Assembly: GCA_015059095.1 (NCBI GenBank) | Contig: SVBA01000009.1 | Coordinates: 3,228 to 67,227 of the forward strand | DNA length: 64,000 nucleotides | Source: Erysipelotrichaceae bacterium | GTDB lineage: Bacteria; Bacillota_I; Bacilli_A; RFN20; CAG-449 | Reading direction: 5' to 3' | Shown: piece by piece, positions 1 through 64,000 of the stretch | How positions within the stretch are numbered: position 1 is the first letter of the stretch | Layout: every line of letters starts with the position of its first letter | Translations under genes and position numbers: made by a program | The notes under the pieces: model-generated | The model's input: only the letters and a program-made list of their open reading frames with translations | What the model was told of the DNA's origin: nothing | Database searches by the model: none

Positions 1-203
1 AAGAAATTATTAAAGATGGGGCGGTTAGAGTTCATGGTGGAGGTTTTGCAGGTACCTTACTAGCAATTACTTCTAAAGAAGAAACTGATAATTATATTAT
101 GGAAATGAAAAAAATGTTTGGTCCAAAGAATGTTAGAAGAATTGCGACTAATCGATTTGGAACAAGATTTATTTGTAAAGTAAAGGATGTTGTAGAGGAG
201 TAA
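1..203 (+). CDS. 3' end of a GHMP-family kinase (5'-truncated at window edge)
   Basis: Frame 3 is open from the window start to TAA at 201-203. The C-terminal motif VRVHGGGFAGTLLAI resembles the glycine-rich loop of GHMP kinases (galactokinase/mevalonate kinase type). It is absent from the ORF track because it is incomplete. Confidence 0.4.
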   Translation, partial: EIIKDGAVRVHGGGFAGTLLAITSKEETDNYIMEMKKMFGPKNVRRIATNRFGTRFICKVKDVVEE

Positions 204-204
204 T

Positions 205-504
205 ATGGAAAAGAAAGAGTATTGTTTAGATTTTATTTCAAAAATTCAAAATAAAGAAAAAGAAAATTTATTTAAATTTTTTACTAGAAATACAGTAATT
301 GTATTTTTGGATTCTTTTAAAGAAATGATTGTCCCTTCTTTTTTAGATTATCTAGAAGAAAATTATTTTGGTAAAGATATTCAGGTTAAAAGAGTCTTAG
401 AAAGTAAAATTTGTACTAAAATTGAATTAATGATTGATAATAAAGAAGTGTCATTTCTTATTGAAATTAAAGAAAGAAGAATTAGAAGATTAGAAATTAT
501 GTAA
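205..504 (+). CDS. small hypothetical protein (99 aa)
   Basis: Complete ORF in the track with no motifs I can recognise. It starts 1 nt after the upstream stop. Confidence 0.35.
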   Translation: MEKKEYCLDFISKIQNKEKENLFKFFTRNTVIVFLDSFKEMIVPSFLDYLEENYFGKDIQVKRVLESKICTKIELMIDNKEVSFLIEIKERRIRRLEIM

Positions 505-567
505 GAGTACTAGTAATCTAGTACTTTTTCTTTACTCATATTTCATATATTAAAAAGAGGATAATAT

Positions 568-1818
568 ATGAAATATTTTAAGACTGATGGAATTAGGATG
601 AAGGGAAATGAATTAATCTTTTCTTTAATTCCTTTAAAGCTTGGTAGATTACTAGGTAATCATTCTAAAAAAGTGTGTATTGGATATGATACTAGAATTA
701 GTAGTAGTGAGATATTTGATTTGCTAGTTACAGGATTAATTACTAGAGGATGTGATGTAATATCTTTAGGAGTATGTCCTACTAGTGTGGTAGGTAGTAT
801 TACTAAAGAGGAAAATTGTGATTATGGGATTATGATAACAGCATCACATAATCCTTATTTTGATAATGGAATAAAGGTGTTTTCTTCTAATGGAGAAAAG
901 TTAACTTCTTTAGAAGAAAGAGAATTAGATTCCTTATTAAATCAAAATATTGTGTTTAATCAAGTGAGCAAATTAGGAAAAGTAGAAAATAAAGAAGAGT
1001 TAGTATCTAGATATATTTTATATTTAAGAAATCTATTAAAAGATAATAAAGATATTAAAGTATTATTTGATGTGAGCAATGGAGTTCAAAGTGAAATAAT
1101 TGAAAAAGTTGTAAAAGGCAAGATTAATTATAAAATTATCAATAATAGTCCAAATGGAAAAAATATTAATTTAAATGTTGGTAGTGAACATATTGATTGT
1201 TTAATAAATAATATGGATGAAAGCTTTACTTATGGAGTAAGCTTTGATGGTGATGCAGATAGGGTAGTTATCGTCAATCAAAACAAAGAAATTATTACGG
1301 GTGAGGATTTATTATTTTTATTTTCTAAAGAATATAATTATTCAAGTATTGTCACAACAAAAATGTCGAATATAGGTTTAATAGAAGAATTAAATAGAAA
1401 TAATAAAAAAGTATTTATTTCTAATGTTGGAGATAAAAATGTTTACAGAATGATGAAAGATGAAAATGTTTTAATAGGAGGAGAATCATCTGGTCATATT
1501 ATCTTCTTAAATAGTCTTTATAAAAATGATGGATTATTTACATTTATTAAATATTTAAATTTAGAAAATAAAGAAGTTAATTATAACAAATATTTTTCAA
1601 AAACAAGGAACTTTTTAGTGGAAAACAAAGATTTGAATAATTCAAATCTACTAATGATAGAAAACCAAATTAAAAATGAATTGAAGGAAAAAGGAAAAGT
1701 GTATATCAGAAAATCTGGGACTGAGGATTATTTAAGAGTTAATATTCAATTAAAAAATAAAGAAAAAGAATTAGAAGTAGATAATTTATTAGAAGAGTAT
1801 TTAAAAGATGTATTATAG
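568..1818 (+). CDS. glmM: phosphoglucosamine mutase-like phosphohexomutase
   Basis: N-terminal KTDGIRG-like start, catalytic Ser loop TASHNP, Mg-binding FDGDADR and sugar-binding GGESSGH, all matching the alpha-D-phosphohexomutase/GlmM family. AAGAGG RBS upstream. At 416 aa it is somewhat short for GlmM. Confidence 0.7.
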   Translation: MKYFKTDGIRMKGNELIFSLIPLKLGRLLGNHSKKVCIGYDTRISSSEIFDLLVTGLITRGCDVISLGVCPTSVVGSITKEENCDYGIMITASHNPYFDNGIKVFSSNGEKLTSLEERELDSLLNQNIVFNQVSKLGKVENKEELVSRYILYLRNLLKDNKDIKVLFDVSNGVQSEIIEKVVKGKINYKIINNSPNGKNINLNVGSEHIDCLINNMDESFTYGVSFDGDADRVVIVNQNKEIITGEDLLFLFSKEYNYSSIVTTKMSNIGLIEELNRNNKKVFISNVGDKNVYRMMKDENVLIGGESSGHIIFLNSLYKNDGLFTFIKYLNLENKEVNYNKYFSKTRNFLVENKDLNNSNLLMIENQIKNELKEKGKVYIRKSGTEDYLRVNIQLKNKEKELEVDNLLEEYLKDVL

Positions 1819-2518
1819 ATATTATAAAAATAGTAATGTAAATATTACTATTGTATTACTTCATGGTTGGGGAGTAGACTCTAAATACATGGAATCTTTA
1901 AAAGATTTATTAATAGAAGATTATTCTATTTTACTTATTGATTTACCAGGACATGGAGAATCTAAATTAAATAAAGAATATAATATGGACAATTATATAG
2001 ATGAATTATTTTATATTGTTACTAAAGAAAATATTAAGAATTTATATGGAATAGGTCATTCTTTTGGTGGTAAAGTATTATCTTATTATAGTTTAAAATA
2101 TCCTCTTCTAGGCGGAATATTGATTGCACCTTCTACTTATAAACCACAGTTTTCATTATCTAAATATATCAAAATTTATTTGTATAAATTACTAAAAAGA
2201 ATGCATTTAAAAATCCCTAAATTTCTTTTAGGGAGTCAGGATTATAGGTTGACTGATGGAATAAAAAGAAAGACATTTTTAAATGTAGTTAATTTTTATT
2301 TATCTAAAAATGAATTAAATAAAATAATAACTCCCATCATTATTATGGGTTTTAAATATGATCATGCAGTTAAAATTAAACAACTAAAGAAACTTAATAA
2401 ATACTTTGTAAATAGTAAATTATTTATCTATGATGGCGATCATTTTTCTTATTTTTCCTATTTAAAAGAAATTAAAATTTTTATTAATTATCTAATAAGA
2501 GGTGAATTTGAATGGTAG
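1808..2518 (+). CDS. alpha/beta-fold hydrolase
   Basis: HGWG oxyanion motif and GHSFGG nucleophile elbow, with a C-terminal D/H region. Overlaps glmM by 11 nt. Confidence 0.55.
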   Translation: MYYRYYKNSNVNITIVLLHGWGVDSKYMESLKDLLIEDYSILLIDLPGHGESKLNKEYNMDNYIDELFYIVTKENIKNLYGIGHSFGGKVLSYYSLKYPLLGGILIAPSTYKPQFSLSKYIKIYLYKLLKRMHLKIPKFLLGSQDYRLTDGIKRKTFLNVVNFYLSKNELNKIITPIIIMGFKYDHAVKIKQLKKLNKYFVNSKLFIYDGDHFSYFSYLKEIKIFINYLIRGEFEW

Positions 2519-3927
2519 TTTTATTAAATTTAATGATCAATGGATTATATATCTATTTTTTAATTTCTATTTTAATTAGTCAATATTATAATATCAAAAG
2601 ATTTTTAAAGGTAATCTTTTTTAATTTTCTAAAAAAAGAAAATTTAATTTTATTTGCTTGTTCCTCTTTGAGCTTTTGTTTTTATTTTGTTAGTAAATAT
2701 TTATTTTATTTAGTCTCATTTTGGTTTTTAGTTATTTTCTTTTTTATTAATAAACCGATTATTTTTAAATTTACTAGAAGAAATATATTACTATATATAG
2801 TTTCATTTTTATTAGGAGGATTAATATTAAGTTTTACTACATTAGGTGCCTTATTATCATTATTAATTGGATACTATTTATTATTGCCTTTTGAATTCTT
2901 AAATAACAAAAGATATAAAAGAAAAGCAAAAGAAAAGTTGGAGTCTTTAGATATAAAAGTAATTGGAATTACAGGAAGTTATGGAAAAACAACATTTAAA
3001 AATATGCTTTACCATGTATTAAAAACTACATTTAATGTAAGTATGCCGAAAGGAAATATTAATACTCCTTTAGGGATATGTAAATTTATTAATAATTCAT
3101 TAAAAGATAATGTAGAAGTATTGTTATTAGAATTAGGAATAGATGAAGTAAAAGGGATGAAAAAGTTTAAAGATTTTCTTTCGTTAGATATTGGAGTAAT
3201 TACTAGTATTGGAGAAAATCATTTATCAACATTTAAAAGTATTGAAAATACTAAGAAAGCAAAATTAAAAATAAGTGAATTACTAAAAAAAGACGGAAAA
3301 TTATATTTAAATAAAGATTCATTTTATTTAAAAAATATTAGTCTAAAAGAAAATTATGAATATTTTTCTAATGAGGAATATGTAGAAAAAGAAATTACAA
3401 TTGAAGGAGTTAATATAACATATAATGATAAAGAAATAAGAGTTCCTTTGTATGGAAGTTATGTATATTCTTATATAAATGGAATAATTAAAATAAGTGA
3501 GTTTTTAGGTATAAATAAGGATTTTATTGCATTGGGATTAAGCGAAATAAAACCTATAGATAGAAGGTTACAATTATTAAAATATAAAGATGGATATATT
3601 ATTAATGATTCTTATAATATTAATTTATCTGGAGTAAAGGAATCACTTACTTTATTAAAAGGATTATCTGGAAGTAAAGTAGTTGTTCTTGGAGGAATTA
3701 TCGAACAAGGAAAGTATTACTATTTAAACAATGTAAGACTATCAAATTTGTTAAGCGGTATGGAAGTTATATTTGTAGGTAGTAATAATCATCCACTTAT
3801 TAGCAATCATAATTTTTCAAAACTTTTTATAACTTCTTCTCTTTCTCAAGCATATAAATTAATTGAAGAAAATAATTATAAAAATGTTCTTCTATTGGCG
3901 AAATCTGAAGATATATTTTTAAAGTGA
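2512..3927 (+). CDS. murF: Mur-ligase family protein, MurF-like (UDP-MurNAc-tripeptide D-Ala-D-Ala ligase), with an N-terminal 4-TM domain replacing the canonical N-domain
   Basis: P-loop GITGSYGKTT at about residue 152. C-terminal NDSYNINL matches the MurF DDSYNANP motif, and a VVLGG...G region follows. It sits immediately upstream of ddl. The first 130 residues are four hydrophobic helices. Confidence 0.6.
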   Translation: MVVLLNLMINGLYIYFLISILISQYYNIKRFLKVIFFNFLKKENLILFACSSLSFCFYFVSKYLFYLVSFWFLVIFFFINKPIIFKFTRRNILLYIVSFLLGGLILSFTTLGALLSLLIGYYLLLPFEFLNNKRYKRKAKEKLESLDIKVIGITGSYGKTTFKNMLYHVLKTTFNVSMPKGNINTPLGICKFINNSLKDNVEVLLLELGIDEVKGMKKFKDFLSLDIGVITSIGENHLSTFKSIENTKKAKLKISELLKKDGKLYLNKDSFYLKNISLKENYEYFSNEEYVEKEITIEGVNITYNDKEIRVPLYGSYVYSYINGIIKISEFLGINKDFIALGLSEIKPIDRRLQLLKYKDGYIINDSYNINLSGVKESLTLLKGLSGSKVVVLGGIIEQGKYYYLNNVRLSNLLSGMEVIFVGSNNHPLISNHNFSKLFITSSLSQAYKLIEENNYKNVLLLAKSEDIFLK

Positions 3928-3934
3928 GGTATAT

Positions 3935-5035
3935 ATGAAAAGAATAGTTTTAGTGTATGGAGGTAGTTCTACAGAAAGTGAAATTTCTATTTTGACTGCT
4001 TTAAAAACTTATAAAGAATTAATGAAAGTTAATAAAAATGTTAGTTTAGTTTATTTGGATCATGATGGAAATTTTTATACTGGGAAAGAATTAGTAAATT
4101 TAGAATCTTATTCTTTAAAAAAGAATTTTAAAATAGTTAATTTCAAAAAGAAAAATAATAAGAGTTATTATACTTATCATTTTAAAAAAGTATATTTTGA
4201 TTTGGTTCTAATTTTAGGACATGGAAAGAATGTTGAAGATGGCACATTATCTTCTTATTTTGAAATTTTAAAGATTCCGTATTTATATGATGATTTGTCA
4301 AATGTCAGTTTATTTCAAGATAAGATAAAAACTAAATTATTATTAAAGAATTTTGGTATTAATCAAACAAAGTTTACATATCTGCATAAGCATCAATATG
4401 AAAATTATGATTATGATAAATTAGAACTAAATTATCCTTTAATTACAAAACCTTCTAGACTTGGATCTTCTATTGGAATAAAAAAAGTGAATAATTTAAA
4501 GGAATTAAAAGAAGGATTGATTAGAGGTTTTATGTATGATGAAACAGTGTTAATTGAAGAATTTATTGATAATAAAATTGAATATAATATTGCTATATTA
4601 GGTTATCAAGATAAAATTATTGTTTCTGATATAGAGGAAGTAAATCAAAATAATCAAGTATTATCATTCTATGATAAATATGACTATTCAAAAGGAAATG
4701 AAAAAAGGATAATTAAACCAAAAATTGTTTCTTCAATTAAAGATGAAATGATTGAAACTAGTAGATTTGTGTTTAATGAATGCAATTTATGTGGGTTGTA
4801 TCGTTTTGATTTTATTTTTGATATAGAAAGTAATAAATTATATTTAAATGAAATAAATACTTTGCCTGGTTCTTTAGCTTATTATTTATTCGAATCTAAA
4901 GGAATAAAAATGGTAGACTTAATATTGATGTACATTGATATTCTTTCTTTGAAAAATAAAAATAGGTCACACTTATTGACTACTTTTCAAGAAGGATTTG
5001 TTTCTAATGTTGATTTAGATAAGCTAAAAAAATAA
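3935..5035 (+). CDS. ddl: D-alanine--D-alanine ligase
   Basis: N-terminal IVLVYGGSSTESEIS (Ddl N-domain) and ATP-grasp features, with a C-terminal LNEINTLPG region. GGT RBS. Confidence 0.8.
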   Translation: MKRIVLVYGGSSTESEISILTALKTYKELMKVNKNVSLVYLDHDGNFYTGKELVNLESYSLKKNFKIVNFKKKNNKSYYTYHFKKVYFDLVLILGHGKNVEDGTLSSYFEILKIPYLYDDLSNVSLFQDKIKTKLLLKNFGINQTKFTYLHKHQYENYDYDKLELNYPLITKPSRLGSSIGIKKVNNLKELKEGLIRGFMYDETVLIEEFIDNKIEYNIAILGYQDKIIVSDIEEVNQNNQVLSFYDKYDYSKGNEKRIIKPKIVSSIKDEMIETSRFVFNECNLCGLYRFDFIFDIESNKLYLNEINTLPGSLAYYLFESKGIKMVDLILMYIDILSLKNKNRSHLLTTFQEGFVSNVDLDKLKK

Positions 5036-5122
5036 ATATGTCTTTTGTAAGCGATAAAAATGTGATAAACTACTATTATGAAAATTAATTATTAATTTTC
5101 CTAATATTAGGAGGTAAATATT

Positions 5123-5824
5123 ATGTCAACACCACACAATAGTGCAAAAATGGGTGATTTTGCAGAAACAGTCTTATTACCAGGGGACCCTTTAAGAGCT
5201 AAATTTATCGCTGAAAACTTTTTAACAGATGTTGTTCAAGTCAATGGCGTTAGAAATATGTTTGGCTATACTGGCTATTATAAAGGTAAAAAAGTATCTG
5301 TAATGGGTTCAGGTATGGGAATGCCTTCAATCGGTATTTATTGTTATGAATTATATGCTTTCTATGGAGTAAAAACTATTATTAGAGTTGGCTCATGTGG
5401 TGCATATGTTCCAGAATGTAAATTATACGATATCATTATTGCTCAAGGTGCATGTACAAACTCTAATTGGGCACATCAATATGGCTTGCCAGGTACATAT
5501 TCTGCAATTGCTGATTTTGAAACATTAAAGAAAGCTTATGATGTATGCCAAGAAAAAGGTTATAGAACACACGTAGGTAATATTCTTTCTAGTGATATCT
5601 TCTATAATGATCAACCAGAAGTTTGGCAAAAATGGGCAAAAATGGGGTGCTTAGGTGTAGAAATGGAAAGTTATGCTTTATATGCTACTGCCGCTTCATT
5701 AGGAAAAAAAGCATTATGTATTTTAACAGTTTCTGATAGTTTAGTTTCAAAAGAAGAAACAACTGCAGAAGAAAGACAAACAAGTTTCAAACAAATGATG
5801 GAAGTTGCTTTAGAAGTAGCTTAG
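5123..5824 (+). CDS. deoD: purine nucleoside phosphorylase, DeoD type
   Basis: MSTPHNSAKMGDFAETVLLPGDPLRAKFIAE...SVMGSGMGMPS...RVGSCGA matches the E. coli DeoD start almost residue for residue. AGGAGG RBS. Confidence 0.9.
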   Translation: MSTPHNSAKMGDFAETVLLPGDPLRAKFIAENFLTDVVQVNGVRNMFGYTGYYKGKKVSVMGSGMGMPSIGIYCYELYAFYGVKTIIRVGSCGAYVPECKLYDIIIAQGACTNSNWAHQYGLPGTYSAIADFETLKKAYDVCQEKGYRTHVGNILSSDIFYNDQPEVWQKWAKMGCLGVEMESYALYATAASLGKKALCILTVSDSLVSKEETTAEERQTSFKQMMEVALEVA

Positions 5825-5836
5825 TAAGGGATAATT

Positions 5837-6478
5837 ATGTTAATAGGGGCAATAATAGTAGTTTCACTTCTATTAGTTGGATATGGTTTCCTTATTTTTA
5901 CTCCATTAGTTAAAGAACAATTAGAAAAAAAGACTTTTCAAAAGAATTTTTATACTGATGTTTATCAACTAGCGATAGATAAGGATTTCTATGTGATTAA
6001 TGATGTTGTATTAGAAATTGATACTAAATTCATTCATTTTAATCACATCCTTTTTGGTGACAAGTATATTTATTGCATCTGTGATTCTTATTTTGATGGT
6101 CCAATATCAGGTAAGTATTCTGATCAACAATGGTTCTTATATAAAAAGAATGGTCAATTAGAACATATTAAAAATCCTTTATTATTACATCGTACTAGAT
6201 TATCTTATGTTACTTCAGCTTTAAGAGCAGAAGAATTATTTGTTGGTATATGTGTAGTTAATGAATCATGTATCGTTGATGAAATTCAAGATATACCGGA
6301 TAATTTAGTAGTTGTTAATGTTCATGAGTTTAAAGACTATATTTTTAAAAGAGAAAAGGAAAATGTTGCTCCAATTAATTCAATTCAACTTGATTCTCTA
6401 GTTCAACAAATTTATCAAAAAAATCTTCAATCTAGAGAAAAAGAAAAAGAAATAATAGTGAAACAAAATATAAATTAA
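5837..6478 (+). CDS. membrane-anchored NERD-domain (nuclease-related) protein
   Basis: N-terminal TM helix, then a core (VINDVVLEIDTKFIHFNHILFGDKYIYCI) that resembles the NERD domain. Confidence 0.45.
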   Translation: MLIGAIIVVSLLLVGYGFLIFTPLVKEQLEKKTFQKNFYTDVYQLAIDKDFYVINDVVLEIDTKFIHFNHILFGDKYIYCICDSYFDGPISGKYSDQQWFLYKKNGQLEHIKNPLLLHRTRLSYVTSALRAEELFVGICVVNESCIVDEIQDIPDNLVVVNVHEFKDYIFKREKENVAPINSIQLDSLVQQIYQKNLQSREKEKEIIVKQNIN

Positions 6479-6481
6479 TCA

Positions 6482-6541
6482 ATAACCTCCATCAATTGGA
6501 GGTTTTTATTTTTAAAATAAAAAGAGGACTAAATCCTCTTA
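6482..6541. terminator. pair of back-to-back rho-independent terminators
   Basis: AACCTCCATCAATTGGAGGTT followed by T-run (+ strand) and AAGAGGATTTAGTCCTCTT followed by T-run (- strand), between convergent genes. Confidence 0.6.
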
Positions 6542-6549
6542 AAATGTAA

Positions 6550-6789
6550 TTAATCTCTATGATGAGAATCAAATACTTTATCTCTTCTAGATAAATCTAC
6601 AAATAATAATAAGATATTGATGATTGCAGCGATAGCAATAATAACATAAATTACTCTAGCGCCCATATTTAATCCACCTGTGATTGTTGTTACTAAGTCA
6701 AAATCGAATAGACCTACTAATCCCCAGTTGATACCACCAATAATTGTTAAGACTAAACAGATCTTATGTACATAATTCATAGTTTGCAT
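6550..6789 (-). CDS. DUF378 small membrane protein
   Basis: GGINWGLVGLF motif and two TM helices, typical of DUF378 (YuzA-like). Confidence 0.7.
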   Translation of the reverse strand: MQTMNYVHKICLVLTIIGGINWGLVGLFDFDLVTTITGGLNMGARVIYVIIAIAAIINILLLFVDLSRRDKVFDSHHRD

Positions 6790-6875
6790 CTCCTTTTATT
6801 TTTATTATGTGTAAAAGATTATTTTTTAATACATATTTTATTTATTCTTTTCATATTGTTTATTGAGGTGGCTAT

Positions 6876-7877
6876 ATGGTTAAGAAAATTATTGCAGGAA
6901 TTCTTGTTTTAGCGATTATTGTACTCGCTGGTTTTAAAATCTTCTATAAAGGAGATGATGTGTCTAAGAAACTAGAGTCTTTAGGTGAAAATCTAACAAT
7001 GTATCATACAGAAGCAACAATGGATATTGAAACTAAAGATGAAGTGAGATCTTTTTATGTAACAGTTGATTATAAACTTGATAATGATAACGATTATTTT
7101 AGAATCTCATTATTAGATAAAAATATTAATCAAGAACAAATAATGTTGAGAAATGAAGAAGGTGTGTATGTATTAACACCAAAATTAAATCAAGTTTATC
7201 AATTTAAAGGTGATTATCCTTTAAATAGTCCTAAACCTTATTTATATCATTCATTAATCTCTTCGTTTAAAGAAAAAGATACTAATGTTGAAAAATTAAA
7301 CGATGGATATTTAATTTCTTATGATTGTGAATATGAGAATTCTCCTTCATGGAAAAAGCAAGATGTGAAATTATCTCAAGATTTAAAACCTGTATGGGTG
7401 AATATCTATGATGAAAGTAATAATGTTGTTGTCGAAATTAATTTTGCTAAAGTAGATTTTTCTCCTACATATTCTGAAGATCATTTTAGTGTCAATAAGA
7501 ATATGGAAACTTCTAGAAAAGAAGTAATTTCTTCAAGTGGTGAAGTAGAATTGCCTTATCTTCCAGAAGTGAGCGTATCTTCAACTTTAAAAGAACAAAC
7601 TGAAGCAACAGTTAATGGAGAAACAGTGTATATTTTAACTTATGAAGGAAGCAAAGAATTTACTATTACTCAAAGATTGTTAGAAGATTCAGAAGAAATA
7701 TTATTTGCTCAAGTAAGTGGAAGTATTGTTGAATTACCACTAGGTATTGGATATTATAATCAACAAAACTTACTATTTATACATAATGGAGTTGAATATA
7801 GAATCTACTCGGATTCATTAAGCGTTAATGAAATGATTGAAGTATTAGATTCAATGGATGTTGTAATAGAAAAATAG
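6876..7877 (+). CDS. membrane-anchored LolA-like/DUF4367-like protein (hypothetical)
   Basis: N-terminal TM anchor followed by a beta-rich domain. The family assignment is tentative. GAGGTGG RBS. Confidence 0.3.
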   Translation: MVKKIIAGILVLAIIVLAGFKIFYKGDDVSKKLESLGENLTMYHTEATMDIETKDEVRSFYVTVDYKLDNDNDYFRISLLDKNINQEQIMLRNEEGVYVLTPKLNQVYQFKGDYPLNSPKPYLYHSLISSFKEKDTNVEKLNDGYLISYDCEYENSPSWKKQDVKLSQDLKPVWVNIYDESNNVVVEINFAKVDFSPTYSEDHFSVNKNMETSRKEVISSSGEVELPYLPEVSVSSTLKEQTEATVNGETVYILTYEGSKEFTITQRLLEDSEEILFAQVSGSIVELPLGIGYYNQQNLLFIHNGVEYRIYSDSLSVNEMIEVLDSMDVVIEK

Positions 7878-7888
7878 GGATTTTATCC

Positions 7889-9655
7889 CTATTTTGTTTG
7901 ATTATAAATATTAACTAATTTATTAACTTTACGGTATTCAATAAGTGGTAAAGTCTTATCTCTTTGACCAAATAAAGGAGAAGAGATATGTTTAATATTA
8001 AGATTGATAAATAGTTCAATTAATGTCCAGTTATGAACTTCTGTTGCAATGATTGTTCCTTTATATGAGCCAAGACGAGAAATCATATCTGAGAATAAAA
8101 TTAATGGTTGAGAATTAGAAACATTAGAGAATGATGTACCATTAATGATGAAATAATCAAATAATTTTAAGATTTCAGGAAGTAAAACTAATGATGTAGA
8201 AGTGATTTCTAACCCAATAGTTAAGTTATGATGTTTAAGTTTTCTTAAGATTTTTGTTGTCTCATTTACATCTATATCATCGATGTCTTTATCGTTTAAA
8301 ATAAAGATGGTATTTACATTCTTAGGACGTTCGATTCTTGTGAAAATCTCAATTATTTCTTCATAGTACGATAACTTAATTGACATAGTAACAAATTGAG
8401 TAGAATATGCTCTTGAAGAAGAGAAAGTATATCCTGAATTTGTCTCTAAATATAATACTCTTAATAAGTCTACTAAGAAATTATTATGTGATGCATATTC
8501 AAGCATACTAGTAATAGAATATACAACTGATTTTGGAGCGGATAATAAACAATCATATCCAAACACTGTTCCATCTTTTGTATTTAATATTGGAGTATAT
8601 CGACAAGTAAATAATCTACGGTCAATATTTCTTTTAATGTTGGTTATTATTTGTGAAACGTTTTCTTGATGTTTGATAGAGTCATGATCATAAATTAATA
8701 CATCTGTAGATAAATTATTTGTTTCTGCATAGATTGCTACTTCTCTAGCAAATCTAGTTAGTGTTGTGAAATCGGATTCTTGTTTCTTTTCTTGATTAAT
8801 CCCGATTCGATAGGAAATGGAATCATCTGTAGAACTTAAACCTAACGTTTTTTGAATGACTTTTGCAAAGCTATGTCCAAGGGCAATCGCTTCATTTTTT
8901 GTTCTCATTTTAAAATCTACAATAACAATTTCATTTGATTTTAACTGACATAAATATCTCGAAGGGGATAAAAATTTAACTAATCTAGATATTAGTAAAG
9001 TGAATAATGTAAAGTCGAAATCTGTATTTTCCTTTTCTACTGTATCTAAAGAAGATAATCTAATTAAGAATAAGGTACGAGGATTATCTTCATAGTCTAA
9101 TAAGATTTTTGGCATTTCTGTATAATAAACAATATTAGTTTTTGAATTCTTCCTTCTTTTATTTTTCTTAATGGTTGGAAATAAACGAGATTCAAGATGA
9201 ATTATTTTATCCTCATAATTGATATGAGTAACGTCGATAACTGTAAATATTGGTTGTTTAACATTTTTTACTTTAGTTGTTACTTCTAAATGGTTAGGCG
9301 CAGTGTGATCTACTTTTACTAACTCGTTTAACCAAACTTGTAATCTAACTTTTTCTCCTGGAGAAAAGCAATTATAAAACCATTCAAGATTTTCTTTTCT
9401 TTTTTTAGATAGATTTCTTTTATCAACTGAATAAACATAATTTTTATCAAAGTGAATAGAAAAGTAGCGTACATTGTTATCTTCGTAAGTAACAATTTGT
9501 CTTAATTTTTTTGTTCTAATAAAAATACAAGTAAGAATTAAGATGGTTATAAGGATAATGAACATTATTAAAAACATAACTACATACCACTTAGTAAATA
9601 GATTTAATAATTTTTCAAATGTAATGTTTTCAAAAAAATCTTTAATCTTATCCAT
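7889..9655 (-). CDS. membrane-anchored GGDEF/EAL-like protein with degenerate catalytic motifs (likely inactive)
   Basis: N-terminal TM. The C-terminal domain follows the EAL pattern but is degenerate: GYDCLL where EALxR is expected, then GLEITSTS (for LEITE), INGTSFSN (for DDFGTGYS) and HISSPLFG (for QGYLF). A weak GGDEF-like middle domain is also degenerate. Confidence 0.45.
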   Translation of the reverse strand: MDKIKDFFENITFEKLLNLFTKWYVVMFLIMFIILITILILTCIFIRTKKLRQIVTYEDNNVRYFSIHFDKNYVYSVDKRNLSKKRKENLEWFYNCFSPGEKVRLQVWLNELVKVDHTAPNHLEVTTKVKNVKQPIFTVIDVTHINYEDKIIHLESRLFPTIKKNKRRKNSKTNIVYYTEMPKILLDYEDNPRTLFLIRLSSLDTVEKENTDFDFTLFTLLISRLVKFLSPSRYLCQLKSNEIVIVDFKMRTKNEAIALGHSFAKVIQKTLGLSSTDDSISYRIGINQEKKQESDFTTLTRFAREVAIYAETNNLSTDVLIYDHDSIKHQENVSQIITNIKRNIDRRLFTCRYTPILNTKDGTVFGYDCLLSAPKSVVYSITSMLEYASHNNFLVDLLRVLYLETNSGYTFSSSRAYSTQFVTMSIKLSYYEEIIEIFTRIERPKNVNTIFILNDKDIDDIDVNETTKILRKLKHHNLTIGLEITSTSLVLLPEILKLFDYFIINGTSFSNVSNSQPLILFSDMISRLGSYKGTIIATEVHNWTLIELFINLNIKHISSPLFGQRDKTLPLIEYRKVNKLVNIYNQTK

Positions 9656-9780
9656 AACAATTCCTCGTAATTATTATATCTAATAATATTTATATTTCCA
9701 ATAATAATCTAAATAATAATTTTTACATTATTTCAAAGAAATAAACATTATGTTATACTTTTAAAAAGGAGTTTATTTTT

Positions 9781-12735
9781 ATGAAATACTTTTTAAATAC
9801 TACTAATTATTATAATTTTGAAGTTATTAATGATAAAACTATTAGGCCACGTTCATATTTTATTCCTTATAAGGACAGTAATTTATTAAATATTACTTCA
9901 CTTATGGAAGAAAGATATTCTTCTAATTTAGTAAAAGTATTAAATGGAGACTGGAATTTTAAATTTTATAAAAATCCTAACTATTTAGATATTAATTTAG
10001 ATACTGAAAAAGTAGATTTTGATGTTATTGATGTTCCTTCGGTGTGGCAATATCGTCATTACGATAAACCGTTTTATTTAAATTGTAGATATCAATTTCC
10101 TTGTAAGCCTCCTATGATTCCTACTTTAAATAAAGTAGGAAAGTGTTTTAATGCTTTTGGTAATGGAAAGTTTTTTCATTATATGAAACCATTAGAAGAT
10201 GAATATAATTTTGTGGGTATATATCAAAAAGAAATTCAAATTAATAAATTAAAAAATAAGATGTATATTTTAACATTTCTAGGAGTTGCTTCTTGCTTTG
10301 ATTTATATATTAATGGAAAATATGTAGGTTATGCAGAAGGATCTCATAATATGCATGAGTTTGATTGTAGCAATTTTTTTATCGATGGAAATAATGAAAT
10401 TGTTGTAGTAGTTAGAAGATGGTGTAATGGATCATATTTAGAGTGTCAAGATATGTTCCGAAATAATGGTATTTTTAGAGACGTATTATTAAAAGAAGAA
10501 GAATATATCTTTGATTATTCTTTAAATACTAGAAAAAGAAATGGAAAATATGATTTAGAAGTTAAAGTGAATTTACGTAAAGAAGCAAAGTTAGTAGTTT
10601 CTTTGCTTGGTATAAAAAATGAATTTACTTTAGAAAAAAAGAAAAATCATATTATTAGTTTTAAGGATTTAGATGTAAAAGAATGGAACGCCGAAGAACC
10701 AAATACTTATATTTTACTTATTCAAGTTATGAGTGATGGTGTGAATGTAGAATCTATTAGGAAATATATTGGTTTTAAGGAAGTGAAAATTAAAGAAGAT
10801 AAATTCTATTTAAATGGTAAACTTATTAAGATTAAAGGCGTTAATCATCATGATACAAGTCCTAAAAATGGGTATTATATGACTCCAAAAGAAATAGAAA
10901 AAGATATATTGCTTTGTAAAGAATATAATGTAAATACGATAAGGACTTCTCATTATCCTAGTGATCCTTTATTGTTAGATTTGGCCACATTTTATGGAAT
11001 ATATATAATTGATGAAGCAGATTTAGAGACTCATGGTTGTCAAGTTGGAACATTAATGAATTTTAATTTGATTTCAAAAGATCCAAAGTGGGAACGTCAT
11101 TATTTAGATAGGGCAATACATCTATTTGAAAGAGATAAAAATAATAGTTGTATTATCATGTGGAGTCTAGGTAATGAAGCTGGTGGATATCAAAATCAAG
11201 ATAAAATGTATGAGTATTTTAAAAAGAATTCTCCTCTACCAGTTCATTATGAAAGTGTAGTACATTCAAAAAGGAAGGCATACGATGTTGGTTCGCAAAT
11301 GTATCCTTCTTTAGAAATGGTAGAAAGTGTAGGATTACATAAATGTAAGATAAAAGAATTTAATGACCGTCCGTATATATTATGCGAGTACGCCCATGCT
11401 ATGGGAGTAGGACCAGGAGCATTAAAAGAATATATGGATTTATTCTATAAGTATGACAATTTAATGGGTGGCTGTATTTGGGAAATGGTTGACCATTCTT
11501 ATTTAGATGAAAAAGGTGTATATAGATATGGGGGAGATCATAATGAATATATGCACGATGGTAACTTCTGTGTAGATGGTTTGTTCTATCCTGATAGAAC
11601 TCCTTCAACAGGAGCAAAGCTAATGAAGTATGAATATCGTCCATTAATCATTACTCATATTAAAGAAAATATATTTGAATTATTTAATACAAACGCTTTT
11701 ATTGATGCTAGTGAATATGTTGTAAGATTTAAAGTTAAAAATGAGGAGATTACTAGGAGTTTTTCCCTAAAAAGTCTATCAAAAATGAAATTCGAGTTAC
11801 CTATTAATTATAATGAAGAAAATATAATTTATATTAAAGTATATTATAAAGATAATTTGGTTTCAGAAGAGTCATTATTAATTAATTATCAAGTAGAACA
11901 AGAAGAGAAGTTATCTTCTCATGCTAAATTAGAAAATAATCAATTAATCTTTAGTGATGGAAAGATATATTTTGAAAATGAAAAATTAATCATCAAATAT
12001 CTAAATGAAAAAATAGAATATGCTGATTATGGTACTTTATTATTTAGAGCACCTACTGACAATGATTTTAATACTTTTGGATTTAAGTTATTTCATGATA
12101 ACGTGAATCAAGAAAATAAAATATCTTCTATTACTTATCAAGAGGGTAAGATTCACTTGACGACATTAATTAATAGTGGAAAAGATGTATTTATAAATGA
12201 AGAAGAGATTGAAGTATCTTCAGAAGGAAAAATTGTTTTTACTTCTATTTTAAAAACTAAGAAAGCTAAAAATGATTTATTTAGATTTGCAAAATCATTT
12301 AAATTAAGTAAAGAATTCAATAAAGTTACTTATTTTGGTAGAAACGAAGAATCTTATTGTGATATGAAAAATTATGCTTTAGTGCAAGAAGATTCTAGAT
12401 TAATAAAAAATATGGTTGAACCAAATATTCGTCCTCAAGAAAGTGGTAATAGATGTGATTGTAAATACGCTATCATTTCCAATGATTCTATTTATGTAAA
12501 ATTTAAAGCATTGGAAGATAGTTTTGAATTGGGAGCAAAGCCATATTCTGACAAAGAATTATTATCTATGAAACATAGAGATGATGAAACTAATAGTGGA
12601 ACATATATCAATATTTGTAAATTTAATAGAGGTATTGGTACAGGAGCATGCGGCCCAATAACTTTGGATAAATACAAATATTATCCAAATAAAGAATACA
12701 AATTGAAATTTGTAATTGAGTTAGGAAGAAAATAA
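9781..12735 (+). CDS. lacZ: beta-galactosidase, GH2 LacZ type
   Basis: GVNHHD, WSLGNEAGG and ILCEYAHAMGVGPG motifs match the LacZ catalytic region. 984 aa. Confidence 0.85.
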   Translation: MKYFLNTTNYYNFEVINDKTIRPRSYFIPYKDSNLLNITSLMEERYSSNLVKVLNGDWNFKFYKNPNYLDINLDTEKVDFDVIDVPSVWQYRHYDKPFYLNCRYQFPCKPPMIPTLNKVGKCFNAFGNGKFFHYMKPLEDEYNFVGIYQKEIQINKLKNKMYILTFLGVASCFDLYINGKYVGYAEGSHNMHEFDCSNFFIDGNNEIVVVVRRWCNGSYLECQDMFRNNGIFRDVLLKEEEYIFDYSLNTRKRNGKYDLEVKVNLRKEAKLVVSLLGIKNEFTLEKKKNHIISFKDLDVKEWNAEEPNTYILLIQVMSDGVNVESIRKYIGFKEVKIKEDKFYLNGKLIKIKGVNHHDTSPKNGYYMTPKEIEKDILLCKEYNVNTIRTSHYPSDPLLLDLATFYGIYIIDEADLETHGCQVGTLMNFNLISKDPKWERHYLDRAIHLFERDKNNSCIIMWSLGNEAGGYQNQDKMYEYFKKNSPLPVHYESVVHSKRKAYDVGSQMYPSLEMVESVGLHKCKIKEFNDRPYILCEYAHAMGVGPGALKEYMDLFYKYDNLMGGCIWEMVDHSYLDEKGVYRYGGDHNEYMHDGNFCVDGLFYPDRTPSTGAKLMKYEYRPLIITHIKENIFELFNTNAFIDASEYVVRFKVKNEEITRSFSLKSLSKMKFELPINYNEENIIYIKVYYKDNLVSEESLLINYQVEQEEKLSSHAKLENNQLIFSDGKIYFENEKLIIKYLNEKIEYADYGTLLFRAPTDNDFNTFGFKLFHDNVNQENKISSITYQEGKIHLTTLINSGKDVFINEEEIEVSSEGKIVFTSILKTKKAKNDLFRFAKSFKLSKEFNKVTYFGRNEESYCDMKNYALVQEDSRLIKNMVEPNIRPQESGNRCDCKYAIISNDSIYVKFKALEDSFELGAKPYSDKELLSMKHRDDETNSGTYINICKFNRGIGTGACGPITLDKYKYYPNKEYKLKFVIELGRK

Positions 12736-12736
12736 T

Positions 12737-13414
12737 ATGAGAGATATTTTACTAGTAGATTTAGATGATACATTATTAGATTTTTCTAAAGCAGAAAAAG
12801 AGGCTTTAGAAAAAGTTTTAGTAGCTTATGGTATAGATAATAATGAAGAAAATCATCAAAAATATTATAAAATTAATAAAGATTATTGGAAAAAATATGA
12901 ACTACATCAAATAAAACGAGAATCTCTTTTAGGAAAAAGATTTGAAGATTTCTTTGAATTATTTAATAAAAAAGTCGATGGAGATAAGGTGAATGAATTG
13001 TATTTCTCTTATTTATCTGAAGGAGCATATTTAATTGATAATGCCTTAGAATTTTGTGAAAAATGTAAAAAAGACGGATACAAATTAATAATTGTTTCAA
13101 ATGGTGTAGGAAGTGTACAAAAACCTAGAATAGAAAAATCTGGATTAAAAAAATACTTTGATAGAATTTATCTTTCTGAAGAAGTAGGTTATAATAAACC
13201 AGATATAGAGTTTTATACAAGAGTTTTGCTTGATTATTATCAACAAGAAAGAATGGTAATGATTGGCGATAGTTTATCGAGCGATATTCAAGGTGGTATT
13301 AACTTTAATATTCCTACGATTTGGTACAATCCTAATCATCTAAAAAGTGATTTGCCGAATTTTGAAGTAGATAATTTAATGGATATATTTAAAATATTGG
13401 AGGAAAATTTATGA
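12737..13414 (+). CDS. HAD-IA family hydrolase (YjjG-like nucleotidase/phosphatase)
   Basis: Motif [12 protein letters not shown], then SNG, K and [11 protein letters not shown] motifs. Starts 2 nt after the lacZ stop. Confidence 0.7.
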
Positions 13415-13788
13415 AAATAGCTTTAATTGCCCATGATAAGAAAAAACAAGATATGATTGATTTATGCGTTAAATATAGAGATGTATTGGATGGTCATGAT
13501 TTATACGCTACAGGAACAACAGGTACTATGGTAATGGGAGAAACAGGTCTTAAAATTATTAGAATGAAGTCTGGTCCTTTAGGAGGAGACCAACAAATTG
13601 GTTCAATGGTTGCAGAAAAGAATTTAGATATGATTATTTTCTTAAGAGATCCTTTGACTGCACAACCTCATGAACCAGATGTTACTGCTTTATTAAGATT
13701 AAGTGATGTTATGAACATTCCTTTAGCGACTAATGTTAGTAGTGCAACAATTATGCTTGAAGATTTAAAATTAAGAAAACAATTGTAA
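13411..13788 (+). CDS. mgsA: methylglyoxal synthase
   Basis: [12 protein letters not shown]...YATGTTG...[10 protein letters not shown] is the MgsA signature. Overlaps the HAD gene by 4 nt. Confidence 0.85.
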
Positions 13789-13799
13789 ATGGTTAGTTT

Positions 13800-14180
13800 A
13801 TGACAAAAGAAAGATTAATTGAATATCGAGATAAATTAAATAATATTGTTTTAATTTATCGAAAGAAAAATAAAAAATGGTCAATTTTATCAACCTTAAT
13901 GATCATCATAGGTATTCTTTTTGTTATTGTTCCAGCGATGATTGTTGGAGATAATAATGGTGAAGATAAACCATTATATTTCTTTGTTTTAGTAATTATC
14001 GGTTTGATTGTTATTATTGGTGGATTATTTTCTCTATGTATTTTTATATATAATAAATCTATAATTATTAAGCATAAAAATTACAAAGATGCGATTTCTC
14101 ATGAACTTACTTATATGTCTAGAAATGGGTTAGAAGAATCTAGCAAGGATTTTTCTTATTTGGATAAAATTAATATTTAG
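13800..14180 (+). CDS. small 2-TM membrane protein (hypothetical)
   Basis: Two hydrophobic helices. Directly upstream of the two-component pair. Confidence 0.35.
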   Translation: MTKERLIEYRDKLNNIVLIYRKKNKKWSILSTLMIIIGILFVIVPAMIVGDNNGEDKPLYFFVLVIIGLIVIIGGLFSLCIFIYNKSIIIKHKNYKDAISHELTYMSRNGLEESSKDFSYLDKINI

Positions 14181-14221
14181 TTAATATAAGTTAGTTAATA
14201 TAAGTATAGGACGGTGAGATT

Positions 14222-14899
14222 ATGATTAAAATTTTATTAGTTGAAGATGATGTTAATCTCAATGATTTAGTTAAAACAATATTAGAAAGAAATGGTTTTT
14301 TAGTAAGTAATTTTTATTCTGCAAATGATGCATTACGCAGCATGGAAAATAGAGCTTACGATTTGATTATTTCTGATATTATGATGCCTAATATTGATGG
14401 ATTTGAATTTGCTAAAGCTATTAGAGAAAATGATAAAAATATTCCGATTTTATTTATGACTGCAAAAGGTGAATTTGAAGACAAATTAAAGAGTTATTCT
14501 ATAGGTGTTGATGATTACATGGTTAAACCAATTGATATTAAAGAGTTGGTTTTAAGAGTAGGTGCTCTTTTAAGAAGAGCAAAAATCAATAATGAACGTA
14601 AAATTCAAATTGGTTCTACCATAATTGATTCGGATTCGTTAAGTATTATAGAAAATGAAGAAGAGATAATTTTGCCTTTAAAAGAATTTAACATTTTATT
14701 TAAATTATTATCAAATCCAGGAAAAATATATACTAGAAGTCAAATTATGAATGAATGCTGGGGTATATACACTGAGTCTATGGATAGAACAATTGATGTT
14801 CATATTACACATTTAAGAGAAAAAATTAAAGACAATCCCAATTTTGAAATTGTTACTGTTAGAGGATTAGGTTATAAGGCGGTAATTAAAAATGGATGA
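14222..14899 (+). CDS. OmpR-family response regulator
   Basis: Receiver domain (LVEDD...D...DIMMP...K) followed by a winged-helix trans_reg_C domain. GGTGAG RBS. Confidence 0.85.
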   Translation: MIKILLVEDDVNLNDLVKTILERNGFLVSNFYSANDALRSMENRAYDLIISDIMMPNIDGFEFAKAIRENDKNIPILFMTAKGEFEDKLKSYSIGVDDYMVKPIDIKELVLRVGALLRRAKINNERKIQIGSTIIDSDSLSIIENEEEIILPLKEFNILFKLLSNPGKIYTRSQIMNECWGIYTESMDRTIDVHITHLREKIKDNPNFEIVTVRGLGYKAVIKNG

Positions 14900-15953
14900 T
14901 CACAGAAGAAGAATTAAAGATAGGGTTGTTACTAAAGTTATCACTATCAGCTTTGTTAGTGTTCTTTTGACTTTTGCTATTTTAGCACTCCTTACTTTTT
15001 TTGCTTTTGAATTTGGTGATTGGGAGATACATAAGCCTTCAGAATTAAAACCTCGCTCTCCATTACTTACTATGGGAATATTAATATTTATTTCTTTAGT
15101 TTTTGGTTTGCTCTTTTCAGCATTTATTTCTACTAGATTCCTTCAACCTGTAAATGAATTAAAGAAAATGACTAGTAGAGTTGCTAAAGGAGATTTTACA
15201 GTTCAAATGGTCGACATTCCGGAGAGCGAATTTGGGGAATTTATACAAGACTTTAATACAATGGTTAAAGAGTTAAGAAAAAATGAAATGTTGAAGAATG
15301 ATTTTGTTTCTAATGTTTCTCACGAGTTTAAAACTCCTTTATCGGTAATTGAAGGTTATGCTACGTTACTTCAAGACCCTTCTTTGAGTGAAGAAGATAG
15401 AAAAAAGTATACTCAAATAATTATTGAATCAACAAAAAAATTAAGTACTTTAGTTAATAATGTTTTAAAGATTTCTAAATTAGATAATCGTAAAATAACA
15501 ATTAATAAAGAAGAGTATTACTTAGATGAACAAATAAGAGAATCAATTTTATCCTATCAAGATGAATGGGTAAACAAAAAAATTGATTTTGATATTGATA
15601 TGGAATCTATATTGATTAATGCAGACAAGAATTTATTAATTAATGTATGGAATAATTTAATCAGTAATGCTATCAAGTTTTCGCCAGAAAACAGTACTAT
15701 TTTTATAACTTTATCAAAAGAAAATGGACAAGCAAAAATTGCTATAAAGGATGAGGGATGTGGCATTCCAAAAGATGATATTCCTTACATTTTTGATAAA
15801 TTCTTTCAAGTTGATAAATCACACAAAAGTAATGGAAATGGATTAGGATTAACTTTGGTAAAAGATATTATTAATTTATTAAAAGGAACAATTGAAGTAG
15901 ATAGTGAAGTAAATAAGGGAACAACTTTTACTATATACTTACCTATAAGGTAA
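14892..15953 (+). CDS. sensor histidine kinase (TM-HAMP-HisKA-HATPase)
   Basis: Two TM helices, H-box SHEFKTPLSVIEGY, N box, and a G box GLGLTLVK. Overlaps the response regulator by 8 nt. Confidence 0.85.
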   Translation: MDDHRRRIKDRVVTKVITISFVSVLLTFAILALLTFFAFEFGDWEIHKPSELKPRSPLLTMGILIFISLVFGLLFSAFISTRFLQPVNELKKMTSRVAKGDFTVQMVDIPESEFGEFIQDFNTMVKELRKNEMLKNDFVSNVSHEFKTPLSVIEGYATLLQDPSLSEEDRKKYTQIIIESTKKLSTLVNNVLKISKLDNRKITINKEEYYLDEQIRESILSYQDEWVNKKIDFDIDMESILINADKNLLINVWNNLISNAIKFSPENSTIFITLSKENGQAKIAIKDEGCGIPKDDIPYIFDKFFQVDKSHKSNGNGLGLTLVKDIINLLKGTIEVDSEVNKGTTFTIYLPIR

Positions 15954-15986
15954 AAAAAACGTTAGGCGGTCCTAACGTTTTATTTT
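15952..15986. terminator. bidirectional rho-independent terminator
   Basis: AACGTTAGG-CGGT-CCTAACGTT hairpin, with an A-run on one side and a T-run on the other, between convergent genes. Confidence 0.7.
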
Positions 15987-15987
15987 G

Positions 15988-17127
15988 CTAAAAATCTTGA
16001 TTGTTGATAGCCTGTTCAACTTTTTCTTCTTCTTTTTGCTTTTTTTCAAGTTCTTCTAAGGCTTCGTCTAATTCAGCTTGTTCGTCTCTTTCTATATCGT
16101 ATTCATCTTCGATTTCACCGACCAATTCTTCGATGATATCTTCAAGAGTAATAATACCTATAATTTTATTATTAGATCTTACAAATGCCATATGTTGGTG
16201 TTCTTTTTGTAAAGTTTTTAACAAGCGAGAAATTTTAATGTTTGGTTTAGTGATGATTGGCTCTGCGATGATAGAATTTAAATCTTGTTCATCATTAATT
16301 AACATTTCATAGAATTCTTTTTGATAAATAATTCCATAAATTGTGCTTACTTTATTAGTTTTGGAAATAGGTAATCTAGAGTAATTATATTTTTCAAATA
16401 TTTCTTGGATAGTGTCATAACTATCGCCATCTTTTACATAAATTACATCTCTACCTTTAGTCATAATATCTTCTACTAATAAGTCACCATATTCGATGGT
16501 ATTTAAAATTAGTTTCTTTTCAATATTATTTAAAACACCTTCCCTTTGAATATTATCTACTAATAATTCGAATTCTTCTTCAGTCATAGTTGGTTCTTCT
16601 TTAATTTTAAATATTTTCTTGATTAACTTATTGAATAATTCAAAAATTAAAGATATAGGATAGAAGATATAGTATAGAACTGTGATAGGGTAAACTACAA
16701 ACATTGCATATTTTTCTGCGACTAATTTTGCTAAAGATTTAGGTAAAATTTCACCACAGATTAAAACTGTAATTGTAACGATGATTGTCATAACTCCAGT
16801 AGAAAAATTTTGTTCAACTGCGATTAAAGTCGCTAGTGAAGTACCTGCAATATTTACAATATTATTTCCTATTAAAATAGTTGAAATAAATCGGTCGTAT
16901 GAGTCTCTTAATTTAAGAGCTAATCTAGCAGTTTTTTTTGTTTTTGCTAAATTTTTCATTCTTATCGTAGAAAAAGATGTAAATGCTGTTTCTGTTGAAG
17001 AAAAGAATGCGGATAAAAGTAATAATAGTACTAATGTACCATATGCTATTATAGGATTTGCTATTAATCCATTACTTAAAATAATCGGCTGCTCGGGAAT
17101 CATATTTCGTTTTATTAAAACCTCCAT
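15988..17127 (-). CDS. CNNM/DUF21-CBS-CorC_HlyC family membrane protein (hemolysin C/CorC-like transporter)
   Basis: DUF21 TM region with SASETAFTS, a CBS pair and a C-terminal CorC_HlyC domain. The true start may be the internal ATG (MIPEQ...), which lies 24 nt downstream. Confidence 0.75.
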   Translation of the reverse strand: MEVLIKRNMIPEQPIILSNGLIANPIIAYGTLVLLLLLSAFFSSTETAFTSFSTIRMKNLAKTKKTARLALKLRDSYDRFISTILIGNNIVNIAGTSLATLIAVEQNFSTGVMTIIVTITVLICGEILPKSLAKLVAEKYAMFVVYPITVLYYIFYPISLIFELFNKLIKKIFKIKEEPTMTEEEFELLVDNIQREGVLNNIEKKLILNTIEYGDLLVEDIMTKGRDVIYVKDGDSYDTIQEIFEKYNYSRLPISKTNKVSTIYGIIYQKEFYEMLINDEQDLNSIIAEPIITKPNIKISRLLKTLQKEHQHMAFVRSNNKIIGIITLEDIIEELVGEIEDEYDIERDEQAELDEALEELEKKQKEEEKVEQAINNQDF

Positions 17128-17305
17128 TAATGAAAAATATTATATCACATTAGATTATATTTTCAATAATTTAAGAAAAATCATTTTTAGTTATTTGTTC
17201 GTATGAAAATAAAATTATTTTTTATAAAAGTGATGAAAAATAGTACAAACGCTTTTATATAAAATAATAATTTGATATTATTTATTTTATGAGGAGAAAG
17301 AAATT

Positions 17306-20014
17306 ATGAAGAAAAAACTTTTGTTTATGATTCCGTTTATCGCTCTTTCCTTATTAGTTGGTTGTACTAGTAATTCAAGAGTAAATATTGGAATCAAGCC
17401 TGCTGAAGATAACTCTTCTGAAGTATCAACAGTACAACAAGAAACCGAAAAAGTTAGAATTCATTACCAAAGAGCAGACAAGGATTACACTAATTGGGGC
17501 ATTTGGTTATGGAGATATAAACCTAACGGTAATGGTTATAATATTCCATTTGATGGAGAAGACGATTTTGGTGGATATGCTGATATTGACATCGTATCTG
17601 AAGATAGTGATTATGTCGGCGCAGAAATTTTAGGTTTTATTATTAAAACTGATATTGATGATAGAAAAGAATTCGGTAACGCTACTCGTGATCCAAAAAG
17701 TGTAGGTGATCGTTACATCACAATTAGTGAAACTTCACCAGGTGGTATTCAACACGTTTGGCTATGTGAAAATGATGCTGAAGTTTATGAAACAATGGAA
17801 GCTTCACAAAAGAATAAAGTTTTAAGTGGTGATTTTACTACAACTAAAAAATTCACTGTAAAAGTTGCTTTTGATGCTGATACTAAAACTGTAGAAGCAA
17901 GTCAATTCCACCTTTATGCTGATAATGAAGAATTACCAAAAACTCAATATACTTATTCTATTAAAGATACATTAATTACTGTTACTTTAAAATCAGAAGC
18001 TGATATTACTAAAAAGTATAAAGTAAAAATTGATTTTCCAGATAAGGAATGTGAATTAACTTTAGGTATTTCTGTATTCTATAATACTCAACAATTTAAA
18101 GATAATTACACTTATTATGGTGATGATTTAGGTGTTACATTCAATAAAACAAAAACGAAAACAACATTTAAATTATGGGCTCCTGTATCTACAAATGTTA
18201 TTTTAAATATTTATGATTATGGTACAGAATTCCAAAGTTTTGAAGAACCAGCACAAGCTTTACCTTCAAAAAGATATCAAATGAGACATGAACAACAAGG
18301 TGTTTGGTCTATTACAATTCCAGCATACTTACATGGTAAATACTTCACATATACTGTTACTAATGGTACTTTAACTAATGAAGTAGTTGATCCATATGCT
18401 AAGGCATGTGGTGTCAATGGTAAACGTGGTATGATCGTAGACTTTGATGTAATCAATGAAGAAATTGGTTGGGATGAAGTTTCTTGGCCAAATAAAAATT
18501 TAAACTCTAATACTGACGCTATCGTTTATGAAGCTCATGTAAGAGATATGACAATTTCTGAAACTTCAGGTGTTACTAGAGAAGAAAAAGGAACATTCTT
18601 AGGTTTATCAAGAAAAGGAACAACATATACAGATGCAAATGGTACTACAGTTTCAACAGGTTTAGACCATGTTAAAGAATTAGGTATCACTCATATTCAA
18701 TTAGAACCATTCTATGATTATGCTTCTACAGAAGAAACAGAAGTTAATAGATTCGAAGAAGAAGATAATTATAACTGGGGTTATGATCCATATAACTATA
18801 ACTGTTTAGAAGGTGGTTATTCTACTGATCCTCATAATGGTTTAACAAGAATTTATGAATTCAAAGAAATGATGAAAAGTTTCTATGATTATGATATCGG
18901 TTTAATTATGGACGTTGTTTATAATCATACTGCTAAGGGTCCAGACTCTTGGTTTAACTTAATCGTTCCAGGTTATTATTATAGATTATTACCAGATGGA
19001 GCATTCTATAATGACTCTGGTTGTGGTAATACAATCGCTACTGAAAGACCAATGGTAAGAAAATATATTATTGAATCATTAAAATTCTGGACATCAGAAT
19101 ATAAAATTTCTGGTTTCAGATTTGACTTAATGGGTTTAATGGATACAATTACAATGTCAATGGCTTACAAAGAATTAGAAAAAATTTATGATGACATCAT
19201 CATGTATGGTGAACCATGGCCTCAAGGCGGTCAAGCTGAAGAAGATCTTGGTTACCAAGGCGTTGTTTCTTGGGTTGGCGATAGACTTGCTCAAACAATT
19301 GGTGTTGGTGGTTTCAACGATAAGATGAGAGACTCAGTAAGAGGTGGCGCATGGGATGGCGCTCAACCTGGTTGGGTTCAAGGAAATCAAAATTGCAATA
19401 TCGGACAAATTATTAACGGTATTAAAGGTACAATTCAAGGTGAAACTACTTTAGATCCAACTAAGGTTGTTAACTATGTATCTTGTCATGATAACTATAC
19501 TCTTTACGATCATTTAAGATTATCTAGTGGATTAACAAATATTCATGCTAGATCTACTCAATCAGATGCATTTGTTTTATTTGCTCAAGGTATTCCATTC
19601 ATCCAAGAAGGTGAAGAATTCTTAAGAACTAAAGGTGATGATCACGAAGTTAACCATAACTCATATAATGCAGGTGACTTTGTTAATACAATGAACTATG
19701 CATTAAAAATTGAAAATGCAGATGTATTTAGAGAACTTCAAGAACAAATAGCTTTAAGAAAAGAATACGAAGGATTCAGATTAGATACTCGTGCTAAAGT
19801 TATTGATTCATTAAAAATCTCTAGTGAAACAGCAAATTTAATTTCTTACACTATTACTTATGGTGGAAAAACATTATATGTAGCTCATTCTCAAGGTGGA
19901 GCAACAATTAATGTAAGTGGATATACTTTAGCTTATTCAAATAAAGATGGTGCAACAAGTTCAGGAAGTAGTTATAAATTAGCTGCAAATGAATCAGTTG
20001 TATTTGTTAAATAA
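17306..20014 (+). CDS. pulA: type I pullulanase (GH13) lipoprotein
   Basis: Lipobox LLVGCTS, then GH13 regions YNWGYDP, DVVYNHT, GFRFDLMG, EPW and YVSCHDN. GAGGAG RBS. Confidence 0.85.
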   Translation: MKKKLLFMIPFIALSLLVGCTSNSRVNIGIKPAEDNSSEVSTVQQETEKVRIHYQRADKDYTNWGIWLWRYKPNGNGYNIPFDGEDDFGGYADIDIVSEDSDYVGAEILGFIIKTDIDDRKEFGNATRDPKSVGDRYITISETSPGGIQHVWLCENDAEVYETMEASQKNKVLSGDFTTTKKFTVKVAFDADTKTVEASQFHLYADNEELPKTQYTYSIKDTLITVTLKSEADITKKYKVKIDFPDKECELTLGISVFYNTQQFKDNYTYYGDDLGVTFNKTKTKTTFKLWAPVSTNVILNIYDYGTEFQSFEEPAQALPSKRYQMRHEQQGVWSITIPAYLHGKYFTYTVTNGTLTNEVVDPYAKACGVNGKRGMIVDFDVINEEIGWDEVSWPNKNLNSNTDAIVYEAHVRDMTISETSGVTREEKGTFLGLSRKGTTYTDANGTTVSTGLDHVKELGITHIQLEPFYDYASTEETEVNRFEEEDNYNWGYDPYNYNCLEGGYSTDPHNGLTRIYEFKEMMKSFYDYDIGLIMDVVYNHTAKGPDSWFNLIVPGYYYRLLPDGAFYNDSGCGNTIATERPMVRKYIIESLKFWTSEYKISGFRFDLMGLMDTITMSMAYKELEKIYDDIIMYGEPWPQGGQAEEDLGYQGVVSWVGDRLAQTIGVGGFNDKMRDSVRGGAWDGAQPGWVQGNQNCNIGQIINGIKGTIQGETTLDPTKVVNYVSCHDNYTLYDHLRLSSGLTNIHARSTQSDAFVLFAQGIPFIQEGEEFLRTKGDDHEVNHNSYNAGDFVNTMNYALKIENADVFRELQEQIALRKEYEGFRLDTRAKVIDSLKISSETANLISYTITYGGKTLYVAHSQGGATINVSGYTLAYSNKDGATSSGSSYKLAANESVVFVK

Positions 20015-20031
20015 GAAAGGAGATAGATGAT

Positions 20032-21009
20032 ATGAAATTAAGAAAATTATTATTAATTGCTCTTGCAGCATTATCTTTATCTTCTTTAGCTTCATGTGAT
20101 ATTACTGGAAATGGCGGAAGCGAACAATCTTCTAGCGAAATTTCTTCTAATCCAGATGAAGGTATTAATGTTTCTGGAACAAAAACTGAAACATCGTTAA
20201 CAGTTGATTTCTATTATAATCAACCAAACATGGGTATCTATAAAAGATATTATGTAGAACCAGGTTCAAAAATTAGATCATTTAATTGTTTAATTTCAGG
20301 TCTTAAATTCCAAGGCTTCTACTATGATGAATATGGTCAAGAACCTTTTAGTTTCTCAACTCCTATTACTGAAAATTTAACATTATTTGCATATCATTTA
20401 GGTAATGGTCAATCTCCTGAAACTTATCCTTATGAAGAAGAAGGTAATTACAAAATTACTTGGGGTAGAGTTATCGGTGCATCTTATCAAGAAGCAAGTG
20501 GTGAAGTATTACCATTAAGCGCTTCTAAAGATGACGTAGTTAAATTTAAATTGGTTAAAGATCCAGGCATTAATACTATCTTTAGTGTAACTTGTAATGG
20601 AGAAACTATTACTCCTGATAATGAAGGAATTTATAGTGTAACAATTACTAAAAATACAAGAATTAGTACTGCTATTGCAGGTAAAGAAGAACGTACTTAT
20701 GTTGTTGAAAATAACCCAGAATGGTTACAAAACGATGGTTGTGTAATCTTTGGTTGGGTTTGGGAACAAGGTAAAGAAGGTCACTGGGTAGAGGCTACTT
20801 TAGAAGGTACTACTTTCTCATTCACAACAGATGAAAATCTAGCAGGATTCTTATTTGTAAGATGTGTTAGAGGTACTTCAACTCCTTCTTGGTCAACTAC
20901 TGGTGATGCAGCAGGTAGAGTATATAATAAAACAATTGACTTTATTTGTGTTCCAGGTGTTACTACTTATAATGGTTCTACTTCTTGGGTAGACTATAAT
21001 CCTCAATAG
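20032..21009 (+). CDS. lipoprotein of unknown function downstream of pullulanase
   Basis: Lipobox LASCDI and a Ser-rich linker. Same strand as pulA and 17 nt after it. AGGAG RBS. Confidence 0.45.
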   Translation: MKLRKLLLIALAALSLSSLASCDITGNGGSEQSSSEISSNPDEGINVSGTKTETSLTVDFYYNQPNMGIYKRYYVEPGSKIRSFNCLISGLKFQGFYYDEYGQEPFSFSTPITENLTLFAYHLGNGQSPETYPYEEEGNYKITWGRVIGASYQEASGEVLPLSASKDDVVKFKLVKDPGINTIFSVTCNGETITPDNEGIYSVTITKNTRISTAIAGKEERTYVVENNPEWLQNDGCVIFGWVWEQGKEGHWVEATLEGTTFSFTTDENLAGFLFVRCVRGTSTPSWSTTGDAAGRVYNKTIDFICVPGVTTYNGSTSWVDYNPQ

Positions 21010-21026
21010 TAATTAATTTATTAATT

Positions 21027-21064
21027 AATCCTAATTTTCCGTTGTGAAAGTTAGGATTTTTTTC
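21027..21064 (+). terminator. rho-independent terminator
   Basis: AATCCTAA...TTAGGATT hairpin plus a T7 run. Confidence 0.7.
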
Positions 21065-21122
21065 TTTGTCAAAAAAAATAGATTTTATAGTGAAAAAAAC
21101 TAGTAATTTTTATAAAAGAGTC

Positions 21123-21148
21123 TATAATATAGTTTGTAACCGAACTAT
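21123..21148 (+). promoter_or_regulatory. TATAAT -10 box followed by an ATAGTT-N8-AACTAT palindrome (candidate MarR operator)
   Basis: TATAAT at 21123-21128. A perfect inverted repeat ATAGTTtgtaaccgAACTAT lies between the -10 box and the GGAGG RBS of the MarR gene. Confidence 0.4.
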
Positions 21149-21160
21149 TTGGAGGTAAAT

Positions 21161-21586
21161 ATGGAAAAAAGTATAGGATTTATGTCTAGAAAGTTAAGTA
21201 GATATGTTAAGCATAATATGTTTCATCGTATAGGTGATGTAACAGAACAACAAGTAACTCATATTCAAGCTAGAGTACTATGTTATTTAGAATGGAAGCA
21301 TGATGAAGGTGAAGTTGTATACCAAAAGAATATTGAAGAGTTTTTATCAGTTTCTAAATCTACTGCTAGTGAACTTATTTCTAATTTAGAAAAAAATGAA
21401 TATATTTCTAGAGTGAAGGAAGAAAGTGATGGTAGGGTTAGAAGAATAGTTTTACTAGAAAAAGGATTTAAAACTAATAAATTAATTGGGGAAACTATTC
21501 AAAATTTTGAAAATGAAATGAAGAATAAGCTATCAGAAGAAGAATTGAATACTTTCTTCTTAATTATTGAAAAGATTGTTAATTAA
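21161..21586 (+). CDS. MarR-family transcriptional regulator
   Basis: Winged-helix region LEKNEYISRVKEESDGRVRRIVLLEKG. I chose the ATG at 21161, which has GGAGG 6 nt upstream, over the track TTG start at 21149. Confidence 0.8.
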   Translation: MEKSIGFMSRKLSRYVKHNMFHRIGDVTEQQVTHIQARVLCYLEWKHDEGEVVYQKNIEEFLSVSKSTASELISNLEKNEYISRVKEESDGRVRRIVLLEKGFKTNKLIGETIQNFENEMKNKLSEEELNTFFLIIEKIVN

Positions 21587-21601
21587 TATAAGGAGGAAAT
21601 T

Positions 21602-23449
21602 ATGAAAAAAAAGAAAAGTAAAATTTTTAAAGCTTTAAATGGCGTAAAAAAATACGCTGTGCTTACTCCTTTAATGATGATTGGAGAAGTAATTATGGAA
21701 TGTTTAATTCCATTAATTATGGCTTTTTTAGTAGATTTTTTAAATATTTCTAAAGCGTGGAACGAAGGACATAATACAGTCAATAATTTAATTGTTCAAC
21801 TGCCTAACATTGATGAATTTAGAATTAAAACTTTCGTTCAATTGATGGACTGGAATTTTACTCCTTTATTAGCAATTACTTTGTGTGGTGTACTAATTAT
21901 TTTAGCATCATTCTTAAGTTTATTCTTTGGTGTTGGTGGTGCTAAATTTGGTGCTAAAGCAGGTGGATTATTTGCAAGAAATTTAAGAAAACAAATTTAT
22001 GATCATATTCAAACTTTATCGTTTGAAAATCTAGATAAATATCAAACTTCTTCTTTAGTTACTCGTTTAACAACTGATGTTACTTCTTGTCAAGATGCTT
22101 TCATTACTATGATTAGAATGTTATTTAGATCACCTGTAATGTTTGTGGTTTCATTTATTATGTGTACAACTATTAAAATTGAATTGACTGCAATTTTATT
22201 AGTAGCATTCCCAATATTAGTAGTCGCATTATTATTAATTATGACTAAGGCTCATCCTTATTTTGAAAAAATGTTTAAAACATATGATAAATTAAATCAA
22301 AGAGTACAAGAAAATTTAATTGGTATTAGAGTAGTTAAATCATTTGTTAGAGAAGATTTTGAAATTGAAAAGTTTAAAAAGACAAATGCAACTATGAGAC
22401 AAACTGGTATCAGTGCAGAAAAAATTCTTTCATTAAATGGTCCTATTATGAACTTTGTCATGTATGGAACAATCTTTGCAGTATGTTTCTTTGGTGGTAA
22501 ATTCTTTGTTGTGGGTGATGCTTCAATGGCTTTAGGTGATTTACAAGCATATATCACTTACATTATGCAAATCTTATCATCATTAATGATGGTATCTATG
22601 GTATTTGTTATGTTAGTTATGTCTAGAGCAAGCTTTAGACGTGTTAATGAAATTTTAAATGAAGAATCAACTTTAACTAATCCTTCTTCTCCTTTATATG
22701 AAGTAAAAGATGGTTCTGTTGAATTTGATAATGTCAATTTCTCTTATTCGAAAGATATGGATAATTTACATTTAGAAGGAGCAGATTTTAAAGTTGAAAG
22801 TGGACAAATAATTGGTATTATTGGTGGAACTGGTTCTAGTAAAACAACATTAGTATCATTAATTTCAAGATTGTATGATGTAACTTCAGGTTCAGTTAAA
22901 GTTGGTGGAGTAGATGTTAGAGATTATGATTTAGAAACTTTAAGAAATCAAGTTGCAGTTGTTCTTCAAAAGAATGTCCTTTTCTCAGGGTCAATTAGAG
23001 ATAATATGAAATGGGGAAAAGAAGACGCTAGTGATGAAGAAATTATTGAAGCTTTAAAGAATGCTCAAGCTTATGAATTTGTATCTAATTTACCTGGTGG
23101 ACTTGATTATGATTTAGGTCAAGGTGGAGTTAATGTATCTGGTGGACAAAAACAAAGATTATGTATTGCTAGAGCGTTATTAAAAAGTCCAAAAGTATTG
23201 ATTCTAGATGACTCTACTAGTGCAGTTGATACAAAAACTGATGCATTAATTAGAGAAAGTTTTAGAACAAAAATTCCTAATGTTACAAAATTTATTATTG
23301 CTCAAAGAATTAATTCGGTTCAAGATGCTGATAAAATCTTAGTTTTAGATGAAGGTAAGATTTATGGATTCGGTACTCATGAAGAATTATTAGAAAATAA
23401 TGACATCTATAAAGATGTATTTGAATCACAAACGAAAGGAGATGAATAG
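21602..23449 (+). CDS. ABC exporter, fused permease/ATPase (type I exporter subunit A)
   Basis: Six TM helices, then Walker A GGTGSSKTT, signature VSGGQKQR and Walker B ILDDSTSAVD. Confidence 0.85.
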   Translation: MKKKKSKIFKALNGVKKYAVLTPLMMIGEVIMECLIPLIMAFLVDFLNISKAWNEGHNTVNNLIVQLPNIDEFRIKTFVQLMDWNFTPLLAITLCGVLIILASFLSLFFGVGGAKFGAKAGGLFARNLRKQIYDHIQTLSFENLDKYQTSSLVTRLTTDVTSCQDAFITMIRMLFRSPVMFVVSFIMCTTIKIELTAILLVAFPILVVALLLIMTKAHPYFEKMFKTYDKLNQRVQENLIGIRVVKSFVREDFEIEKFKKTNATMRQTGISAEKILSLNGPIMNFVMYGTIFAVCFFGGKFFVVGDASMALGDLQAYITYIMQILSSLMMVSMVFVMLVMSRASFRRVNEILNEESTLTNPSSPLYEVKDGSVEFDNVNFSYSKDMDNLHLEGADFKVESGQIIGIIGGTGSSKTTLVSLISRLYDVTSGSVKVGGVDVRDYDLETLRNQVAVVLQKNVLFSGSIRDNMKWGKEDASDEEIIEALKNAQAYEFVSNLPGGLDYDLGQGGVNVSGGQKQRLCIARALLKSPKVLILDDSTSAVDTKTDALIRESFRTKIPNVTKFIIAQRINSVQDADKILVLDEGKIYGFGTHEELLENNDIYKDVFESQTKGDE

Positions 23450-23450
23450 T

Positions 23451-25418
23451 ATGCCACCAAGAGGGTTAAGAGGTACAGCAAAACCTAAAGATTTTAAAAA
23501 ATCTTTCTTACGTATCTTAACATATTATAAAAAGCATTTACTTAAAGTCATCTTTGCTTTCATTGGCTTATTTGGTAACACTTTATTTGTATTAATTGCT
23601 AACTCAAGATTCTTACAAGGTGTATTATCGTCTTTAGAATATGTTACTGATCCTACAAGGGTTCCAGTTGGTGTAACTGCTACTGGTATTGAGTTAATTC
23701 ATATTAAATGGAATGACTATGGAGGCTATCAAGATTTCTTATTTAATGTAATTATGATGTTTGCTTTCTTTATGTTAGGAGCATTATGTTCATTTATGTT
23801 TAATAGATTAATGGGTATTACTTCTAGATTAATTTTAGAAGACTTTAGAAATACTTTATTCGCTTCTATGGAAAAACTTCCTATTCGATATTTTGATACA
23901 CATACTCATGGTGAATTAATGTCAAGATATACTTCTGATATTGATGCGATGAGACAAATGATTTCTCAATCTATTCCTCAAACAGTATCTGGAGTAATTA
24001 CTATTGTTTCAACATTCATTGTCATGTGTACTAAGTCTTTAGAATTAACTATTGTTACTATATTAAGTATTATTGCAGTTACTTTTGTAACTAAGAGTGT
24101 TATTGGTAAATCTGGAAAGTTCTTTATGGAACAACAAAAGAACATTGGTAAATTAAATGGATTTATTGAAGAAATGACTGAAGGTCAAAAAGTAATTAAA
24201 GTATTCAATCATGAAGATGTAGCGATGAAAGAATTTGATTCTATTAATAATAAAGTATGTGAAACATATATTAATGCGAATAAGAATGCTTTCTCATTTG
24301 GCCCTATTTCAAATAATTTGAACCATGCTCAATATGCTATTACAGCATTAGTTGGTGGTATATTAATGGTTACAGGATTTAGATTCTTTCCTTCTCAAGG
24401 TGTAATGGAAGCTGCAACAATTATCACTTTCTTAACATTAACTAAAAACTTTGGTCAACCTATTTCTATGGTTGCTCAACAAATTAACTCTGTAGTTATT
24501 GCTTTAGCGGGGGCAGAACGTGTATTTGAAGTAATGGATGCTGAACCAGAACAAGATGAAGGATATGTTTCTTTAACTTATGGTGAATACGATGAAAATG
24601 GTAATATTGTTGAAGTTGATCATAAAACAAATTTATTCTTATGGAAACATCCTCATAGTGATGGAACAACAACTTTACAAAAATTGGAAGGTAATGTTGT
24701 TCTTGATGGTGTAGATTTTGGCTATATCCCAGAGAAACAAGTATTATTTGATGTTTCTTTATACGCTTTCCCAGGCCAAAAAATTGCATTTGTTGGATCA
24801 ACTGGTGCAGGTAAAACAACTATTACAAATTTAATTAATAGATTCTATGATATTCAAGATGGAAAAATTAGAATTGATGGTATCAATATTAATAAAATTA
24901 AAAAATCAGATTTGAGAAAATCTCAATCAGTAGTTTTACAAGACACACATTTATTTAGTGATACAGTAATGGAAAATATTCGTTATGGTAGATTAGATGC
25001 AACAGATGAAGAATGTATTGAAGCAGCAAAACTTGCAAATGCTCATCATTTTATTTCTCATTTACCGGAAGGATATAACACTCAATTAGTTGGTGATGGA
25101 AGTAATTTATCCCAAGGTCAAAGACAATTGTTAGCAATCGCTAGAGCAGCCGTTGCTAATCCTGCAGTATTAATTTTAGATGAAGCTACTTCATCAATTG
25201 ATACTAGAACAGAAAAATTAATTGAAAAGGGCATGGATAAATTAATGGACGGAAGAACTACATTTGTTATTGCTCATAGATTATCAACTGTTAGAAATTC
25301 TGACGCTATTATGGTATTAGAACATGGTAAAATAATCGAAAGAGGTAATCATGAAGAATTGATTGCTCAAGAAGGTAAGTATTATCAATTATATACTGGT
25401 GCCTTTGAATTAGATTAG
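23451..25418 (+). CDS. ABC exporter, fused permease/ATPase (subunit B of a heterodimeric pair)
   Basis: Walker A GSTGAGKTT, signature LSQGQRQL and Walker B ILDEATSSID. Start moved to ATG 23451 (MPPRG), which has a GGAG RBS; the track start at 23400 overlaps the upstream gene. Confidence 0.85.
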   Translation: MPPRGLRGTAKPKDFKKSFLRILTYYKKHLLKVIFAFIGLFGNTLFVLIANSRFLQGVLSSLEYVTDPTRVPVGVTATGIELIHIKWNDYGGYQDFLFNVIMMFAFFMLGALCSFMFNRLMGITSRLILEDFRNTLFASMEKLPIRYFDTHTHGELMSRYTSDIDAMRQMISQSIPQTVSGVITIVSTFIVMCTKSLELTIVTILSIIAVTFVTKSVIGKSGKFFMEQQKNIGKLNGFIEEMTEGQKVIKVFNHEDVAMKEFDSINNKVCETYINANKNAFSFGPISNNLNHAQYAITALVGGILMVTGFRFFPSQGVMEAATIITFLTLTKNFGQPISMVAQQINSVVIALAGAERVFEVMDAEPEQDEGYVSLTYGEYDENGNIVEVDHKTNLFLWKHPHSDGTTTLQKLEGNVVLDGVDFGYIPEKQVLFDVSLYAFPGQKIAFVGSTGAGKTTITNLINRFYDIQDGKIRIDGININKIKKSDLRKSQSVVLQDTHLFSDTVMENIRYGRLDATDEECIEAAKLANAHHFISHLPEGYNTQLVGDGSNLSQGQRQLLAIARAAVANPAVLILDEATSSIDTRTEKLIEKGMDKLMDGRTTFVIAHRLSTVRNSDAIMVLEHGKIIERGNHEELIAQEGKYYQLYTGAFELD

Positions 25419-25428
25419 GAGAATAGAT

Positions 25429-26340
25429 ATGTTAGTTAAAGTGTCAAAAGAAGTCCAAGAGGCGATTAAAAATAATATTCCAGTTGTTGCATTAGAATCA
25501 ACAATTATCTCTCATGGTATGCCTTATCCTAAAAATGTAGAAACTGCTTTAAATGTTGAAAAAATTATTAGAGATAATGGATGTGTTCCTGCTACTATAG
25601 GTATTATCGATGGTACTCCAATTGTTGGTATGTCACCTGATGAGATTGAATTATTCGGAAAAACTCCGGGTATTTTAAAAGCATCTAGAAGAGATTTACC
25701 TGTTATTATGGCTAAAAAGTTTTGGGGTGCAACTACTGTTACTACAACAATGATCTTTGCTGCAATGGCAGGAATTGAAGTGTTTGTAACAGGAGGAATT
25801 GGTGGAGTCCATAGAGGCGCAGAAACAAGTTTTGATATTTCTGCAGATCTTCAAGAATTATCAAAAACTAATGTAACTGTTGTTTGTGCGGGCGCAAAAG
25901 CTATTTTAGATTTGCCATTAACTTTAGAATATTTAGAAACTTTTGGAGTCCCAGTATTAGGATATAAATCTTCTAATTTAGCAGCATTTTATTCAAAGGA
26001 TTCTGGCTTAAAATTAGATTATGAAATGAATTCAAGTAAAGAGATTGCTGAAGCTATTTATTATAAAAGAAAACTTGGTTTAGATGGAGGTATCTTAGTA
26101 TCTAATCCAATTCCAGAAGAATATTCAATTCCAAATGAAGTAATTAATGTTTATATTGAAAAAGCGTTAAAAGAAATGAATGAATTAGGAATTAAAGGAA
26201 AAGATACTACACCTTTCTTATTGAAGAGTATCGCTGATGCAACTGAAGGTAAATCTTTAGAGGCTAATATTAAATTAGTATATAATAATGCTAAAGTGGG
26301 ATCAGAAATTGCTAAAGAATTAATTAAATTAGAAAAATAA
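25429..26340 (+). CDS. psuG: pseudouridine-5'-phosphate glycosidase
   Basis: Near full-length colinearity with the YeiN/PsuG family: VVALESTIISHGMPYP, ATGGIGGVHRGAETSFDISADLQEL and TVVCAGAKAILD. Confidence 0.85.
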   Translation: MLVKVSKEVQEAIKNNIPVVALESTIISHGMPYPKNVETALNVEKIIRDNGCVPATIGIIDGTPIVGMSPDEIELFGKTPGILKASRRDLPVIMAKKFWGATTVTTTMIFAAMAGIEVFVTGGIGGVHRGAETSFDISADLQELSKTNVTVVCAGAKAILDLPLTLEYLETFGVPVLGYKSSNLAAFYSKDSGLKLDYEMNSSKEIAEAIYYKRKLGLDGGILVSNPIPEEYSIPNEVINVYIEKALKEMNELGIKGKDTTPFLLKSIADATEGKSLEANIKLVYNNAKVGSEIAKELIKLEK

Positions 26341-26345
26341 TAATT

Positions 26346-26368
26346 AAGCGCATGAAAATGCGCTTTTA
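26346..26368 (+). terminator. rho-independent terminator
   Basis: GCGCATGAAAATGCGC hairpin followed by a T-run. Confidence 0.55.
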
Positions 26369-26479
26369 AAGTGCATACTAAATATATCGATAAATAAATA
26401 TTAAAAAAAATCGATAATTGTCAAAAAAAGGTTTATTTATTTTATAAATAACTCTATAATAACTACGAGGTAGAAAATT

Positions 26480-27061
26480 ATGGGAAAGATTTTGAAAAAA
26501 TTGATTTTGGTTACATCTCCACCAGCATGTGGAAAAACATATGTATCAAAAAAACTAGCAGAAAATTTAAATCATGTTGTTTATTTGGATAAGGATACTT
26601 TAATTCCATTATCTAAGCAAATCTTTTTAGTCGCTAATGAAGAATATAATCGTAGTTCACCATTTTTTAATAAATATATTAGAAATGAAGAATATGATGT
26701 AATTCTTGATTTAGCTTTTGAAGCAATTCAATATGCTGATTTAGTTTTAATTAACGCTCCATTTACAAAAGAAGTTAGAGATTTGCCTTATATTAGATCT
26801 TTAGAAGCAAAATTAAAAGACTATAATGCACAATTAGACATTGTTTGGGTTTCTACTAAACCAGAAATCTGTAAACAAAGAATGTTTGAAAGAAATTCTG
26901 ATAGGGATACATGGAAATTAAATAACTGGGATGAATACATTAAAACATGTAATTTCACAGTTCCAGAAGGTATTACAAATCTTCATATTTTTAACAACAA
27001 TTCACAAGAAGAATTTGATGAATCTATGAAGAGAATTTGTAAAATTTTAGAAGAAAATTAG
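26480..27061 (+). CDS. P-loop kinase (AAA_33/zeta-toxin-like small NTP-dependent kinase), substrate unknown
   Basis: Walker A SPPACGKTY near the N-terminus, 193 aa, with its own promoter. Confidence 0.45.
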   Translation: MGKILKKLILVTSPPACGKTYVSKKLAENLNHVVYLDKDTLIPLSKQIFLVANEEYNRSSPFFNKYIRNEEYDVILDLAFEAIQYADLVLINAPFTKEVRDLPYIRSLEAKLKDYNAQLDIVWVSTKPEICKQRMFERNSDRDTWKLNNWDEYIKTCNFTVPEGITNLHIFNNNSQEEFDESMKRICKILEEN

Positions 27062-27183
27062 GACAATTTTTGTTGTCCTTTTTATTTGAAAGCGTTTTTT
27101 TTAAAAAGATTATTTTAGTTCTTTTAATGAAATATTAAAAGCATTAATATATAGATGTAAAAAAAATTTTAAGGAGGAGTATA

Positions 27184-29286
27184 ATGAAAAATAAAGGGTT
27201 AAAATTATTTTTACTTGCTGCCGCTTTATTAATGAGTGGCTGTGGTAATCCTGGTTCTTCAAGTGAAAATTCTAGTAGTGAAGTTTCAAGTAGTGAAGTT
27301 TCTTCAGAAGAATCAAGTTCCGCTTCATCAAGCGAAAAAACTTACGAAAATCAAATCACTATAGCTAAAGCTTTAGAGTTAGCTAAAGCAGCTGGTGCTA
27401 ATGGTACTAGTGAGAACTATACTGTTATCGGTACTATTAAGGAAATTAAAAGCTATCAATATGGTGATATGACTATTACTGATGGTACTAATGAATTATA
27501 CATTTATGGACCTAGAGGTGCAGATGGTTATACTTATTTTGATAAACTAGAAGAGACTCCTTCTGTAGGTGATGAAGTTGTTTTATATGGTAAATTAAAA
27601 GACTACAGTGGAACTTTAGAAATGGATCATCCTGCGATTTTAGATTTTACTCATGTTGAAGTAGAATTTGATGATACAGCTTATGTAAGTAAAACAATTA
27701 AACAAGCTAGAGAAGCAAAAAAAGGCGATAAAATTAAAATTACAGGTGTTGTAGTTAGACATACATATGCAACTGGTATGGCTAAAAATGGTGTATACAT
27801 TGCAGATGAAACAGGATCTATTTATGTTTATGGCAAAGATGTTGCTAATAAAGTAAAAGAAGGTAACACAGTTACTATTGCAGGTGAAAAAGACTATTAC
27901 ATTTTAGATGCTGAACTTACTCCAGCAGGTAAGTGGGGATATACAGGTTGTAACCAAATCTCAAATGCATATTTAATTGAAAATGATAATTTAACAACAG
28001 GTAATTGGAATAAAACTTGGGTAGAAGAAAAAACAGTTAAAGAATTGATGGAAACTCCATTTACTTCTGATGTAACTACTAATATTTATAAAACAACTGC
28101 TTTAGTTAAAAAAGTTGAGGGAACAGGATTTACAAATTACTATATCGATGATTTAGACGGAACTACAGGCACATATTCTTATTCTCAAGCTAGTGGTGCT
28201 GATTATGAATGGTTAGATGCATGTGATGGTAAAATTTGTACAGTTTATGTTTCAATGCATAATGCAAAATCAGAAAATAAAGGATGTACTTGGAGATTTG
28301 TTCCAGTTGCAGCAGAAGTAGATACTACATTTAGTTTTGATATGGCAACTGCTCCTAAATTTGCATATGATTATTATTTAGATGGGCAATTAGAAGGATA
28401 TTATTATGAAGGTAGAGATGCTAAATTAGAATTAATTAATTCAATTAAAAATGATGTAGTTAATTTTGATGCAACTGTTAGTTATACTTCTTCAAATACA
28501 GAAGTTGCTACTATTGAAGTAAATGATGGAAAAACTATTCTTCATACAAATGCAATTGGTAAAACAACAATTAAAACAATCGTTTCTGTTTCTGGACAAA
28601 CAAGTTATGAAAAAGAAGTAGAAATTGAAGTACAAGAAGTTCCTGAATTTACTGCAAATACTGTTCAATATGCTATTGAATCAGATAAAGATACAGAAGT
28701 TACTTTACATGGTGTAGTAGTTGCTTCAGTTGTTAATCAATCTGGTTTCTATATTCAAGATAATACAGGAATTATTACAGTATTAGGCGCTGAAAATATG
28801 GTATCTTCTTTATCTATTGGTGATGAAATTGTAATTAAGGGAACAAGAGGAAATAAAATTAAATCAGGTATAAATGCTCCAGGTCAAATTGTTGTTAATG
28901 CTACTGAATTATTAGTTAATTTCCATGGTAATAATTCGTATTCAACTGATAAGTTTATCACTGGTAAAAATTTAAAATATCTATATGAGTTAAATAGTAG
29001 TGAAGATATTCATTCAACTGAAGTTTATGTTATTCAAGCTAAAGTTGTTGTAATTGAAGAAGCATATTTCACTAAGATCAACTTACAAGACGATTCTAGT
29101 GAATTTGAATTATATTGTTCAGGTGCTAATCAATATAGCTTCTTAAAACCATATGCAGGTAAAACAGTTACTTTAGAAATCAATCCATGTAACTACAATA
29201 AAACATTCTATAAAGGTTGTGTAATTTCAGTTACAGACGCTAATGGTGTAAAAACTATTAACTCATTAAATTTCCAAAATAAGTAA
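27184..29286 (+). CDS. surface lipoprotein with three OB-fold-like repeats and a Big_2 Ig-like domain
   Basis: Lipobox LMSGCGN and a Ser/Glu-rich linker. The motif G(T/V)(V/I)...G.YI.D.TG.I.V.G recurs three times. The Big_2-like segment is TVSYTSSNTEVATIEVNDGKTILHTNAIGKTTIKT. Confidence 0.5.
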   Translation: MKNKGLKLFLLAAALLMSGCGNPGSSSENSSSEVSSSEVSSEESSSASSSEKTYENQITIAKALELAKAAGANGTSENYTVIGTIKEIKSYQYGDMTITDGTNELYIYGPRGADGYTYFDKLEETPSVGDEVVLYGKLKDYSGTLEMDHPAILDFTHVEVEFDDTAYVSKTIKQAREAKKGDKIKITGVVVRHTYATGMAKNGVYIADETGSIYVYGKDVANKVKEGNTVTIAGEKDYYILDAELTPAGKWGYTGCNQISNAYLIENDNLTTGNWNKTWVEEKTVKELMETPFTSDVTTNIYKTTALVKKVEGTGFTNYYIDDLDGTTGTYSYSQASGADYEWLDACDGKICTVYVSMHNAKSENKGCTWRFVPVAAEVDTTFSFDMATAPKFAYDYYLDGQLEGYYYEGRDAKLELINSIKNDVVNFDATVSYTSSNTEVATIEVNDGKTILHTNAIGKTTIKTIVSVSGQTSYEKEVEIEVQEVPEFTANTVQYAIESDKDTEVTLHGVVVASVVNQSGFYIQDNTGIITVLGAENMVSSLSIGDEIVIKGTRGNKIKSGINAPGQIVVNATELLVNFHGNNSYSTDKFITGKNLKYLYELNSSEDIHSTEVYVIQAKVVVIEEAYFTKINLQDDSSEFELYCSGANQYSFLKPYAGKTVTLEINPCNYNKTFYKGCVISVTDANGVKTINSLNFQNK

Positions 29287-29306
29287 TAAAAAAACAGTTT
29301 AAAAGA

Positions 29307-29334
29307 AGCAACCTAATAAAATAGGTTGCTTTTT
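29307..29334. terminator. bidirectional rho-independent terminator
   Basis: AGCAACCTA-ATAAAA-TAGGTTGCT followed by a T-run, between convergent genes. Confidence 0.7.
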
Positions 29335-29349
29335 GCGTGAAACTAAATA

Positions 29350-30897
29350 TTATATACCAAAAATAATAGTGATATTGTCATCATTTATAGAAGTAGAAAT
29401 TAATGCGTTTTCAAATTGATCGGCAAAATTTCTAATAGTTTCATTTTCAAATATTAAATTAGAAAAATCTAATTTGATTTTTTGTTCGTTACTAGAAATG
29501 GAAATATAATCTTCATGGAATAGTGTATTCATATAATTTAACAAATTAATTTTTTGTTCTTCATTTAATTGAATATTACCTAGAGATAATGAATTTAGAT
29601 TTCCTTCAACTATTAACCCAGAATGAGGTAAAGTTGTAAAGTCAGCATGCACACCTAATCTACATCCATTTACATTAAGAATGAAATCTAACTCGATTTT
29701 ATCTTTAATAAAATCTAAGATGAGATGCTCTGTTCCAATAAATGAGACTTTGTTGTGATATTCTTCTTTTCCTTGATTACTATGACCAAAAGCGAATGTT
29801 GAACCTATCATTTCACTATTTTGAATAATTGAATTCATAATTGGTTCTTCAATGACTAAGGATAATGAGGTATCGCCTAATGTATAATCAAGTGATGTAG
29901 ATGAAATATGTTCTTTTAAAGTTAAATTGTTTTTAATTAATAATCCTTTATATGAAGAATTAGAATAAATTCCTACACTAGTTAAATCAAGATTATCGAT
30001 TATCGATTTTTCTTCATTTTCTAAAGAAGCATATCCGTTTAATAAATAGAAGAAGACTATATCAACTTGGCTTTGATTTATTAAAGAATTTGCTAATAAA
30101 TTTTCACTTAATATATCTACATTATTTAAACCAATTTCTGTAGGAATACCATAGAGTTCATTATATTTAAAATCTAATAAATCTAGAATAAAACTGACAT
30201 TGTTTTCTGTTTCAAATTCATATAAATTTTGGTTATTCTTATAAATATCTAATAACACATTAATCAATTGTTTGTGTGGATTAGAAATAGTGTTTTCTTT
30301 TACCATATCAATTAAATTTTGTTTAGTAATTGAAACGCTTAATGTTTTTAAGTCTAAAGAACAATATATTTTATTTTGTTCTAATGTTTTTATAACTTGT
30401 GAAATATCAATATTATCAATAATACTGTGGACAAAGTTATTATTTAAACCAAGTTTTCCTAATTTTAAATCTTTAATAAAAATGGTGAAAGTATCGTTTT
30501 GTTCTTCAAAGTCCAATTCTAAATCAACAACTGTATTAATACTTTGATATCCTAAACTAACTTTTAGATAATAAATTCCATCAATGCATTCTACTTTACT
30601 ACCATTAATATTAATTGGTTGAATTTGTTCTTCTAATGAATTAATTACAGAATATAATATATAATCTAATTTTTCTGGATCTAGAACAAATTTAATCTGA
30701 TTTGTTGAACTAGTATTGTGAAGAGCTTCTTCAACTAAATCATATATTGGTAAAGTTATATCTAACTCATTATTTTCATAGTTTTCGTTAATGTATGATG
30801 TATTGTCAATTACCATGTATGCTAGTAATCCAACACCTCCACCAATTAGTAATACAATAATGGATAAAAATATAAATAATCTTTTAAAAAATTTCAT
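29350..30897 (-). CDS. membrane-anchored protein of unknown function (515 aa)
   Basis: Single N-terminal TM helix, then a large N/S/L-rich extracytoplasmic domain with no motif I can recognise. Confidence 0.35.
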   Translation of the reverse strand: MKFFKRLFIFLSIIVLLIGGGVGLLAYMVIDNTSYINENYENNELDITLPIYDLVEEALHNTSSTNQIKFVLDPEKLDYILYSVINSLEEQIQPININGSKVECIDGIYYLKVSLGYQSINTVVDLELDFEEQNDTFTIFIKDLKLGKLGLNNNFVHSIIDNIDISQVIKTLEQNKIYCSLDLKTLSVSITKQNLIDMVKENTISNPHKQLINVLLDIYKNNQNLYEFETENNVSFILDLLDFKYNELYGIPTEIGLNNVDILSENLLANSLINQSQVDIVFFYLLNGYASLENEEKSIIDNLDLTSVGIYSNSSYKGLLIKNNLTLKEHISSTSLDYTLGDTSLSLVIEEPIMNSIIQNSEMIGSTFAFGHSNQGKEEYHNKVSFIGTEHLILDFIKDKIELDFILNVNGCRLGVHADFTTLPHSGLIVEGNLNSLSLGNIQLNEEQKINLLNYMNTLFHEDYISISSNEQKIKLDFSNLIFENETIRNFADQFENALISTSINDDNITIIFGI

Positions 30898-30898
30898 A

Positions 30899-31345
30899 TT
30901 AGTCCTCCAAAATTTCTAATAGTTTTTCTATTTCATCATCTGCAAAAACTATTATTTTATTTTTCTTTAATAGTTTAGTAGTAATTCCTTGACCTTCAAT
31001 TAATGTTCTTGAAAATGTTCCATCATAAACTTTATTGACTCCACAAGAAGGAGAATGATCTTTTAGTATTGCATATTTACAATGATTGTTAAGAGCAATC
31101 TCTAAAGTTCTTTGAGCACCTCTAACGAATTGTTTTGTTACGTCTAACTCAACTTGATTAAATACTTTATTTCCTCTTATTTCAGAAGGTATTCTAGGGG
31201 TAGGTAGTCCTCCTAAAACTTCTGCACAAAAAGGAACTAAATTGTATTTTTCTTTTAATTTAATAATATGTTCACGGGCATTATTTCTTCCATTCCATTT
31301 ACAGTTTTCTCCTAGAAGACATGCGCTTACTAAAATGTTAATCAT
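30899..31345 (-). CDS. DUF523 family protein (thiouracil desulfurase TudS-like)
   Basis: N-terminal ILVSACLLGENCKWNG and a Cys-rich motif DHSPSCG, typical of DUF523. Confidence 0.6.
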   Translation of the reverse strand: MINILVSACLLGENCKWNGRNNAREHIIKLKEKYNLVPFCAEVLGGLPTPRIPSEIRGNKVFNQVELDVTKQFVRGAQRTLEIALNNHCKYAILKDHSPSCGVNKVYDGTFSRTLIEGQGITTKLLKKNKIIVFADDEIEKLLEILED

Positions 31346-31405
31346 AACTTCTTACTCCTTTATTAAATTTATTATATCATATATAATAATAAAAGGTGAA
31401 ATCAA

Positions 31406-32056
31406 ATGGAAGTAGTAAAAAAACTTAAAATTCATGGAAAATGGATTATCTGTAAGATTAAACGAAGTAAATCAAAAAGAGGATTTTCTTCTATTTTATC
31501 TTATGGTCATTTGAGAATTGTTTGTGGTGAATTTTATACTGAAAGTAAAATTGTATCCACTTTAGAATCACTTTATTCTATTAAAAAAATTGAAAAAGTT
31601 TTTTCCGATGACTTAATAAATGATGAATATGTATATTTATTAGGGGAAAAAAGAAGGATTGTTGTATTAAGTGAAGGACAAAATGCTACTTCAATGACTG
31701 ATTTAATAGTTAGAAATAGAAAAGATATAGAAAAGTATCTTGATAAATTTAGAATAGAAGTATTTACTGAAAGAGTGAGGAGATATGAACAAATTATGAA
31801 TTCACCTATTGTTCATGAAGTAAAAACTAGACATTTAGATAGAGCGTATGGTAAAAATTTTTATGGTCTAAAAAAGATAGTATTAGAAAAACGTTTGATT
31901 CATTTTTCTTTAGAAATAATTGATCATACAGTTATGCATGAAATAGCACATGATTTTTATCAAAATCATTCAAAGGATTTTTATAGAATATTAGAAATCT
32001 TTTGTCCAAATCATAAAAAAATTAAAGATAAACTTAATTACGGGGTGAGAAAATAA
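31406..32056 (+). CDS. YgjP-like metal-dependent hydrolase (DUF45/M48-like, HExxH)
   Basis: C-terminal VMHEIAHDFYQNHSKDFYRIL matches the YgjP/DUF45 zinc motif. Confidence 0.6.
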   Translation: MEVVKKLKIHGKWIICKIKRSKSKRGFSSILSYGHLRIVCGEFYTESKIVSTLESLYSIKKIEKVFSDDLINDEYVYLLGEKRRIVVLSEGQNATSMTDLIVRNRKDIEKYLDKFRIEVFTERVRRYEQIMNSPIVHEVKTRHLDRAYGKNFYGLKKIVLEKRLIHFSLEIIDHTVMHEIAHDFYQNHSKDFYRILEIFCPNHKKIKDKLNYGVRK

Positions 32057-32766
32057 TGAAAAAATATATTACAAGTTCTTCAAACAAATTAATCAAAGAT
32101 TTAATAAAATTAAAAAATAATAAAGAAGAAAGATTTTTAATTGAAGGAAAAGATTTATTAGATTTAGCGTATCTTAATAATCTTTTAGAAATGGTTATTA
32201 CAACTGAAGACGATGATGAGTTTAATAATGTTGAAACGATAATTGTTCCTAAATTTATTTTAGAAAAATTATCAAATAATAAGTCAGTTCAACCTTATAT
32301 TGGCGTTAGTAGACTTCCTAAAGTTTCTTCTAAATTAGGTGATAAATTAGTTTATTTAGATGGAGTTCAAGATCCAGGAAATGTGGGAACTATTATTAGA
32401 ACTGCTTTAGCTTTCTCTTATGATGGAGTAATATTATCAAAGGATTCAGCATCATTAACTAATTCAAAAGTCATTCAATCTACTAAAGGAGCGTTATTTT
32501 CTATTCCTTTATCTAATCAAGTATCATTAAAGGAATTAAAAGAGCAAGGATACATGATTATTGTTACTAGTCTTGAAGATTCAATTAATTATCTTAAAAC
32601 TCCAAAATTTGATAAGTTTGTTTTGGTTTTAGGTAATGAAGGTCAAGGTGTAAAAAAAGAAAATATAGAACTTGCAGATACTGTTGTAAGAATTGAAATG
32701 GGAAATATAGATTCATTAAATGTTGCAGTTGCTGGTGGAATATTGATGAATCATTATAGGGGATAA
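32056..32766 (+). CDS. TrmH/SpoU-family RNA 2'-O-methyltransferase
   Basis: SPOUT motifs LDGVQDPGNVGTIIRTA, LVLGNEGQGV and a V.I.M segment. Confidence 0.8.
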   Translation: MKKYITSSSNKLIKDLIKLKNNKEERFLIEGKDLLDLAYLNNLLEMVITTEDDDEFNNVETIIVPKFILEKLSNNKSVQPYIGVSRLPKVSSKLGDKLVYLDGVQDPGNVGTIIRTALAFSYDGVILSKDSASLTNSKVIQSTKGALFSIPLSNQVSLKELKEQGYMIIVTSLEDSINYLKTPKFDKFVLVLGNEGQGVKKENIELADTVVRIEMGNIDSLNVAVAGGILMNHYRG

Positions 32767-32769
32767 GTT

Positions 32770-33519
32770 ATGAAGTTTGTATCGTTTAATGTTAATGGCT
32801 TAAGAGCTATTTTAAAAAAGACATTTATAGAAGATTTTGATAAATTTGACGCTGATATTTTTTCTTTAAATGAGACAAAATTAAGTGATGATTCTTTTCC
32901 TTTTATGCCTGAAGGATATAATGTTTATCATACATATTCTAAAGTAAGAAAAGGATACTCTGGAGTAGCAGTTTTTAGCAAAAAACTCCCTTTAAATGTT
33001 CATTATGGACTATTAGATAATAAGTATGATGACGAAGGTAGAGTAATCACTTTAGAATTTGAAAAATTTTATTATGTAGCATGTTATGTTCCTAATGCTG
33101 GTGATGAATTAAAGAGAATGGATTTTAGAATGCAATTTGAAAAAGATTTAATTGAATATTTTTCTTCATTAAATAAACCGATTGTATATTGTGGAGATTT
33201 AAATGTTGCTCATAATCCTATCGATTTAAAGAATCCTAAATCGAATACTCATAATGCTGGATTTACTATTGAAGAAAGAACAGCTTTTAATAATTTACTA
33301 TCGCAAGGATATATTGATACATTTAGATATCTTTATCCAGAAGTAATTAAATATTCTTGGTGGAGTTATATGTTTAATAGTAGAAAGAATAATGCTGGAT
33401 GGAGAATTGATTATTATTTAGTAAGTGAAGAAATTAAAGATTTAGTTAAAGATGCTGAAATTCATAATGATGTTTATGGTAGCGATCATTGTCCAGTTAG
33501 CTTAACTATTGATTTTTAA
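32770..33519 (+). CDS. xth: exodeoxyribonuclease III
   Basis: MKFVSFNVNGLRA start, E34-like NETK, and the C-terminal GSDHCPV motif of the ExoIII/APE1 family. Confidence 0.85.
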   Translation: MKFVSFNVNGLRAILKKTFIEDFDKFDADIFSLNETKLSDDSFPFMPEGYNVYHTYSKVRKGYSGVAVFSKKLPLNVHYGLLDNKYDDEGRVITLEFEKFYYVACYVPNAGDELKRMDFRMQFEKDLIEYFSSLNKPIVYCGDLNVAHNPIDLKNPKSNTHNAGFTIEERTAFNNLLSQGYIDTFRYLYPEVIKYSWWSYMFNSRKNNAGWRIDYYLVSEEIKDLVKDAEIHNDVYGSDHCPVSLTIDF

Positions 33520-33574
33520 AGTATTTGATGAGATTTAATTGTATTTTTATATTTTTTAATATAAACTATCTAAA

Positions 33575-33812
33575 GAAGCGTAAGAAGACAAAAGCCTAAG
33601 GTGATTTATTAGAGAGTTCTTCATATTGGTGAAAGAAGAATTAAAGTGACTTAGAAACTTATCACTTCCTAGCTAAGATTCTGAACTAAGAGTAAGAAAA
33701 TTCGTTTACATCACGTTACGATGAATCAAGGTGTCTAGAGAAAGTCTAGAAACTAAGGTGGTACCGCGTTATTGTTATTATAGCGTCCTTAGATATTAAG
33801 GACGCTTTTTAT
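33575..33812 (+). promoter_or_regulatory. T-box riboswitch leader (Ile-specific, controls ileS)
   Basis: Stem I start AGAGAGTT and an AGTGA K-turn-like element. The conserved T-box sequence AAACTAAGGTGGTACCGCG lies at about 33750-33768. The terminator AGCGTCCTTAGATATTAAGGACGCTTTTT follows immediately, 20 nt before the ileS RBS. Confidence 0.8.
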
Positions 33813-33831
33813 ATTTAAAGGAGGAAATTTT

Positions 33832-36576
33832 ATGGAAATCAATAAAACCTTATTAATGGGCAAGACTAATTTTGAAATGAGAGGTAATCTTGCTCAAAAA
33901 GAACCAATCATGTTAAAGAAATGGGAAGAAGATAATGTTTATCATGCATTATTAAAGAAAAGAGAAGGATGTGAAGAATATATTCTTCATGATGGTCCTC
34001 CATATGCTAATGGTGATATGCACTGTGGTCATATGTTAAATAGAATTTTAAAAGATATTATAGTTCGTTATAAAGGTATGAGTGGATATTATGTTCCATT
34101 CTATCCAGGTTGGGATACTCATGGTTTACCAATTGAAAATGCTGTAACTAAATCTGGTGTTAATAGAAAAGCAATTCCAGCTTCTGAATTTAGAACTAAA
34201 TGTGAAGCATATGCTAAAAAACAAATTTTAAGACAAATGGAACAAGTTAGAAGACTTGGTATTAATGCTGATTTTGATGATAGATATGTTACATTAGATA
34301 AGAAATTTGAAAAGAATCAAATTCATGTTTTCTCAAAAATGGCTTTAGATGGATTAATTTATAAAGGATTAAAACCTGTTTATTGGTCTCCATCGAGTGA
34401 ATCAGCTTTAGCAGAAGCAGAAATTGAATATGCTGATGTAAAAGCGACTACTATCTTTGTTAGATTCAATGTTAATGATGGTAAAGGTGTTTTATCTAGT
34501 GATGATGCATTTATCATTTGGACAACTACTCCTTGGACATTACCTGCTAACTTAGCAATTTGTTTAAATGAAAGATTAGAATATGGTTTATTTAAAACTG
34601 AAAAAGGAAACTTTGTTTTCTTAACTTGTTTAGAAAATGATTTAAAAGAAAAAATCGGTTTTGAATCAGTTGAATTAATTAAAACATTTAAAGGTAAAGA
34701 ATTAGAAGGTATTACTACTAAACATCCAATGTATGATAGAGATTCTATTATCATTTTAGGTGATCACGTTACTGCTGATGCAGGTACTGGTTGTGTACAT
34801 ACTGCTCCAGGACATGGTGCAGATGACTATAATGTTGGTACTAAATATGGTTTACCTCCTTTATGTCCAGTTGATGAACATGGATATATGATGGAAGAAT
34901 GTGGTGAAAGATTAAAAGGATTATTCTATGAAAAGGCAAATGATGAAGTTCTAGTTTGGTTAGAAGAAGTTAATGCTTTATTACATAGAGAAGATATCGT
35001 TCACTCTTATCCTCATGACTGGAGAACTCATAAACCTGTAATCTTTAGAGCAACACCTCAATGGTTCTGTTCTATCGATAAAATTAGAGATCAATTATTA
35101 GAACAAATTGATGCAGTTAATTGGACTCCATCTTGGGGTAAATTAAGAATGCATAATATGATTAAAGATAGAGGTGACTGGTGTATCTCTAGACAAAGAA
35201 TTTGGGGTGTACCAATTCCAATTATTTATAATGAAGATGGTTCTCCAATTATGGAAAAAGCAGTATTCGATCATATTGAAAATTTAATTGGTGAATATGG
35301 TAGTAATGTTTGGTTTGATAGAACTGCAAATGAATTACTTCCAGAAGGATATACTAACCCAGCTTCACCAAATGGTAACTTTAGAAAAGAAACTGATATC
35401 ATGGATGTATGGTTTGACTCGGGTTCATCATTTAATACAGAAATTGATAGAGGATATAAATATCCAGTAGATTTATATTTAGAAGGTAGTGACCAATATA
35501 GAGGTTGGTTCAACTCTTCATTAATTATTTCTACTGCTATGAATGGAGTTGCACCTTATAAAAATGTTGTTTCTCATGGATTTATCTGTGATGAAAAAGG
35601 ATTCAAGATGTCTAAATCATTAGGTAATGGTGTTGATCCAAATAAGATTATTAATGTCTATGGTTCTGATATTTTAAGATTGTGGTGTGCAACAGTTAAC
35701 TATCAAGCTGATGTTAGAATTTCAGAAAATTTAATTAAGAAAGTTTCTGAGACTTATAGAAAAATTAGAAATACATTTAAATTTATGTTAGCAAATCTTT
35801 CTGATGGTGAAGGGAAATCATTTAATCCTGAAACTGATTCAGTAAAAGAATTCTCTAAACTTTCTACTTATGTTTTAGCTTCTTTAGAACAAACTAAAAA
35901 TGAAGTTTTAGATGCATATGATGCTTATGATTATGCTAGTGTTGTACAAAGTTTATTAAATTACTTAACTGGTGATTGTTCTGCTTTATACTTAAGTGTC
36001 GCTAAAGATTCACTTTATTGCGAAAAAGTCGACTCTTTATCTAGAAAAGAAGTACAAACTGTTATTTATACAATGTTAACAACATTATCTAAATTATTAT
36101 CACCAATCTTAGCGTTTACTATGGATGAAGTATATCAAAATATTCCATATCATAAAGAAAGTCATATGCTACTTGAAGATATGCCTAGTAGATCTAATGA
36201 ATATGATCACTCTATCTTAGAGGAATTCGATTTATTTAAACAAGTAAGAAATGATGTATTAAAAGCATTAGAAGATGCTAGAGCAAATTCAGTGATTGGT
36301 TCTGGTCAAGAAGCTGATGTTAAATTCTCTCCAAAAGGTAGTAAAGAATTATTCCAATCTATGTCTAAAGAAGAGTTACAATTGTACTTTGTTGTTTCAA
36401 AAGTTACATTAGTAGATGAAAATGTTGGAACAGAATATGAAAATACATATGTAGAAGTTAAACATCATGAAGGTCACAAATGTGAAAGATGTTGGAACTA
36501 CTTTGATGAATTAGTTGAAATTGATGGACACTATGTATGTCCAAGATGTCATGAGGTAATTAAAGATGTGGAATAA
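33832..36576 (+). CDS. ileS: isoleucyl-tRNA synthetase
   Basis: HIGH-type motif (PYANGDMHCGHMLN), KMSKS, and C-terminal zinc-binding CxxC pairs. 914 aa. Confidence 0.95.
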   Translation: MEINKTLLMGKTNFEMRGNLAQKEPIMLKKWEEDNVYHALLKKREGCEEYILHDGPPYANGDMHCGHMLNRILKDIIVRYKGMSGYYVPFYPGWDTHGLPIENAVTKSGVNRKAIPASEFRTKCEAYAKKQILRQMEQVRRLGINADFDDRYVTLDKKFEKNQIHVFSKMALDGLIYKGLKPVYWSPSSESALAEAEIEYADVKATTIFVRFNVNDGKGVLSSDDAFIIWTTTPWTLPANLAICLNERLEYGLFKTEKGNFVFLTCLENDLKEKIGFESVELIKTFKGKELEGITTKHPMYDRDSIIILGDHVTADAGTGCVHTAPGHGADDYNVGTKYGLPPLCPVDEHGYMMEECGERLKGLFYEKANDEVLVWLEEVNALLHREDIVHSYPHDWRTHKPVIFRATPQWFCSIDKIRDQLLEQIDAVNWTPSWGKLRMHNMIKDRGDWCISRQRIWGVPIPIIYNEDGSPIMEKAVFDHIENLIGEYGSNVWFDRTANELLPEGYTNPASPNGNFRKETDIMDVWFDSGSSFNTEIDRGYKYPVDLYLEGSDQYRGWFNSSLIISTAMNGVAPYKNVVSHGFICDEKGFKMSKSLGNGVDPNKIINVYGSDILRLWCATVNYQADVRISENLIKKVSETYRKIRNTFKFMLANLSDGEGKSFNPETDSVKEFSKLSTYVLASLEQTKNEVLDAYDAYDYASVVQSLLNYLTGDCSALYLSVAKDSLYCEKVDSLSRKEVQTVIYTMLTTLSKLLSPILAFTMDEVYQNIPYHKESHMLLEDMPSRSNEYDHSILEEFDLFKQVRNDVLKALEDARANSVIGSGQEADVKFSPKGSKELFQSMSKEELQLYFVVSKVTLVDENVGTEYENTYVEVKHHEGHKCERCWNYFDELVEIDGHYVCPRCHEVIKDVE

Positions 36577-37180
36577 GGTAAAAAAAGTATTGCATAAAAT
36601 TTTTATTGAATACTTTGGCCTTGTTATTGTTGGATTACTTGCCGTTGATATAATAACTAAGTATGTCATGGAAGGAATTTTAAAAAATCCTGGAAGTTCT
36701 ATAGAATTAATTCCAGGATTATTAGAATTTCAATTAGTCTACAATAAAGGAGCATTCGCTGGAATGCTTGGTGGAACTGTTGGCCATATTCTATTAATAT
36801 TAATTTCTATTTTAGGAACAGGTGTTATGACTTATGGATTAATTAAGTATCGTTATAAAATTAATAAAGGAATGTTAATTGGCATTATTATGGCACTTCC
36901 TGGTTGTTTTGGTAATTTAATTGATCGAGTAATTTATGTTAATGGTGAACCACGTGGTGTAATTGATTTTATTCATTTCTATATTGATGCGATTAATTTT
37001 GATTGGCCAGTATTTAATGTAGCAGATATGCTACTAGTTGTTGGAACGATTGTCTTTGCTGTTTTCTATTTTATTTATGATTCTAAATTAGAAAAAGAAA
37101 AGAAAGCTAAATTAGAAGAAATAGAAAAGCAAAAGATGGAAGAATTAAATTCTACTAAAGAGGAAACAAACAATGAATAA
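36566..37180 (+). CDS. lspA: lipoprotein signal peptidase II with Lys/Glu-rich C-terminal tail
   Basis: GNLIDRV and FNVADMLLVVG motifs of signal peptidase II. It follows ileS, the conserved position. Confidence 0.8.
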   Translation: MWNKVKKVLHKIFIEYFGLVIVGLLAVDIITKYVMEGILKNPGSSIELIPGLLEFQLVYNKGAFAGMLGGTVGHILLILISILGTGVMTYGLIKYRYKINKGMLIGIIMALPGCFGNLIDRVIYVNGEPRGVIDFIHFYIDAINFDWPVFNVADMLLVVGTIVFAVFYFIYDSKLEKEKKAKLEEIEKQKMEELNSTKEETNNE

Positions 37181-38096
37181 GCAAAGATTTATTGTTGAAG
37201 AAGAGAATTCTTCGATGAGATTAGATGCCTATCTATCAAGTAAAGATTTAGGTAAATCACGATCTTATATTCAAAAATCAATTGAAGATGGAAATTGTTT
37301 AGTTAATGGGAAAATAATAAAAAAAGCTTCATATAAGGTTAATGAAGGTGAAGAAATTGAGTTTTCTTTATTAGAAGATAAACCTTTAGACGTAGTAAAA
37401 AAAGATATTCCAATTAATATTATTTATCAAGATGATGATTTGTTAGTTATTAATAAACCTAGAGGGATGGTTGTTCATCCAGCAAATGGTCATTATGATG
37501 GAGATACTTTAGTTAATGCGTTATTATACCATATTAAAGATTTATCTTCTATTAATGGAGTAGTAAGACCAGGTATTGTTCATCGTATTGATAAAGATAC
37601 TTCAGGATTATTAGTAGTTGCTAAAAATGATGAAGCACATGTGTTTTTATCTAATCAATTATTAGATCATTCAATGCACAGAGAATATATGGCTTTAGTT
37701 GAAGGAGTAATTCCTCATACCGATATTAAGATTGACGCACCTTTAGGAAAAGATCCAAAAGACAGATTAAAAAGATGTGTTGATATATATAATGGTAAAG
37801 AAGCAGTTACTCATGTTCATGTATTAGAAAGATTTAAAGCAAATACTTTAGTTAGATGTACTTTAGAAACAGGTAGAACACATCAAATTAGAGTTCATAT
37901 GCAATATATTAGACATCCTATTGTTGGTGATCCAGTATATGGATATAGAAAACAAGAGATTAAGGCAAACGGTCAAATTTTACATGCTTATCAATTAACA
38001 TTTGTTCATCCTAGAACTAAACAAGAAATGACATTTACTTGTCCTATTGATGAAGAATTTGAAAGAGCGTTAGAAGCGGCTAGAAATAAAAAATAA
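37173..38096 (+). CDS. rluD: RluA-family 23S rRNA pseudouridine synthase (RluD-like)
   Basis: S4 domain at the N-terminus and the catalytic HRIDKDTSGLLVVAK motif. Conserved ileS-lspA-rluD order. Confidence 0.85.
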   Translation: MNKQRFIVEEENSSMRLDAYLSSKDLGKSRSYIQKSIEDGNCLVNGKIIKKASYKVNEGEEIEFSLLEDKPLDVVKKDIPINIIYQDDDLLVINKPRGMVVHPANGHYDGDTLVNALLYHIKDLSSINGVVRPGIVHRIDKDTSGLLVVAKNDEAHVFLSNQLLDHSMHREYMALVEGVIPHTDIKIDAPLGKDPKDRLKRCVDIYNGKEAVTHVHVLERFKANTLVRCTLETGRTHQIRVHMQYIRHPIVGDPVYGYRKQEIKANGQILHAYQLTFVHPRTKQEMTFTCPIDEEFERALEAARNKK

Positions 38097-38125
38097 ACAC
38101 TATCGTAATGATAGTGTTTTATTTT
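38095..38125. terminator. rho-independent terminator
   Basis: AAACACTATC-GTAAT-GATAGTGTTT followed by a T-run. Confidence 0.7.
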
Positions 38126-38157
38126 GAATAAAGTCTGATTTTTCGGACATTTTAATG

Positions 38158-38697
38158 CTATAGACAATTAATTTTATCATTATATAATTGATATACTAAA
38201 TCAGTTATTTCCATCAATGTTTTATTATCAGTATCAATAGTATAATCGGCAAAAGATAATTTATCATTAGAAAATGCAATTCTATCGTTTCTTATTCTTT
38301 CTTCAATCGATTCAGGTAAATCTCCTCTATAAACCATTCTATTATATCTAGTAACTTCTGAACACATTAAAACAAAGACTACAATATGAGGATCATTTAA
38401 TTTTAAAAAGTTTGCTACTCCTTGAGGTTCTAAAATAACTGCTTTATTATCTGCAACTTCGTTTTTAGCACAGCCATAATAGTTATTATTATAGCATGCT
38501 GTTTCAACAAAATAGTTTTTACTAGCAAGTTCTAAAAATTCCTCTTTAGAAGTGAAATGATAGTCCACATGATTGACTTCATTTATTCTAATAGGTCTAG
38601 TTGTATTTGTTACAGCTTTCTTAATATTATATTTACTTGCTAATAGTTTAGCAACTTCAGTTTTACCACTTGCAGATGGTCCACATAAAATAATCAT
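38158..38697 (-). CDS. guanylate kinase-like P-loop kinase (short paralog, 179 aa)
   Basis: P-loop GPSASGKT, TTRPIR...VDYHF (the Gmk TTR-x-R...DY-F pattern), YYG and EPQG motifs. Confidence 0.55.
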   Translation of the reverse strand: MIILCGPSASGKTEVAKLLASKYNIKKAVTNTTRPIRINEVNHVDYHFTSKEEFLELASKNYFVETACYNNNYYGCAKNEVADNKAVILEPQGVANFLKLNDPHIVVFVLMCSEVTRYNRMVYRGDLPESIEERIRNDRIAFSNDKLSFADYTIDTDNKTLMEITDLVYQLYNDKINCL

Positions 38698-38778
38698 TTG
38701 TTTTCACCTCTTCATTTAATTATAAATTAAATTGAAGAAAGAATAAATATAAAATATAATAATTGTGGAGGATATGAT

Positions 38779-39894
38779 ATGAAAGTAGTTGTTATAGGCG
38801 CAGGTCCTTGTGGGATTATGGCAAGTATTGAAATTAAAAAGAATAATCCTGAATATCAAGTAATTCTACTTGAAAAAGATTCTAGAAGCATCGGTAGTAG
38901 AATTAAGGTTTCTGGTAATGGAAGATGTAATTTAGGAAATAGTAATATTAATGAAAAGAAGTACAATCATTCATTATTTGTAAGAGACATTATATCTTTA
39001 AAAGAAGATTTGTTTTCTTATTTAAATGAAGGTGGATTAGGATACTTTACTGATGAAGAAGGAAGAATTTATCCGCTTAGTGAATCTTCCATTTCTGTTA
39101 TTCATGTTTTAAATAATTTGTTGAAAAAATATGGTGTGGATGTCAAATTAGATAGTAAGGTTGTCGAAATAAAGAAAAGTGGTAATAAATATCGAGTTTT
39201 ATGCGAAAAAGACGAATATTTTGCTGACAAAATAGTTTTAGCAATTGGTGGAATATCTCAATTAAATGATAAGTCTTTATATAGTAAATTACTAAATGAA
39301 TTAGATGTTAGAATAACCGATTTAAAGCCATCATTAACTCCTATTTTAACTTCAAAATTCGATAAAAGATTAGAAGGAAAAAGATGTAAAGTAAATGTAA
39401 AACTATTTAGAGATGGTGATTTAGTAAAAATTGAAGATGGTGAAATGTTATTTAAAAAAGATGGTGTATCGGGAATTGTGATGTTTAATATGTCATCTTA
39501 TTTATCTAGACAACATATCGATGATTATAGTTCATATTATTTTATAATTGATTTACTTCCTAAATTAACATATCATGAGTATTTAAAATTTAGAAGTATT
39601 GATCCAAGTCTTAAAAATATCATGCAAGAAGATATTGCTAGAGAAGTTGTTTCTAAAGGAATTGATCCAAAAGAATTTTTATTAGAAATAAAAGGACTTT
39701 ATGATTTTAAAAATTCACAAGTTACAAGTGGAGGAGTTGCTTTAGAAGAATTAAATTCTAATTTATCTTTAAAAAAAGATAATAATATCTTTATAGGTGG
39801 GGAAACTATAGATATCGATGGAGAATGCGGAGGATATAATATAGAATTTGCATTCCTATCTGGTATTAAAATAGGTCGTTTCTTCAATGAATAA
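38779..39894 (+). CDS. HI0933/BaiN-like FAD-dependent flavoprotein (aminoacetone-oxidase family)
   Basis: Rossmann VVVIGAGPCG, then GSRIKVSGNGRCN, and a C-terminal GGETIDIDGECGGYN. Confidence 0.7.
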   Translation: MKVVVIGAGPCGIMASIEIKKNNPEYQVILLEKDSRSIGSRIKVSGNGRCNLGNSNINEKKYNHSLFVRDIISLKEDLFSYLNEGGLGYFTDEEGRIYPLSESSISVIHVLNNLLKKYGVDVKLDSKVVEIKKSGNKYRVLCEKDEYFADKIVLAIGGISQLNDKSLYSKLLNELDVRITDLKPSLTPILTSKFDKRLEGKRCKVNVKLFRDGDLVKIEDGEMLFKKDGVSGIVMFNMSSYLSRQHIDDYSSYYFIIDLLPKLTYHEYLKFRSIDPSLKNIMQEDIAREVVSKGIDPKEFLLEIKGLYDFKNSQVTSGGVALEELNSNLSLKKDNNIFIGGETIDIDGECGGYNIEFAFLSGIKIGRFFNE

Positions 39895-41707
39895 AAGATT
39901 ATTATTAGTAACTATATTTTGCTTAACTAGTTGTAAAATGAATGATTCATCAAATGAAGAAAGTATTTTAACTACTTCATTTGATGTTTTTTCTTATTAT
40001 CAAAAAGAAATTCAAGAATTGAATAATGTTTATTTAAAGAAAACGCAAATATTAGATAAAAATAATAAAGAATTTGAATTATTGACAAAAGAATATTGGG
40101 ATAAATATAATAATTTAATCAGTTATCTACAAAATAAACTCCAAGAAGTAGAAATAAAGGATTATTTTATTGAACAGATTGGTAAAGATGAAGTAGATTA
40201 TTTACTAAATATTGATACTAATAGAATTTTTTATTCTAAAAAATATATTCCTTTAGATATAAATAAAATAGATTCATTAATTCAAAAAATTAAAACTTCT
40301 ATTAATCTTTCATATGATTATTATCAGTTATCTTATTTACTAGATGAATTTTTAATTTTGTATGAGGATGCCATTTCTAGTTCTTTACATATAAATGTTT
40401 TAAGCGATTTATATTTAGATAATAAGTCTTATCAAAAAGAAAAAGAAATAGTAGATACATATATAGTGAAATTAGAAAATGATTATAAATATATATTTAA
40501 AGAATTATTAAGTAATGAATATTATAAAGAATTAGTAGTAGAAGATTTAGAGCTAAATGAGGATGAAATAAGTTATTTTTTAGTAAGTGAAATATATTCT
40601 AAAGAAGTCTTAACATTATTTGAAGAAGAAAGTCAATTAGAAAATAAATATCTAAATTTGTCGACTAATAGTAGTAAATTAGAATTGTTTATAGAATTAG
40701 TAAATATTAGAAAACAAATTAGTAATCTATTAGGATATTCTTCGTATGTGGATTATGTGTATAAAAGTGTTTATCAAAGAAATTACACTTTAGAAGATGT
40801 TAATAATTTATTAGAAAATATATTTATTAATAATTCATTAAAAAATAGTTATCTATATTATTCATATAAAGAAGATAAGACAAATTACTATTCAGTTAAT
40901 GAGTTAGATTTGTTAAATAATTTAGAGTATGTTAAGTATTTCTTGCCTGAAAGTGAACCAATCATTAAAGAATTGAAAACATATGGTTTTTATAATTTTG
41001 ATTATCGAAATAATAAATATAAAGGTTCTTATAAAACATATATTGATATTAAAAATAAAGATCAGTTCATTTTATTAAATGTAAATAATAATATTAATGA
41101 TTATTTAACTTTATTTCATGAGTTTGGTCATTATTTAAGTGGTAAACTAGAAAAAGATAAATTAAAAGGTAATAAATTTGATTTGGATATTGCAGAAGTT
41201 CATTCTCAATCTTTAGAGTATATAATGTCTTCTTACTATCATTTGTTTCTTAGCGAAGAAGAAAGTAGAGAATTGGATAATAGACTATTATTTAATGCAT
41301 TATGGACAATATATTCATCATCTATAGTTAGTGAATTTGAAAATTATGTATATTTAAATGATGTTGATATTTCTAATATTCAAGAGAAATTTGATTCATT
41401 AATTGAAGAACATTTATTCCCATATAGTTTTGGAATGGATAAAAATCACTATTTATTTACTAATATTTCTCATATTTATACTAGTCCTTGTTATTATATC
41501 TCCTATTTAACTAGTATTATACCTTCATTAATTTTATGGAGTGAAGATGATCAAGAATTAGTAAAAAAACAGTACAAAACTATTTTAGAATATGGTACTA
41601 GTAATGATTTTATTTATGTATTAGATCAAGTTAATTTACCTTCGCCTTTTGAAAAAAGTTCGATTGATTTAATAAGTCGATTTATAGAAAAGAAAAAGAC
41701 TATCTAA
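39887..41707 (+). CDS. lipoprotein with M3-like zinc metallopeptidase motif (oligoendopeptidase F-like)
   Basis: Lipobox LTSCKM and an HEFGHYL HExxH motif near residue 400. Family assignment is tentative. Confidence 0.4.
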   Translation: MNKRLLLVTIFCLTSCKMNDSSNEESILTTSFDVFSYYQKEIQELNNVYLKKTQILDKNNKEFELLTKEYWDKYNNLISYLQNKLQEVEIKDYFIEQIGKDEVDYLLNIDTNRIFYSKKYIPLDINKIDSLIQKIKTSINLSYDYYQLSYLLDEFLILYEDAISSSLHINVLSDLYLDNKSYQKEKEIVDTYIVKLENDYKYIFKELLSNEYYKELVVEDLELNEDEISYFLVSEIYSKEVLTLFEEESQLENKYLNLSTNSSKLELFIELVNIRKQISNLLGYSSYVDYVYKSVYQRNYTLEDVNNLLENIFINNSLKNSYLYYSYKEDKTNYYSVNELDLLNNLEYVKYFLPESEPIIKELKTYGFYNFDYRNNKYKGSYKTYIDIKNKDQFILLNVNNNINDYLTLFHEFGHYLSGKLEKDKLKGNKFDLDIAEVHSQSLEYIMSSYYHLFLSEEESRELDNRLLFNALWTIYSSSIVSEFENYVYLNDVDISNIQEKFDSLIEEHLFPYSFGMDKNHYLFTNISHIYTSPCYYISYLTSIIPSLILWSEDDQELVKKQYKTILEYGTSNDFIYVLDQVNLPSPFEKSSIDLISRFIEKKKTI

Positions 41708-41713
41708 GATAGT

Positions 41714-43543
41714 CTATTTTTCTTGAGATCTCATTTTTGCTTCGAATTTTTTTCTTTCTGCAGTTTGAAGAATTTTCTTTCTCATACGAATATGATTAGG
41801 AGTAATTTCTACTAATTCATCAGTATTAATATAGTCTAAACATTCTTCAAGAGACATTTTTCTAGCACCTTTTAAAGTAACTGTTGAATCTTTATTTGAT
41901 GAACGTTGGTTAGTTAAGTTCTTTTCTTTTACTGGAGTAACTGCTAAATCAATATCATATCTATTTTCACCAATAATCATACCTTCATAAATATCATCGC
42001 CTGGTTCAATAAATAATGTACCTCTTTCTTCTACATGTTGAATAGCGTATCCTGTTGCCATACCAGTATCTGTTGAAACTAATACACCAGTTTTTCTTTC
42101 ACCAACTGCAAGTTTTAAAATTGGACGATATTCTTTGAATGTGTGATTAATAATTCCATAACCTTTAGTTAATGTCATAAAGTTAGTCATAAATCCTAAT
42201 AAGCCTCTAGAAGGAACAACATAATTGATTCTAACTTGATTTTGATCATAATTCATATGGACGAGTTCTGCGCCTCTAGAACCTAAAGCTTCCATAATTG
42301 AACCCATGAATTCTTCTGGAACATCTATTTGAACATCTTCATATGGTTCACATCTTTCTCCATCGATTTCTTTAATAATAACTTTTGGTTTAGAAACTTC
42401 TAATTCAAAACCTTCACGTCTCATATTTTCGATTAAAATTGAAAGATGTAATTCACCTCTACCTGAAACAATCCAAGATTCAGAGTTTGGAATTCTTTCT
42501 ACTTTTAAAGATACATCTCTTTGAGTTTCTTTGTATAATCTATCTTCGATTTTTCTTGCAGTTAATTCTTTACCATCTTGTCCAGAGAATGGAGAAGAGT
42601 TAGTACCGAATGTCATTTGTAAAGTTGGTTCATCGATTCTTAAAGTAGGAAGAGGTAAAATATTATTTAATTCATTGATTGTTTCACCAACATTTAAATC
42701 AGGTAAACCTGCAATACCGATAATATCACCAGCAGAAGCTTCTTCAATTTCTATTCTTTTTAAACCGAAGAATCCAAACAATTTTTGAATTCTAAAGTTT
42801 TTAAAAGTTCCATCTAATCTACAGCAAGTAACCATGTCATTTAATTTTATAGTTCCTTGAGCAACTCTACCTATACCAATTTTACCAACATAGTCATTAT
42901 AGTCTAATAATGCAGGTTGGAATTGAAGTGGGGAAGTAGTATCTGTTTTAGGAGCAGGTATTTCTTCAATAATAGTTTCAAAAATTGCATCCATATTTGG
43001 AACTTGAGTCTCTAAATCATCACTAAATGAAGAAGTACCTTTTAAACCAGAGGCATAAACTGTTTTAAAATCTAACATTTCATCATCTGCGCCTAATTCA
43101 ATAAATAAATCTAATACTTCATCTAAAACTCTACTTGGGTCAGCATTAGGTCTATCAACTTTATTAACTACTACAACTGGTTTTACATGAGCTTCAAATG
43201 CTTTTTTTAACACGAAACGAGTTTGAGGCATAGTTCCTTCAAATGCATCAACAACTAATAAAACACCATCAACCATATGCATAATTCTTTCGACTTCTCC
43301 ACCAAAGTCGGCATGTCCTGGAGTGTCGATAATATTAATTCGATAGTCTTTATAGTTGATTCCTGTAGGTTTTGCTAGAATTGTGATTCCACGTTCTCTT
43401 TCAAGATCATTATTATCCATCATTCTATCTTGTACTTCTTCATTTTCTCTAAAAGTACCAGATGAAACTAATAATTGGTTTACTAATGTTGTTTTACCAT
43501 GGTCTACGTGAGCAATAATTGCAATATTTCTAATATTTTTCAT
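41714..43543 (-). CDS. typA: translational GTPase TypA/BipA
   Basis: G1 [14 protein letters not shown]3 DTPGHADF, G4 NKVD and EF-G-like domains. Start chosen at the internal ATG ([10 protein letters not shown]), which has an AAGGAG RBS; the track start at 43579 is 12 codons upstream. Confidence 0.9.
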
Positions 43544-43653
43544 AAAGGAACTCCTTTCAAAACGTATATATCTTATCACTATTGATTTTTATTGTTAATA
43601 AAAATTTAATAAAAAGAGAAAAAAAGCGTAAGTAAATACTTACTTAACGCTAA

Positions 43654-45339
43654 TTATTTGTCAATATCTAAAATAGCAGGAATAATTACTGGATTCTTAC
43701 CTGTTTCTCTACGAATGTATCTAGTTACTCTATCAATGATTTTATCTTCAACAGAAACTTCATCAGTATATCCAGTTAGATAAACTCTAATTTGATCTAA
43801 GAATAAATCGATGATTGTATGAAGAATATTTTCAGAGTCTTTTAAGAATACAAAGCCTCTCATTTGGACATCAGGTCCAGCAACAATTTCTTGAGTTTTA
43901 CTAGAGATAGTAATTCCCATAATTACAACACCATCATTTGATAATCTATTTCTTTCTTCGATGACATTATTGCCAACATTTCCAATATCTTTACCATCAA
44001 TCATAACATTGCTAGTAGGAATTAAGTTTTTATAATCGATTTTACAAATTCCATTTTCACAATTTATTACCATACCATTATCTGGAACTAAAATATTCGA
44101 ATAATTGTATTTTTTATCTAAATTTAGAGCGATTTTTGCATTTGTCATCATATTAGTAAATGATCCAGATATTGGTACATAATACTTAGGATTAAAGAAG
44201 GTAATTAATGTCTTAATATCTTCTTCGCATGCATGCATTGAGTAAATAACTTTTCTAGAGAAGTTAATTACTTTACATCCAGTTTTATATACTTCATCTA
44301 ATGCTTCAGTACCTAAAACTTCATTAGTAGGAACAGCAGGGCAATTTAAAATGAAAGTATCATCACTAGTAAAATCAATAGATTTAGAAGAAAAACCACC
44401 ATTAACAAAACTAATAATATTTTCAAATAATGTTGATCCTTCGCCTAATAAAAGAACTAAAACATCTTTATCTCTAATTCTAGAAATATTTTCTAATTGT
44501 TCGTATTTAATTTTCGCTGGAATTTTTGAACAACATATGTCTTGATATAATTTAGACATTACTGGAGTTGCATCTTTTTGAGCGAATACTACAGTTTTAT
44601 TAGTTTTTTCTGCTAGAGTAATTAATTCGTAGAAGTTCATCATATTTTGTCCATATAGGGCTGCAAAGATTCTTCCGGTTGAATTTTCAAAAATCTCTTT
44701 TACGTGAGGTGTAATCATGTATCTAGGTGAACATGATCCTTTTAAATGAGCATTTGTTGAATCAGATAATAACATCAATGCTTCTTTACCTTCATTATGC
44801 AAGAAGTTCTTAGTAGAGAACTTGAAAGATGGGGCAAGATTATTATAGTCAATAATCATATCTGAAGTATAAATAATATTACCTTGAGAAGTTTCTACTG
44901 AACAAGCAAAACTAAATGGAATAGAGTGAGTTACTTGAGTGAAGTGGAATCTATAACCAGAAATAGTTAAAAATTCATGTCCATCTATAAGTATAAATTT
45001 ATATTTATTATCGATACCAACTTTTTTAGAGAACATTTCAATAATTCCTGCTGTAAATTGAGTTGTTACAATAGGAGCAGGTACTTCTCTATAAACATAA
45101 GGTAATCCACCCATTTTATCATCGTGTCCATGAGTAATAATATAAGCTTTAACACGATTTTTATTTTCTTTTAAATAATCAAAATTTGGAATTAATGCAT
45201 CTACGCCTGGAATAGATTTATGAGGATATTTTAAACCACAATCAAAAACAAAAATATTATCATTGATTTCAACGATAAGTAAGTTCTTACCTTTTTCATC
45301 TAAACCACCTAAAGCGAACACTTTTATTTTATCATTCAT
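43654..45339 (-). CDS. rnj: ribonuclease J
   Basis: Metallo-beta-lactamase motif ITHGHDDKMGG, beta-CASP, and the RNase J C-terminal domain. N-terminus (KVFALGGLDEKGKN) matches RNase J. Confidence 0.85.
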   Translation of the reverse strand: MNDKIKVFALGGLDEKGKNLLIVEINDNIFVFDCGLKYPHKSIPGVDALIPNFDYLKENKNRVKAYIITHGHDDKMGGLPYVYREVPAPIVTTQFTAGIIEMFSKKVGIDNKYKFILIDGHEFLTISGYRFHFTQVTHSIPFSFACSVETSQGNIIYTSDMIIDYNNLAPSFKFSTKNFLHNEGKEALMLLSDSTNAHLKGSCSPRYMITPHVKEIFENSTGRIFAALYGQNMMNFYELITLAEKTNKTVVFAQKDATPVMSKLYQDICCSKIPAKIKYEQLENISRIRDKDVLVLLLGEGSTLFENIISFVNGGFSSKSIDFTSDDTFILNCPAVPTNEVLGTEALDEVYKTGCKVINFSRKVIYSMHACEEDIKTLITFFNPKYYVPISGSFTNMMTNAKIALNLDKKYNYSNILVPDNGMVINCENGICKIDYKNLIPTSNVMIDGKDIGNVGNNVIEERNRLSNDGVVIMGITISSKTQEIVAGPDVQMRGFVFLKDSENILHTIIDLFLDQIRVYLTGYTDEVSVEDKIIDRVTRYIRRETGKNPVIIPAILDIDK

Positions 45340-45485
45340 AAATATTATGTCTCCTTAAATAAATACATAGATATTATAAATTAATATCTATAGAATATCA
45401 ATAAAAAGATAACTATATAATTTGGCAAATATTCTATTTTTTACTTTACATTTAGCCAATTATTATATAAAATATATACTGCAAT

Positions 45486-45562
45486 GGCGATTATGGTGAA
45501 GTGGTTAACACATCTGGCTGTGAACCAGACATTCGTCAGTTCGATTCTGATTAATCGCCCCA
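45486..45562 (+). tRNA. tRNA-His (GTG anticodon) with encoded G-1 and CCA
   Basis: Cloverleaf with acceptor GCGATTA/TAATCGC, G-1 opposite C73, anticodon loop CTGTGAA, T-loop TTCGATT and an encoded CCA end. Confidence 0.85.
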
Positions 45563-45574
45563 TTTGTTAATATA

Positions 45575-45598
45575 GACCGATACGTCGGTCTTTTTTTT
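45575..45598 (+). terminator. rho-independent terminator after tRNA-His
   Basis: GACCGA-TACG-TCGGTC followed by T8. Confidence 0.8.
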
Positions 45599-45614
45599 AT
45601 TAAAAAAGCGAAAA

Positions 45615-46739
45615 TTACTTTCCGCTTAATTTATTTTTAAATTCTTTATCTGCACATGATTTACCAAAATACATTAATTCCCATACTGCTGAAGGTTCAG
45701 TAGCTTTTTCTACTACGATTCCATTTTCAATTTTTTCAATAGTAGCATCACCTTCAAATCTTAGATATGATCCTGAGAATCCTATTAATTTTGCTAATAA
45801 TTGTAATGGTTTAGGTAGAAGTTCAATAAATCTTTGCTTTGAGATATCATTTTTTCTATTAAATGATATTCTATAAAATTCATTATCAGGAGTTAAGTAT
45901 TCATAGATTACATGGTTATATACTGGCTTTCCTGTATGCTCATCAAGGTATTCATCAGTTGATACAAATTTTAGGGTATGATTCGAGTTGTCGCCTAAAA
46001 TCCTATCTTTTTTTGCTAACATAAAGACATCAAAATCTTTGTATCCATATTTCTTTTCTCCAGTAATCCAAGCTGATATTACTTTATAGTCACCAATTTT
46101 TGCGCGTCCCCAATACCAATGGTGCATAAGTTTTAGCATGGATATATTTCCCCAGTTATGATCGTGATATCCTGATCCTTCTAAAGTTTTAGTTTCACCA
46201 TTTAAAGTAATTGTAGCAGTGGCTTTTCCTTCTGGTATTGCAGGTAGCCAAGAGAAATAATATTTTTCATCATCTCCAAAAAAGATACTTCCAGTTTGTG
46301 ATCTCCAAGCAGGAATTGTTCCTACTAATTCAGTTTGTGCTTGGATATTTTTACCAACAAATTTTATATTGTATTTTTTTAAATCGCCAATAAGATAAGA
46401 ATCATTTATTTTCACATCACATTGAGATTTTGAAAAATGAGATTCTTCTATTGAGCAAGTTATTAAATCCATATATTTTGTTCCATCTGGTAAAGTTAAT
46501 TCAAGAGTTGCTTGAGGGTTGATAGGTCCATTAACTTCAATTGGTGATTTAGAAAAGAAGATAATAACCATCTTTGTTCCATCATTAAAAGCAAAATCGT
46601 TATACCACCATTCATATGTTCCTTTTGAACCGTCAGTTCTTGAACCATCTTCCCAAATTTCTATTTTATCCTTAGTTAATCCTAGTTTTTTATAATGTAT
46701 TTCATCGTCTGGATGAATTGAGTTTTGAATTTTTTTCAT
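45615..46739 (-). CDS. hypothetical protein, possibly CrtC/AttH-like lipocalin-fold family
   Basis: GYHDHNWG motif, WYWGR and a beta-rich composition. Family assignment is tentative. Confidence 0.3.
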   Translation of the reverse strand: MKKIQNSIHPDDEIHYKKLGLTKDKIEIWEDGSRTDGSKGTYEWWYNDFAFNDGTKMVIIFFSKSPIEVNGPINPQATLELTLPDGTKYMDLITCSIEESHFSKSQCDVKINDSYLIGDLKKYNIKFVGKNIQAQTELVGTIPAWRSQTGSIFFGDDEKYYFSWLPAIPEGKATATITLNGETKTLEGSGYHDHNWGNISMLKLMHHWYWGRAKIGDYKVISAWITGEKKYGYKDFDVFMLAKKDRILGDNSNHTLKFVSTDEYLDEHTGKPVYNHVIYEYLTPDNEFYRISFNRKNDISKQRFIELLPKPLQLLAKLIGFSGSYLRFEGDATIEKIENGIVVEKATEPSAVWELMYFGKSCADKEFKNKLSGK

Positions 46740-46856
46740 ATTTATATCTCCTTAAATTAATGTTAATACAATACAAAAATACAGTCAAATGTAGTTTAAT
46801 AATATTGTTTTAGAATATTTTACAATGTGTTAAAATATTTCTTGAGGTGATTATTT

Positions 46857-47465
46857 ATGAGATTTGATATTAATAAATTAAAATGGACTAGATTACCTAA
46901 AGAATATTCTATTAATGAGAATGAAATAGTTGTTGTTACTAATCCTCATACTGATTTATGGCAACGTACTTATTATGGATTTAGAAATGATAATGCACCT
47001 GTTTTACAAATGGAAACTAATGAAAAGTATTTTTCTTTTATTGTCAAAACTTCATTTGAAAGTAAAGTTAGATTTGATCAATGTGGTGTTTGTATTTATT
47101 TAGATAGTGAGAATTGGTTAAAAGGATCAATTGAATATGAAAATGAAAAAATACAAAGATTAGGTAGTGTAGTTACTAATTTAGGGTATTCAGATTGGGC
47201 TACTACGGATATTTCTTCTTGTGTTAAAGAAATGTGGTATCGTTTATCTAGAAGAGAAGATTCTTATTGTATTGAATGTAGTGAAGATGGTATTAGTTTT
47301 AAACAAATGAGGATATGTCATTTAGAAAAAGGAAAAGACGTTATTAAATTTGGTATATATGCTTGTTCTCCTGAAGATTCTTCTTTTAAAGCAACTTTTA
47401 CTAATTTTGAATTAAGAGAATGTGAATGGAAAGCTCATGATGGTCAACAACCTGATGTAGAATAA
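46857..47465 (+). CDS. DUF1349 (concanavalin-like, enolase-regulator-1-like) protein
   Basis: Overall length and beta-sandwich pattern fit DUF1349. Confidence 0.45.
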   Translation: MRFDINKLKWTRLPKEYSINENEIVVVTNPHTDLWQRTYYGFRNDNAPVLQMETNEKYFSFIVKTSFESKVRFDQCGVCIYLDSENWLKGSIEYENEKIQRLGSVVTNLGYSDWATTDISSCVKEMWYRLSRREDSYCIECSEDGISFKQMRICHLEKGKDVIKFGIYACSPEDSSFKATFTNFELRECEWKAHDGQQPDVE

Positions 47466-47532
47466 TAAATTTTTAACAGTAATTTAATATTTTTAGTATA
47501 TTATTGAATAAAATCAACAATGAAAGGATTGT

Positions 47533-48228
47533 ATGAAATATATTAAAAAAAGGAAAAAATGGTTTGAAAATTTAAAGAAAATTCTTAGATTGTTCATCAA
47601 AAAATCAGAATTTATTTATTTGGGTGAAAAAATAGAAGATGGTAGTATTATTATTTCTAATCATGAAGGTGCATCTTCTCCTTTAACTTTGGAATTATAT
47701 AGTGATTTTTATTTTAGATTTTGGGGAACATATGAAATGAACTCAGGATTAAAAAGTGTTTATAAATATTTAAGCGAAATATATTTCCACAAGAAAAAAC
47801 ATTGGAATATTCATTTAAGTAGAATTTTTTGTATTATTGCTGCCCCTATTGTTAATTTGTTTTATAAAGGTTTAGATTTGATATCTACTTATCCTGATGG
47901 AAGATTATTAAATACTATTAAAGAAAGTATAAAAGTATTAGAAAATAATAAAAATTTAGTGATTTATCCTGAAAATTCTAATAAAGGTTACTTTAAAGCA
48001 TTAGAAATGTTCCATCCGGGTATTTCTTTATTCTTAGAACAATGTTTAAAAAAGAATATTAATGCTAAAGTATATGTATCTTATTTAAAAAAAGAAGAAA
48101 GAAAATACATCATTGATAAACCTATTTATATTAAAGAATTATTAGATATGCGTTTATCAAGAGAAGAACTTGCTTCTTATCTTTGTGATAAATGTAATAA
48201 TTTGAGCAATATTGAGATCTCAAAATAG
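47533..48228 (+). CDS. putative acyltransferase-like protein (weak PlsC-like)
   Basis: IIISNHEGASS and a VIYPE region resemble lysophospholipid acyltransferase motifs I and III, but the canonical Asp in HX4D is absent. Confidence 0.3.
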   Translation: MKYIKKRKKWFENLKKILRLFIKKSEFIYLGEKIEDGSIIISNHEGASSPLTLELYSDFYFRFWGTYEMNSGLKSVYKYLSEIYFHKKKHWNIHLSRIFCIIAAPIVNLFYKGLDLISTYPDGRLLNTIKESIKVLENNKNLVIYPENSNKGYFKALEMFHPGISLFLEQCLKKNINAKVYVSYLKKEERKYIIDKPIYIKELLDMRLSREELASYLCDKCNNLSNIEISK

Positions 48229-48283
48229 AGATCTTTTTATTTTTCTTTAAAAAATGGGTAACCTATTTTAAAGGAGAAATTAT

Positions 48284-48718
48284 ATGATTGAAGAAGATAC
48301 AATTAAGTTATTAAGAGAATGTGATCAAGGAATTAAGATGGGTATTAGCTCTATTGATCAAGTTATTTCTTATGTAAGTTCAGAAAAAATGAAAAACGTT
48401 TTTTTAAAATCAAAAATGGAACATTCGAAAATTGAAAATGAAATAGAAGAGATGTTGTCTAGATTTCAAGATGAAGGTAAAAATCCTAATATATTTGTTC
48501 AGGGAATGTCAAAAATGAAGACAAATATTGAATTAATGATCAATGATTCAGATTATAAAATTGCTAGTATTATGGTGGATGGAACAAATATGGGAGTTAA
48601 ATCATTAAGTAGATATTTAAATCAATACAAGGCTGCAAGTGAAGAAGCAAAATACATAACTCGTAAAATAATTAAATTAGAAGAAAAATTATCAAAAGAT
48701 TTAAGAGAATTTTTATAA
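48284..48718 (+). CDS. hypothetical helical protein (DUF2383-like?)
   Basis: Alpha-helical and Lys/Glu-rich, with no catalytic motif. AGGAG RBS. Confidence 0.3.
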   Translation: MIEEDTIKLLRECDQGIKMGISSIDQVISYVSSEKMKNVFLKSKMEHSKIENEIEEMLSRFQDEGKNPNIFVQGMSKMKTNIELMINDSDYKIASIMVDGTNMGVKSLSRYLNQYKAASEEAKYITRKIIKLEEKLSKDLREFL

Positions 48719-48824
48719 TTTGAGTCGAATAAATCGAAAATCTAACATTTTTCATAATATAAGTTGTATAATTAAAGTATAAAAATAGATTGGCACATAA
48801 TAGCTAAACTGGAAGGAACAAAAT

Positions 48825-49361
48825 ATGAAAAATGTTGTGATTATTTCTTCATCACCAAGAAAAGATGGAAACACAGAAACTTTATGTAAGGAGTTTTATC
48901 GTGGAAGTGAATCGATGGGACATCATGTTGAATTAATATGTCTTAGAGATTATAATTTAAAATATTGTTTGGGATGTTATAGTTGTACTAAATTGGGTAG
49001 ATGTATACATAAAGATGGAATGGATGAAATTTCTGAAAAACTATTAAAAGCAGATGTAATAGTTTTATCAACTCCAGTATATTTTTATTCAATGTCTGGT
49101 CAATTAAAGGTATTTATTGATCGATTAGTCCCTTATTATAGTAAAATTAAGGCCGATATTTATCTAATTGGAACGATGTTTGACATTGAACAAGAAATGA
49201 TGGATTCAACTTTTGAAGCAATAAGAGGAGCGACTAGAGATTGCTTTGTTAATTGTAAAGAAAAAGGTGTCATCTATGGTTTAGGTTTATATAATAAAGA
49301 TGATGTTTTAAAAAGAGAAGACTTAAAAGCCAAAGCTTATGCGATGGGAATGAGTGTTTAA
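48825..49361 (+). CDS. iron-sulfur flavoprotein / NADPH-dependent FMN reductase-like
   Basis: Flavodoxin-like VVIISSSPRKDGNT plus a CLGCYSCTKLGRC Cys cluster. GGAAGG RBS. Confidence 0.6.
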   Translation: MKNVVIISSSPRKDGNTETLCKEFYRGSESMGHHVELICLRDYNLKYCLGCYSCTKLGRCIHKDGMDEISEKLLKADVIVLSTPVYFYSMSGQLKVFIDRLVPYYSKIKADIYLIGTMFDIEQEMMDSTFEAIRGATRDCFVNCKEKGVIYGLGLYNKDDVLKREDLKAKAYAMGMSV

Positions 49362-49367
49362 TTTAAT

Positions 49368-49395
49368 GGAGAATGAATTATTTCATTCTCTTTTT
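49368..49395 (+). terminator. rho-independent terminator
   Basis: GGAGAATGAA-TTATTT-CATTCTC followed by T5. Confidence 0.7.
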
Positions 49396-49426
49396 AAGTG
49401 TGCTAAAATTAGTTTATATTTAGGTA

Positions 49427-49885
49427 ATGATTATGAAAATAGTTAGATATGAAGAAAAACATATTCAAGATGTCGTTTCTTATGAATTAACTTTAAGAAA
49501 TGAAGAACCTGATTGGGGATGGGAAATTAATGAAGAATACATTAATAAAGTATCTTCATCTTTTTGTGATTCTAAATATAATAATGCTTTATCTTTTATT
49601 GCTTACATTGATAATAAAGTGGTAGGAAGAATTGATGCAAGTTTAATTCCTACTCATTTCGATGGAAGTATGAAAGCTTATTTAGATTGGATATGTGTAT
49701 TAAAGAGTTATCGTCATAAAGGTGTTGCTCAAGCATTAATGAAAGAATTAAGAAAAGTACTAAAAGAAGAGTATAATGTGGATACTTTAGTAGGATTAAT
49801 CGCCTCAAATGAAGAAGCACAAAGATTTTATAGATCTTTAGATAAATCTATAATTAGAGATGAAGGGATTTGGATTGATTGCTAA
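49427..49885 (+). CDS. GNAT-family N-acetyltransferase
   Basis: Acetyl-CoA motif A, RHKGVAQALMKEL. Confidence 0.75.
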   Translation: MIMKIVRYEEKHIQDVVSYELTLRNEEPDWGWEINEEYINKVSSSFCDSKYNNALSFIAYIDNKVVGRIDASLIPTHFDGSMKAYLDWICVLKSYRHKGVAQALMKELRKVLKEEYNVDTLVGLIASNEEAQRFYRSLDKSIIRDEGIWIDC

Positions 49886-50366
49886 TATGAATAAAGTTTA
49901 TTTAAAAGAACATTTAAAAAAATATCCACTAATGGATATTCAAGATATTATTAAACTCCATTTACAGGCTATATTAGGTCCTGCTCATCTTTTGCCTAGT
50001 AAAGAAAGAATTAAAGAAAATTTTATTAAAGAGTATAATGAAATTAAAGATTTAGATTATCATTATGATTTACTAGAAGATGTTAGTGAAACTTATACTA
50101 GAGTCTATTTAAAACCTTATTATGAATTAATGGGAAGTTTTGATAAATTAGTAGATGTGTTTTATTATTCAATTGATAAAGATTTAGATATTGAAGGATA
50201 TAAAAAGGTGATTAAAGGACTAATTAATGAGGAAAATAAGGAGTTTATTAGTAGATATTTAGAAAGTGACAGTGTGTTAATTAGTCATTCTAAAAAATAT
50301 AAAGATAATTATCATCCTCACTACATTGTAGTAAAGTCAATGTATATAGGATTAGCACTTAAATAG
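49860..50366 (+). CDS. hypothetical protein
   Basis: No recognisable motif. The true start may be the ATG at 49887 (MNKVYL), just after the GNAT stop. Confidence 0.35.
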   Translation: MKGFGLIANMNKVYLKEHLKKYPLMDIQDIIKLHLQAILGPAHLLPSKERIKENFIKEYNEIKDLDYHYDLLEDVSETYTRVYLKPYYELMGSFDKLVDVFYYSIDKDLDIEGYKKVIKGLINEENKEFISRYLESDSVLISHSKKYKDNYHPHYIVVKSMYIGLALK

Positions 50367-50377
50367 GAGGAAAATTT

Positions 50378-51244
50378 ATGAGTAAATCTAAGGTGTATTT
50401 TAGTAGTAAAATTACTAAAGAATCAGTATTAAATTTGTATAGAACTTTAGGAGTTGAATTAAAAGGAAATGTTGCGGTTAAAGTGCATTCGGGTGAGCCA
50501 GGAAATCAAAACTTTATTAGACCTGATTTTTGGAGTGATATGATTAATGAAGTTAATGGTACGGTAGTTGAATGTAATACAGCTTATGCAGGTAGAAGAA
50601 ATACAACTAAAGCCCATTTAGAGACTTTTAAAGAACATGGATGGAATGCTTTTAGTGTAGATTTATTGGATGCAGAAGGTCCAGATTTAGTTTTAGATAT
50701 TCCAAAAGGAAAAGTAATTAAAAAGAATTATGTTGGTAAAGATATTGTTAATTATGATTCAATGTTAGTGTTATCTCATTTTAAAGGTCATCCAATGGGT
50801 GGATATGGTGGAGCGATTAAACAACTTTCAATTGGATTAGCTTCATCTTATGGTAAAGCGTATATTCATGGAGCAGGTGATCCTAGTAAAATTTGGACTG
50901 CAGATCATGATAAGTTTTTAGAATCAATGGCAGATGCAGCGTTAAGTGTAGTTGAATATTTTAAAGGTAATATTGTCTATATTAATGTTATGAAAAATAT
51001 GTCAGTAGATTGTGATTGCTGCGCAGTTGCAGAAGATCCATGTATTAAAGATATTGGGATTTTGATTTCAACTGATCCAATTGCAATCGATCAAGCTTGT
51101 ATTGATTTAGTATATTCTTGTGATGATGAAAAGAAAAATCATTTAATTGAAAGAATTGAATCAAGAAATGGAATTCATACGATTGTTGCAAGTGCAGAAT
51201 TAGAGTTTGGTTCAAGAGATTATGAACTAATTAAAATAGATTAA
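50378..51244 (+). CDS. DUF362 domain protein (putative Fe-S binding)
   Basis: DCDCCAVAEDPC Cys cluster and overall DUF362 pattern. GGAGG RBS. Confidence 0.6.
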   Translation: MSKSKVYFSSKITKESVLNLYRTLGVELKGNVAVKVHSGEPGNQNFIRPDFWSDMINEVNGTVVECNTAYAGRRNTTKAHLETFKEHGWNAFSVDLLDAEGPDLVLDIPKGKVIKKNYVGKDIVNYDSMLVLSHFKGHPMGGYGGAIKQLSIGLASSYGKAYIHGAGDPSKIWTADHDKFLESMADAALSVVEYFKGNIVYINVMKNMSVDCDCCAVAEDPCIKDIGILISTDPIAIDQACIDLVYSCDDEKKNHLIERIESRNGIHTIVASAELEFGSRDYELIKID

Positions 51245-51256
51245 TAGAGGTCAAAA

Positions 51257-52069
51257 ATGGAATTTTGGGATGTATATGATGAATTAGGAAATAAATTAAA
51301 TAAGATTCATTCTCGAGGCGAAAAACTTTTAGATGGTGAATATCATTTAGTGTGTGAATGTTTAGTAAAACATGTTGATGGAACTTTCTTATTAATGAAA
51401 AGGCATCCTTCAAAGAAAGTTTATCCATTATGTTATGAGGCGACTGCAGGAGGTTCTGCTTTAGCTAATGAAACACCTTTAGATTGTGTAAAAAGAGAAT
51501 TAAAAGAAGAGACTGGAATTGATTGTGATAATTTTATCCAAGTTAATTATTCTATTTCTAAAGAAAGACATGCTATATATTATTCCTATGTTTGTGTAGT
51601 TGATTGTTTGAAAGATAGTGTTATTCTTCAAGAAGGGGAAACTATCGATTATAAATGGGTGGATGTAGACGAATTTAAAGATTATATCTCTTCTACTGAA
51701 TCAGTGAAAACCCAAGTGGAAAGATATAAAAAATATTATGATACTTTTGAAATAGGATATAATTTTATGGTTATTATTGACCGTCCTCTTGGTAGTATTC
51801 ATCCTAAGCATAAAAATATTGTTTATCCTGTAAACTATGGATATATTCCAAATAGAATTGGTGGAGATAATGAAGAGCAAGATGCATATGTTTTAGCTTT
51901 AGAAGATATACCATTAAAATCTTATATTGGTAGATTAATTGGTGTAATAATTAGAATTGATGATAATGAAACTAAATGGATTATTTCTAATAGGGATTTT
52001 AGTGAAAAAGAGATATTAGAAAAGGTTTCTTTCCAAGAAAAATACTTTAAAAGTGTATTATTTAAATAG
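51257..52069 (+). CDS. NUDIX hydrolase fused to a C-terminal inorganic-pyrophosphatase-like domain
   Basis: NUDIX box GGSALANETPLDCVKRELKEETGI in the N-terminal half. C-terminal half: YPVNYGYIPNRIGGDNEEQDAYVL...IGVIIRIDDNETKWII parallels family I PPase YPANYGYI...DGDPVDVLV...VGVLKMTDE. Confidence 0.65.
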   Translation: MEFWDVYDELGNKLNKIHSRGEKLLDGEYHLVCECLVKHVDGTFLLMKRHPSKKVYPLCYEATAGGSALANETPLDCVKRELKEETGIDCDNFIQVNYSISKERHAIYYSYVCVVDCLKDSVILQEGETIDYKWVDVDEFKDYISSTESVKTQVERYKKYYDTFEIGYNFMVIIDRPLGSIHPKHKNIVYPVNYGYIPNRIGGDNEEQDAYVLALEDIPLKSYIGRLIGVIIRIDDNETKWIISNRDFSEKEILEKVSFQEKYFKSVLFK

Positions 52070-52080
52070 GAGAAAAAAAT

Positions 52081-52608
52081 ATGAAAAAATTATTAATTAT
52101 TGTAGATTATCAATATGATTTTGTTAACGGAAGTTTAGGCTTTGAAGGAGCAGAAAAATTAATTCCAGTGATCAAAGAAAAAATTGAAAATTATTTAAAA
52201 GAAAATCAAGATATAATTTATACTTTAGATACCCATGAAGAAGATTATTTGTCTTCAACTATGGAAGGTAAATTATTACCTGTAGCACATTGTTTAAGAT
52301 GTAGTAAGGGGTGGAAAGTAGTAGATGAAGTTGATTATTTAGATAGAGCGATTAAGGTATTTGAAAAACCTACATTTCCATCTTTAGAATTAGCAAATTA
52401 TTTAAAAGATAAAGAGTATGATGAGGTTGAATTATGTGGGCTTGTTTCTAATATTTGCGTATTGAGTAATGCAGTAATGGTAAAATCTAGTTTACCTAAT
52501 GCTAGTATTATTGTAGATGCTAAAGCGACGGATTCTTTCAATAAAGATCTTCATGAAAAGTGTTTAGACATTTTAGAAGGTCTCCATATTCAAGTGATTA
52601 ATAGATAA
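52081..52608 (+). CDS. isochorismatase-family cysteine hydrolase, nicotinamidase (PncA)-like
   Basis: LLIIVDYQYDFVNGSL (Asp), K, and the nucleophile CGLVSNICV. Confidence 0.65.
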   Translation: MKKLLIIVDYQYDFVNGSLGFEGAEKLIPVIKEKIENYLKENQDIIYTLDTHEEDYLSSTMEGKLLPVAHCLRCSKGWKVVDEVDYLDRAIKVFEKPTFPSLELANYLKDKEYDEVELCGLVSNICVLSNAVMVKSSLPNASIIVDAKATDSFNKDLHEKCLDILEGLHIQVINR

Positions 52609-52617
52609 TTAAAATTT

Positions 52618-52658
52618 AGAGTAAAATTTAGAACTTAATTTTTACTCTTTTTTTTGGT
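52618..52658 (+). terminator. rho-independent terminator
   Basis: AGAGTAAAAT...ATTTTTACTCT followed by T8. Confidence 0.7.
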
Positions 52659-52839
52659 AAATAAAAAAAACGATTTATCATTATATATTAATTATTTATG
52701 AGAAATATATAAGAATAAAGTGATTAATTAATGAGAATAATGTTGATTTATCGGATTTTTTAAGGTTGATTTAATTGAAAAAGATTGTTAATATATTATT
52801 GTTCTTGATAGTATTATCAAGGACTCTTTAGGAGGTAAG

Positions 52840-53100
52840 TATGCATAAAATGCGTCTAGAGGTGACTTTAGGCGTGTAATGGAGGAAAAGTAGGTGGAAG
52901 CCTACTTGATATTATTAATTATTATACTCACTTTAATAAGTAGTATAGTGAATAATAAAGTTTCTAAGTAATTAGAAAAATCCATTGCATACCTATTGTT
53001 TCCTTAAAGAGGAAAAGGGATGAGGTAGTGACTCATCCCTTTTCTAATGATATCCATTGCATATCTGTATATATTATATATGAAAATTAAAATTAGTTGA
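52840..53100 (+). other. structured leader region with a 12-codon uORF, direct repeats and a terminator-like hairpin upstream of the U32 peptidase gene
   Basis: GGAGG RBS plus ATG at 52841 encodes MHKMRLEVTLGV. A GTAGGTGGAAGCCTAC hairpin follows. Direct repeats TCCATTGCATA at about 52981 and 53054 flank the hairpin AAGGGATGAG-GTAGTGA-CTCATCCCTT, which is followed by a T-run. Confidence 0.3.
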
Positions 53101-53131
53101 ATATAATTTGTTTATTTTTTATAATTTTTGT

Positions 53132-55456
53132 ATGAAAAAAATCGAACTCCTTTCTCCAGCAGGATCTTTAGAAAGTTTCTATGCAGCGATTAGTGCTGGG
53201 GCTAATGCTGTATATATGGGTGGTAAGCAATTTTCTGCAAGAGCATATGCTTCCAATTTTTCTAATGAGCAAATTAAAGATTTAATCATATATGCTCATA
53301 AGAGAAATGTAAAAGTATATATCACTGTTAACACTTTGATTTTTGAAGATGAATTTGAAGAAGTTGTAAATTTTATTGATTTTTTATATAGAAGTGATGT
53401 TGATGGGATTTTACTTCAAGATTTAGGTTTAGCATATTATCTTCATAATTGTTATCCAGAACTTGTTTTACATGCCTCAACTCAATTAAATTGTCATAAT
53501 GTTAGTGAAGCAAAAGCTTTAATTAATTTAGGATTTAAAAGATTAGTTTTGGCTAGAGAAGTATCTTTAGAGGAAGCTAAAAGAATTAAAGATTTAGGAG
53601 TAGAAGTTGAAGTTTTTGTTCATGGAGCGTTATGTGTTTCTTATTCTGGACAATGTTTGATGTCTTCTTTTATCGGTAATAGAAGCGGGAATAGAGGTAA
53701 ATGTGCTCAACCTTGTAGAAATGAAATGAAAGTAATTTCCAATGAAAAAGAATCAGAATTATTTGGTATTTCTACTAAAGATATGTGTTCTATTGAATAT
53801 ATAGATAAATTAATAGAAGCCGGCATTGATTCTTTAAAAATTGAAGGAAGAATGAAGAGAGAAGAATATGTTTATCAAGTTGTTTCTTCATATAAGTTAG
53901 CAATTGATAATTATTATCAAAAGAATAAAATTGATTATCAAGATGAAATTAATAAGATGAAATCATTATTCAATAGAGGATTTACTAAGGGTTATTTATT
54001 TAATGAATCAAGAACTAAATTATTAAATCAAAAGACTTCTTCTCATCAAGGTACAATCCTTGGAAGAGTAATTAAAGTTAAAGGAAATTATATTGATATT
54101 AGATTAGAAGATGATTTATTTCTTCAAGATGGTATTAGATTTAATAATAGATTTCAATCTGGTCAACAAGTTCAAAAGATGTTTATTAATTCTAAAGATG
54201 TTAAGGTCGCTTATAAAGGTCAAGTTGTCAGTTTGATTGGACACAATGTTAGAGTTTTTAAAGATGATGAAGTGATTAAAACTACATCATCATATCAATT
54301 GGAAAACATTCAAAAAAAGTTAAAAAATGATATTAAAAATGAACTTTCAATGGAGATTAATGCTTATCAAAATAAACCATTAGAATTAAAATTAACTGCA
54401 TTTAATCAAAGTCAAAAAGTATATTCATCATTTATTGTTACTGAAGCGATTAATAATCCAACTTCTAAAGAAAGAATTATAGAACAATTATCTAAATTAG
54501 GTGATACTCCTTTTCAAGCTTCAAATATTAAAGTAAATATGGATAATGATATATTTATTTCTATTAAAGAATTAAATAATTTGAGAAGAGAGGGTGTTAA
54601 TAAATTATTAGAGAAACTACAAACTATTAATTATTATGATGTTGAAAATGTGAAATTATTTAATTTAAATTCGTCATCGATTAATAAAGAATTTACATTA
54701 ATGTGTCAAGTAGAAACTAAAGAACAATTAGAAGAAGCTTTAAAATATCCATTTAGTAAAATTTTAATTAATAATGATAAGCTATTTGAAGAAAATAAAG
54801 AAAAAGAAAATATCTATCATTCTTTAAGAAGAATTGATCATTTTGATGATAAATCTACATTAAGTAATGAAGTATTATCTTATATTAAAGAAATTGGTTC
54901 TAAGGATAATTTATTAACTTCACCATACTTTAATTTGGTTAACTCTTATTCGTTGGATTTGGCATATAATTTAGGCATTAAAGAAGTAATTTTATCATAT
55001 GAATTATCTAAAGAAGATATTAATAACATGATGAATGAATATAAAAATAGAAACTCTAGTTATCCATTAGTTAATATTCCTATATATGGAAAAGTGGATT
55101 TAATGATTATGAAGTCTTGTCCAATTGCAAATATGTATGGTATTAGTAAAGATCATTGTCAAATGTGTAAAAAGAATAATTATTACTTAAAAGATCGAAT
55201 GAATCTTCATTTTGATATGATTCAAGATGAATATTGTACTACTAGAGTATTAAATTCTCATTGTCTTTATCTTTTAGATAAAACAAATGAAATTAAAAAT
55301 ATGCATATTAGTGGAGGAATCTTATATTTTACTAATGAGACTAAAGAAGAAACTAGAAGAATTATCAAAGACGCTTTCTTGAAAAATGTAAATGAAAATA
55401 AAGATATTATTCTTGATAATATAACTAGAGGACATTTTCTTAAAAAAATAGATTAA
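53132..55456 (+). CDS. peptidase U32 family protein (collagenase-like PrtC), long form with C-terminal extension
   Basis: N-terminal MKKIELLSPAGS...AGANAVYMGG start and conserved E/C residues of U32. The track start at 53108 is a TTG; the ATG at 53132 is more likely. Confidence 0.75.
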   Translation: MKKIELLSPAGSLESFYAAISAGANAVYMGGKQFSARAYASNFSNEQIKDLIIYAHKRNVKVYITVNTLIFEDEFEEVVNFIDFLYRSDVDGILLQDLGLAYYLHNCYPELVLHASTQLNCHNVSEAKALINLGFKRLVLAREVSLEEAKRIKDLGVEVEVFVHGALCVSYSGQCLMSSFIGNRSGNRGKCAQPCRNEMKVISNEKESELFGISTKDMCSIEYIDKLIEAGIDSLKIEGRMKREEYVYQVVSSYKLAIDNYYQKNKIDYQDEINKMKSLFNRGFTKGYLFNESRTKLLNQKTSSHQGTILGRVIKVKGNYIDIRLEDDLFLQDGIRFNNRFQSGQQVQKMFINSKDVKVAYKGQVVSLIGHNVRVFKDDEVIKTTSSYQLENIQKKLKNDIKNELSMEINAYQNKPLELKLTAFNQSQKVYSSFIVTEAINNPTSKERIIEQLSKLGDTPFQASNIKVNMDNDIFISIKELNNLRREGVNKLLEKLQTINYYDVENVKLFNLNSSSINKEFTLMCQVETKEQLEEALKYPFSKILINNDKLFEENKEKENIYHSLRRIDHFDDKSTLSNEVLSYIKEIGSKDNLLTSPYFNLVNSYSLDLAYNLGIKEVILSYELSKEDINNMMNEYKNRNSSYPLVNIPIYGKVDLMIMKSCPIANMYGISKDHCQMCKKNNYYLKDRMNLHFDMIQDEYCTTRVLNSHCLYLLDKTNEIKNMHISGGILYFTNETKEETRRIIKDAFLKNVNENKDIILDNITRGHFLKKID

Positions 55457-55525
55457 TTTTGTTAAAAAATTAATTCAATTGTGTAATAATAATGGAAATT
55501 ATAGAAAAAAAGGAGGAAAAAGTAT

Positions 55526-56893
55526 ATGTATAATAAAAATGCTTGGAAGTCTTATTCTAAAGAAGACTTAGAAAAAGTAATGAGTTTTGCTGAAGGTTAT
55601 AAAGATTTTATTTCTAAAGGTAAAACTGAAAGAGAATGTGTTACTTTAGGTGTTAAAATTGCTGAAGAACACGGATATAAAAATATCAAAGATTGTAAAG
55701 AATTACATCCTGGCGATAAAGTTTACTCTGTAAATAAAGGTAAAAATATTGCGATTATGGTTGTAGGTCAAAAACCAGTAGAAGAAGGTTTAAGAGTTTT
55801 AGGTGCTCATATTGATTCACCTAGAATTGACGTTAAACAAAATCCATTATATGAATCTACAGGTTTCTGTTTAATGGATACTCACTATTATGGTGGTATT
55901 GTTAAATATCAATGGGTTGCTATTCCTTTAGCTTTATATGGTGTAGTTTGTAAAAAAGATGGCACTGTAATTAATATTTCTATCGGCGATGATCCATCTG
56001 ATCCAGTCGTTGGTATTACTGATTTATTACCTCACTTAGCAGGTGATAAAATGCAAAAACCAGCTTACAAGGCTATTGAAGGTGAAGCATTAGATGTAAC
56101 TATGGGTTCTATGCCTTTAGAAGGTGAAGAAAAAGAATCTGTAAAAGCTCATGTTTTAAAAATCTTAAAAGAAAAATATGATTTCGAAGAAGAAGATTTC
56201 TTATCTGCAGAAATTGAAATCGTTCCAGCAGGTCCTGCTAGAGACTATGGTTTAGATAGATCATTAGTAGCAGGTTATGGCCATGATGATAGAGTATGTG
56301 CTTATACTTCTATGATGGCAGTTATTGATGCAGGTGAATGTGAATATACTACTTGTGCTGTATTTGTAGATAAAGAAGAAATCGGTTCAGTAGGTGCAAC
56401 AGGTGCTCAATCTAAATGGTTTGAAAATGTTGTCGCAGAATTAGTTGATTTAACAACTTCTTATTCTGAATTAAAAGTTAGACACGCTTTAGAAAACACA
56501 ATGATGTTATCTTCTGACGTAAGTGCAGGATTTGATCCTTTATACGCTTATGTTAATGATTCTAAGAACTCTGCTTATTTAGGACGTGGTATTTGTTTCA
56601 ATAAATATACAGGTTCTAGAGGTAAGAGTGGTGCTAATGATGCTGCTCCAGAATACTTTGCAAAAATTAGAAATGTTATGGATGAAAATAATATCCATTT
56701 CCAAACTTCTGAACTTGGTAAAGTTGATCAAGGTGGCGGTGGTACAATCGCTTATATCTTGGGTAATTACAACATGAATGTTATTGATGCTGGTGTACCA
56801 GTATTAAATATGCATGCTCCAATGGAAGTTATTTCTAAAGCTGACTTATATGAAGCTTACAAAGCATATAAAGTATTTGTTAAACATATGTAA
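55526..56893 (+). CDS. M18-family aminopeptidase (aspartyl aminopeptidase-like)
   Basis: The N-terminal KNAWKSYSKEDLEKVMSFAEGYKDFISKGKTERE region and His/Asp/Glu metal ligands are colinear with M18 ApeA. AGGAGG RBS. Confidence 0.75.
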   Translation: MYNKNAWKSYSKEDLEKVMSFAEGYKDFISKGKTERECVTLGVKIAEEHGYKNIKDCKELHPGDKVYSVNKGKNIAIMVVGQKPVEEGLRVLGAHIDSPRIDVKQNPLYESTGFCLMDTHYYGGIVKYQWVAIPLALYGVVCKKDGTVINISIGDDPSDPVVGITDLLPHLAGDKMQKPAYKAIEGEALDVTMGSMPLEGEEKESVKAHVLKILKEKYDFEEEDFLSAEIEIVPAGPARDYGLDRSLVAGYGHDDRVCAYTSMMAVIDAGECEYTTCAVFVDKEEIGSVGATGAQSKWFENVVAELVDLTTSYSELKVRHALENTMMLSSDVSAGFDPLYAYVNDSKNSAYLGRGICFNKYTGSRGKSGANDAAPEYFAKIRNVMDENNIHFQTSELGKVDQGGGGTIAYILGNYNMNVIDAGVPVLNMHAPMEVISKADLYEAYKAYKVFVKHM

Positions 56894-56900
56894 TTAAGAT

Positions 56901-56932
56901 ACTCTACCTATCGGTAGAGTATTTTTATTTTT
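56901..56932 (+). terminator. rho-independent terminator
   Basis: ACTCTACC-TATC-GGTAGAGT followed by a T-run. Confidence 0.75.
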
Positions 56933-56986
56933 CTTGTCTAATTTTAATTATTTATTTATAATTAAGGTATAAAAGGAGAAAATTTT

Positions 56987-58432
56987 ATGGAAAAAGAAGT
57001 GAATTATATCCAAAAAACTTCTGGATTAAAGAAGATTGATTATTTTGGATATGCTATGGGTGATGTTGCTTCCTTATTAGTTTTTGGTTTAGTAAATAGT
57101 ATTCTTCAAATTTATTATACTGACTATTTAGGTTTAAGCCTTGTTAGCGTAATGATTTTATTTACTGTATCTAGAATTTGGGATGCATGTAATGACCCAT
57201 TGATGGGTAGAATTATTGATACTACTAAATGTAAACCAGGTAGTAGATATCGTAGATGGTTAGTTTTATTATCTGTACCTCTTGCTATCGCTACTGTATT
57301 AATGTTTGTTGACGTTAGATCTTTAGGTCAAACTGGTGCATTTATTTTTGCTACTATCACTTATATTTTATTCTGTACTTTATATACAGGTACAAATATT
57401 CCTTATGGTTCAATGGCTGCAGTCATTACTTCAGATGAAAAAGAAAGAAATACTTTATCAGTATTTAGATCAATGGGTTCTACTTTTGGTGCATTCCCAG
57501 CTATGGCTCTAGCAGGTATGTGGATTGTATCAAATCCAGATGGAACTAAAACTTTTAAATATAACGTATTATTAATTGGGGTAATTATTATTGCTGTTTT
57601 ATCAATTGTTGGTTATTTTATTTGTTACAAATTCTCTAAAGAAAGAATTGTTACTGTTCCAGAAAAAAAGAAGGTAAAAGGTTATACTTTTAAAACAATT
57701 AAAGGTTTATTATCTACAAAGTCATTCTTAGTTGTTTCTTTAGCTGGCATGTTATTCTTAGCAGGTCAAATGTACCAACAATCATATAACCAATACTTAT
57801 TTACTTATGTATTTGATGCTCCTGGATTAATGAGTTTACCAACTATTATGCAATATTTACCGGTAGCAATTGTTATGTTCTTTTCAAATAAATTATGTAA
57901 GAAATTTGGTAGAAAAGAAATTTGTGCAGTAGGTATGTTACTTGCAGGTTTATCTTTCTTATCAATTGCGTTCTTAAAAGTTACTAATCCTTATATTTAC
58001 TTAGGTGTATGTTTAGTTTCAGGTATTGGTAATTCATTTATCTTCTTAATGGTTTGGGCATTAGTAAATGATGCTATCGATGATTATATGGTTAAATCAG
58101 GTAGAAGAGATGATGGTACAGCATATTCATTATTTACATTCTGTAGACAAATTGGTCAAACAGTCGCTGCAATTTTAGTAAATGCTGGTTTAATGTCATT
58201 TAATTATGATAAAGATTTAATTGGTAATTCTCCAGAAATGTTAGAAAGTATGTATCTTCAATCTTGTTTAATTCCTGCAATCTTATTTATTTTAATCTTC
58301 GTATTATTATGGTTCTTCTATCCACTTAATAAGAAGAGATTACAAGAACTTCAAGTTGAAAAAGAAGCAGTATTAGAAAAAATTGCTCTTGAAAATGAAG
58401 AAAATAAAGAACAAGAAGTAGTTTCTGAATAA
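56987..58432 (+). CDS. MFS transporter, GPH family (glycoside-pentoside-hexuronide:cation symporter, MelB-like)
   Basis: YFGYAMGD and DPLMGRIIDTT signature of GPH symporters. Twelve TM segments. AAGGAG RBS. Confidence 0.8.
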   Translation: MEKEVNYIQKTSGLKKIDYFGYAMGDVASLLVFGLVNSILQIYYTDYLGLSLVSVMILFTVSRIWDACNDPLMGRIIDTTKCKPGSRYRRWLVLLSVPLAIATVLMFVDVRSLGQTGAFIFATITYILFCTLYTGTNIPYGSMAAVITSDEKERNTLSVFRSMGSTFGAFPAMALAGMWIVSNPDGTKTFKYNVLLIGVIIIAVLSIVGYFICYKFSKERIVTVPEKKKVKGYTFKTIKGLLSTKSFLVVSLAGMLFLAGQMYQQSYNQYLFTYVFDAPGLMSLPTIMQYLPVAIVMFFSNKLCKKFGRKEICAVGMLLAGLSFLSIAFLKVTNPYIYLGVCLVSGIGNSFIFLMVWALVNDAIDDYMVKSGRRDDGTAYSLFTFCRQIGQTVAAILVNAGLMSFNYDKDLIGNSPEMLESMYLQSCLIPAILFILIFVLLWFFYPLNKKRLQELQVEKEAVLEKIALENEENKEQEVVSE

Positions 58433-58534
58433 TTAGTAACTAAGCATCAAGTTTATCTTGGTGCTTTTTAATTGAAAAATTAAATAAAAAAATTGGATTA
58501 TTAATAACTAGGAGTTATAATATAATCACCATTT

Positions 58535-58611
58535 GGTCTATTGGAGAAGCGGCTTAACTCGACGCCCTCTCAAGGCGTTATTCACGGGTTCGAACCCCGT
58601 ATAGATCACCA
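58535..58611 (+). tRNA. tRNA with CUC anticodon (tRNA-Glu-like), CCA encoded; marks the left edge of the island
   Basis: Hand-folded cloverleaf: acceptor GGTCTAT/ATAGATC, D-loop containing GG, anticodon stem ACGCC/GGCGT with loop CTCTCAA, T-arm ACGGG-TTCGAAC-CCCGT, discriminator A, then CCA. Confidence 0.55.
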
Positions 58612-58620
58612 GAATAGTAG

Positions 58621-58690
58621 AACAGGTTTGATACAATGCTATCAAGCCTTTTTTTGTGCTTTTATAAGGGTTCAAATCTCACCCGTAAGG
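58621..58690 (+). repeat. repeat module copy 1: TTGATAC-type terminator hairpin + T-run + tRNA T-arm-like segment
   Basis: GGTTTGATAcaatgcTATCAAGCC, then T7, then GCTTTTATAAGGGTTCAAATCTCACCCGTA. The last part resembles the 3' half (T-arm) of the adjacent tRNA (GGGTTCGAACCCCGTA). Confidence 0.5.
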
Positions 58691-58754
58691 AATTACTTAA
58701 ATGATTATTAATGATTTAAGTGTATAAATTGTTATTTTTAGTGTGTCTATTCGA

Positions 58755-58870
58755 TAAACGATTTAATAGAGTGGTTTCAAAAATTTAAGGACGGTTTCAT
58801 TATTAAACGATTATGTTAAGGTGGTTTCAAAAATAGTTCAAAGGTAGTTTCACACTATTAAACGATTATA
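58755..58870 (+). repeat. iteron array L: about 4 tandem 31-bp units of GGTGGTTTCA-N-TATTAAACGATTAT
   Basis: AAACGATT occurs 3 times and G(G/T)(T/A)GTTTCA occurs 4 times at about 31-bp spacing. Confidence 0.6.
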
Positions 58871-58929
58871 CAAATTCATAGTAAATACAAAGAAAATATG
58901 ATATAATAAATCAAAGGAAGTGGCTATAT

Positions 58930-59730
58930 ATGTTTGAGAGTTTGAAAATAATAAGTGAGTGTAAAAGAACACTTAAAAATCATAATATTAAATATAATGA
59001 AGACTTTAAAATATATAAGAAATTTGGATTAATTCATTGTCAAGTTGACGATTGGAGAGGTCCTGTTGAAGTTGATGGTTTTCCAGTTTTGACAATTAAA
59101 TCAGCCACTTTATTACTTATTGAATCTTGTGCATTTGATCATTATTTGTTGGAGGAAAAAAATAAAAGAGAACAGCTAATTAAAGAATATCCTTTAGGAT
59201 ATGGAGAATATGAAACGAGAAAATATCTTTTTGAAAATATACTAAAAGTCATAAAAGGTTATGATGAAAAACACTATGTTAGTTTAATTAATAAATATAC
59301 AAAGTATTTAAATATGAATAGGAAAACAAAGCAAAGATGGTCATACAATAAATCAACAGAAAAGTTTGAAATTTATCCTATTGCTTCATATTCAGCGGTG
59401 ATTATATCTAAAGCAATAAATACTATTAGAATTTATAATCAAGATCCTTGTGGTGGAAGATTAGATGATAATATTTATAAATTAATATCTGAAAATTTTG
59501 AAGATGGATTATTTAAATTTTCTTTTACTAATAACGGAGAAGACAGATTTTATTTAGAAATTTATAATCCGCAATATGCAGATGGTTCAGACAATTACAT
59601 TATGATTTATAAGGCTGATAAAGTAGTATGGTCGTATATGCCATTTGAAAATAGCGAGTCAAAACAAGAAAGAATATTTATTTTTGATGGAACAAAATTA
59701 AATATTGTTGGTGAAATTAATTTTAAATAA
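58930..59730 (+). CDS. hypothetical protein (266 aa), island gene
   Basis: Soluble protein with no motif I can recognise. AAGGAAG RBS. It is the first gene after iteron array L. Confidence 0.4.
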   Translation: MFESLKIISECKRTLKNHNIKYNEDFKIYKKFGLIHCQVDDWRGPVEVDGFPVLTIKSATLLLIESCAFDHYLLEEKNKREQLIKEYPLGYGEYETRKYLFENILKVIKGYDEKHYVSLINKYTKYLNMNRKTKQRWSYNKSTEKFEIYPIASYSAVIISKAINTIRIYNQDPCGGRLDDNIYKLISENFEDGLFKFSFTNNGEDRFYLEIYNPQYADGSDNYIMIYKADKVVWSYMPFENSESKQERIFIFDGTKLNIVGEINFK

Positions 59731-59770
59731 AGGATTAAAAAAATATCAACGAAAGGATAAAATTATAATT

Positions 59771-60256
59771 ATGATCAATAAGAAAGGTATAATTGGTGAA
59801 TTTATGGAAGAAAATGTAACATTGATTGGCTATAATTCTAAAAAACAGCCTTATATATTTTTAGGTGCAGCTATCTTGGTATTTATTATTGCTATACTGT
59901 GTATATTTTTTGCTGAAGGAAATAAAAAATTTGCATCAATTGCATTGTTTCTTATAGGGATAGGACTCATGATTGGCTTTTTTTATTTGTTAAAATTACC
60001 TCATATAGGTATTAAAGTAATAGATGACAAATACTTATACTTTTATGATAAAGATAATGTGAAAATTATTGATATTAGTAATATTGAAAAAGTAAATTAT
60101 TGGCCAGCAAATTATGGCCTTAAGATTGTTCTTTTCACTTCAAAAGGTAGTGAATATTTTACTTATTTATTATCTAATATCAAAGATGTAAAAAAACATT
60201 TATTATATTTATTTGAAAAAGAAAATATTAAGGTAATAAATAGGTATAGTAAGTAG
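59771..60256 (+). CDS. small membrane protein (2 TM + cytoplasmic domain), island gene
   Basis: The track ORF 59705..60256 begins with TTG. The first ATG (MINKKG) is at 59771. The protein has two TM helices and a roughly 100-aa C-terminal domain. Confidence 0.4.
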   Translation: MINKKGIIGEFMEENVTLIGYNSKKQPYIFLGAAILVFIIAILCIFFAEGNKKFASIALFLIGIGLMIGFFYLLKLPHIGIKVIDDKYLYFYDKDNVKIIDISNIEKVNYWPANYGLKIVLFTSKGSEYFTYLLSNIKDVKKHLLYLFEKENIKVINRYSK

Positions 60257-60411
60257 TATTGAATTATTCTCGATATTAAGTATTGGTGAAAAAATTGCAC
60301 TTGAAGTATTATAGAAAAGAAATGATGGTCTTAGTAAAAATGGCAAAATATTTTCTTTAAAGATGAAAGTATGTATTATAAAAAATTAAGTCCTATGAAA
60401 TAGGATTAAAA

Positions 60412-60585
60412 ATGAAATTAATAAGAGAAGCTAATGATGTAAGTAAAACAGAATTAGCCATTAGATTAAAAGTCAATCGAAAGACAGTTATATTATTAGA
60501 AAAAGGTGATAGGTTACCTTCATTAGAATATATCTATAACTTTTGTAAAATGTTTGATGTTTTGATTGAATTAATGTTAAATTAA
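60412..60585 (+). CDS. small XRE-family HTH regulator (57 aa)
   Basis: Hand translation gives MKLIREANDVSKTELAIRLKVNRKTVILLEKGDRLPSLEYIYNFCKMFDVLIELMLN, a Cro/C1-type HTH. Missing from the track because it is under 60 aa. A perfect palindrome TCCTATgaaATAGGA lies at 60391-60405, overlapping its RBS. Confidence 0.55.
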   Translation: MKLIREANDVSKTELAIRLKVNRKTVILLEKGDRLPSLEYIYNFCKMFDVLIELMLN

Positions 60586-60600
60586 AGGGGGTTATTTTCA

Positions 60601-61494
60601 ATGAAGTTAAATATTGTTGTTTTTATTTTATTTGTAATAATTTATGTTTTGACTATAGTTTTAACAATATTTAAAATCAAAGATATACACAAGAATCCTG
60701 AAAAATATGAGCATGAAGATTTAATTAATGAAACAAATAGAAAATATGCTAACAAATGGGATAAATTTTCTAGTTTTTTTAAATCATTATCTCATCAATA
60801 TGGAATGATAAATATGTTATTATGTTTTGTCTTTGTTGCTTTAGGAACAATATTTATCTTTTCCATAAATAAAGCGTATAGTCAAGGTGAAGGATATATT
60901 ACCTTAGGAACGCAACTAATTGGTTCAATTGGCCTATTATTTTTAGGGATTCCATTATGTATGATAATTATTCCATTGGCAATCAAAAAACCATTCTTTG
61001 TTGTTACAACGTTAGATATGTTTAATACAGACCATAGACCAAAAATATATTTTAAAGGATATATATTATTTTTAGTATTTTTTATAATAACATTTCCATT
61101 TATAACTCTGTCTTGTAACAATTACGTTTATTATGATTCAAATGGCATTTATTCAAATAGATATTTTCAGATTGAAGAAAAGTTTACTTCATATGAAGAA
61201 ATAACAAAGATTGAAATTTATTTAACCTATAAAGAAGAAAAAATATCTGGAGTACATTATGATGTGTATTTAAATGACGGAAGATTTAATATTAATTCAC
61301 CTAGCGGTAAAAAGAAGATATTTGCTGATAATACCTTTACAATACATAATTATGTTATAAATAAAAGTAATTGTGAATTTATTATTACTCCATTAACTGA
61401 AGATGATATTAATTTTTTAGTGGAAAACTATACTAACGATGATTATCAAAAAATTTTAGAAGTCTTTAATGCTGATCAATTAAAGGAGAATTAA
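60601..61494 (+). CDS. polytopic membrane protein (297 aa), island gene
   Basis: AAGGGGG RBS 8 nt upstream and at least five hydrophobic helices. Immediately downstream of the small XRE gene. Confidence 0.4.
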   Translation: MKLNIVVFILFVIIYVLTIVLTIFKIKDIHKNPEKYEHEDLINETNRKYANKWDKFSSFFKSLSHQYGMINMLLCFVFVALGTIFIFSINKAYSQGEGYITLGTQLIGSIGLLFLGIPLCMIIIPLAIKKPFFVVTTLDMFNTDHRPKIYFKGYILFLVFFIITFPFITLSCNNYVYYDSNGIYSNRYFQIEEKFTSYEEITKIEIYLTYKEEKISGVHYDVYLNDGRFNINSPSGKKKIFADNTFTIHNYVINKSNCEFIITPLTEDDINFLVENYTNDDYQKILEVFNADQLKEN

Positions 61495-61495
61495 A

Positions 61496-61984
61496 ATGAA
61501 AATAGGAATTATTAAGGAAAAGAAAGTTGGGTTACTAATATCTACTATTATTTGTCTTATATGTTGTATTTTTCCATTTTTTACTAAATTAGAGTTTATT
61601 GACAAAATATTTATATTCGTTATGCTGTTAATAGCATATTTAATTATATTATTATGTTTTCTAATATCGATGGAATGGTACATAATAGACATAGAATCTA
61701 TTACAGTTAAAAATGTTTTTGGAACAGTAAATAAAGTTTATTATAAAGATGTTAAATATTCTTATGTTAAACGATTACCTGTTTTTACTAGAGATAAAGG
61801 AATCTCTTGCTTATTATTTAATGATGGTAGAAAAGAATGCAGTTTCTTCACAGGTAATAATATAGATAATCATAAAAAATATATTATTAGAATTCCATAT
61901 ACTCAAGAAGTTGTGGATTATTTCAAAAAAAATAATATTGAGTTAAATAATAATTCGATTTTTAAAACTATAATAAATGAATAA
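61496..61984 (+). CDS. small membrane protein (2 TM + cytoplasmic domain), island gene
   Basis: AAGGAG RBS. Same architecture as 59771..60256, with a weak shared motif after TM2 (IIDIESITV versus IIDISNIEKV). Confidence 0.4.
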   Translation: MKIGIIKEKKVGLLISTIICLICCIFPFFTKLEFIDKIFIFVMLLIAYLIILLCFLISMEWYIIDIESITVKNVFGTVNKVYYKDVKYSYVKRLPVFTRDKGISCLLFNDGRKECSFFTGNNIDNHKKYIIRIPYTQEVVDYFKKNNIELNNNSIFKTIINE

Positions 61985-61985
61985 A

Positions 61986-62140
61986 ACAAACGATTTGCTA
62001 GGTGGTTTCATTATTAAACGATTTAGGCAGGTAGTTTCAAATTATTAAACGATTACAACTGATTTTCAGTAATTATTAAACGATATGGTCAGGTGGTTTC
62101 AAATTATTAAACGATTATGGCAACTATTAAACGATTTATT
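61986..62140 (+). repeat. iteron array R: about 4.5 tandem 31-bp units GGTGGTTTCA(A/T)ATTATTAAACGATT
   Basis: TATTAAACGAT appears 5 times at spacings of about 31, 31, 31 and 17 bp. Same unit and same orientation as array L. Confidence 0.65.
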
Positions 62141-62257
62141 AAAATTGTATTAATAGTGTCATACCTTGCCATTTAAGAAGATTAGATTTGATACAATATA
62201 TCAAGCCTTTTTTATTTGCTTTTATAGAGGTTCAAGTTCCACCCGTCTTGTTAAAAG
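62141..62257 (+). repeat. repeat module copy 2 (extended): AAAATTGT...TTGCCATTTAA + TTGATAC hairpin + T-run + GGTTCAAGTTCCACCCGT
   Basis: Aligns with copy 1 (hairpin, T-run, T-arm-like part) and over a longer stretch with copy 3. Confidence 0.5.
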
Positions 62258-62423
62258 ATGATATTGTTTCATTTTTATAACTGAAGTTTAGTGACTGATT
62301 TAATTAAGGAACTGCAGAGATTTTATAACTTTATAACGATTTGATAACAATTTAACGATTACCTAACTTTTTAAGACATCCTCCTAGATTGCACTAAGTT
62401 ATGGTGTTGCACCGCATTCAAGT

Positions 62424-62600
62424 ACCTATGGGCGGTAATAGATAGCTGTACGCAGATTATGGCAATTGATCAGGTGAGACTCCTACCCAACGAAAGTGGA
62501 GTCTTTTTATTATCTCGCATTGATGGATATTTTAATTATTTTTTAATATAATTTATATAGTGAAAATCGACTGATAAATTAGAATTTGACGGTCAAATCC
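62424..62600 (+). repeat. about 180-bp cassette A: conserved 60-nt segment + terminator hairpin + extended -10 promoter
   Basis: ACCTATGGGCGGTAATAGATAGCTGTACGCAGATTATGGCA..., then GAGACTCC...GGAGTC followed by T5, then TTGATG...TAATATAAT. About 88% identical to cassette B at 63475. Confidence 0.55.
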
Positions 62601-62691
62601 ACTCTACCACTGGTTAATTTCCTCACTAAACCAATGGTAGGTGTATTTTATAGAAAATAATTATTACACTAGATACGAAAGGAGATAACTT

Positions 62692-63294
62692 ATGAATCAA
62701 ATTAAAATAGGAAGATTTATTGCTGAATGTAGAAAAAAAGAAAACTTAACCCAAATGCAGTTAGCTGAAAAGTTAAACATCACAGACAAAGCAGTATCTA
62801 AGTGGGAAAGAGGTATAGCAATGCCTGATGCTTCTTTAATGCTTGATCTATGTAGTATTCTTGGTATTAGTGTAAATGAATTATTAAGTGGGGAGAAAAT
62901 TGATGTGGAAAATAATAATAACGAAAAGCTTTTGCTTGATATGGCAAAAGAATTAGAAAACAAAAACAAAACTATTTGGTCATCTATGTGGGCACTTATG
63001 ACTGTAAGTTTGATTACTTTAATTGCAGGTATTTTTATTGCTGCATTTTTGATACCAGAAGGTATCTGGCAACTTGTAACAATTCTTGGTGTTTGTGTTG
63101 TGTTTTTAATACCTTGCATCTACGCTGTAAAATTAGAAGTTAGTGTGGGAGCATATAAATGTAAAAACTGTGGTTATGAAATTGTTCCTACATATAAAGA
63201 AGCAATGATGTCGATGCATAGAGGAACAACTCGTCATTTATTGTGCCCTAAATGCAACAAACGTACTTGGTGTAAAAAAGTAATAAGGAAATAA
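62692..63294 (+). CDS. XRE-family HTH regulator fused to 2 TM helices and a C-terminal zinc-ribbon
   Basis: N-terminal HTH_3 (RFIAECRKKENLTQMQLAEKLNITDKAVSKWERG), two hydrophobic helices, then CKNCGYEIVP...CPKCNKRTWC. AAGGAG RBS. Confidence 0.55.
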   Translation: MNQIKIGRFIAECRKKENLTQMQLAEKLNITDKAVSKWERGIAMPDASLMLDLCSILGISVNELLSGEKIDVENNNNEKLLLDMAKELENKNKTIWSSMWALMTVSLITLIAGIFIAAFLIPEGIWQLVTILGVCVVFLIPCIYAVKLEVSVGAYKCKNCGYEIVPTYKEAMMSMHRGTTRHLLCPKCNKRTWCKKVIRK

Positions 63295-63359
63295 GATTTC
63301 AAATTGAGAGAGCGTCAAATTCCTATTTATCGTTTAGAAATAGGGGTATGCAATTGTAT

Positions 63360-63455
63360 TAAAATTGTGTAACGTTGCCATTTAAAATTACCAATCTTGA
63401 TACAATAAAAAGTATCAAGATTTTTTATTTTTATGGTGTTCAAGTTCAACTCCTT
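63360..63455 (+). repeat. repeat module copy 3: AAAATTGTGTAACGTTGCCATTTAA + perfect 11-bp TTGATAC hairpin + T-run + GGTGTTCAAGTTCAACTCC
   Basis: AATCTTGATACaataaaaaGTATCAAGATT followed by T6. Aligns with copies 1 and 2. Confidence 0.5.
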
Positions 63456-63474
63456 GATATACACAGCATTTAAA

Positions 63475-63640
63475 TACCTATGGACGGTAATAGATAGCTG
63501 TACGCAGATTATGGCAGTTAATCAAGTGAGGCTCCTACTCAATGAAAGTGGAGTCTTTTTATTATCTCGCATTGGTGGACATTTTAGTTGTTTTTTGATA
63601 TAATTTATATGGTGAAAATTGACTGATAAATTAGAATTTG
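63475..63640 (+). repeat. about 170-bp cassette B (near-identical to cassette A)
   Basis: ACCTATGGACGGTAATAGATAGCTGTACGCAGATTATGGCA..., then GAGGCTCC...GGAGTC followed by T5, then TTGGTG...TGATATAAT (extended -10). It ends 10 nt before the next ATG. Confidence 0.55.
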
Positions 63641-63650
63641 TAGGTGTGTT

Positions 63651-64000
63651 TATGAATAAAGAGTGGTCAGAATTAAATAAAGAAGTTAAGATTTTATTGA
63701 ATAAAAAAACAACCTTTAAAGATGGAATTAATAAACTCATTGCATTAAGAAGTTTACTTTTTAATGAATGGAAAAAAGCTATGAGTGATTTATCTATTGA
63801 AGATTATTCGAATCAACCATTTTTTAATAGAGATGGATACGAATCTAAAACGATCGCATATTCTATTTTTCACGTGTTTAGAATTGAAGATATTGTATTA
63901 AATACATTGATAAATAATAGACAACAAATTTTTATTCGAGATGATTATCAATATAAGATGAATTCATCTATTATTACAACGGGAAATGAATTAAAAGGCG
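63651..64000 (+). CDS. DinB_2/DUF664-like protein (3'-truncated at window edge)
   Basis: Frame is open from ATG 63651 to the window end. The segment IAYSIFHVFRIEDIVLNTLI resembles the DinB_2 helical bundle. Confidence 0.4.

Follow-up and report, generated by a model that had tools for sequence, protein, structure and literature searches.

The SCC elements of staphylococci (SCCmec, CcrA/CcrB) lie as tandem, same-orientation cassettes at one kind of chromosomal site. Many of their units lack a recombinase and are presumably moved in trans; they also have a co-transcribed serine recombinase pair and resistance or defence cargo, and in all these respects the locus described here resembles them. 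To our knowledge, SCC ends do not carry phased multi-copy box arrays, unlike the cassette ends reported below. Large serine recombinases use simple sites of ~40–50 bp and their directionality factors act via protein contacts, and serine integrases are valued for genome engineering because their sites are simple. We know of no canonical large serine recombinase that needs accessory DNA sites, and a role for repeat arrays in recombination would therefore be unusual. The ssrA islands of Dehalococcoides are also tandem and lie downstream of the tmRNA gene, with a DsiA/DsiB (CcrB-like) serine recombinase pair in an integrase module; some units lack this module and have been read as cis-mobilisable elements (PMC3146451). 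Their insertion is in the T-loop of one target gene, with a 20-bp direct repeat of ssrA, and no repeat arrays were reported (PMC3146451).

We analysed a window of 64,000 nt from an Erysipelotrichaceae bacterium (GCA_015059095.1, contig SVBA01000009.1, positions 3,228–67,227, forward strand). The repeat array under study, array R, belongs to a recombinase-less cassette of 3,560 bp (about 3.6 kb), here called C1 (58612–62171), and is the right-hand one of its two subterminal arrays. C1 starts directly after the CCA of a tRNA-Glu gene (58609–58611, the left junction), ends ...TTGCCA, and fits exactly between the tRNA and the next cassette, C2. The features of C1 are as follows.

58535–58611, forward strand: tRNA-Glu(CTC) gene, the integration target (ARAGORN; Rfam tRNA, 56 bits)
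58612–58656, forward strand: C1 left end, P'-type arm, with a 12-nt spacer, hairpin AGGTTTGATACAATGCTATCAAGCCT and a T run (terminator scan)
58663–58686, forward strand: A-type box of the left arm, TATAAGGGTTCAAATCTCACCCGT (direct repeats D5/D6; copies at 62223–62246 and 63430–63450)
58754–58867, forward strand: array L, three B and four A boxes in the orientation of array R, ending ~35 bp upstream of the cassette promoter
58875–58907, forward strand: predicted cassette promoter, TTCATA ... TGATATAAT, extended -10 (promoter scan, consensus match only)
58930–61984, forward strand: C1 cargo, five genes (ORFs, Pfam, PHROGs)
58930–59730, forward strand: gene 1, 266 aa
59771–60256, forward strand: gene 2, 161-aa membrane protein
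60412–60585, forward strand: gene 3, 57-aa HTH_3 protein (Pfam)
60601–61494, forward strand: gene 4, 297-aa membrane protein
61496–61984, forward strand: gene 5, 162-aa membrane protein
61986–62136, forward strand: array R, a degenerate B box, then four A+B units (one A decayed), then a lone terminal B box
62142–62171, forward strand: C1 right end, P-type arm, type 1, AAATTGTATTAATAGTGTCATACCTTGCCA, with the junction after the CCA at 62169–62171

Array R spans 61986–62136, and within it Tandem Repeats Finder called a period of 31 with 4.3 copies over 61988–62116 and a score of 120, which bears out the original prediction of a tandem 31-bp repeat in a single orientation. The array begins 2 bp past the stop codon of the last C1 gene, and its unit is bipartite, with a 10-bp A box, a gap of 3–5 bp and a near-palindromic 10-bp B box (TAAACGATTA). 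Six B boxes (TTAAACGATT) lie at 61986 (degenerate, ACAAACGATT), 62014, 62045, 62076, 62107 and 62127, giving spacings of 28, 31, 31, 31 and 20 bp; the last of these had been given as 17 bp and measures 20–21 bp. Of the four A boxes (GGTGGTTTCA), three are at 62001, 62030 and 62092 and the fourth, near 62061, is degenerate (CTGATTTTCA). In array L, the B boxes lie at 58754, 58803 and 58858, and the A boxes at 58770, 58790, 58820 and 58843. Over the whole window ATTAAACGAT occurs nine times against 0.30 expected, a number (nine or more) reached in 0 of 100 shuffles, and seven of the nine copies are within arrays L and R, every one on the forward strand.

In other genomes and metagenomes we found 77 distinct A+B units over 31 loci, all of which keep both boxes at a spacing of 28–32 bp while the linkers vary, so this is not the generic AT-rich simple repeat that the original prediction had named as its possible undoing. 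The A+B unit and its two fixed contexts are conserved across the 31 loci, in several families of Bacillota. Our first genome-wide pattern, two B boxes 15–27 bp apart, returned mostly unrelated Bacteroidota and other matches lacking an A box, which were filtered out, and a viral match to the A+B pattern was rejected as coding sequence of a phi29-like polymerase. The conserved boxes and their spacing have the appearance of phased protein-binding sites, and to that extent support the earlier suggestion that proteins could bind the array on one DNA face.

Clusters of phased direct repeats at ~31 bp look like plasmid iterons and parC/parS arrays, and a replicative unit had indeed been proposed. If the arrays served a small replicative unit as its replication iterons or partition centromere, we would expect them to bracket a gene block as direct phased repeats of about 17–35 bp; they do so (28–32 bp in the 77 units), although this is not specific to iterons. 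This explanation is nonetheless largely refuted and in our view very improbable. Pfam and PHROGs found no Rep, partition gene or recombinase among the five genes of C1, and no Rep, ParA/ParM or ParB/ParR was seen in the array-flanked cassettes examined (the cargo of at least 30 others was inspected). A DNA similarity search of the block gave no match among 72,556 plasmids (PLSDB; megablast and blastn) and one weak, irrelevant match only among INPHARED phages. Furthermore, cassettes can be as small as 1.2 kb, and the arrays lie in chromosomal islands at fixed distances from CCA junctions.

The left end of C1 carries a hairpin that is predicted to serve as the terminator for tRNA-Glu, and within it TTGATACAAT, which is the right-end motif inverted. 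The 12-nt stretch that follows the CCA of tRNA-Glu (GAATAGTAGAAC) differs from the consensus of the family, and C1 may therefore be fixed or decayed at this gene. The direct repeat D5/D6 recurs at spacings of 3560 and 1208 bp, and its A-type box has the consensus TAGGGGTTCGAGTCTCCTACGT in other loci, with TAGGGGT in common with the A2, A3 and A4 boxes. We noted that TATAAGGGTTCAAATCTCACCCGT resembles a tRNA T-arm. A role as T-arm mimic or target decoy was considered and set aside since the sequence is better read as a further A-type box (TAGGGGT...), though its likeness to GGTTCRA remains. The predicted promoter sequence also follows the left array in three other loci (L139, L061 and L208). 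At the other end, the type-1 right arm also terminates cassettes in eight loci (L005, L042, L100, L061, L164, L166, L171 and L190), beyond which the sequences diverge. No transposase or 5-bp target duplication was found at C1 and arrays L and R are direct rather than inverted, so these are not Tn7-like or Mu-like ends.

Relative to the C1 junctions, array R is 35 bp inside and array L 142 bp inside. The original prediction had the arrays as the edges of a discrete mobile block, and had suggested looking for a deletion or circle of about 3.3 kb produced by recombination between them. It is outside the arrays, at the CCA, that the conserved junctions lie, and the unit is the 3,560-bp C1; horizontal mobility of the block, on the other hand, is upheld by the recurrence of its core, and of the neighbouring cassettes, at other tRNA genes. 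The core of C1 (the 266-aa and 161-aa genes and both arrays) lies after tRNA-Gly in a related MAG (L061), and C2 together with the following cassette C3 is 99.8% identical in L203, where it starts at the CCA (62169 onward) but has tRNA-Leu upstream. The features of these neighbouring cassettes are as follows.

62172–63380, forward strand: cassette C2, 1,209 bp
62172–62246, forward strand: C2 left arm
about 62339–62370, forward strand: two B-like boxes of C2
62410–62593, forward strand: 184-nt repeat with promoter in C2
62573–62588 and 63310–63331: C2 gene-level repeats IRL and IRR
62692–63294, forward strand: C2 HTH-TM-zinc-ribbon gene
63342–63352, forward strand: single A2 box of C2, AGGGGTATGCA
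63353–63380, forward strand: C2 right arm, type 2, ATTGTATTAAAATTGTGTAACGTTGCCA
63381–64000, forward strand: start of cassette C3, which runs beyond the window

In the parent contig (L001) the island reaches about window-equivalent 66471 and holds at least four cassettes in one orientation, C1 being the first. The cassettes have a common left end (CCA, ~12 nt, a hairpin with TTGATACAAT, an A-type box, the left array and a promoter) and a common right end (the right array, then ATTGTATYAA...(G)CCA). They carry genes for defence and resistance and no recombinase, and one nucleotidyltransferase cassette is 99.4% identical among several genomes of these gut Bacillota. The island also has a repeat at the level of the gene, IRL/IRR, on either side of single genes.

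C1 gene sets are reshuffled in four other loci (L061, L136, L160 and L208). It is conceivable that the arrays have no dedicated binder and are portable homology or slippage-prone repeats for cargo exchange by homologous or illegitimate recombination, hitch-hiking with the ends. Consistent with this, a 1.7-kb segment (HTH57, 297 aa and 162 aa) that distinguishes the window from L061 is inserted exactly within a B box (between gaattaTT and AAACGAT), the last B box of L027 and L190 directly adjoins their resolvase and methyltransferase cargo, some inter-locus homology breakpoints fall within A or B boxes, and unit number ranges from 2 to 5 among relatives. However, conserved boxes with free linkers and a spacing near whole helical turns across families are unexpected for neutral homology, and breakpoints are commoner at the IRL/IRR repeats and CCA junctions than in the arrays, and we regard this explanation as unlikely. 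The small resolvase that abuts the left array in L027 and L190 was also considered as a mobiliser; its relatives at 87–90% identity adjoin methyltransferase genes without arrays and it pairs with an NPPY methyltransferase in L190, and we therefore assigned it to the cargo. IS66 transposases by two cassette ends (L069 and L139) were judged incidental insertions.

The junction module was found directly after the CCA of ten tRNA or tmRNA genes: tRNA-Glu, Gly, Thr, Leu(CAA) twice, Leu(TAG), His, Ser and tmRNA twice. The hosts are Anaeroplasmataceae, Acholeplasmatales, Erysipelotrichaceae and other Bacillota, and the module also follows pseudo-CCA cassette ends. The tRNA-His gene in the window (45487) has its own terminator and no junction module. 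Left, right and internal junctions have only CCA or CA in common, often CCATT; the target genes are intact to their own CCA and no tRNA segment is carried by the element. A nucleotidyltransferase cassette adjoining tRNA-His in L139, where a perfect 50-bp direct repeat begins at the CCA, is an exception to this short identity that fits re-integration at one site. Breaks in contigs at 7 nt past the CCA of tRNA-Glu were considered as strain polymorphism and are ambiguous, because a multi-copy module would break assemblies anyway. Rfam gave no family at gathering score or at E<=1, either in 58400–64000 or after the recombinase genes.

All ten internal junctions have a motif pair, ATTGTATYAA at -28 to -19 and TTGATACAAT at +17 to +26, with its symmetry centre on CA. 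Together the two end motifs would make up an inverted repeat of ~54 bp with its centre at the CA of CCA, as in an att site of large-serine-recombinase type. The dyad is short and single-junction dyad scores are weak, being reached by 4–78 of 200 shuffles. The hairpin is itself palindromic, so that the inverted motif is also a direct repeat of the hairpin 3' arm, which confounds the dyad reading.

The ends of C1 are homologous to ends that lie beside phage recombinases. In prophages of the Ca. Heliusvirales type, two large serine recombinases lie directly upstream of the right-end motif TTGTATYAAAAT...CA, after which the junction falls. The motif is always preceded by 3–5 phased short boxes whose sequence is lineage-specific, with a spacing of about 21 or 30 bp as against about 31 bp in the C1 arrays. 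Large serine recombinases (Resolvase, Recombinase and Zn_ribbon_recom domains) were found beside one end in L207/L208, L211–L218, L224–L230, PV036447 and at least 15 IMG/VR loci, and the conserved module upstream of the right end comprises an HTH/zinc-ribbon protein, an 89-aa protein and the two recombinases. At least 15 IMG/VR relatives have 3–5 boxes directly upstream of TTGTATYAAAAT..CCA at the junction, in hosts with a GC content of 0.27–0.57. Within one phage lineage an identical right end is joined to flanking sequences of four different kinds, all of them terminator hairpins. PV036447, a complete phage record, begins CACCA, followed after the junction by 12 nt and a hairpin, and has three B-like boxes (GTTAGAACGATTAC) in its left arm and three A4 boxes and one inverted B-like box in its right arm. 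The ends of the Oscillospiraceae Heliusvirales record PV036425 are cut too near the recombinase gene to judge. We found no earlier description of such arrays beside the serine-integrase genes of gut prophages. No homologue of the recombinases or of the HTH/zinc-ribbon protein was found within the window, and IMG/VR yielded no phage whose arrays are of the A1+B type; the right arm of L265 comes closest, and this locus has GGTTTCA boxes but lacks B boxes. Genomes that carry A1+B cassettes include JAZNJG01, JBAYTA01 and SVBD01.

The predicted recognition helix of the HTH/zinc-ribbon protein (xRSS/TV/IS) is common to the three lineages with the box GGTGTACGCA, whose proteins are only 40% identical overall. 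Whole-protein co-variation with box type was negative (L248 versus L216, 40%), and the pattern is confined to the predicted helix. L305 and L226 have one box in common and different recognition helices.

The 3' ends of tRNA and tmRNA genes are the classic targets of tyrosine integrases, and direct-repeat arm sites and Xis sites flank the attP cores of such systems. The arrays could be arm-type sites of a tyrosine integrase (heterobivalent, as in lambda or P4) or its Xis sites, with the serine recombinases as bystanders. In addition to the target, this reading can point to one phage lineage (L211–L218) in which the HTH-recombinase module is preceded by a gene for a tyrosine recombinase, often a truncated one. 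The other lineages lack this gene and most of its copies are truncated, whereas the serine pair is invariably beside the arm. Furthermore, only CCA or CA is in common and no tRNA 3' segment is carried, which fits a 2-bp serine crossover better than a tyrosine overlap of at least 7 bp. We consider a tyrosine integrase quite improbable here.

The main rival, which the original prediction had raised in the form of a single regulator with two operator clusters, is that the arrays are operator or insulator clusters. A phage or host regulator on the B (and A) boxes would control the cassette promoter and, between right and left arrays, would stop read-through or form a DNA loop; the arrays would be regulatory rather than recombination parts that travel with the cassettes. 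A purely regulatory role would account just as well for the position of array L, which ends ~35 bp ahead of a conserved promoter with an extended -10, and the B box, a 10-bp near-palindrome, is typical of operators for dimeric HTH proteins. Moreover, the three B-like boxes of PV036447 precede the promoter that serves a 71-aa HTH gene of XRE type, and XRE-type HTH genes are frequent cargo (60412 and 62692 in the window; L055, L057, L100 and L190). However, right arrays sit past stop codons and ahead of terminators, with no promoter there to control, and the phage boxes directly abut the recombination arm regardless of nearby cargo or promoter. Many array-flanked cassettes also lack a regulator (L139, L113/L141), and box sequence diversifies with the lineage of the recombinase module. 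On balance we think a purely regulatory role somewhat unlikely.

The structural placement of the arrays is well supported. We give about an even chance to a reading in which they serve as accessory sites for protein binding, set in the att arms of cassettes that are mobilised by serine recombinases and target tRNA 3' ends, their function being judged from sequence. In each of the two att arms an accessory protein would occupy the phased sites, which lie on one face of the DNA. The leading candidate is the HTH/zinc-ribbon protein (phrog_2308) encoded beside the recombinases, and the bound protein might shape or gate the synapse (integration versus excision) or couple recombination to expression of the adjacent genes. 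C1-like cassettes would be mobilised in trans by the recombinase pair and accumulate at tRNA and tmRNA 3' ends as SCC does at rlmH. For C1 the expected circle junction is ...GTGTCATACCTTGCCA joined to GAATAGTAGAACAGGTTTGATAC, and the expected empty site is tRNA-Glu ...GATCACCA joined to TTTAAGAAGATTAGATTTGATAC. A right arm ATTGTATTAATAGTGTCGTACCTTGCCA preceded by GGTGGTTTCA boxes would mark a cognate element of the A1+B type.

A broader proposal is tentative, and we think it possible but doubtful. Gut-phage large serine recombinase pairs, a widespread family, would integrate at the universal CCA of practically all tRNA and tmRNA genes. In contrast to all serine integrases characterised so far, they would use lineage-specific phased box arrays in both att arms that are read by a dedicated HTH/zinc-ribbon protein to build or gate the synapse; the same arms flanking enzyme-less cassettes would amount to a reservoir of defence and resistance genes that is integron-like and serviced by phages. 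If true, arm-type accessory arrays with a DNA-binding partner would be a new layer of control for serine integrases and a possible route to programmable directionality, and a recombinase landing after the CCA of many tRNA genes would have a near-universal, harmless landing site. It would also explain how little-studied gut Bacillota, among them Anaeroplasmataceae, Acholeplasmatales and Erysipelotrichaceae, acquire and swap genes for defence, restriction-modification, toxins and drug modification with neither plasmids nor integrons. The descriptive part alone makes the arrays a practical marker for locating these cassettes.

Several known systems share parts of this organisation. Like plasmid iterons and centromeres, the arrays are clustered direct repeats 20–31 bp apart in helical phase and are presumed protein-binding sites, but they are chromosomal, in fixed relation to att junctions, and have no Rep/Par and no plasmid homology. 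Integron cassettes are likewise small accessory genes in one orientation, promoter-less or with a single promoter, in varied order and context; here, in contrast, IntI is lacking, there is no imperfect palindrome of the attC type, junctions coincide with the CCA ends of tRNA genes and the head of the array of cassettes is a tRNA gene. An integron was also sought and rejected in the window: the ORF by tRNA-His (45615–46739) has no integrase domain, 46.8–52.6 kb has no junction motifs and the island has no tyrosine recombinase. In tycheposons and CIME/accretion islands cargo modules, some without an integrase, also pile up in tandem near tRNA genes, in different hosts; their att repeats are reportedly a duplicated part of the tRNA gene, and we know of no phased arrays described for them. 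The closest functional likeness is to the attP arms of tyrosine integrases (lambda P/P', X1–X2; the Xis sites of mycobacteriophage L5), which have phased direct repeats on both sides of a short core, beside the integrase gene and linked to tRNA, whereas the enzyme here is a large serine recombinase pair with no conserved tyrosine integrase. SCC targets the 3' end of rlmH, compared with the CCA end of many tRNA and tmRNA genes here, and differs also in that the recombinase pair here is carried by siphovirus-type prophages. Bounded by att-type sequences of autonomous elements and with no recombinase of its own, C1 falls within the definition of a cis-mobilisable element, its mobility read from sequence. 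The Dehalococcoides ssrA islands are alike in their tandem units, their serine pair and their module-less units; in the cassettes described here, however, insertion is after the CCA, with only CA or CCA in common, and at least ten tRNA and tmRNA genes serve as targets.

Direct reading of positions 61986-62140 bore out the original prediction's description of the sequence, apart from its final spacing of 17 bp, which is 20 bp in array R. Tandem Repeats Finder returned 4.3 copies with a period of 31 at 61988-62116, and the 10-mer ATTAAACGAT was observed nine times in the 64-kb window against 0.30 expected, with 7/9 copies lying within array R and its left counterpart, array L. The array unit is bipartite and consists of an A box, GGTGGTTTCA, followed after a gap of 3-5 bp by a B box, TTAAACGATT, which is itself embedded in the near-palindrome TAAACGATTA.

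Features of the island in the window
58535-58611: tRNA-Glu(CTC), with the island starting downstream
58612-62171: cassette C1, 3,560 bp
58754-58867: array L, A and B boxes as in array R, identical orientation
61986 (degenerate), 62014, 62045, 62076, 62107, 62127: B-box starts of array R
62001, 62030, ~62061 (decayed), 62092: A-box starts of array R
62172-63380: cassette C2, 1,209 bp

A module with a recurring order begins at 58612, 62172 and 63381, and two further times in the parent contig. Its left part comprises ~12 nt, a hairpin (AGGTTTGATACAAT..TATCAAGCC) with a T run, a T-arm-like box and, where present, B/A units; a promoter, genes, again B/A units where present, and finally AAATTGTATTAA...TTGCCA make up the remainder. 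Because this order recurs downstream of tRNA-Glu(CTC), the island consists of four or more cassettes arrayed in tandem and in one orientation, and a blind repeat search gave spacings of 3560 and 1208-1209 bp, agreeing with the sizes of C1 and C2. At the other tRNA gene of the window, tRNA-His, the junction module is absent and the gene has a terminator of its own. Downstream of it, nine small accessory genes lie in a row on one strand (46857-52608; including DUF1349, FMN reductase, GNAT, DUF362, NUDIX and isochorismatase), and no junction motifs were found in this run.

The window (GC ~27%) lies within a 79-kb contig of JGI metagenome 3300022401 that carries ordinary chromosomal genes, including RNase J, BipA, peptidases and an MFS transporter. 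Between arrays L and R are five genes, encoding a 266-aa protein, three membrane proteins and a 57-aa HTH protein; no Rep, Par, integrase or transposase gene is among them, and searches of PLSDB and INPHARED with this region found no relatives. With Rep/Par genes and plasmid relatives both missing, iterons or centromeres are very unlikely. The original reading, iterons of a replicative unit, is only partly right, but it led to a real feature.

The module starts immediately 3' of the CCA of ten different genes: tRNA-Glu(CTC), Gly(GCC), Thr(GGT), Leu(CAA) twice, Leu(TAG), His(GTG), Ser(GGA) and tmRNA twice. It is also found after the pseudo ends of preceding cassettes (...TACCTTGCCA or ...AACGTTGCCA). 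Four comparisons fix the junction at CCA. A locus on another contig, L203, matches the window at 99.8% identity between 62169 (CCA) and 63720, and upstream of CCA has a tRNA-Leu in an ArgRS/glycosyltransferase neighbourhood. In the MAG locus L061, the C1 core, made up of the 266-aa and 161-aa genes and both arrays, is placed after tRNA-Gly, with identity to C1 from the hairpin up to TTGCCA and then a different terminator. A cassette with a 260-aa nucleotidyltransferase is identical in three genomes through ...GTCGTACCTTGCCA and divergent directly beyond, and in L139, beside tRNA-His, this cassette lies between perfect 50-bp direct repeats that begin at CCA. In a Bacillales MAG (L042), host sequence is directly repeated over 430 bp at 87-91% identity (3497-3926 and 5259-5690) on either side of the nucleotidyltransferase cassette, its right array and right arm included; this arrangement resembles Campbell-type insertion of a circle carrying picked-up flanking DNA. 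IS66-family transposase genes lie just past cassette right ends at two unrelated loci (L069 318-2752, L139 10475-11290).

Cargo across the family includes GmrSD-like, AIPR and HipA-like proteins, Dcm and Dam methylases, HsdM, an NPPY methyltransferase with a small resolvase, GNAT, glyoxalase, AAA kinase, nucleotidyltransferase, ChrA, MATE and numerous XRE-type membrane regulators; an integrase was found in none of the cassettes examined. The 200-aa small serine recombinase paired with the NPPY methyltransferase occurs in >8,000 clusters at ~88% identity or above. In two lineages (L027 7510-8000; L190 3381-6612) its 3' end runs into the final unit of a left array; close relatives elsewhere are without arrays. 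A second system of repeats operates at the level of single genes: GATAAATTAGAATTTG stands directly ahead of each RBS and an inverted copy, CAAATTCCTATTTATC, beyond the last stop (window 62573-62588, 63316-63331 and 63625-63640; parent contig L001 15369, 15896, 16360 and 16753). For the 260-aa nucleotidyltransferase gene, 99.4% identity spans exactly the first to the second such repeat in several genomes whose outer arms differ, which suggests that single-gene cassettes may be nested within att-level cassettes. A 184-nt repeat, 90% identical between 62410-62593 and 63462-63645, precedes two cassette genes. Within it, a terminator-like hairpin (GAGACTCC...GGAGTC and a T run) is followed by promoter-like TTGATG...TATAAT; the repeat has no Rfam match at E<=1 and could be a leader or attenuator.

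Scanning one genome per species, plus metagenomes, for the A+B pattern recovered the unit as short arrays of 2-5 units in MAGs of Anaeroplasmataceae, Acholeplasmatales, Erysipelotrichaceae and unclassified Bacilli, with a few contigs binned elsewhere. The unit always occupied one of two contexts, before the promoter at the left end or before the right end. Among 77 distinct units from 31 loci, the spacing was 28-32 bp (mode 30-31), and the boxes were conserved with freely variable linkers. In the array of L048, GGGGTATGCA (A2) replaces the A1 box, and this A2 box is the single terminal box of window cassettes C2 and C3. Since a chance match, encoding RGGFTWLNDR, exists inside a phi29-like DNA polymerase gene (L179, IMG/VR 2974611801_000001), a lone match to the unit counts only when it has array context.

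C1-type cassettes combine different gene sets between strains (L061, L136, L160, L208). Compared with L061, a 97%-identical MAG, the window has an additional 1.7-kb segment (60257-61995; the 57-aa HTH and two membrane proteins) with both ends inside a B box, at gaattaTT and AAACGATT; L136 and L160 have other combinations of the genes of this region. Breakpoints in the B box agree with the idea that the arrays are neutral "portable homology", but that idea does not fit the pattern of array conservation. A purely regulatory role would agree with the position of the left arrays and with the palindromic B box, yet the right arrays match it poorly.

Scanning IMG/VR with the module hairpin led to L207, where a tandem pair of large serine recombinases (437 and 526 aa; Resolvase, Recombinase and Zn_ribbon_recom domains) lie directly upstream of four AGGGGTGCGTA boxes, then ATTGTATCAAAATAGG...CACA at the junction and the hairpin module. 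In the encoding contigs, the pair forms the last genes of a siphovirus-type prophage with the order tail genes, holin, morons, HTH/zinc-ribbon protein (127-132 aa; phrog_2308, annotated unknown function), 89-aa protein, LSR1 and LSR2, and a C1-like cassette with A1+B arrays comes next after the LSR1/LSR2 end. Relatives of this prophage keep the right end unchanged with different boxes, and in the 86% lineage an identical right end is attached to four different flanks, every one a terminator hairpin. The nearest GenBank phages are Ca. Heliusvirales, whose describing paper makes no mention of integrases or att sites. In the complete record PV036447.1 (Anaeroplasmataceae phage NatCom_34063), the sequence starts with CACCA, the junction and TTAGAGTACATTAG, followed by the hairpin, TTTTTAGGGGT and three B-like GTTAGAACGATTAC boxes upstream of a promoter and small XRE gene; its right end has LSR2, three AGGGGTGTCG boxes, one inverted B-like box and CTTGTATTAAAATAG...ACA.

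An LSR2 profile matched 80 loci in IMG/VR, one of which, L233, comes from the same metagenome as the window. At least 15 LSR2 loci with sufficient downstream sequence have 3-5 short boxes, spaced about 10, 21 or 30 bp, directly ahead of TTGTATYAAAAT...(G)CCA and the junction. Hosts with a GC content as high as 50-57% keep this arrangement too, and each lineage has box sequences of its own. L265, with GGTTTCA/TGAAACC boxes and a right arm ending ...ATTGTCGTACGAAGCCA, comes closest to the type-1 arm of the window. In L265 (5320-5730; host GC ~50%), the flank downstream of the phage right end is a tandem repeat of ~130-bp units, each ending ...GGCACCA with one common terminator, giving several attB-like copies in series. 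A conserved non-coding element of ~100 nt, with a terminator at its end and many invariant columns, lies between LSR2 and the box array/cargo slot in three phage lineages (L208 11680-11775; L216 4590-4680; L227 ~9400-9530) and has no Rfam match.

The arrays are conserved, phased, subterminal parts of both arms of elements whose junction is at CCA, and in autonomous relatives a serine recombinase pair adjoins the right arm. ATTGTATYAA (-28..-19) and TTGATACAAT (+17..+26) would be inverted copies of each other with the CA of CCA as symmetry centre, making a putative ~54-bp site of the large-serine-recombinase kind, although single junctions support it only modestly and the symmetry of the hairpin itself is a confounder. 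A 2-bp crossover would be consistent with the very short sequence common to the junctions. C1 may be a cis-mobilisable unit, or else a remnant of a prophage end that is serviced in trans, and the arrays would be accessory sites for protein binding by which the synapse is shaped or gated. We favour this predicted role because the arrays go with the arm regardless of cargo or host, hold whole-turn spacing, diversify by lineage and are present on both arms. Box arrays of this kind resemble the arm/Xis architecture of tyrosine integrases. Arm sites for such an enzyme are unlikely because the gene is limited to one lineage and mostly truncated.

For accessory sites, the candidate reader would be the HTH/zinc-ribbon protein. 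Its whole-protein identity shows no correspondence with box type. The predicted recognition helix is common to three lineages with the box GGTGTACGCA (SRSSVST / SRSTVSS / PRSSIST), PSAVR is common to L208 and L226, whose boxes are similar, and L305 is a counter-example, so that the pattern of predicted helices is only suggestive of a link between protein and boxes.

To our knowledge, phased box arrays in both arms are not part of the serine-integrase paradigm, and the array feature is real and apparently undescribed. Among the closest known systems are SCC elements with CcrAB, which share a serine recombinase pair and tandem accretion of cassettes, some of them enzyme-less. Also among the closest are the Dehalococcoides ssrA islands, where DsiA/DsiB carry out the tandem accretion and some cassettes are again enzyme-less (PMC3146451). 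In contrast to both, the target here is the position after the CCA of many tRNA/tmRNA genes, the recombinases are prophage-borne, and both arms have phased, lineage-specific box arrays.

Follow-up and report, generated by a model that had tools for sequence, protein, structure and literature searches.

A repeated terminator-promoter unit, the probable shared head of two adjacent miniature gene cassettes of mobile type behind a tRNA-Glu gene

Why should almost the same stretch of DNA, comprising a terminator and a promoter, stand ahead of two unrelated genes only about 1 kb apart? In the 64,000-nucleotide stretch analyzed here (hereafter the window), a preliminary description had recognized two cassettes (62424-62600 and 63475-63640) of approximately 88% identity, for which either a small RNA or a portable insulator and promoter unit was considered. 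A repeat search, with which pairwise alignment agrees, delimits a gapless direct-repeat family of 184 nt at 62410-62593 and 63462-63645, with copies A and B 1052 nt apart and 90% identical; the cassettes are thus real and their earlier coordinates near enough. Over the whole 64 kb of the window, the 31-mer GGTAATAGATAGCTGTACGCAGATTATGGCA and the 20-mer GACTGATAAATTAGAATTTG gave exactly two matches apiece, against shuffle expectations of 0.00 and 0.09, respectively. Moreover, the repeat extends beyond what had been described, since an extra conserved piece lies upstream of each copy (62143-62246 and 63352-63450). It consists of a terminator hairpin and a tRNA-like relic, a third copy of which is located at 58616-58686. 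As set out below, the duplicated stretch is probably a portable expression unit, which two adjacent miniature cassettes, both apparently mobile, have as their head.

The repeat is composed of two separable modules, M1, a conserved segment of about 45 nt with an intrinsic terminator, and M2, a strong sigma-70 promoter with a 16-nt box (Table 1). The arms of the M1 hairpin are GAGACTCC..GGAGTCTT in copy A and GAGGCTCC..GGAGTCTT in copy B, where one G-U pair keeps the stem intact, and T5 follows in both, exactly as first noticed; the free energy of the two hairpins is -11 to -12 kcal/mol. A stem of 8-10 bp, a stability of -8 to -12 kcal/mol and a following run of T5-T8 characterize the M1 hairpin as a predicted Rho-independent terminator, which was omitted by a simple terminator scanner because its loop is longer than 8 nt. 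M1 is found with three different downstream promoter regions and in two different upstream contexts, while a box or an M2-like head occurs without M1 in element X4 (L004 13114-13260) and at loci L040 and L039. Dyad symmetry within M1 did not exceed that of shuffled sequences. Two other identities of M1 were considered and rejected. One open frame runs through it, but synonymous and non-synonymous differences are intermingled between A and B and the two copies have no start in common, so that a coding remnant was discarded. An attachment site of the serine-recombinase family whose C-terminal relic lies upstream in L010/L012 proved not to be general: in L016, L018, L036 and L038 the relic is followed directly by a promoter without M1, and all 22 homologues of the L010/L012 relic are themselves fragments.

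Regarding M2, its hexamers, spacer of 16-18 nt and optional TG are those of a sigma-70 promoter, as judged by sequence. Within a 5.6-kb scan that returned 55 promoter-like sites, TGGACA-17-TATAAT of copy B, with its TG extension, ranked 1st (11/12 matches) and TGGATA-17-TATAAT of copy A, without TG, ranked 10th (10/12 matches). The promoter that had been proposed around the -10 element TATAAT, TG-extended in B, is found, and it is the best-scoring site of the scan. Downstream of copy A lies, as described earlier, the gene for a helix-turn-helix, transmembrane and zinc-ribbon-like protein, an identical copy of which is present on 7 contigs in several contexts; homology of locus L007 to this cassette starts at 62654. 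Downstream of copy B, the open reading frame for a 216-aa protein is likewise in place, but the label "DinB_2-like" given to it could not be confirmed, as the protein has no Pfam match at E<=0.01; no Pfam domain is carried by any of the homologues listed for it. The complete cargo block behind copy B comprises four genes, encoding the 216-aa protein, an AAA_33 kinase, a GNAT protein and a glyoxalase.

Table 1. Positions of the tRNA gene, elements, junctions and modules in the window.
Feature	Position	Strand	Description
tRNA-Glu(CTC)	58535..58611	+	Rfam tRNA, 56.1 bits; ARAGORN
Element X1	58612..62171	+	T1 head 58612-58686; right end ...TTGTATTAATAGTGTCATACCTTGCCA; box-less subfamily
Junction X1/X2	62145..62196	+	TTGTATTA-N17-CA-N17-TGATACAA, 52-bp attP-like dyad; homology breakpoint after 62171
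Element X2	62172..63380	+	Single-cargo cassette, 1.2 kb; limits set by junction motifs
T2 head	62172..62246	+	Terminator hairpin ~62187-62205 and T-run; tRNA 3'-like relic GAGGTTCAAGTTCCACCCGT
X2 left-arm iterons, two	62334..62360	+	TAACGATT(AC)
M1 copy A	62428..62512	+	Core GCGGTAATAGATAGCTGTACGCAGATTATGGCA.., terminator hairpin 62476-62505, T-run
M2 copy A	62513..62588	+	-35 TGGATA 62524-62529, -10 TATAAT 62547-62552, conserved leader, box 62573-62588
Copy-A-specific leader	62589..62691	+	47-nt insertion, decayed RBS/start region as in copy B (GTAGGTGTATTTTATAG), then RBS of the HTH gene
X2 cargo	62692..63294	+	200 aa: XRE-type HTH, transmembrane segments, C-terminal zinc-ribbon-like part; Pfam HTH_3, E=1.5e-13
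X2 closing box	63314..63344	+	GTCAAATT-CC-TATTTAT (63314-63331), overlapping palindrome CCTATTT-N9-AAATAGG (63322-63344)
Junction X2/X3	63354..63405	+	TTGTATTA-N17-CA-N17-TGATACAA; breakpoint after 63380
Element X3	63381..64000, on to window-equivalent 65804 (L004 13113)	+	T3 head, M1, M2, four-gene cargo
M1 copy B	63480..63564	+	
M2 copy B	63565..63640	+	-35 TGGACA 63576-63581, extended -10 TGATATAAT ending 63604, box 63625-63640
X3 first cargo gene	63653..64000 (start part, 216-aa protein)	+	No Pfam

Both copies lie within an array of four or five elements that begins immediately downstream of an intact tRNA-Glu gene, whose terminal CCA (58609-58611) anchors the array and is presumed to be the left half of attB. 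The first element, X1, carries 31-nt iterons with TTAAACGATT at both ends (~58750-58880 and ~62004-62140) and five open reading frames, none for a recombinase. In X2, the terminator of the T2 head appears to be a replacement for that of the upstream tRNA or element. The iteron motif TAACGATT of its left arm is also found at the corresponding place in more divergent families (L015, L018, L036, L040), and a G-rich iteron, GGTATGCAA (63345-63353), stands just before the X2/X3 junction. X3 has a T3 head at 63381-63450 (hairpin 63393-63422) and lacks the TAACGATT left-arm iterons, M1 beginning 12 nt after T3. The window's own contig, retrieved as L004, reaches 9.3 kb further and contains the four cargo genes of X3, the element X4 and a fifth head. 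No recombinase domain was detected by Pfam in X1-X5, and tblastn with two serine and two tyrosine recombinases gave no match in the window or L004; the candidate integrase beside tRNA-His (ORF 45615-46739) is not a recombinase. Elements of the X2/X3 type thus leave the tRNA 3' end intact, possess att-type sequences at both ends and contain no genes for recombination or transfer, as is characteristic of CIME-like (cis-mobilizable) elements. No empty tRNA-Glu site was recovered, and the other contigs on which the identical MFS gene lies upstream come to an end at the tRNA or shortly beyond it.

The portability of the unit can be seen from its spread. The unit was found at 86-92% identity in at least 8 further distinct metagenomic or genomic loci, behind different tRNAs, in a sample that was retrieved through exact 20-22-mers or exact proteins and is skewed to close relatives. 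Without exception the unit resides there inside small elements at tRNA 3' ends, the genes downstream of it are mutually unrelated (GNAT acetyltransferases, an AAA_33 kinase, a 230-aa protein), and the flanks have no nucleotide similarity to the window. These copies, whose absence would have counted against the earlier proposal, support its reading as a portable insulator and promoter unit. They also make it hardly credible that a local segmental duplication or gene conversion without mobility produced the repeat in this genome, despite the mere 1052 nt between copies that are 90% identical. At one locus (L006), X2 and the start of X3 occur at 99.8% identity directly after the CCA of tRNA-Leu(CAA), near argS and a glycosyltransferase gene, and homology to the window begins at 62169, which is the CCA. 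The left arm likewise follows the CCA of tRNA-Cys (L001), tRNA-Leu (L002, L013, L015, L040), tRNA-His (L036) and tRNA-Gly (L016, L039); L013 and L040 hold complete single-cargo elements between the tRNA CCA and the native terminator. No match was obtained by blastn of 62143-62690 against phage and plasmid collections, and viral contigs yielded none of the four exact patterns looked for, those of M1, the right end, the T head and the box.

The geometry of the element boundaries is regular. In the window it reads TTGTATTA-N17-CA | N17-TGATACAA, and both window junctions fit this 52-bp pattern exactly. Allowing at most 1 mismatch, TGATACAA starts at +18 in 17 of the 25 junctions, and TTGTATTA starts at -27 in 12 of the 16 that have an element end on the left; both motifs are therefore 17 nt from CA. 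The best dyad centre fell on CA in three of four tested junctions, the individual dyad scores not being significant, and the tRNA and element sides have nothing but CCA in common. Large-serine-recombinase attachment sites are imperfect dyads of about 40-50 bp with a dinucleotide at the centre, whose partner sites agree in few bases. With a 52-bp dyad, a CA centre and CCA-only identity, the junction resembles them, and it is read as a candidate site of this kind because the homology breakpoints coincide with the dyad and the motif offsets are fixed. The TGATACAA motif at +18 belongs to the terminator hairpin, and its positional conservation could arise partly from tRNA 3'-end biology rather than from recombinase binding. 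Insertion sequences or DDE transposons and MITEs were excluded, since the tips, TTTAAGAAG... and ...GTTGCCA, form no inverted repeat and neither the elements nor the cargo between boxes are flanked by a duplication. IS200/IS605-type and Tn7-type elements and group II introns were also dropped, as matching genes, tips and RNA structures were missing.

Taken together, X2 and X3 are probably sister miniature integrative gene cassettes of one family, inserted successively behind tRNA-Glu in a site-specific manner at CCA, with M1 and M2 forming an insulated expression head; the repeat would be present in two copies because the two sisters entered one after another. The proposed plan of an element comprises a T head, whose terminator would replace that of the tRNA, iterons (in X2 only), an optional M1, M2 and 1-4 cargo genes, followed on the 3' side by the CC-centred box with its palindrome, G-rich iterons and the right end ...TTGTATTA-N17-CA. 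The T and M1 terminators would halt transcripts running on from the tRNA or from the element before, while M2 would restart transcription, so that cargo behind the box may be expressed independently of the insertion site. Insertion would take place at the CA of the tRNA's terminal CCA from a circular form carrying the 52-bp dyad TTGTATTA-N17-CA-N17-TGATACAA. As X1-X5 encode no recombinase, the enzyme that recognizes this dyad is most likely a large serine recombinase acting in trans. The identity of the acting enzyme, crossover at CA, the activity of terminators and promoter and the present mobility of the window copies are what we infer from these patterns.

Other readings of the two modules have to be weighed against this one. 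M1 might be a small-RNA gene or its 3' part in two copies, in which the 45 nt serve as a seed or binding region and the hairpin with its U-run as the terminator. It is indeed a self-contained block of about 80 nt, and homology breaks off sharply at either end in its several promoter and upstream contexts. Its hairpin, over 10 distinct sequences, retains pairing in 96% of cells with one compensatory change from C-G to A-U. L011 and L014 have an extended -10 box (TGATATAAT) some 30 nt ahead of the core, from which a transcript reaching the hairpin would be about 110 nt long. Upstream of window copies A and B, however, no recognizable promoter is present, and copy B begins 12 nt after T3. Nor does the 5' part of M1, outside the terminator, fold significantly (z = -1.3 and -2.5). 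The suggested Rfam search likewise yielded nothing for M1: apart from tRNAs, no family reached its gathering score over the whole window, and even at E<=10 only tRNAs and noise were returned for 62100-63700 and L011 7600-8400. Any special conservation of the core was rejected as well, because its invariance among the retrieved loci is an artefact forced by exact-pattern retrieval; a 32-nt identical run between A and B is unremarkable at 90% identity. Furthermore, many sister elements do without M1 and nhmmer found no diverged copies in the retrieved loci; on balance, a small RNA is given a low probability. The second module raises a similar question through its box, GATAAATTAGAATTTG, which is AG-centred and lies at the 3' end of M2 in both copies. 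It had been suggested to be an operator, possibly for XRE proteins encoded nearby; in this reading the HTH proteins of that type from X1 and X2, for example, would repress M2 through it. The box forms an imperfect palindrome (AAATT-AG-AATTT), with arms ACTGATAAATT and ACCTACAAATT agreeing at 8/11 positions, and, spanning roughly +14 to +29 relative to the predicted start of transcription, it occupies the classic roadblock position, with HTH genes nearby. Yet the box not only precedes each cargo gene but also stands between promoter-less genes within the cargo operon (L004 11607, 12134 and 12598; L003 4783 and 5357), and the box-bearing elements of other genomes, L013 and L040, are without an HTH gene. 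Gene order between genomes changes exactly at the box, where cargo is reshuffled, and a centre-variant, CC-centred closing module ends the cargo block of X2 and also those at L004 12988, L004 13695, L003 6030, L013 965 and L040 ~6650. Because it precedes each cargo gene, marks the reshuffling point and ends each block in its CC variant, the box is better read as a boundary of cargo genes; an operator is unsupported as the main reading, and such a role, conceivable for the promoter-proximal copy, is given a low probability. A more far-reaching view, which we hold only as a tentative and rather doubtful possibility, is that the box (ACTGATAAATT-AG-AATTTGTAGGT, a 16-24-bp dyad with a 2-nt centre) is itself a site-specific crossover site, in addition to the insertion of whole elements at the tRNA CCA. 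The AG box on the promoter side and the CC box at the end would then be heterospecific sites bracketing every cargo block, and single genes could be taken up, accumulated and exchanged in a directional manner downstream of a constant promoter. If true, gut bacteria of the low-GC Gram-positive or Mycoplasmatota-like kind would possess an integron-like platform for gene capture that depends on a serine recombinase instead of a tyrosine recombinase.

A further point in the cassette model is the class of recombinase. In L018 and L032 a 449-aa protein (Resolvase, Recombinase, Zn_ribbon_recom; L018 4887-6236) ends about 80 nt before TTGTATTA-N17-CA, and the 96% identity between the two loci breaks off abruptly after ..AACCCA. 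They represent a related family, in which the junction is diverged but alignable and the iterons differ from those of the window; among the loci examined, no recombinase was tied to the exact window-type end. Relics of serine-recombinase C-termini or frameshifted genes occur in left arms or alongside elements in L010/L012, L016 and L036. Distant homologues of the 449-aa recombinase (L029, L030, L042) have no matching junction and were set aside. Strict large serine integrases recombine attP with attB only, so that a tandem array whose internal junctions resemble attP calls for a less stringent, Ccr-like enzyme or for attP x attL events. Iterons in both arms, here G-rich ones and those of TAACGATT, are more typical of the arm sites of tyrosine integrases. 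A tyrosine recombinase or another non-serine enzyme might accordingly be thought to move the elements, with the iterons as arm-type sites and the T relic (GGTTCAAGTCCCACC) as the remnant of a classical crossover within the tRNA. The 3' ends of tRNA genes are classical targets of tyrosine integrases (PMC5704250), and a tRNA T-arm relic is located 60-70 nt past CCA in most T heads, that of L002 equalling the adjacent tRNA-Leu over 16 nt. Nevertheless, none of the approximately 25 junctions examined is adjoined by a tyrosine recombinase, the CCA-only identity is too short for an overlap of 6-8 bp, the centre of the dyad is a dinucleotide, from which the arms lie at +/-18-25, and the only recombinases within the arrays are serine-type genes or relics. 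A non-serine enzyme is for these reasons judged to be a poor candidate.

Among known systems, the closest kinds are CIME-like integrase-less tandem elements and SCC-like serine-recombinase islands. CIMEs and arrays formed by accretion of ICE and IME remnants have been reviewed at tRNA genes in Firmicutes (PMC5704250). Like them, the present elements lack an integrase, keep attL/attR-type ends, stand in tandem at the 3' end of the target gene and lie beside, or derive from, recombinase-encoding elements. They are, however, far smaller (0.7-3.6 kb, one operon each) and have a uniform head of terminator and promoter; one and the same left arm is found after the CCA in at least 5 tRNA species, and the associated recombinases are serine rather than tyrosine enzymes, no conjugation or mobilization genes being seen. 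In the ssrA islands of Dehalococcoides the CcrB-like DsiB targets the tRNA-like 3' end of tmRNA, with insertion in the T-loop that leaves a 20-bp direct repeat (PMC3146451). These islands and SCC or pseudo-SCC elements (CcrAB/CcrC, rlmH 3' end) share with the present elements the involvement of large serine recombinases, here a presumed one and a likeness at class level, as well as non-disruptive insertion at the 3' end of an essential gene, for RNA or protein, and tandem islands that include recombinase-less members. In contrast to the Dehalococcoides islands, CCA alone is shared here, the breakpoint is at the terminal CA and several ordinary tRNA genes are used; in contrast to both, the size of the elements is lower by an order of magnitude and each bears a promoter head. 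Integrons resemble the array in having a promoter followed by small accessory genes (GNAT, glyoxalase, kinase) and a short recurrent site at which reshuffling occurs, but the site here is a 16-24-bp dyad with a 2-nt centre, and each element is itself mobile with its own promoter. No tyrosine recombinase corresponding to the integron IntI is encoded in the window or L004, and the junctions read have no GTTRRRY/RYYYAAC pair of the attC architecture, showing GATAAATT-AG-AATTTG instead. The tycheposons of Prochlorococcus reportedly rely mainly on tyrosine recombinases and duplication of part of a tRNA (Hackl et al. 2023). Cargo elements and integrase-less satellites are stacked at tRNA genes with partial tRNA repeats at their boundaries in both cases, whereas the duplication here is CCA only and the linked recombinases are of the serine type.

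If the model holds, these elements are among the smallest self-contained integrative cassettes described, with a terminator, a promoter, one gene and a 52-bp attachment site in about 1 kb, and the universal CCA end of tRNAs is their landing pad. It would also predict a compact pair of recombinase and site (the 449-aa serine recombinase and the 52-bp site) of possible use in genome engineering. For annotation, repeated blocks of terminator and promoter after tRNA genes can mark the boundaries of elements rather than regulatory RNAs. Such insertion, if true, would explain how acetyltransferase, kinase, glyoxalase-type, Fic and regulator genes spread and pile up behind tRNAs in rarely cultured low-GC gut bacteria, the G+C content here being 27%.

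The repeat unit is a gapless direct repeat of 184 nt, found by repeat search and again by pairwise alignment, whose two copies are 90% identical: copy A precedes the HTH/transmembrane/zinc-ribbon gene of element X2 and copy B the 216-aa gene of element X3. The duplicated cassette of the preliminary description is therefore real, and its hairpin, T-run, promoter and box are present as described there. The terminator hairpins fold at -11 and -12 kcal/mol, the predicted copy B promoter (TGGACA-17-TATAAT with a TG extension) scores 11/12, the top score across the 5.6-kb region scanned, and that of copy A scores 10/12 in the same scan. A 31-mer of the conserved segment occurs twice in 64 kb against 0.00 expected, and a 20-mer of the box twice against 0.09. 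The copy B gene, previously called DinB_2-like, encodes a protein without a Pfam match, so that this label is unconfirmed; no Pfam domain was found in its large family (6285 proteins at E<=1e-20), members of which are labelled “phage head-tail adapter protein” by some sources, a label that looks doubtful.

Eleven copies of the unit were aligned, two from the window and nine from other loci; invariance of the M1 core among the retrieved loci is imposed by exact-match retrieval. The alignment separates the “cassette” into two modules, M1 and M2. Three kinds of promoter region are found downstream of M1 and two kinds of sequence upstream of it, and M2 occurs without M1 in sister elements. The element head T, a terminator hairpin plus a tRNA-like relic, is repeated upstream of each unit copy, and a third T lies directly behind tRNA-Glu(CTC), 58535-58611. 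In most T heads a relic of a tRNA 3' half (GGTTCAAGTCCCACC-like) stands 60-70 nt past CCA. At L002 the relic matches the T-arm of the neighbouring tRNA-Leu over 16 identical nt; such relics may date from an older layer of integration or have a function. In the copy A leader, 47 nt are inserted right behind the box (ACGGTCAAATCC...CCAATG); next comes a degenerate version of the RBS and gene start found in copy B (GTAGGTGTATTTTATAG), which suggests that another cargo gene once came first here and was replaced by the HTH gene.

Positions of the modules, elements and related features (window coordinates unless a locus, L or P, is named)
Feature	Coordinates	Content
Direct repeat	62410-62593; 63462-63645	copies A and B
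M1	62428-62512; 63480-63564	conserved core + terminator
M2	62513-62588; 63565-63640	promoter + conserved leader + box
M2 without M1	L004 13114-13260; L040; L039	
X1	58612-62171	
X2	62172-63380	
X3	63381 to window-equivalent 65804	
Exact 52-bp junctions	62145-62196; 63354-63405	
X1 repeat arrays	58750-58880; 62004-62140	~31-nt period
T-head tRNA relics (examples)	58664-58686; 62229-62246; L002 about 486-510; L016 7210-7236	
Copy A leader	62589-62660	
216-aa cargo gene	63653 onward; L004 10961-11611	
Box before later cargo genes	L004 11607, 12134, 12598; L003 4226, 4783 (variant), 5357	
Closing CC box with palindrome	63314-63344; L004 12988; L003 6030; L013 965; L040	
HTH gene elsewhere	L007 608-1785	
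C-terminal relic ORFs	L012 198-1841; L016 8004-10468; P0001-P0022	
Tandem repeats, distant homologue	L030 11400-11680	
tRNA-His, then hairpin	45487-45562	
Accessory genes beyond tRNA-His	46857-52608	
Isolated box	39752-39767	minus strand

Related loci come from protein look-ups and from scanning the genome and metagenome collections, once each, with an exact pattern. At L006, X2 and the start of X3 (99.8% identity) lie directly on the CCA of tRNA-Leu(CAA), beside argS and a glycosyltransferase gene, and the same head stands behind tRNA-Cys upstream of GNAT (L001) and behind tRNA-Leu in a MAG labelled Clostridia (L002). Complete single-gene elements of about 1 kb follow the CCA of tRNA-Leu at L013 and L040, bounded distally by what looks like the native tRNA terminator, and further tRNA-Leu, tRNA-Gly and tRNA-His sites were found (L015, L016, L036, L039). 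The flanks of these loci have no nucleotide similarity to the window, so that a purely local duplication is excluded; judged by sequence, the elements are mobile, and a portable insulator and promoter unit of inserted elements, one of the readings first proposed, is the right one. At L007 the identical HTH gene comes second, after a kinase-like gene of 169 aa; its junction has no M1, M2 or box, and window homology begins at 62654.

In the window, repeated T heads, together with further elements in L004 (the window's own contig, 100% identical and reaching 9.3 kb further, retrieved by exact-protein look-up), mark the region as a tandem array in the order tRNA-Glu, X1, X2, X3, X4, X5. Downstream of copy B, the 216-aa gene leads a block of four cargo genes and is followed in it by an AAA_33 kinase, a GNAT and a glyoxalase-family gene; X4, a small element with a 142-aa protein, and a fifth head lie beyond. 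No recombinase domains were found in the ORFs of X1-X5, and tblastn with two serine and two tyrosine recombinase queries gave no match in the window or L004. Just inside each end of X1 lies an array of repeats (ATTATTAAACGATT..N..GGTTTCAA), both arrays pointing the same way. Iterons of related sequence, TAACGATT(AC), are found in diverged families, in the left arms of L015, L018, L032 (as ACACGATTAC), L036 and L040. Several metagenomic contigs with the identical upstream MFS gene (L025; L026, L027 and L028, contig ends) stop within or just past tRNA-Glu/T1, as would be expected if assembly broke off at an array that is repeated or varies between strains. Elsewhere, tRNA-His is followed by a terminator hairpin with GATAC at about +17 and, beyond, by small accessory genes (DUF1349, FMN reductase, GNAT, DUF362, NUDIX, isochorismatase), perhaps a comparable array that is older and has decayed. 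A minus-strand 374-aa ORF beside it was ruled out as an integrase.

Analysis of 25 junctions, 16 of which have an element's right end on their left side, demonstrates a fixed geometry. TGATACAA (<=1 mismatch) starts +18 past the junction in 17/25, including tRNA junctions with strongly diverged T heads, and TTGTATTA (<=1 mismatch) starts at -27 in 12 of the 16. By these offsets each motif is 17 nt from the dinucleotide CA that ends the tRNA CCA, and array-internal junctions rebuild a 52-bp dyad, TTGTATTA-N17-CA-N17-TGATACAA. No single junction has a dyad score above shuffles; what supports the dyad is that it coincides with homology breakpoints that were defined independently, and that the offsets are fixed. 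The tRNA side and the element side have only CCA in common. For the attP of large serine integrases, established knowledge predicts just such a site, a dyad of about 50 bp centred on a dinucleotide and sharing very little sequence with its partner. A tyrosine-type system, in which one would sooner expect iterons on both sides, is a less likely alternative. Regarding the serine type, L018 and L032 encode a full-length 449-aa protein (Resolvase, Recombinase and Zn_ribbon_recom domains) ending about 80 nt before such a junction, with four G-rich iterons between; the two loci are 96% identical through ...AACCCA, diverge sharply beyond, and are followed by recombinase-less elements in tandem. Serine-recombinase relics and frameshifted genes recur in left arms of, or alongside, such elements. 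A large serine recombinase is thus the likely enzyme, with the 449-aa protein as a candidate, and crossover would occur at the CA of the tRNA CCA, within the 52-bp site. No recombinase with the exact window-type end was found among the loci examined, and for arrays whose internal junctions resemble attP the enzyme must be a relaxed, Ccr-like one. Many metagenomic contigs contain ORFs of about 155-165 aa (a few reach 230 aa) that match the C-terminal coiled coil of large serine recombinases; 22/22 homologues retrieved are fragments, and the L012 copy is fused in frame to bioF. Behind a more distant homologue of the 449-aa recombinase lie six tandem 44-nt repeats, so downstream iteron arrays may be a general feature of this family.

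As read from the sequence, M1 is certainly an intrinsic terminator, since 96% of hairpin cells pair, with one compensatory change. The conserved segment had also been proposed as the 3' end of an sRNA; an extended -10 about 30 nt upstream of M1 in L011 and L014 is compatible with this, but the 45 nt ahead of the terminator have no Rfam match, no significant fold and, in either window copy, no evident promoter, which leaves M1 as an sRNA or its 3' end with low probability. In L010 and L012 a serine-recombinase relic precedes M1 by about 130 nt, and in X2 M1 occupies the place between TAACGATT iterons and cargo promoter where the recombinase gene would have been. A recombinase gene may thus have been lost, its 3' flank and terminator persisting as M1 in the role of an insulator.

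The box, GATAAATT-AG-AATTTG, lies downstream of the M2 promoter and also before the RBS of each later cargo gene. Each box-type cargo block is closed by a variant with a different centre, G(T/A)(C/T)AAATT-CC-(T/A)ATTTAT, fused to the palindrome CCTATTT-N9-AAATAGG. Where the AG box is missing (X1, L015), so is the CC box. The box is exactly where gene order switches between genomes: ahead of the 216-aa gene lies M2 in the window but a 178-aa gene in L003, and behind it lie an AG box and the kinase in the window genome but a CC box in L003. In L013 the kinase stands directly behind M2, and a CC box closes it. Cargo boundary is thus the best description of the box. An operator for XRE proteins, as first suggested, is possible for the promoter-proximal copy but unlikely as the main function, since internal and closing boxes would be left unexplained. 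The dyad with its 2-nt centre is suggestive of site-specific exchange at this boundary; recombination across short homology is the alternative. An isolated near-perfect box (GATAAATTAGAATTTA) inside a housekeeping-looking ORF is probably chance.

The array architecture works like that of CIME/accretion arrays (PMC5704250), and serine-recombinase islands are likewise stacked at the 3' end of an essential gene in SCC at rlmH and in the Dehalococcoides ssrA islands, whose integrase is CcrB-like and whose 20-bp repeats come from the tmRNA 3' end (PMC3146451). By comparison, the elements here are miniature, each has a standard terminator-promoter head, they use the final CA of several ordinary tRNAs without any more extensive repeat, and their cargo is box-bounded. 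An integron (no IntI, no attC) and a DDE element (no tip inverted repeats, no target duplication) were rejected. A literature search found no description of this arrangement, which is weak evidence of novelty. The surrounding system leads to precise predictions: the 52-bp site, the position of crossover at the CA of CCA, and the 449-aa protein as candidate recombinase.
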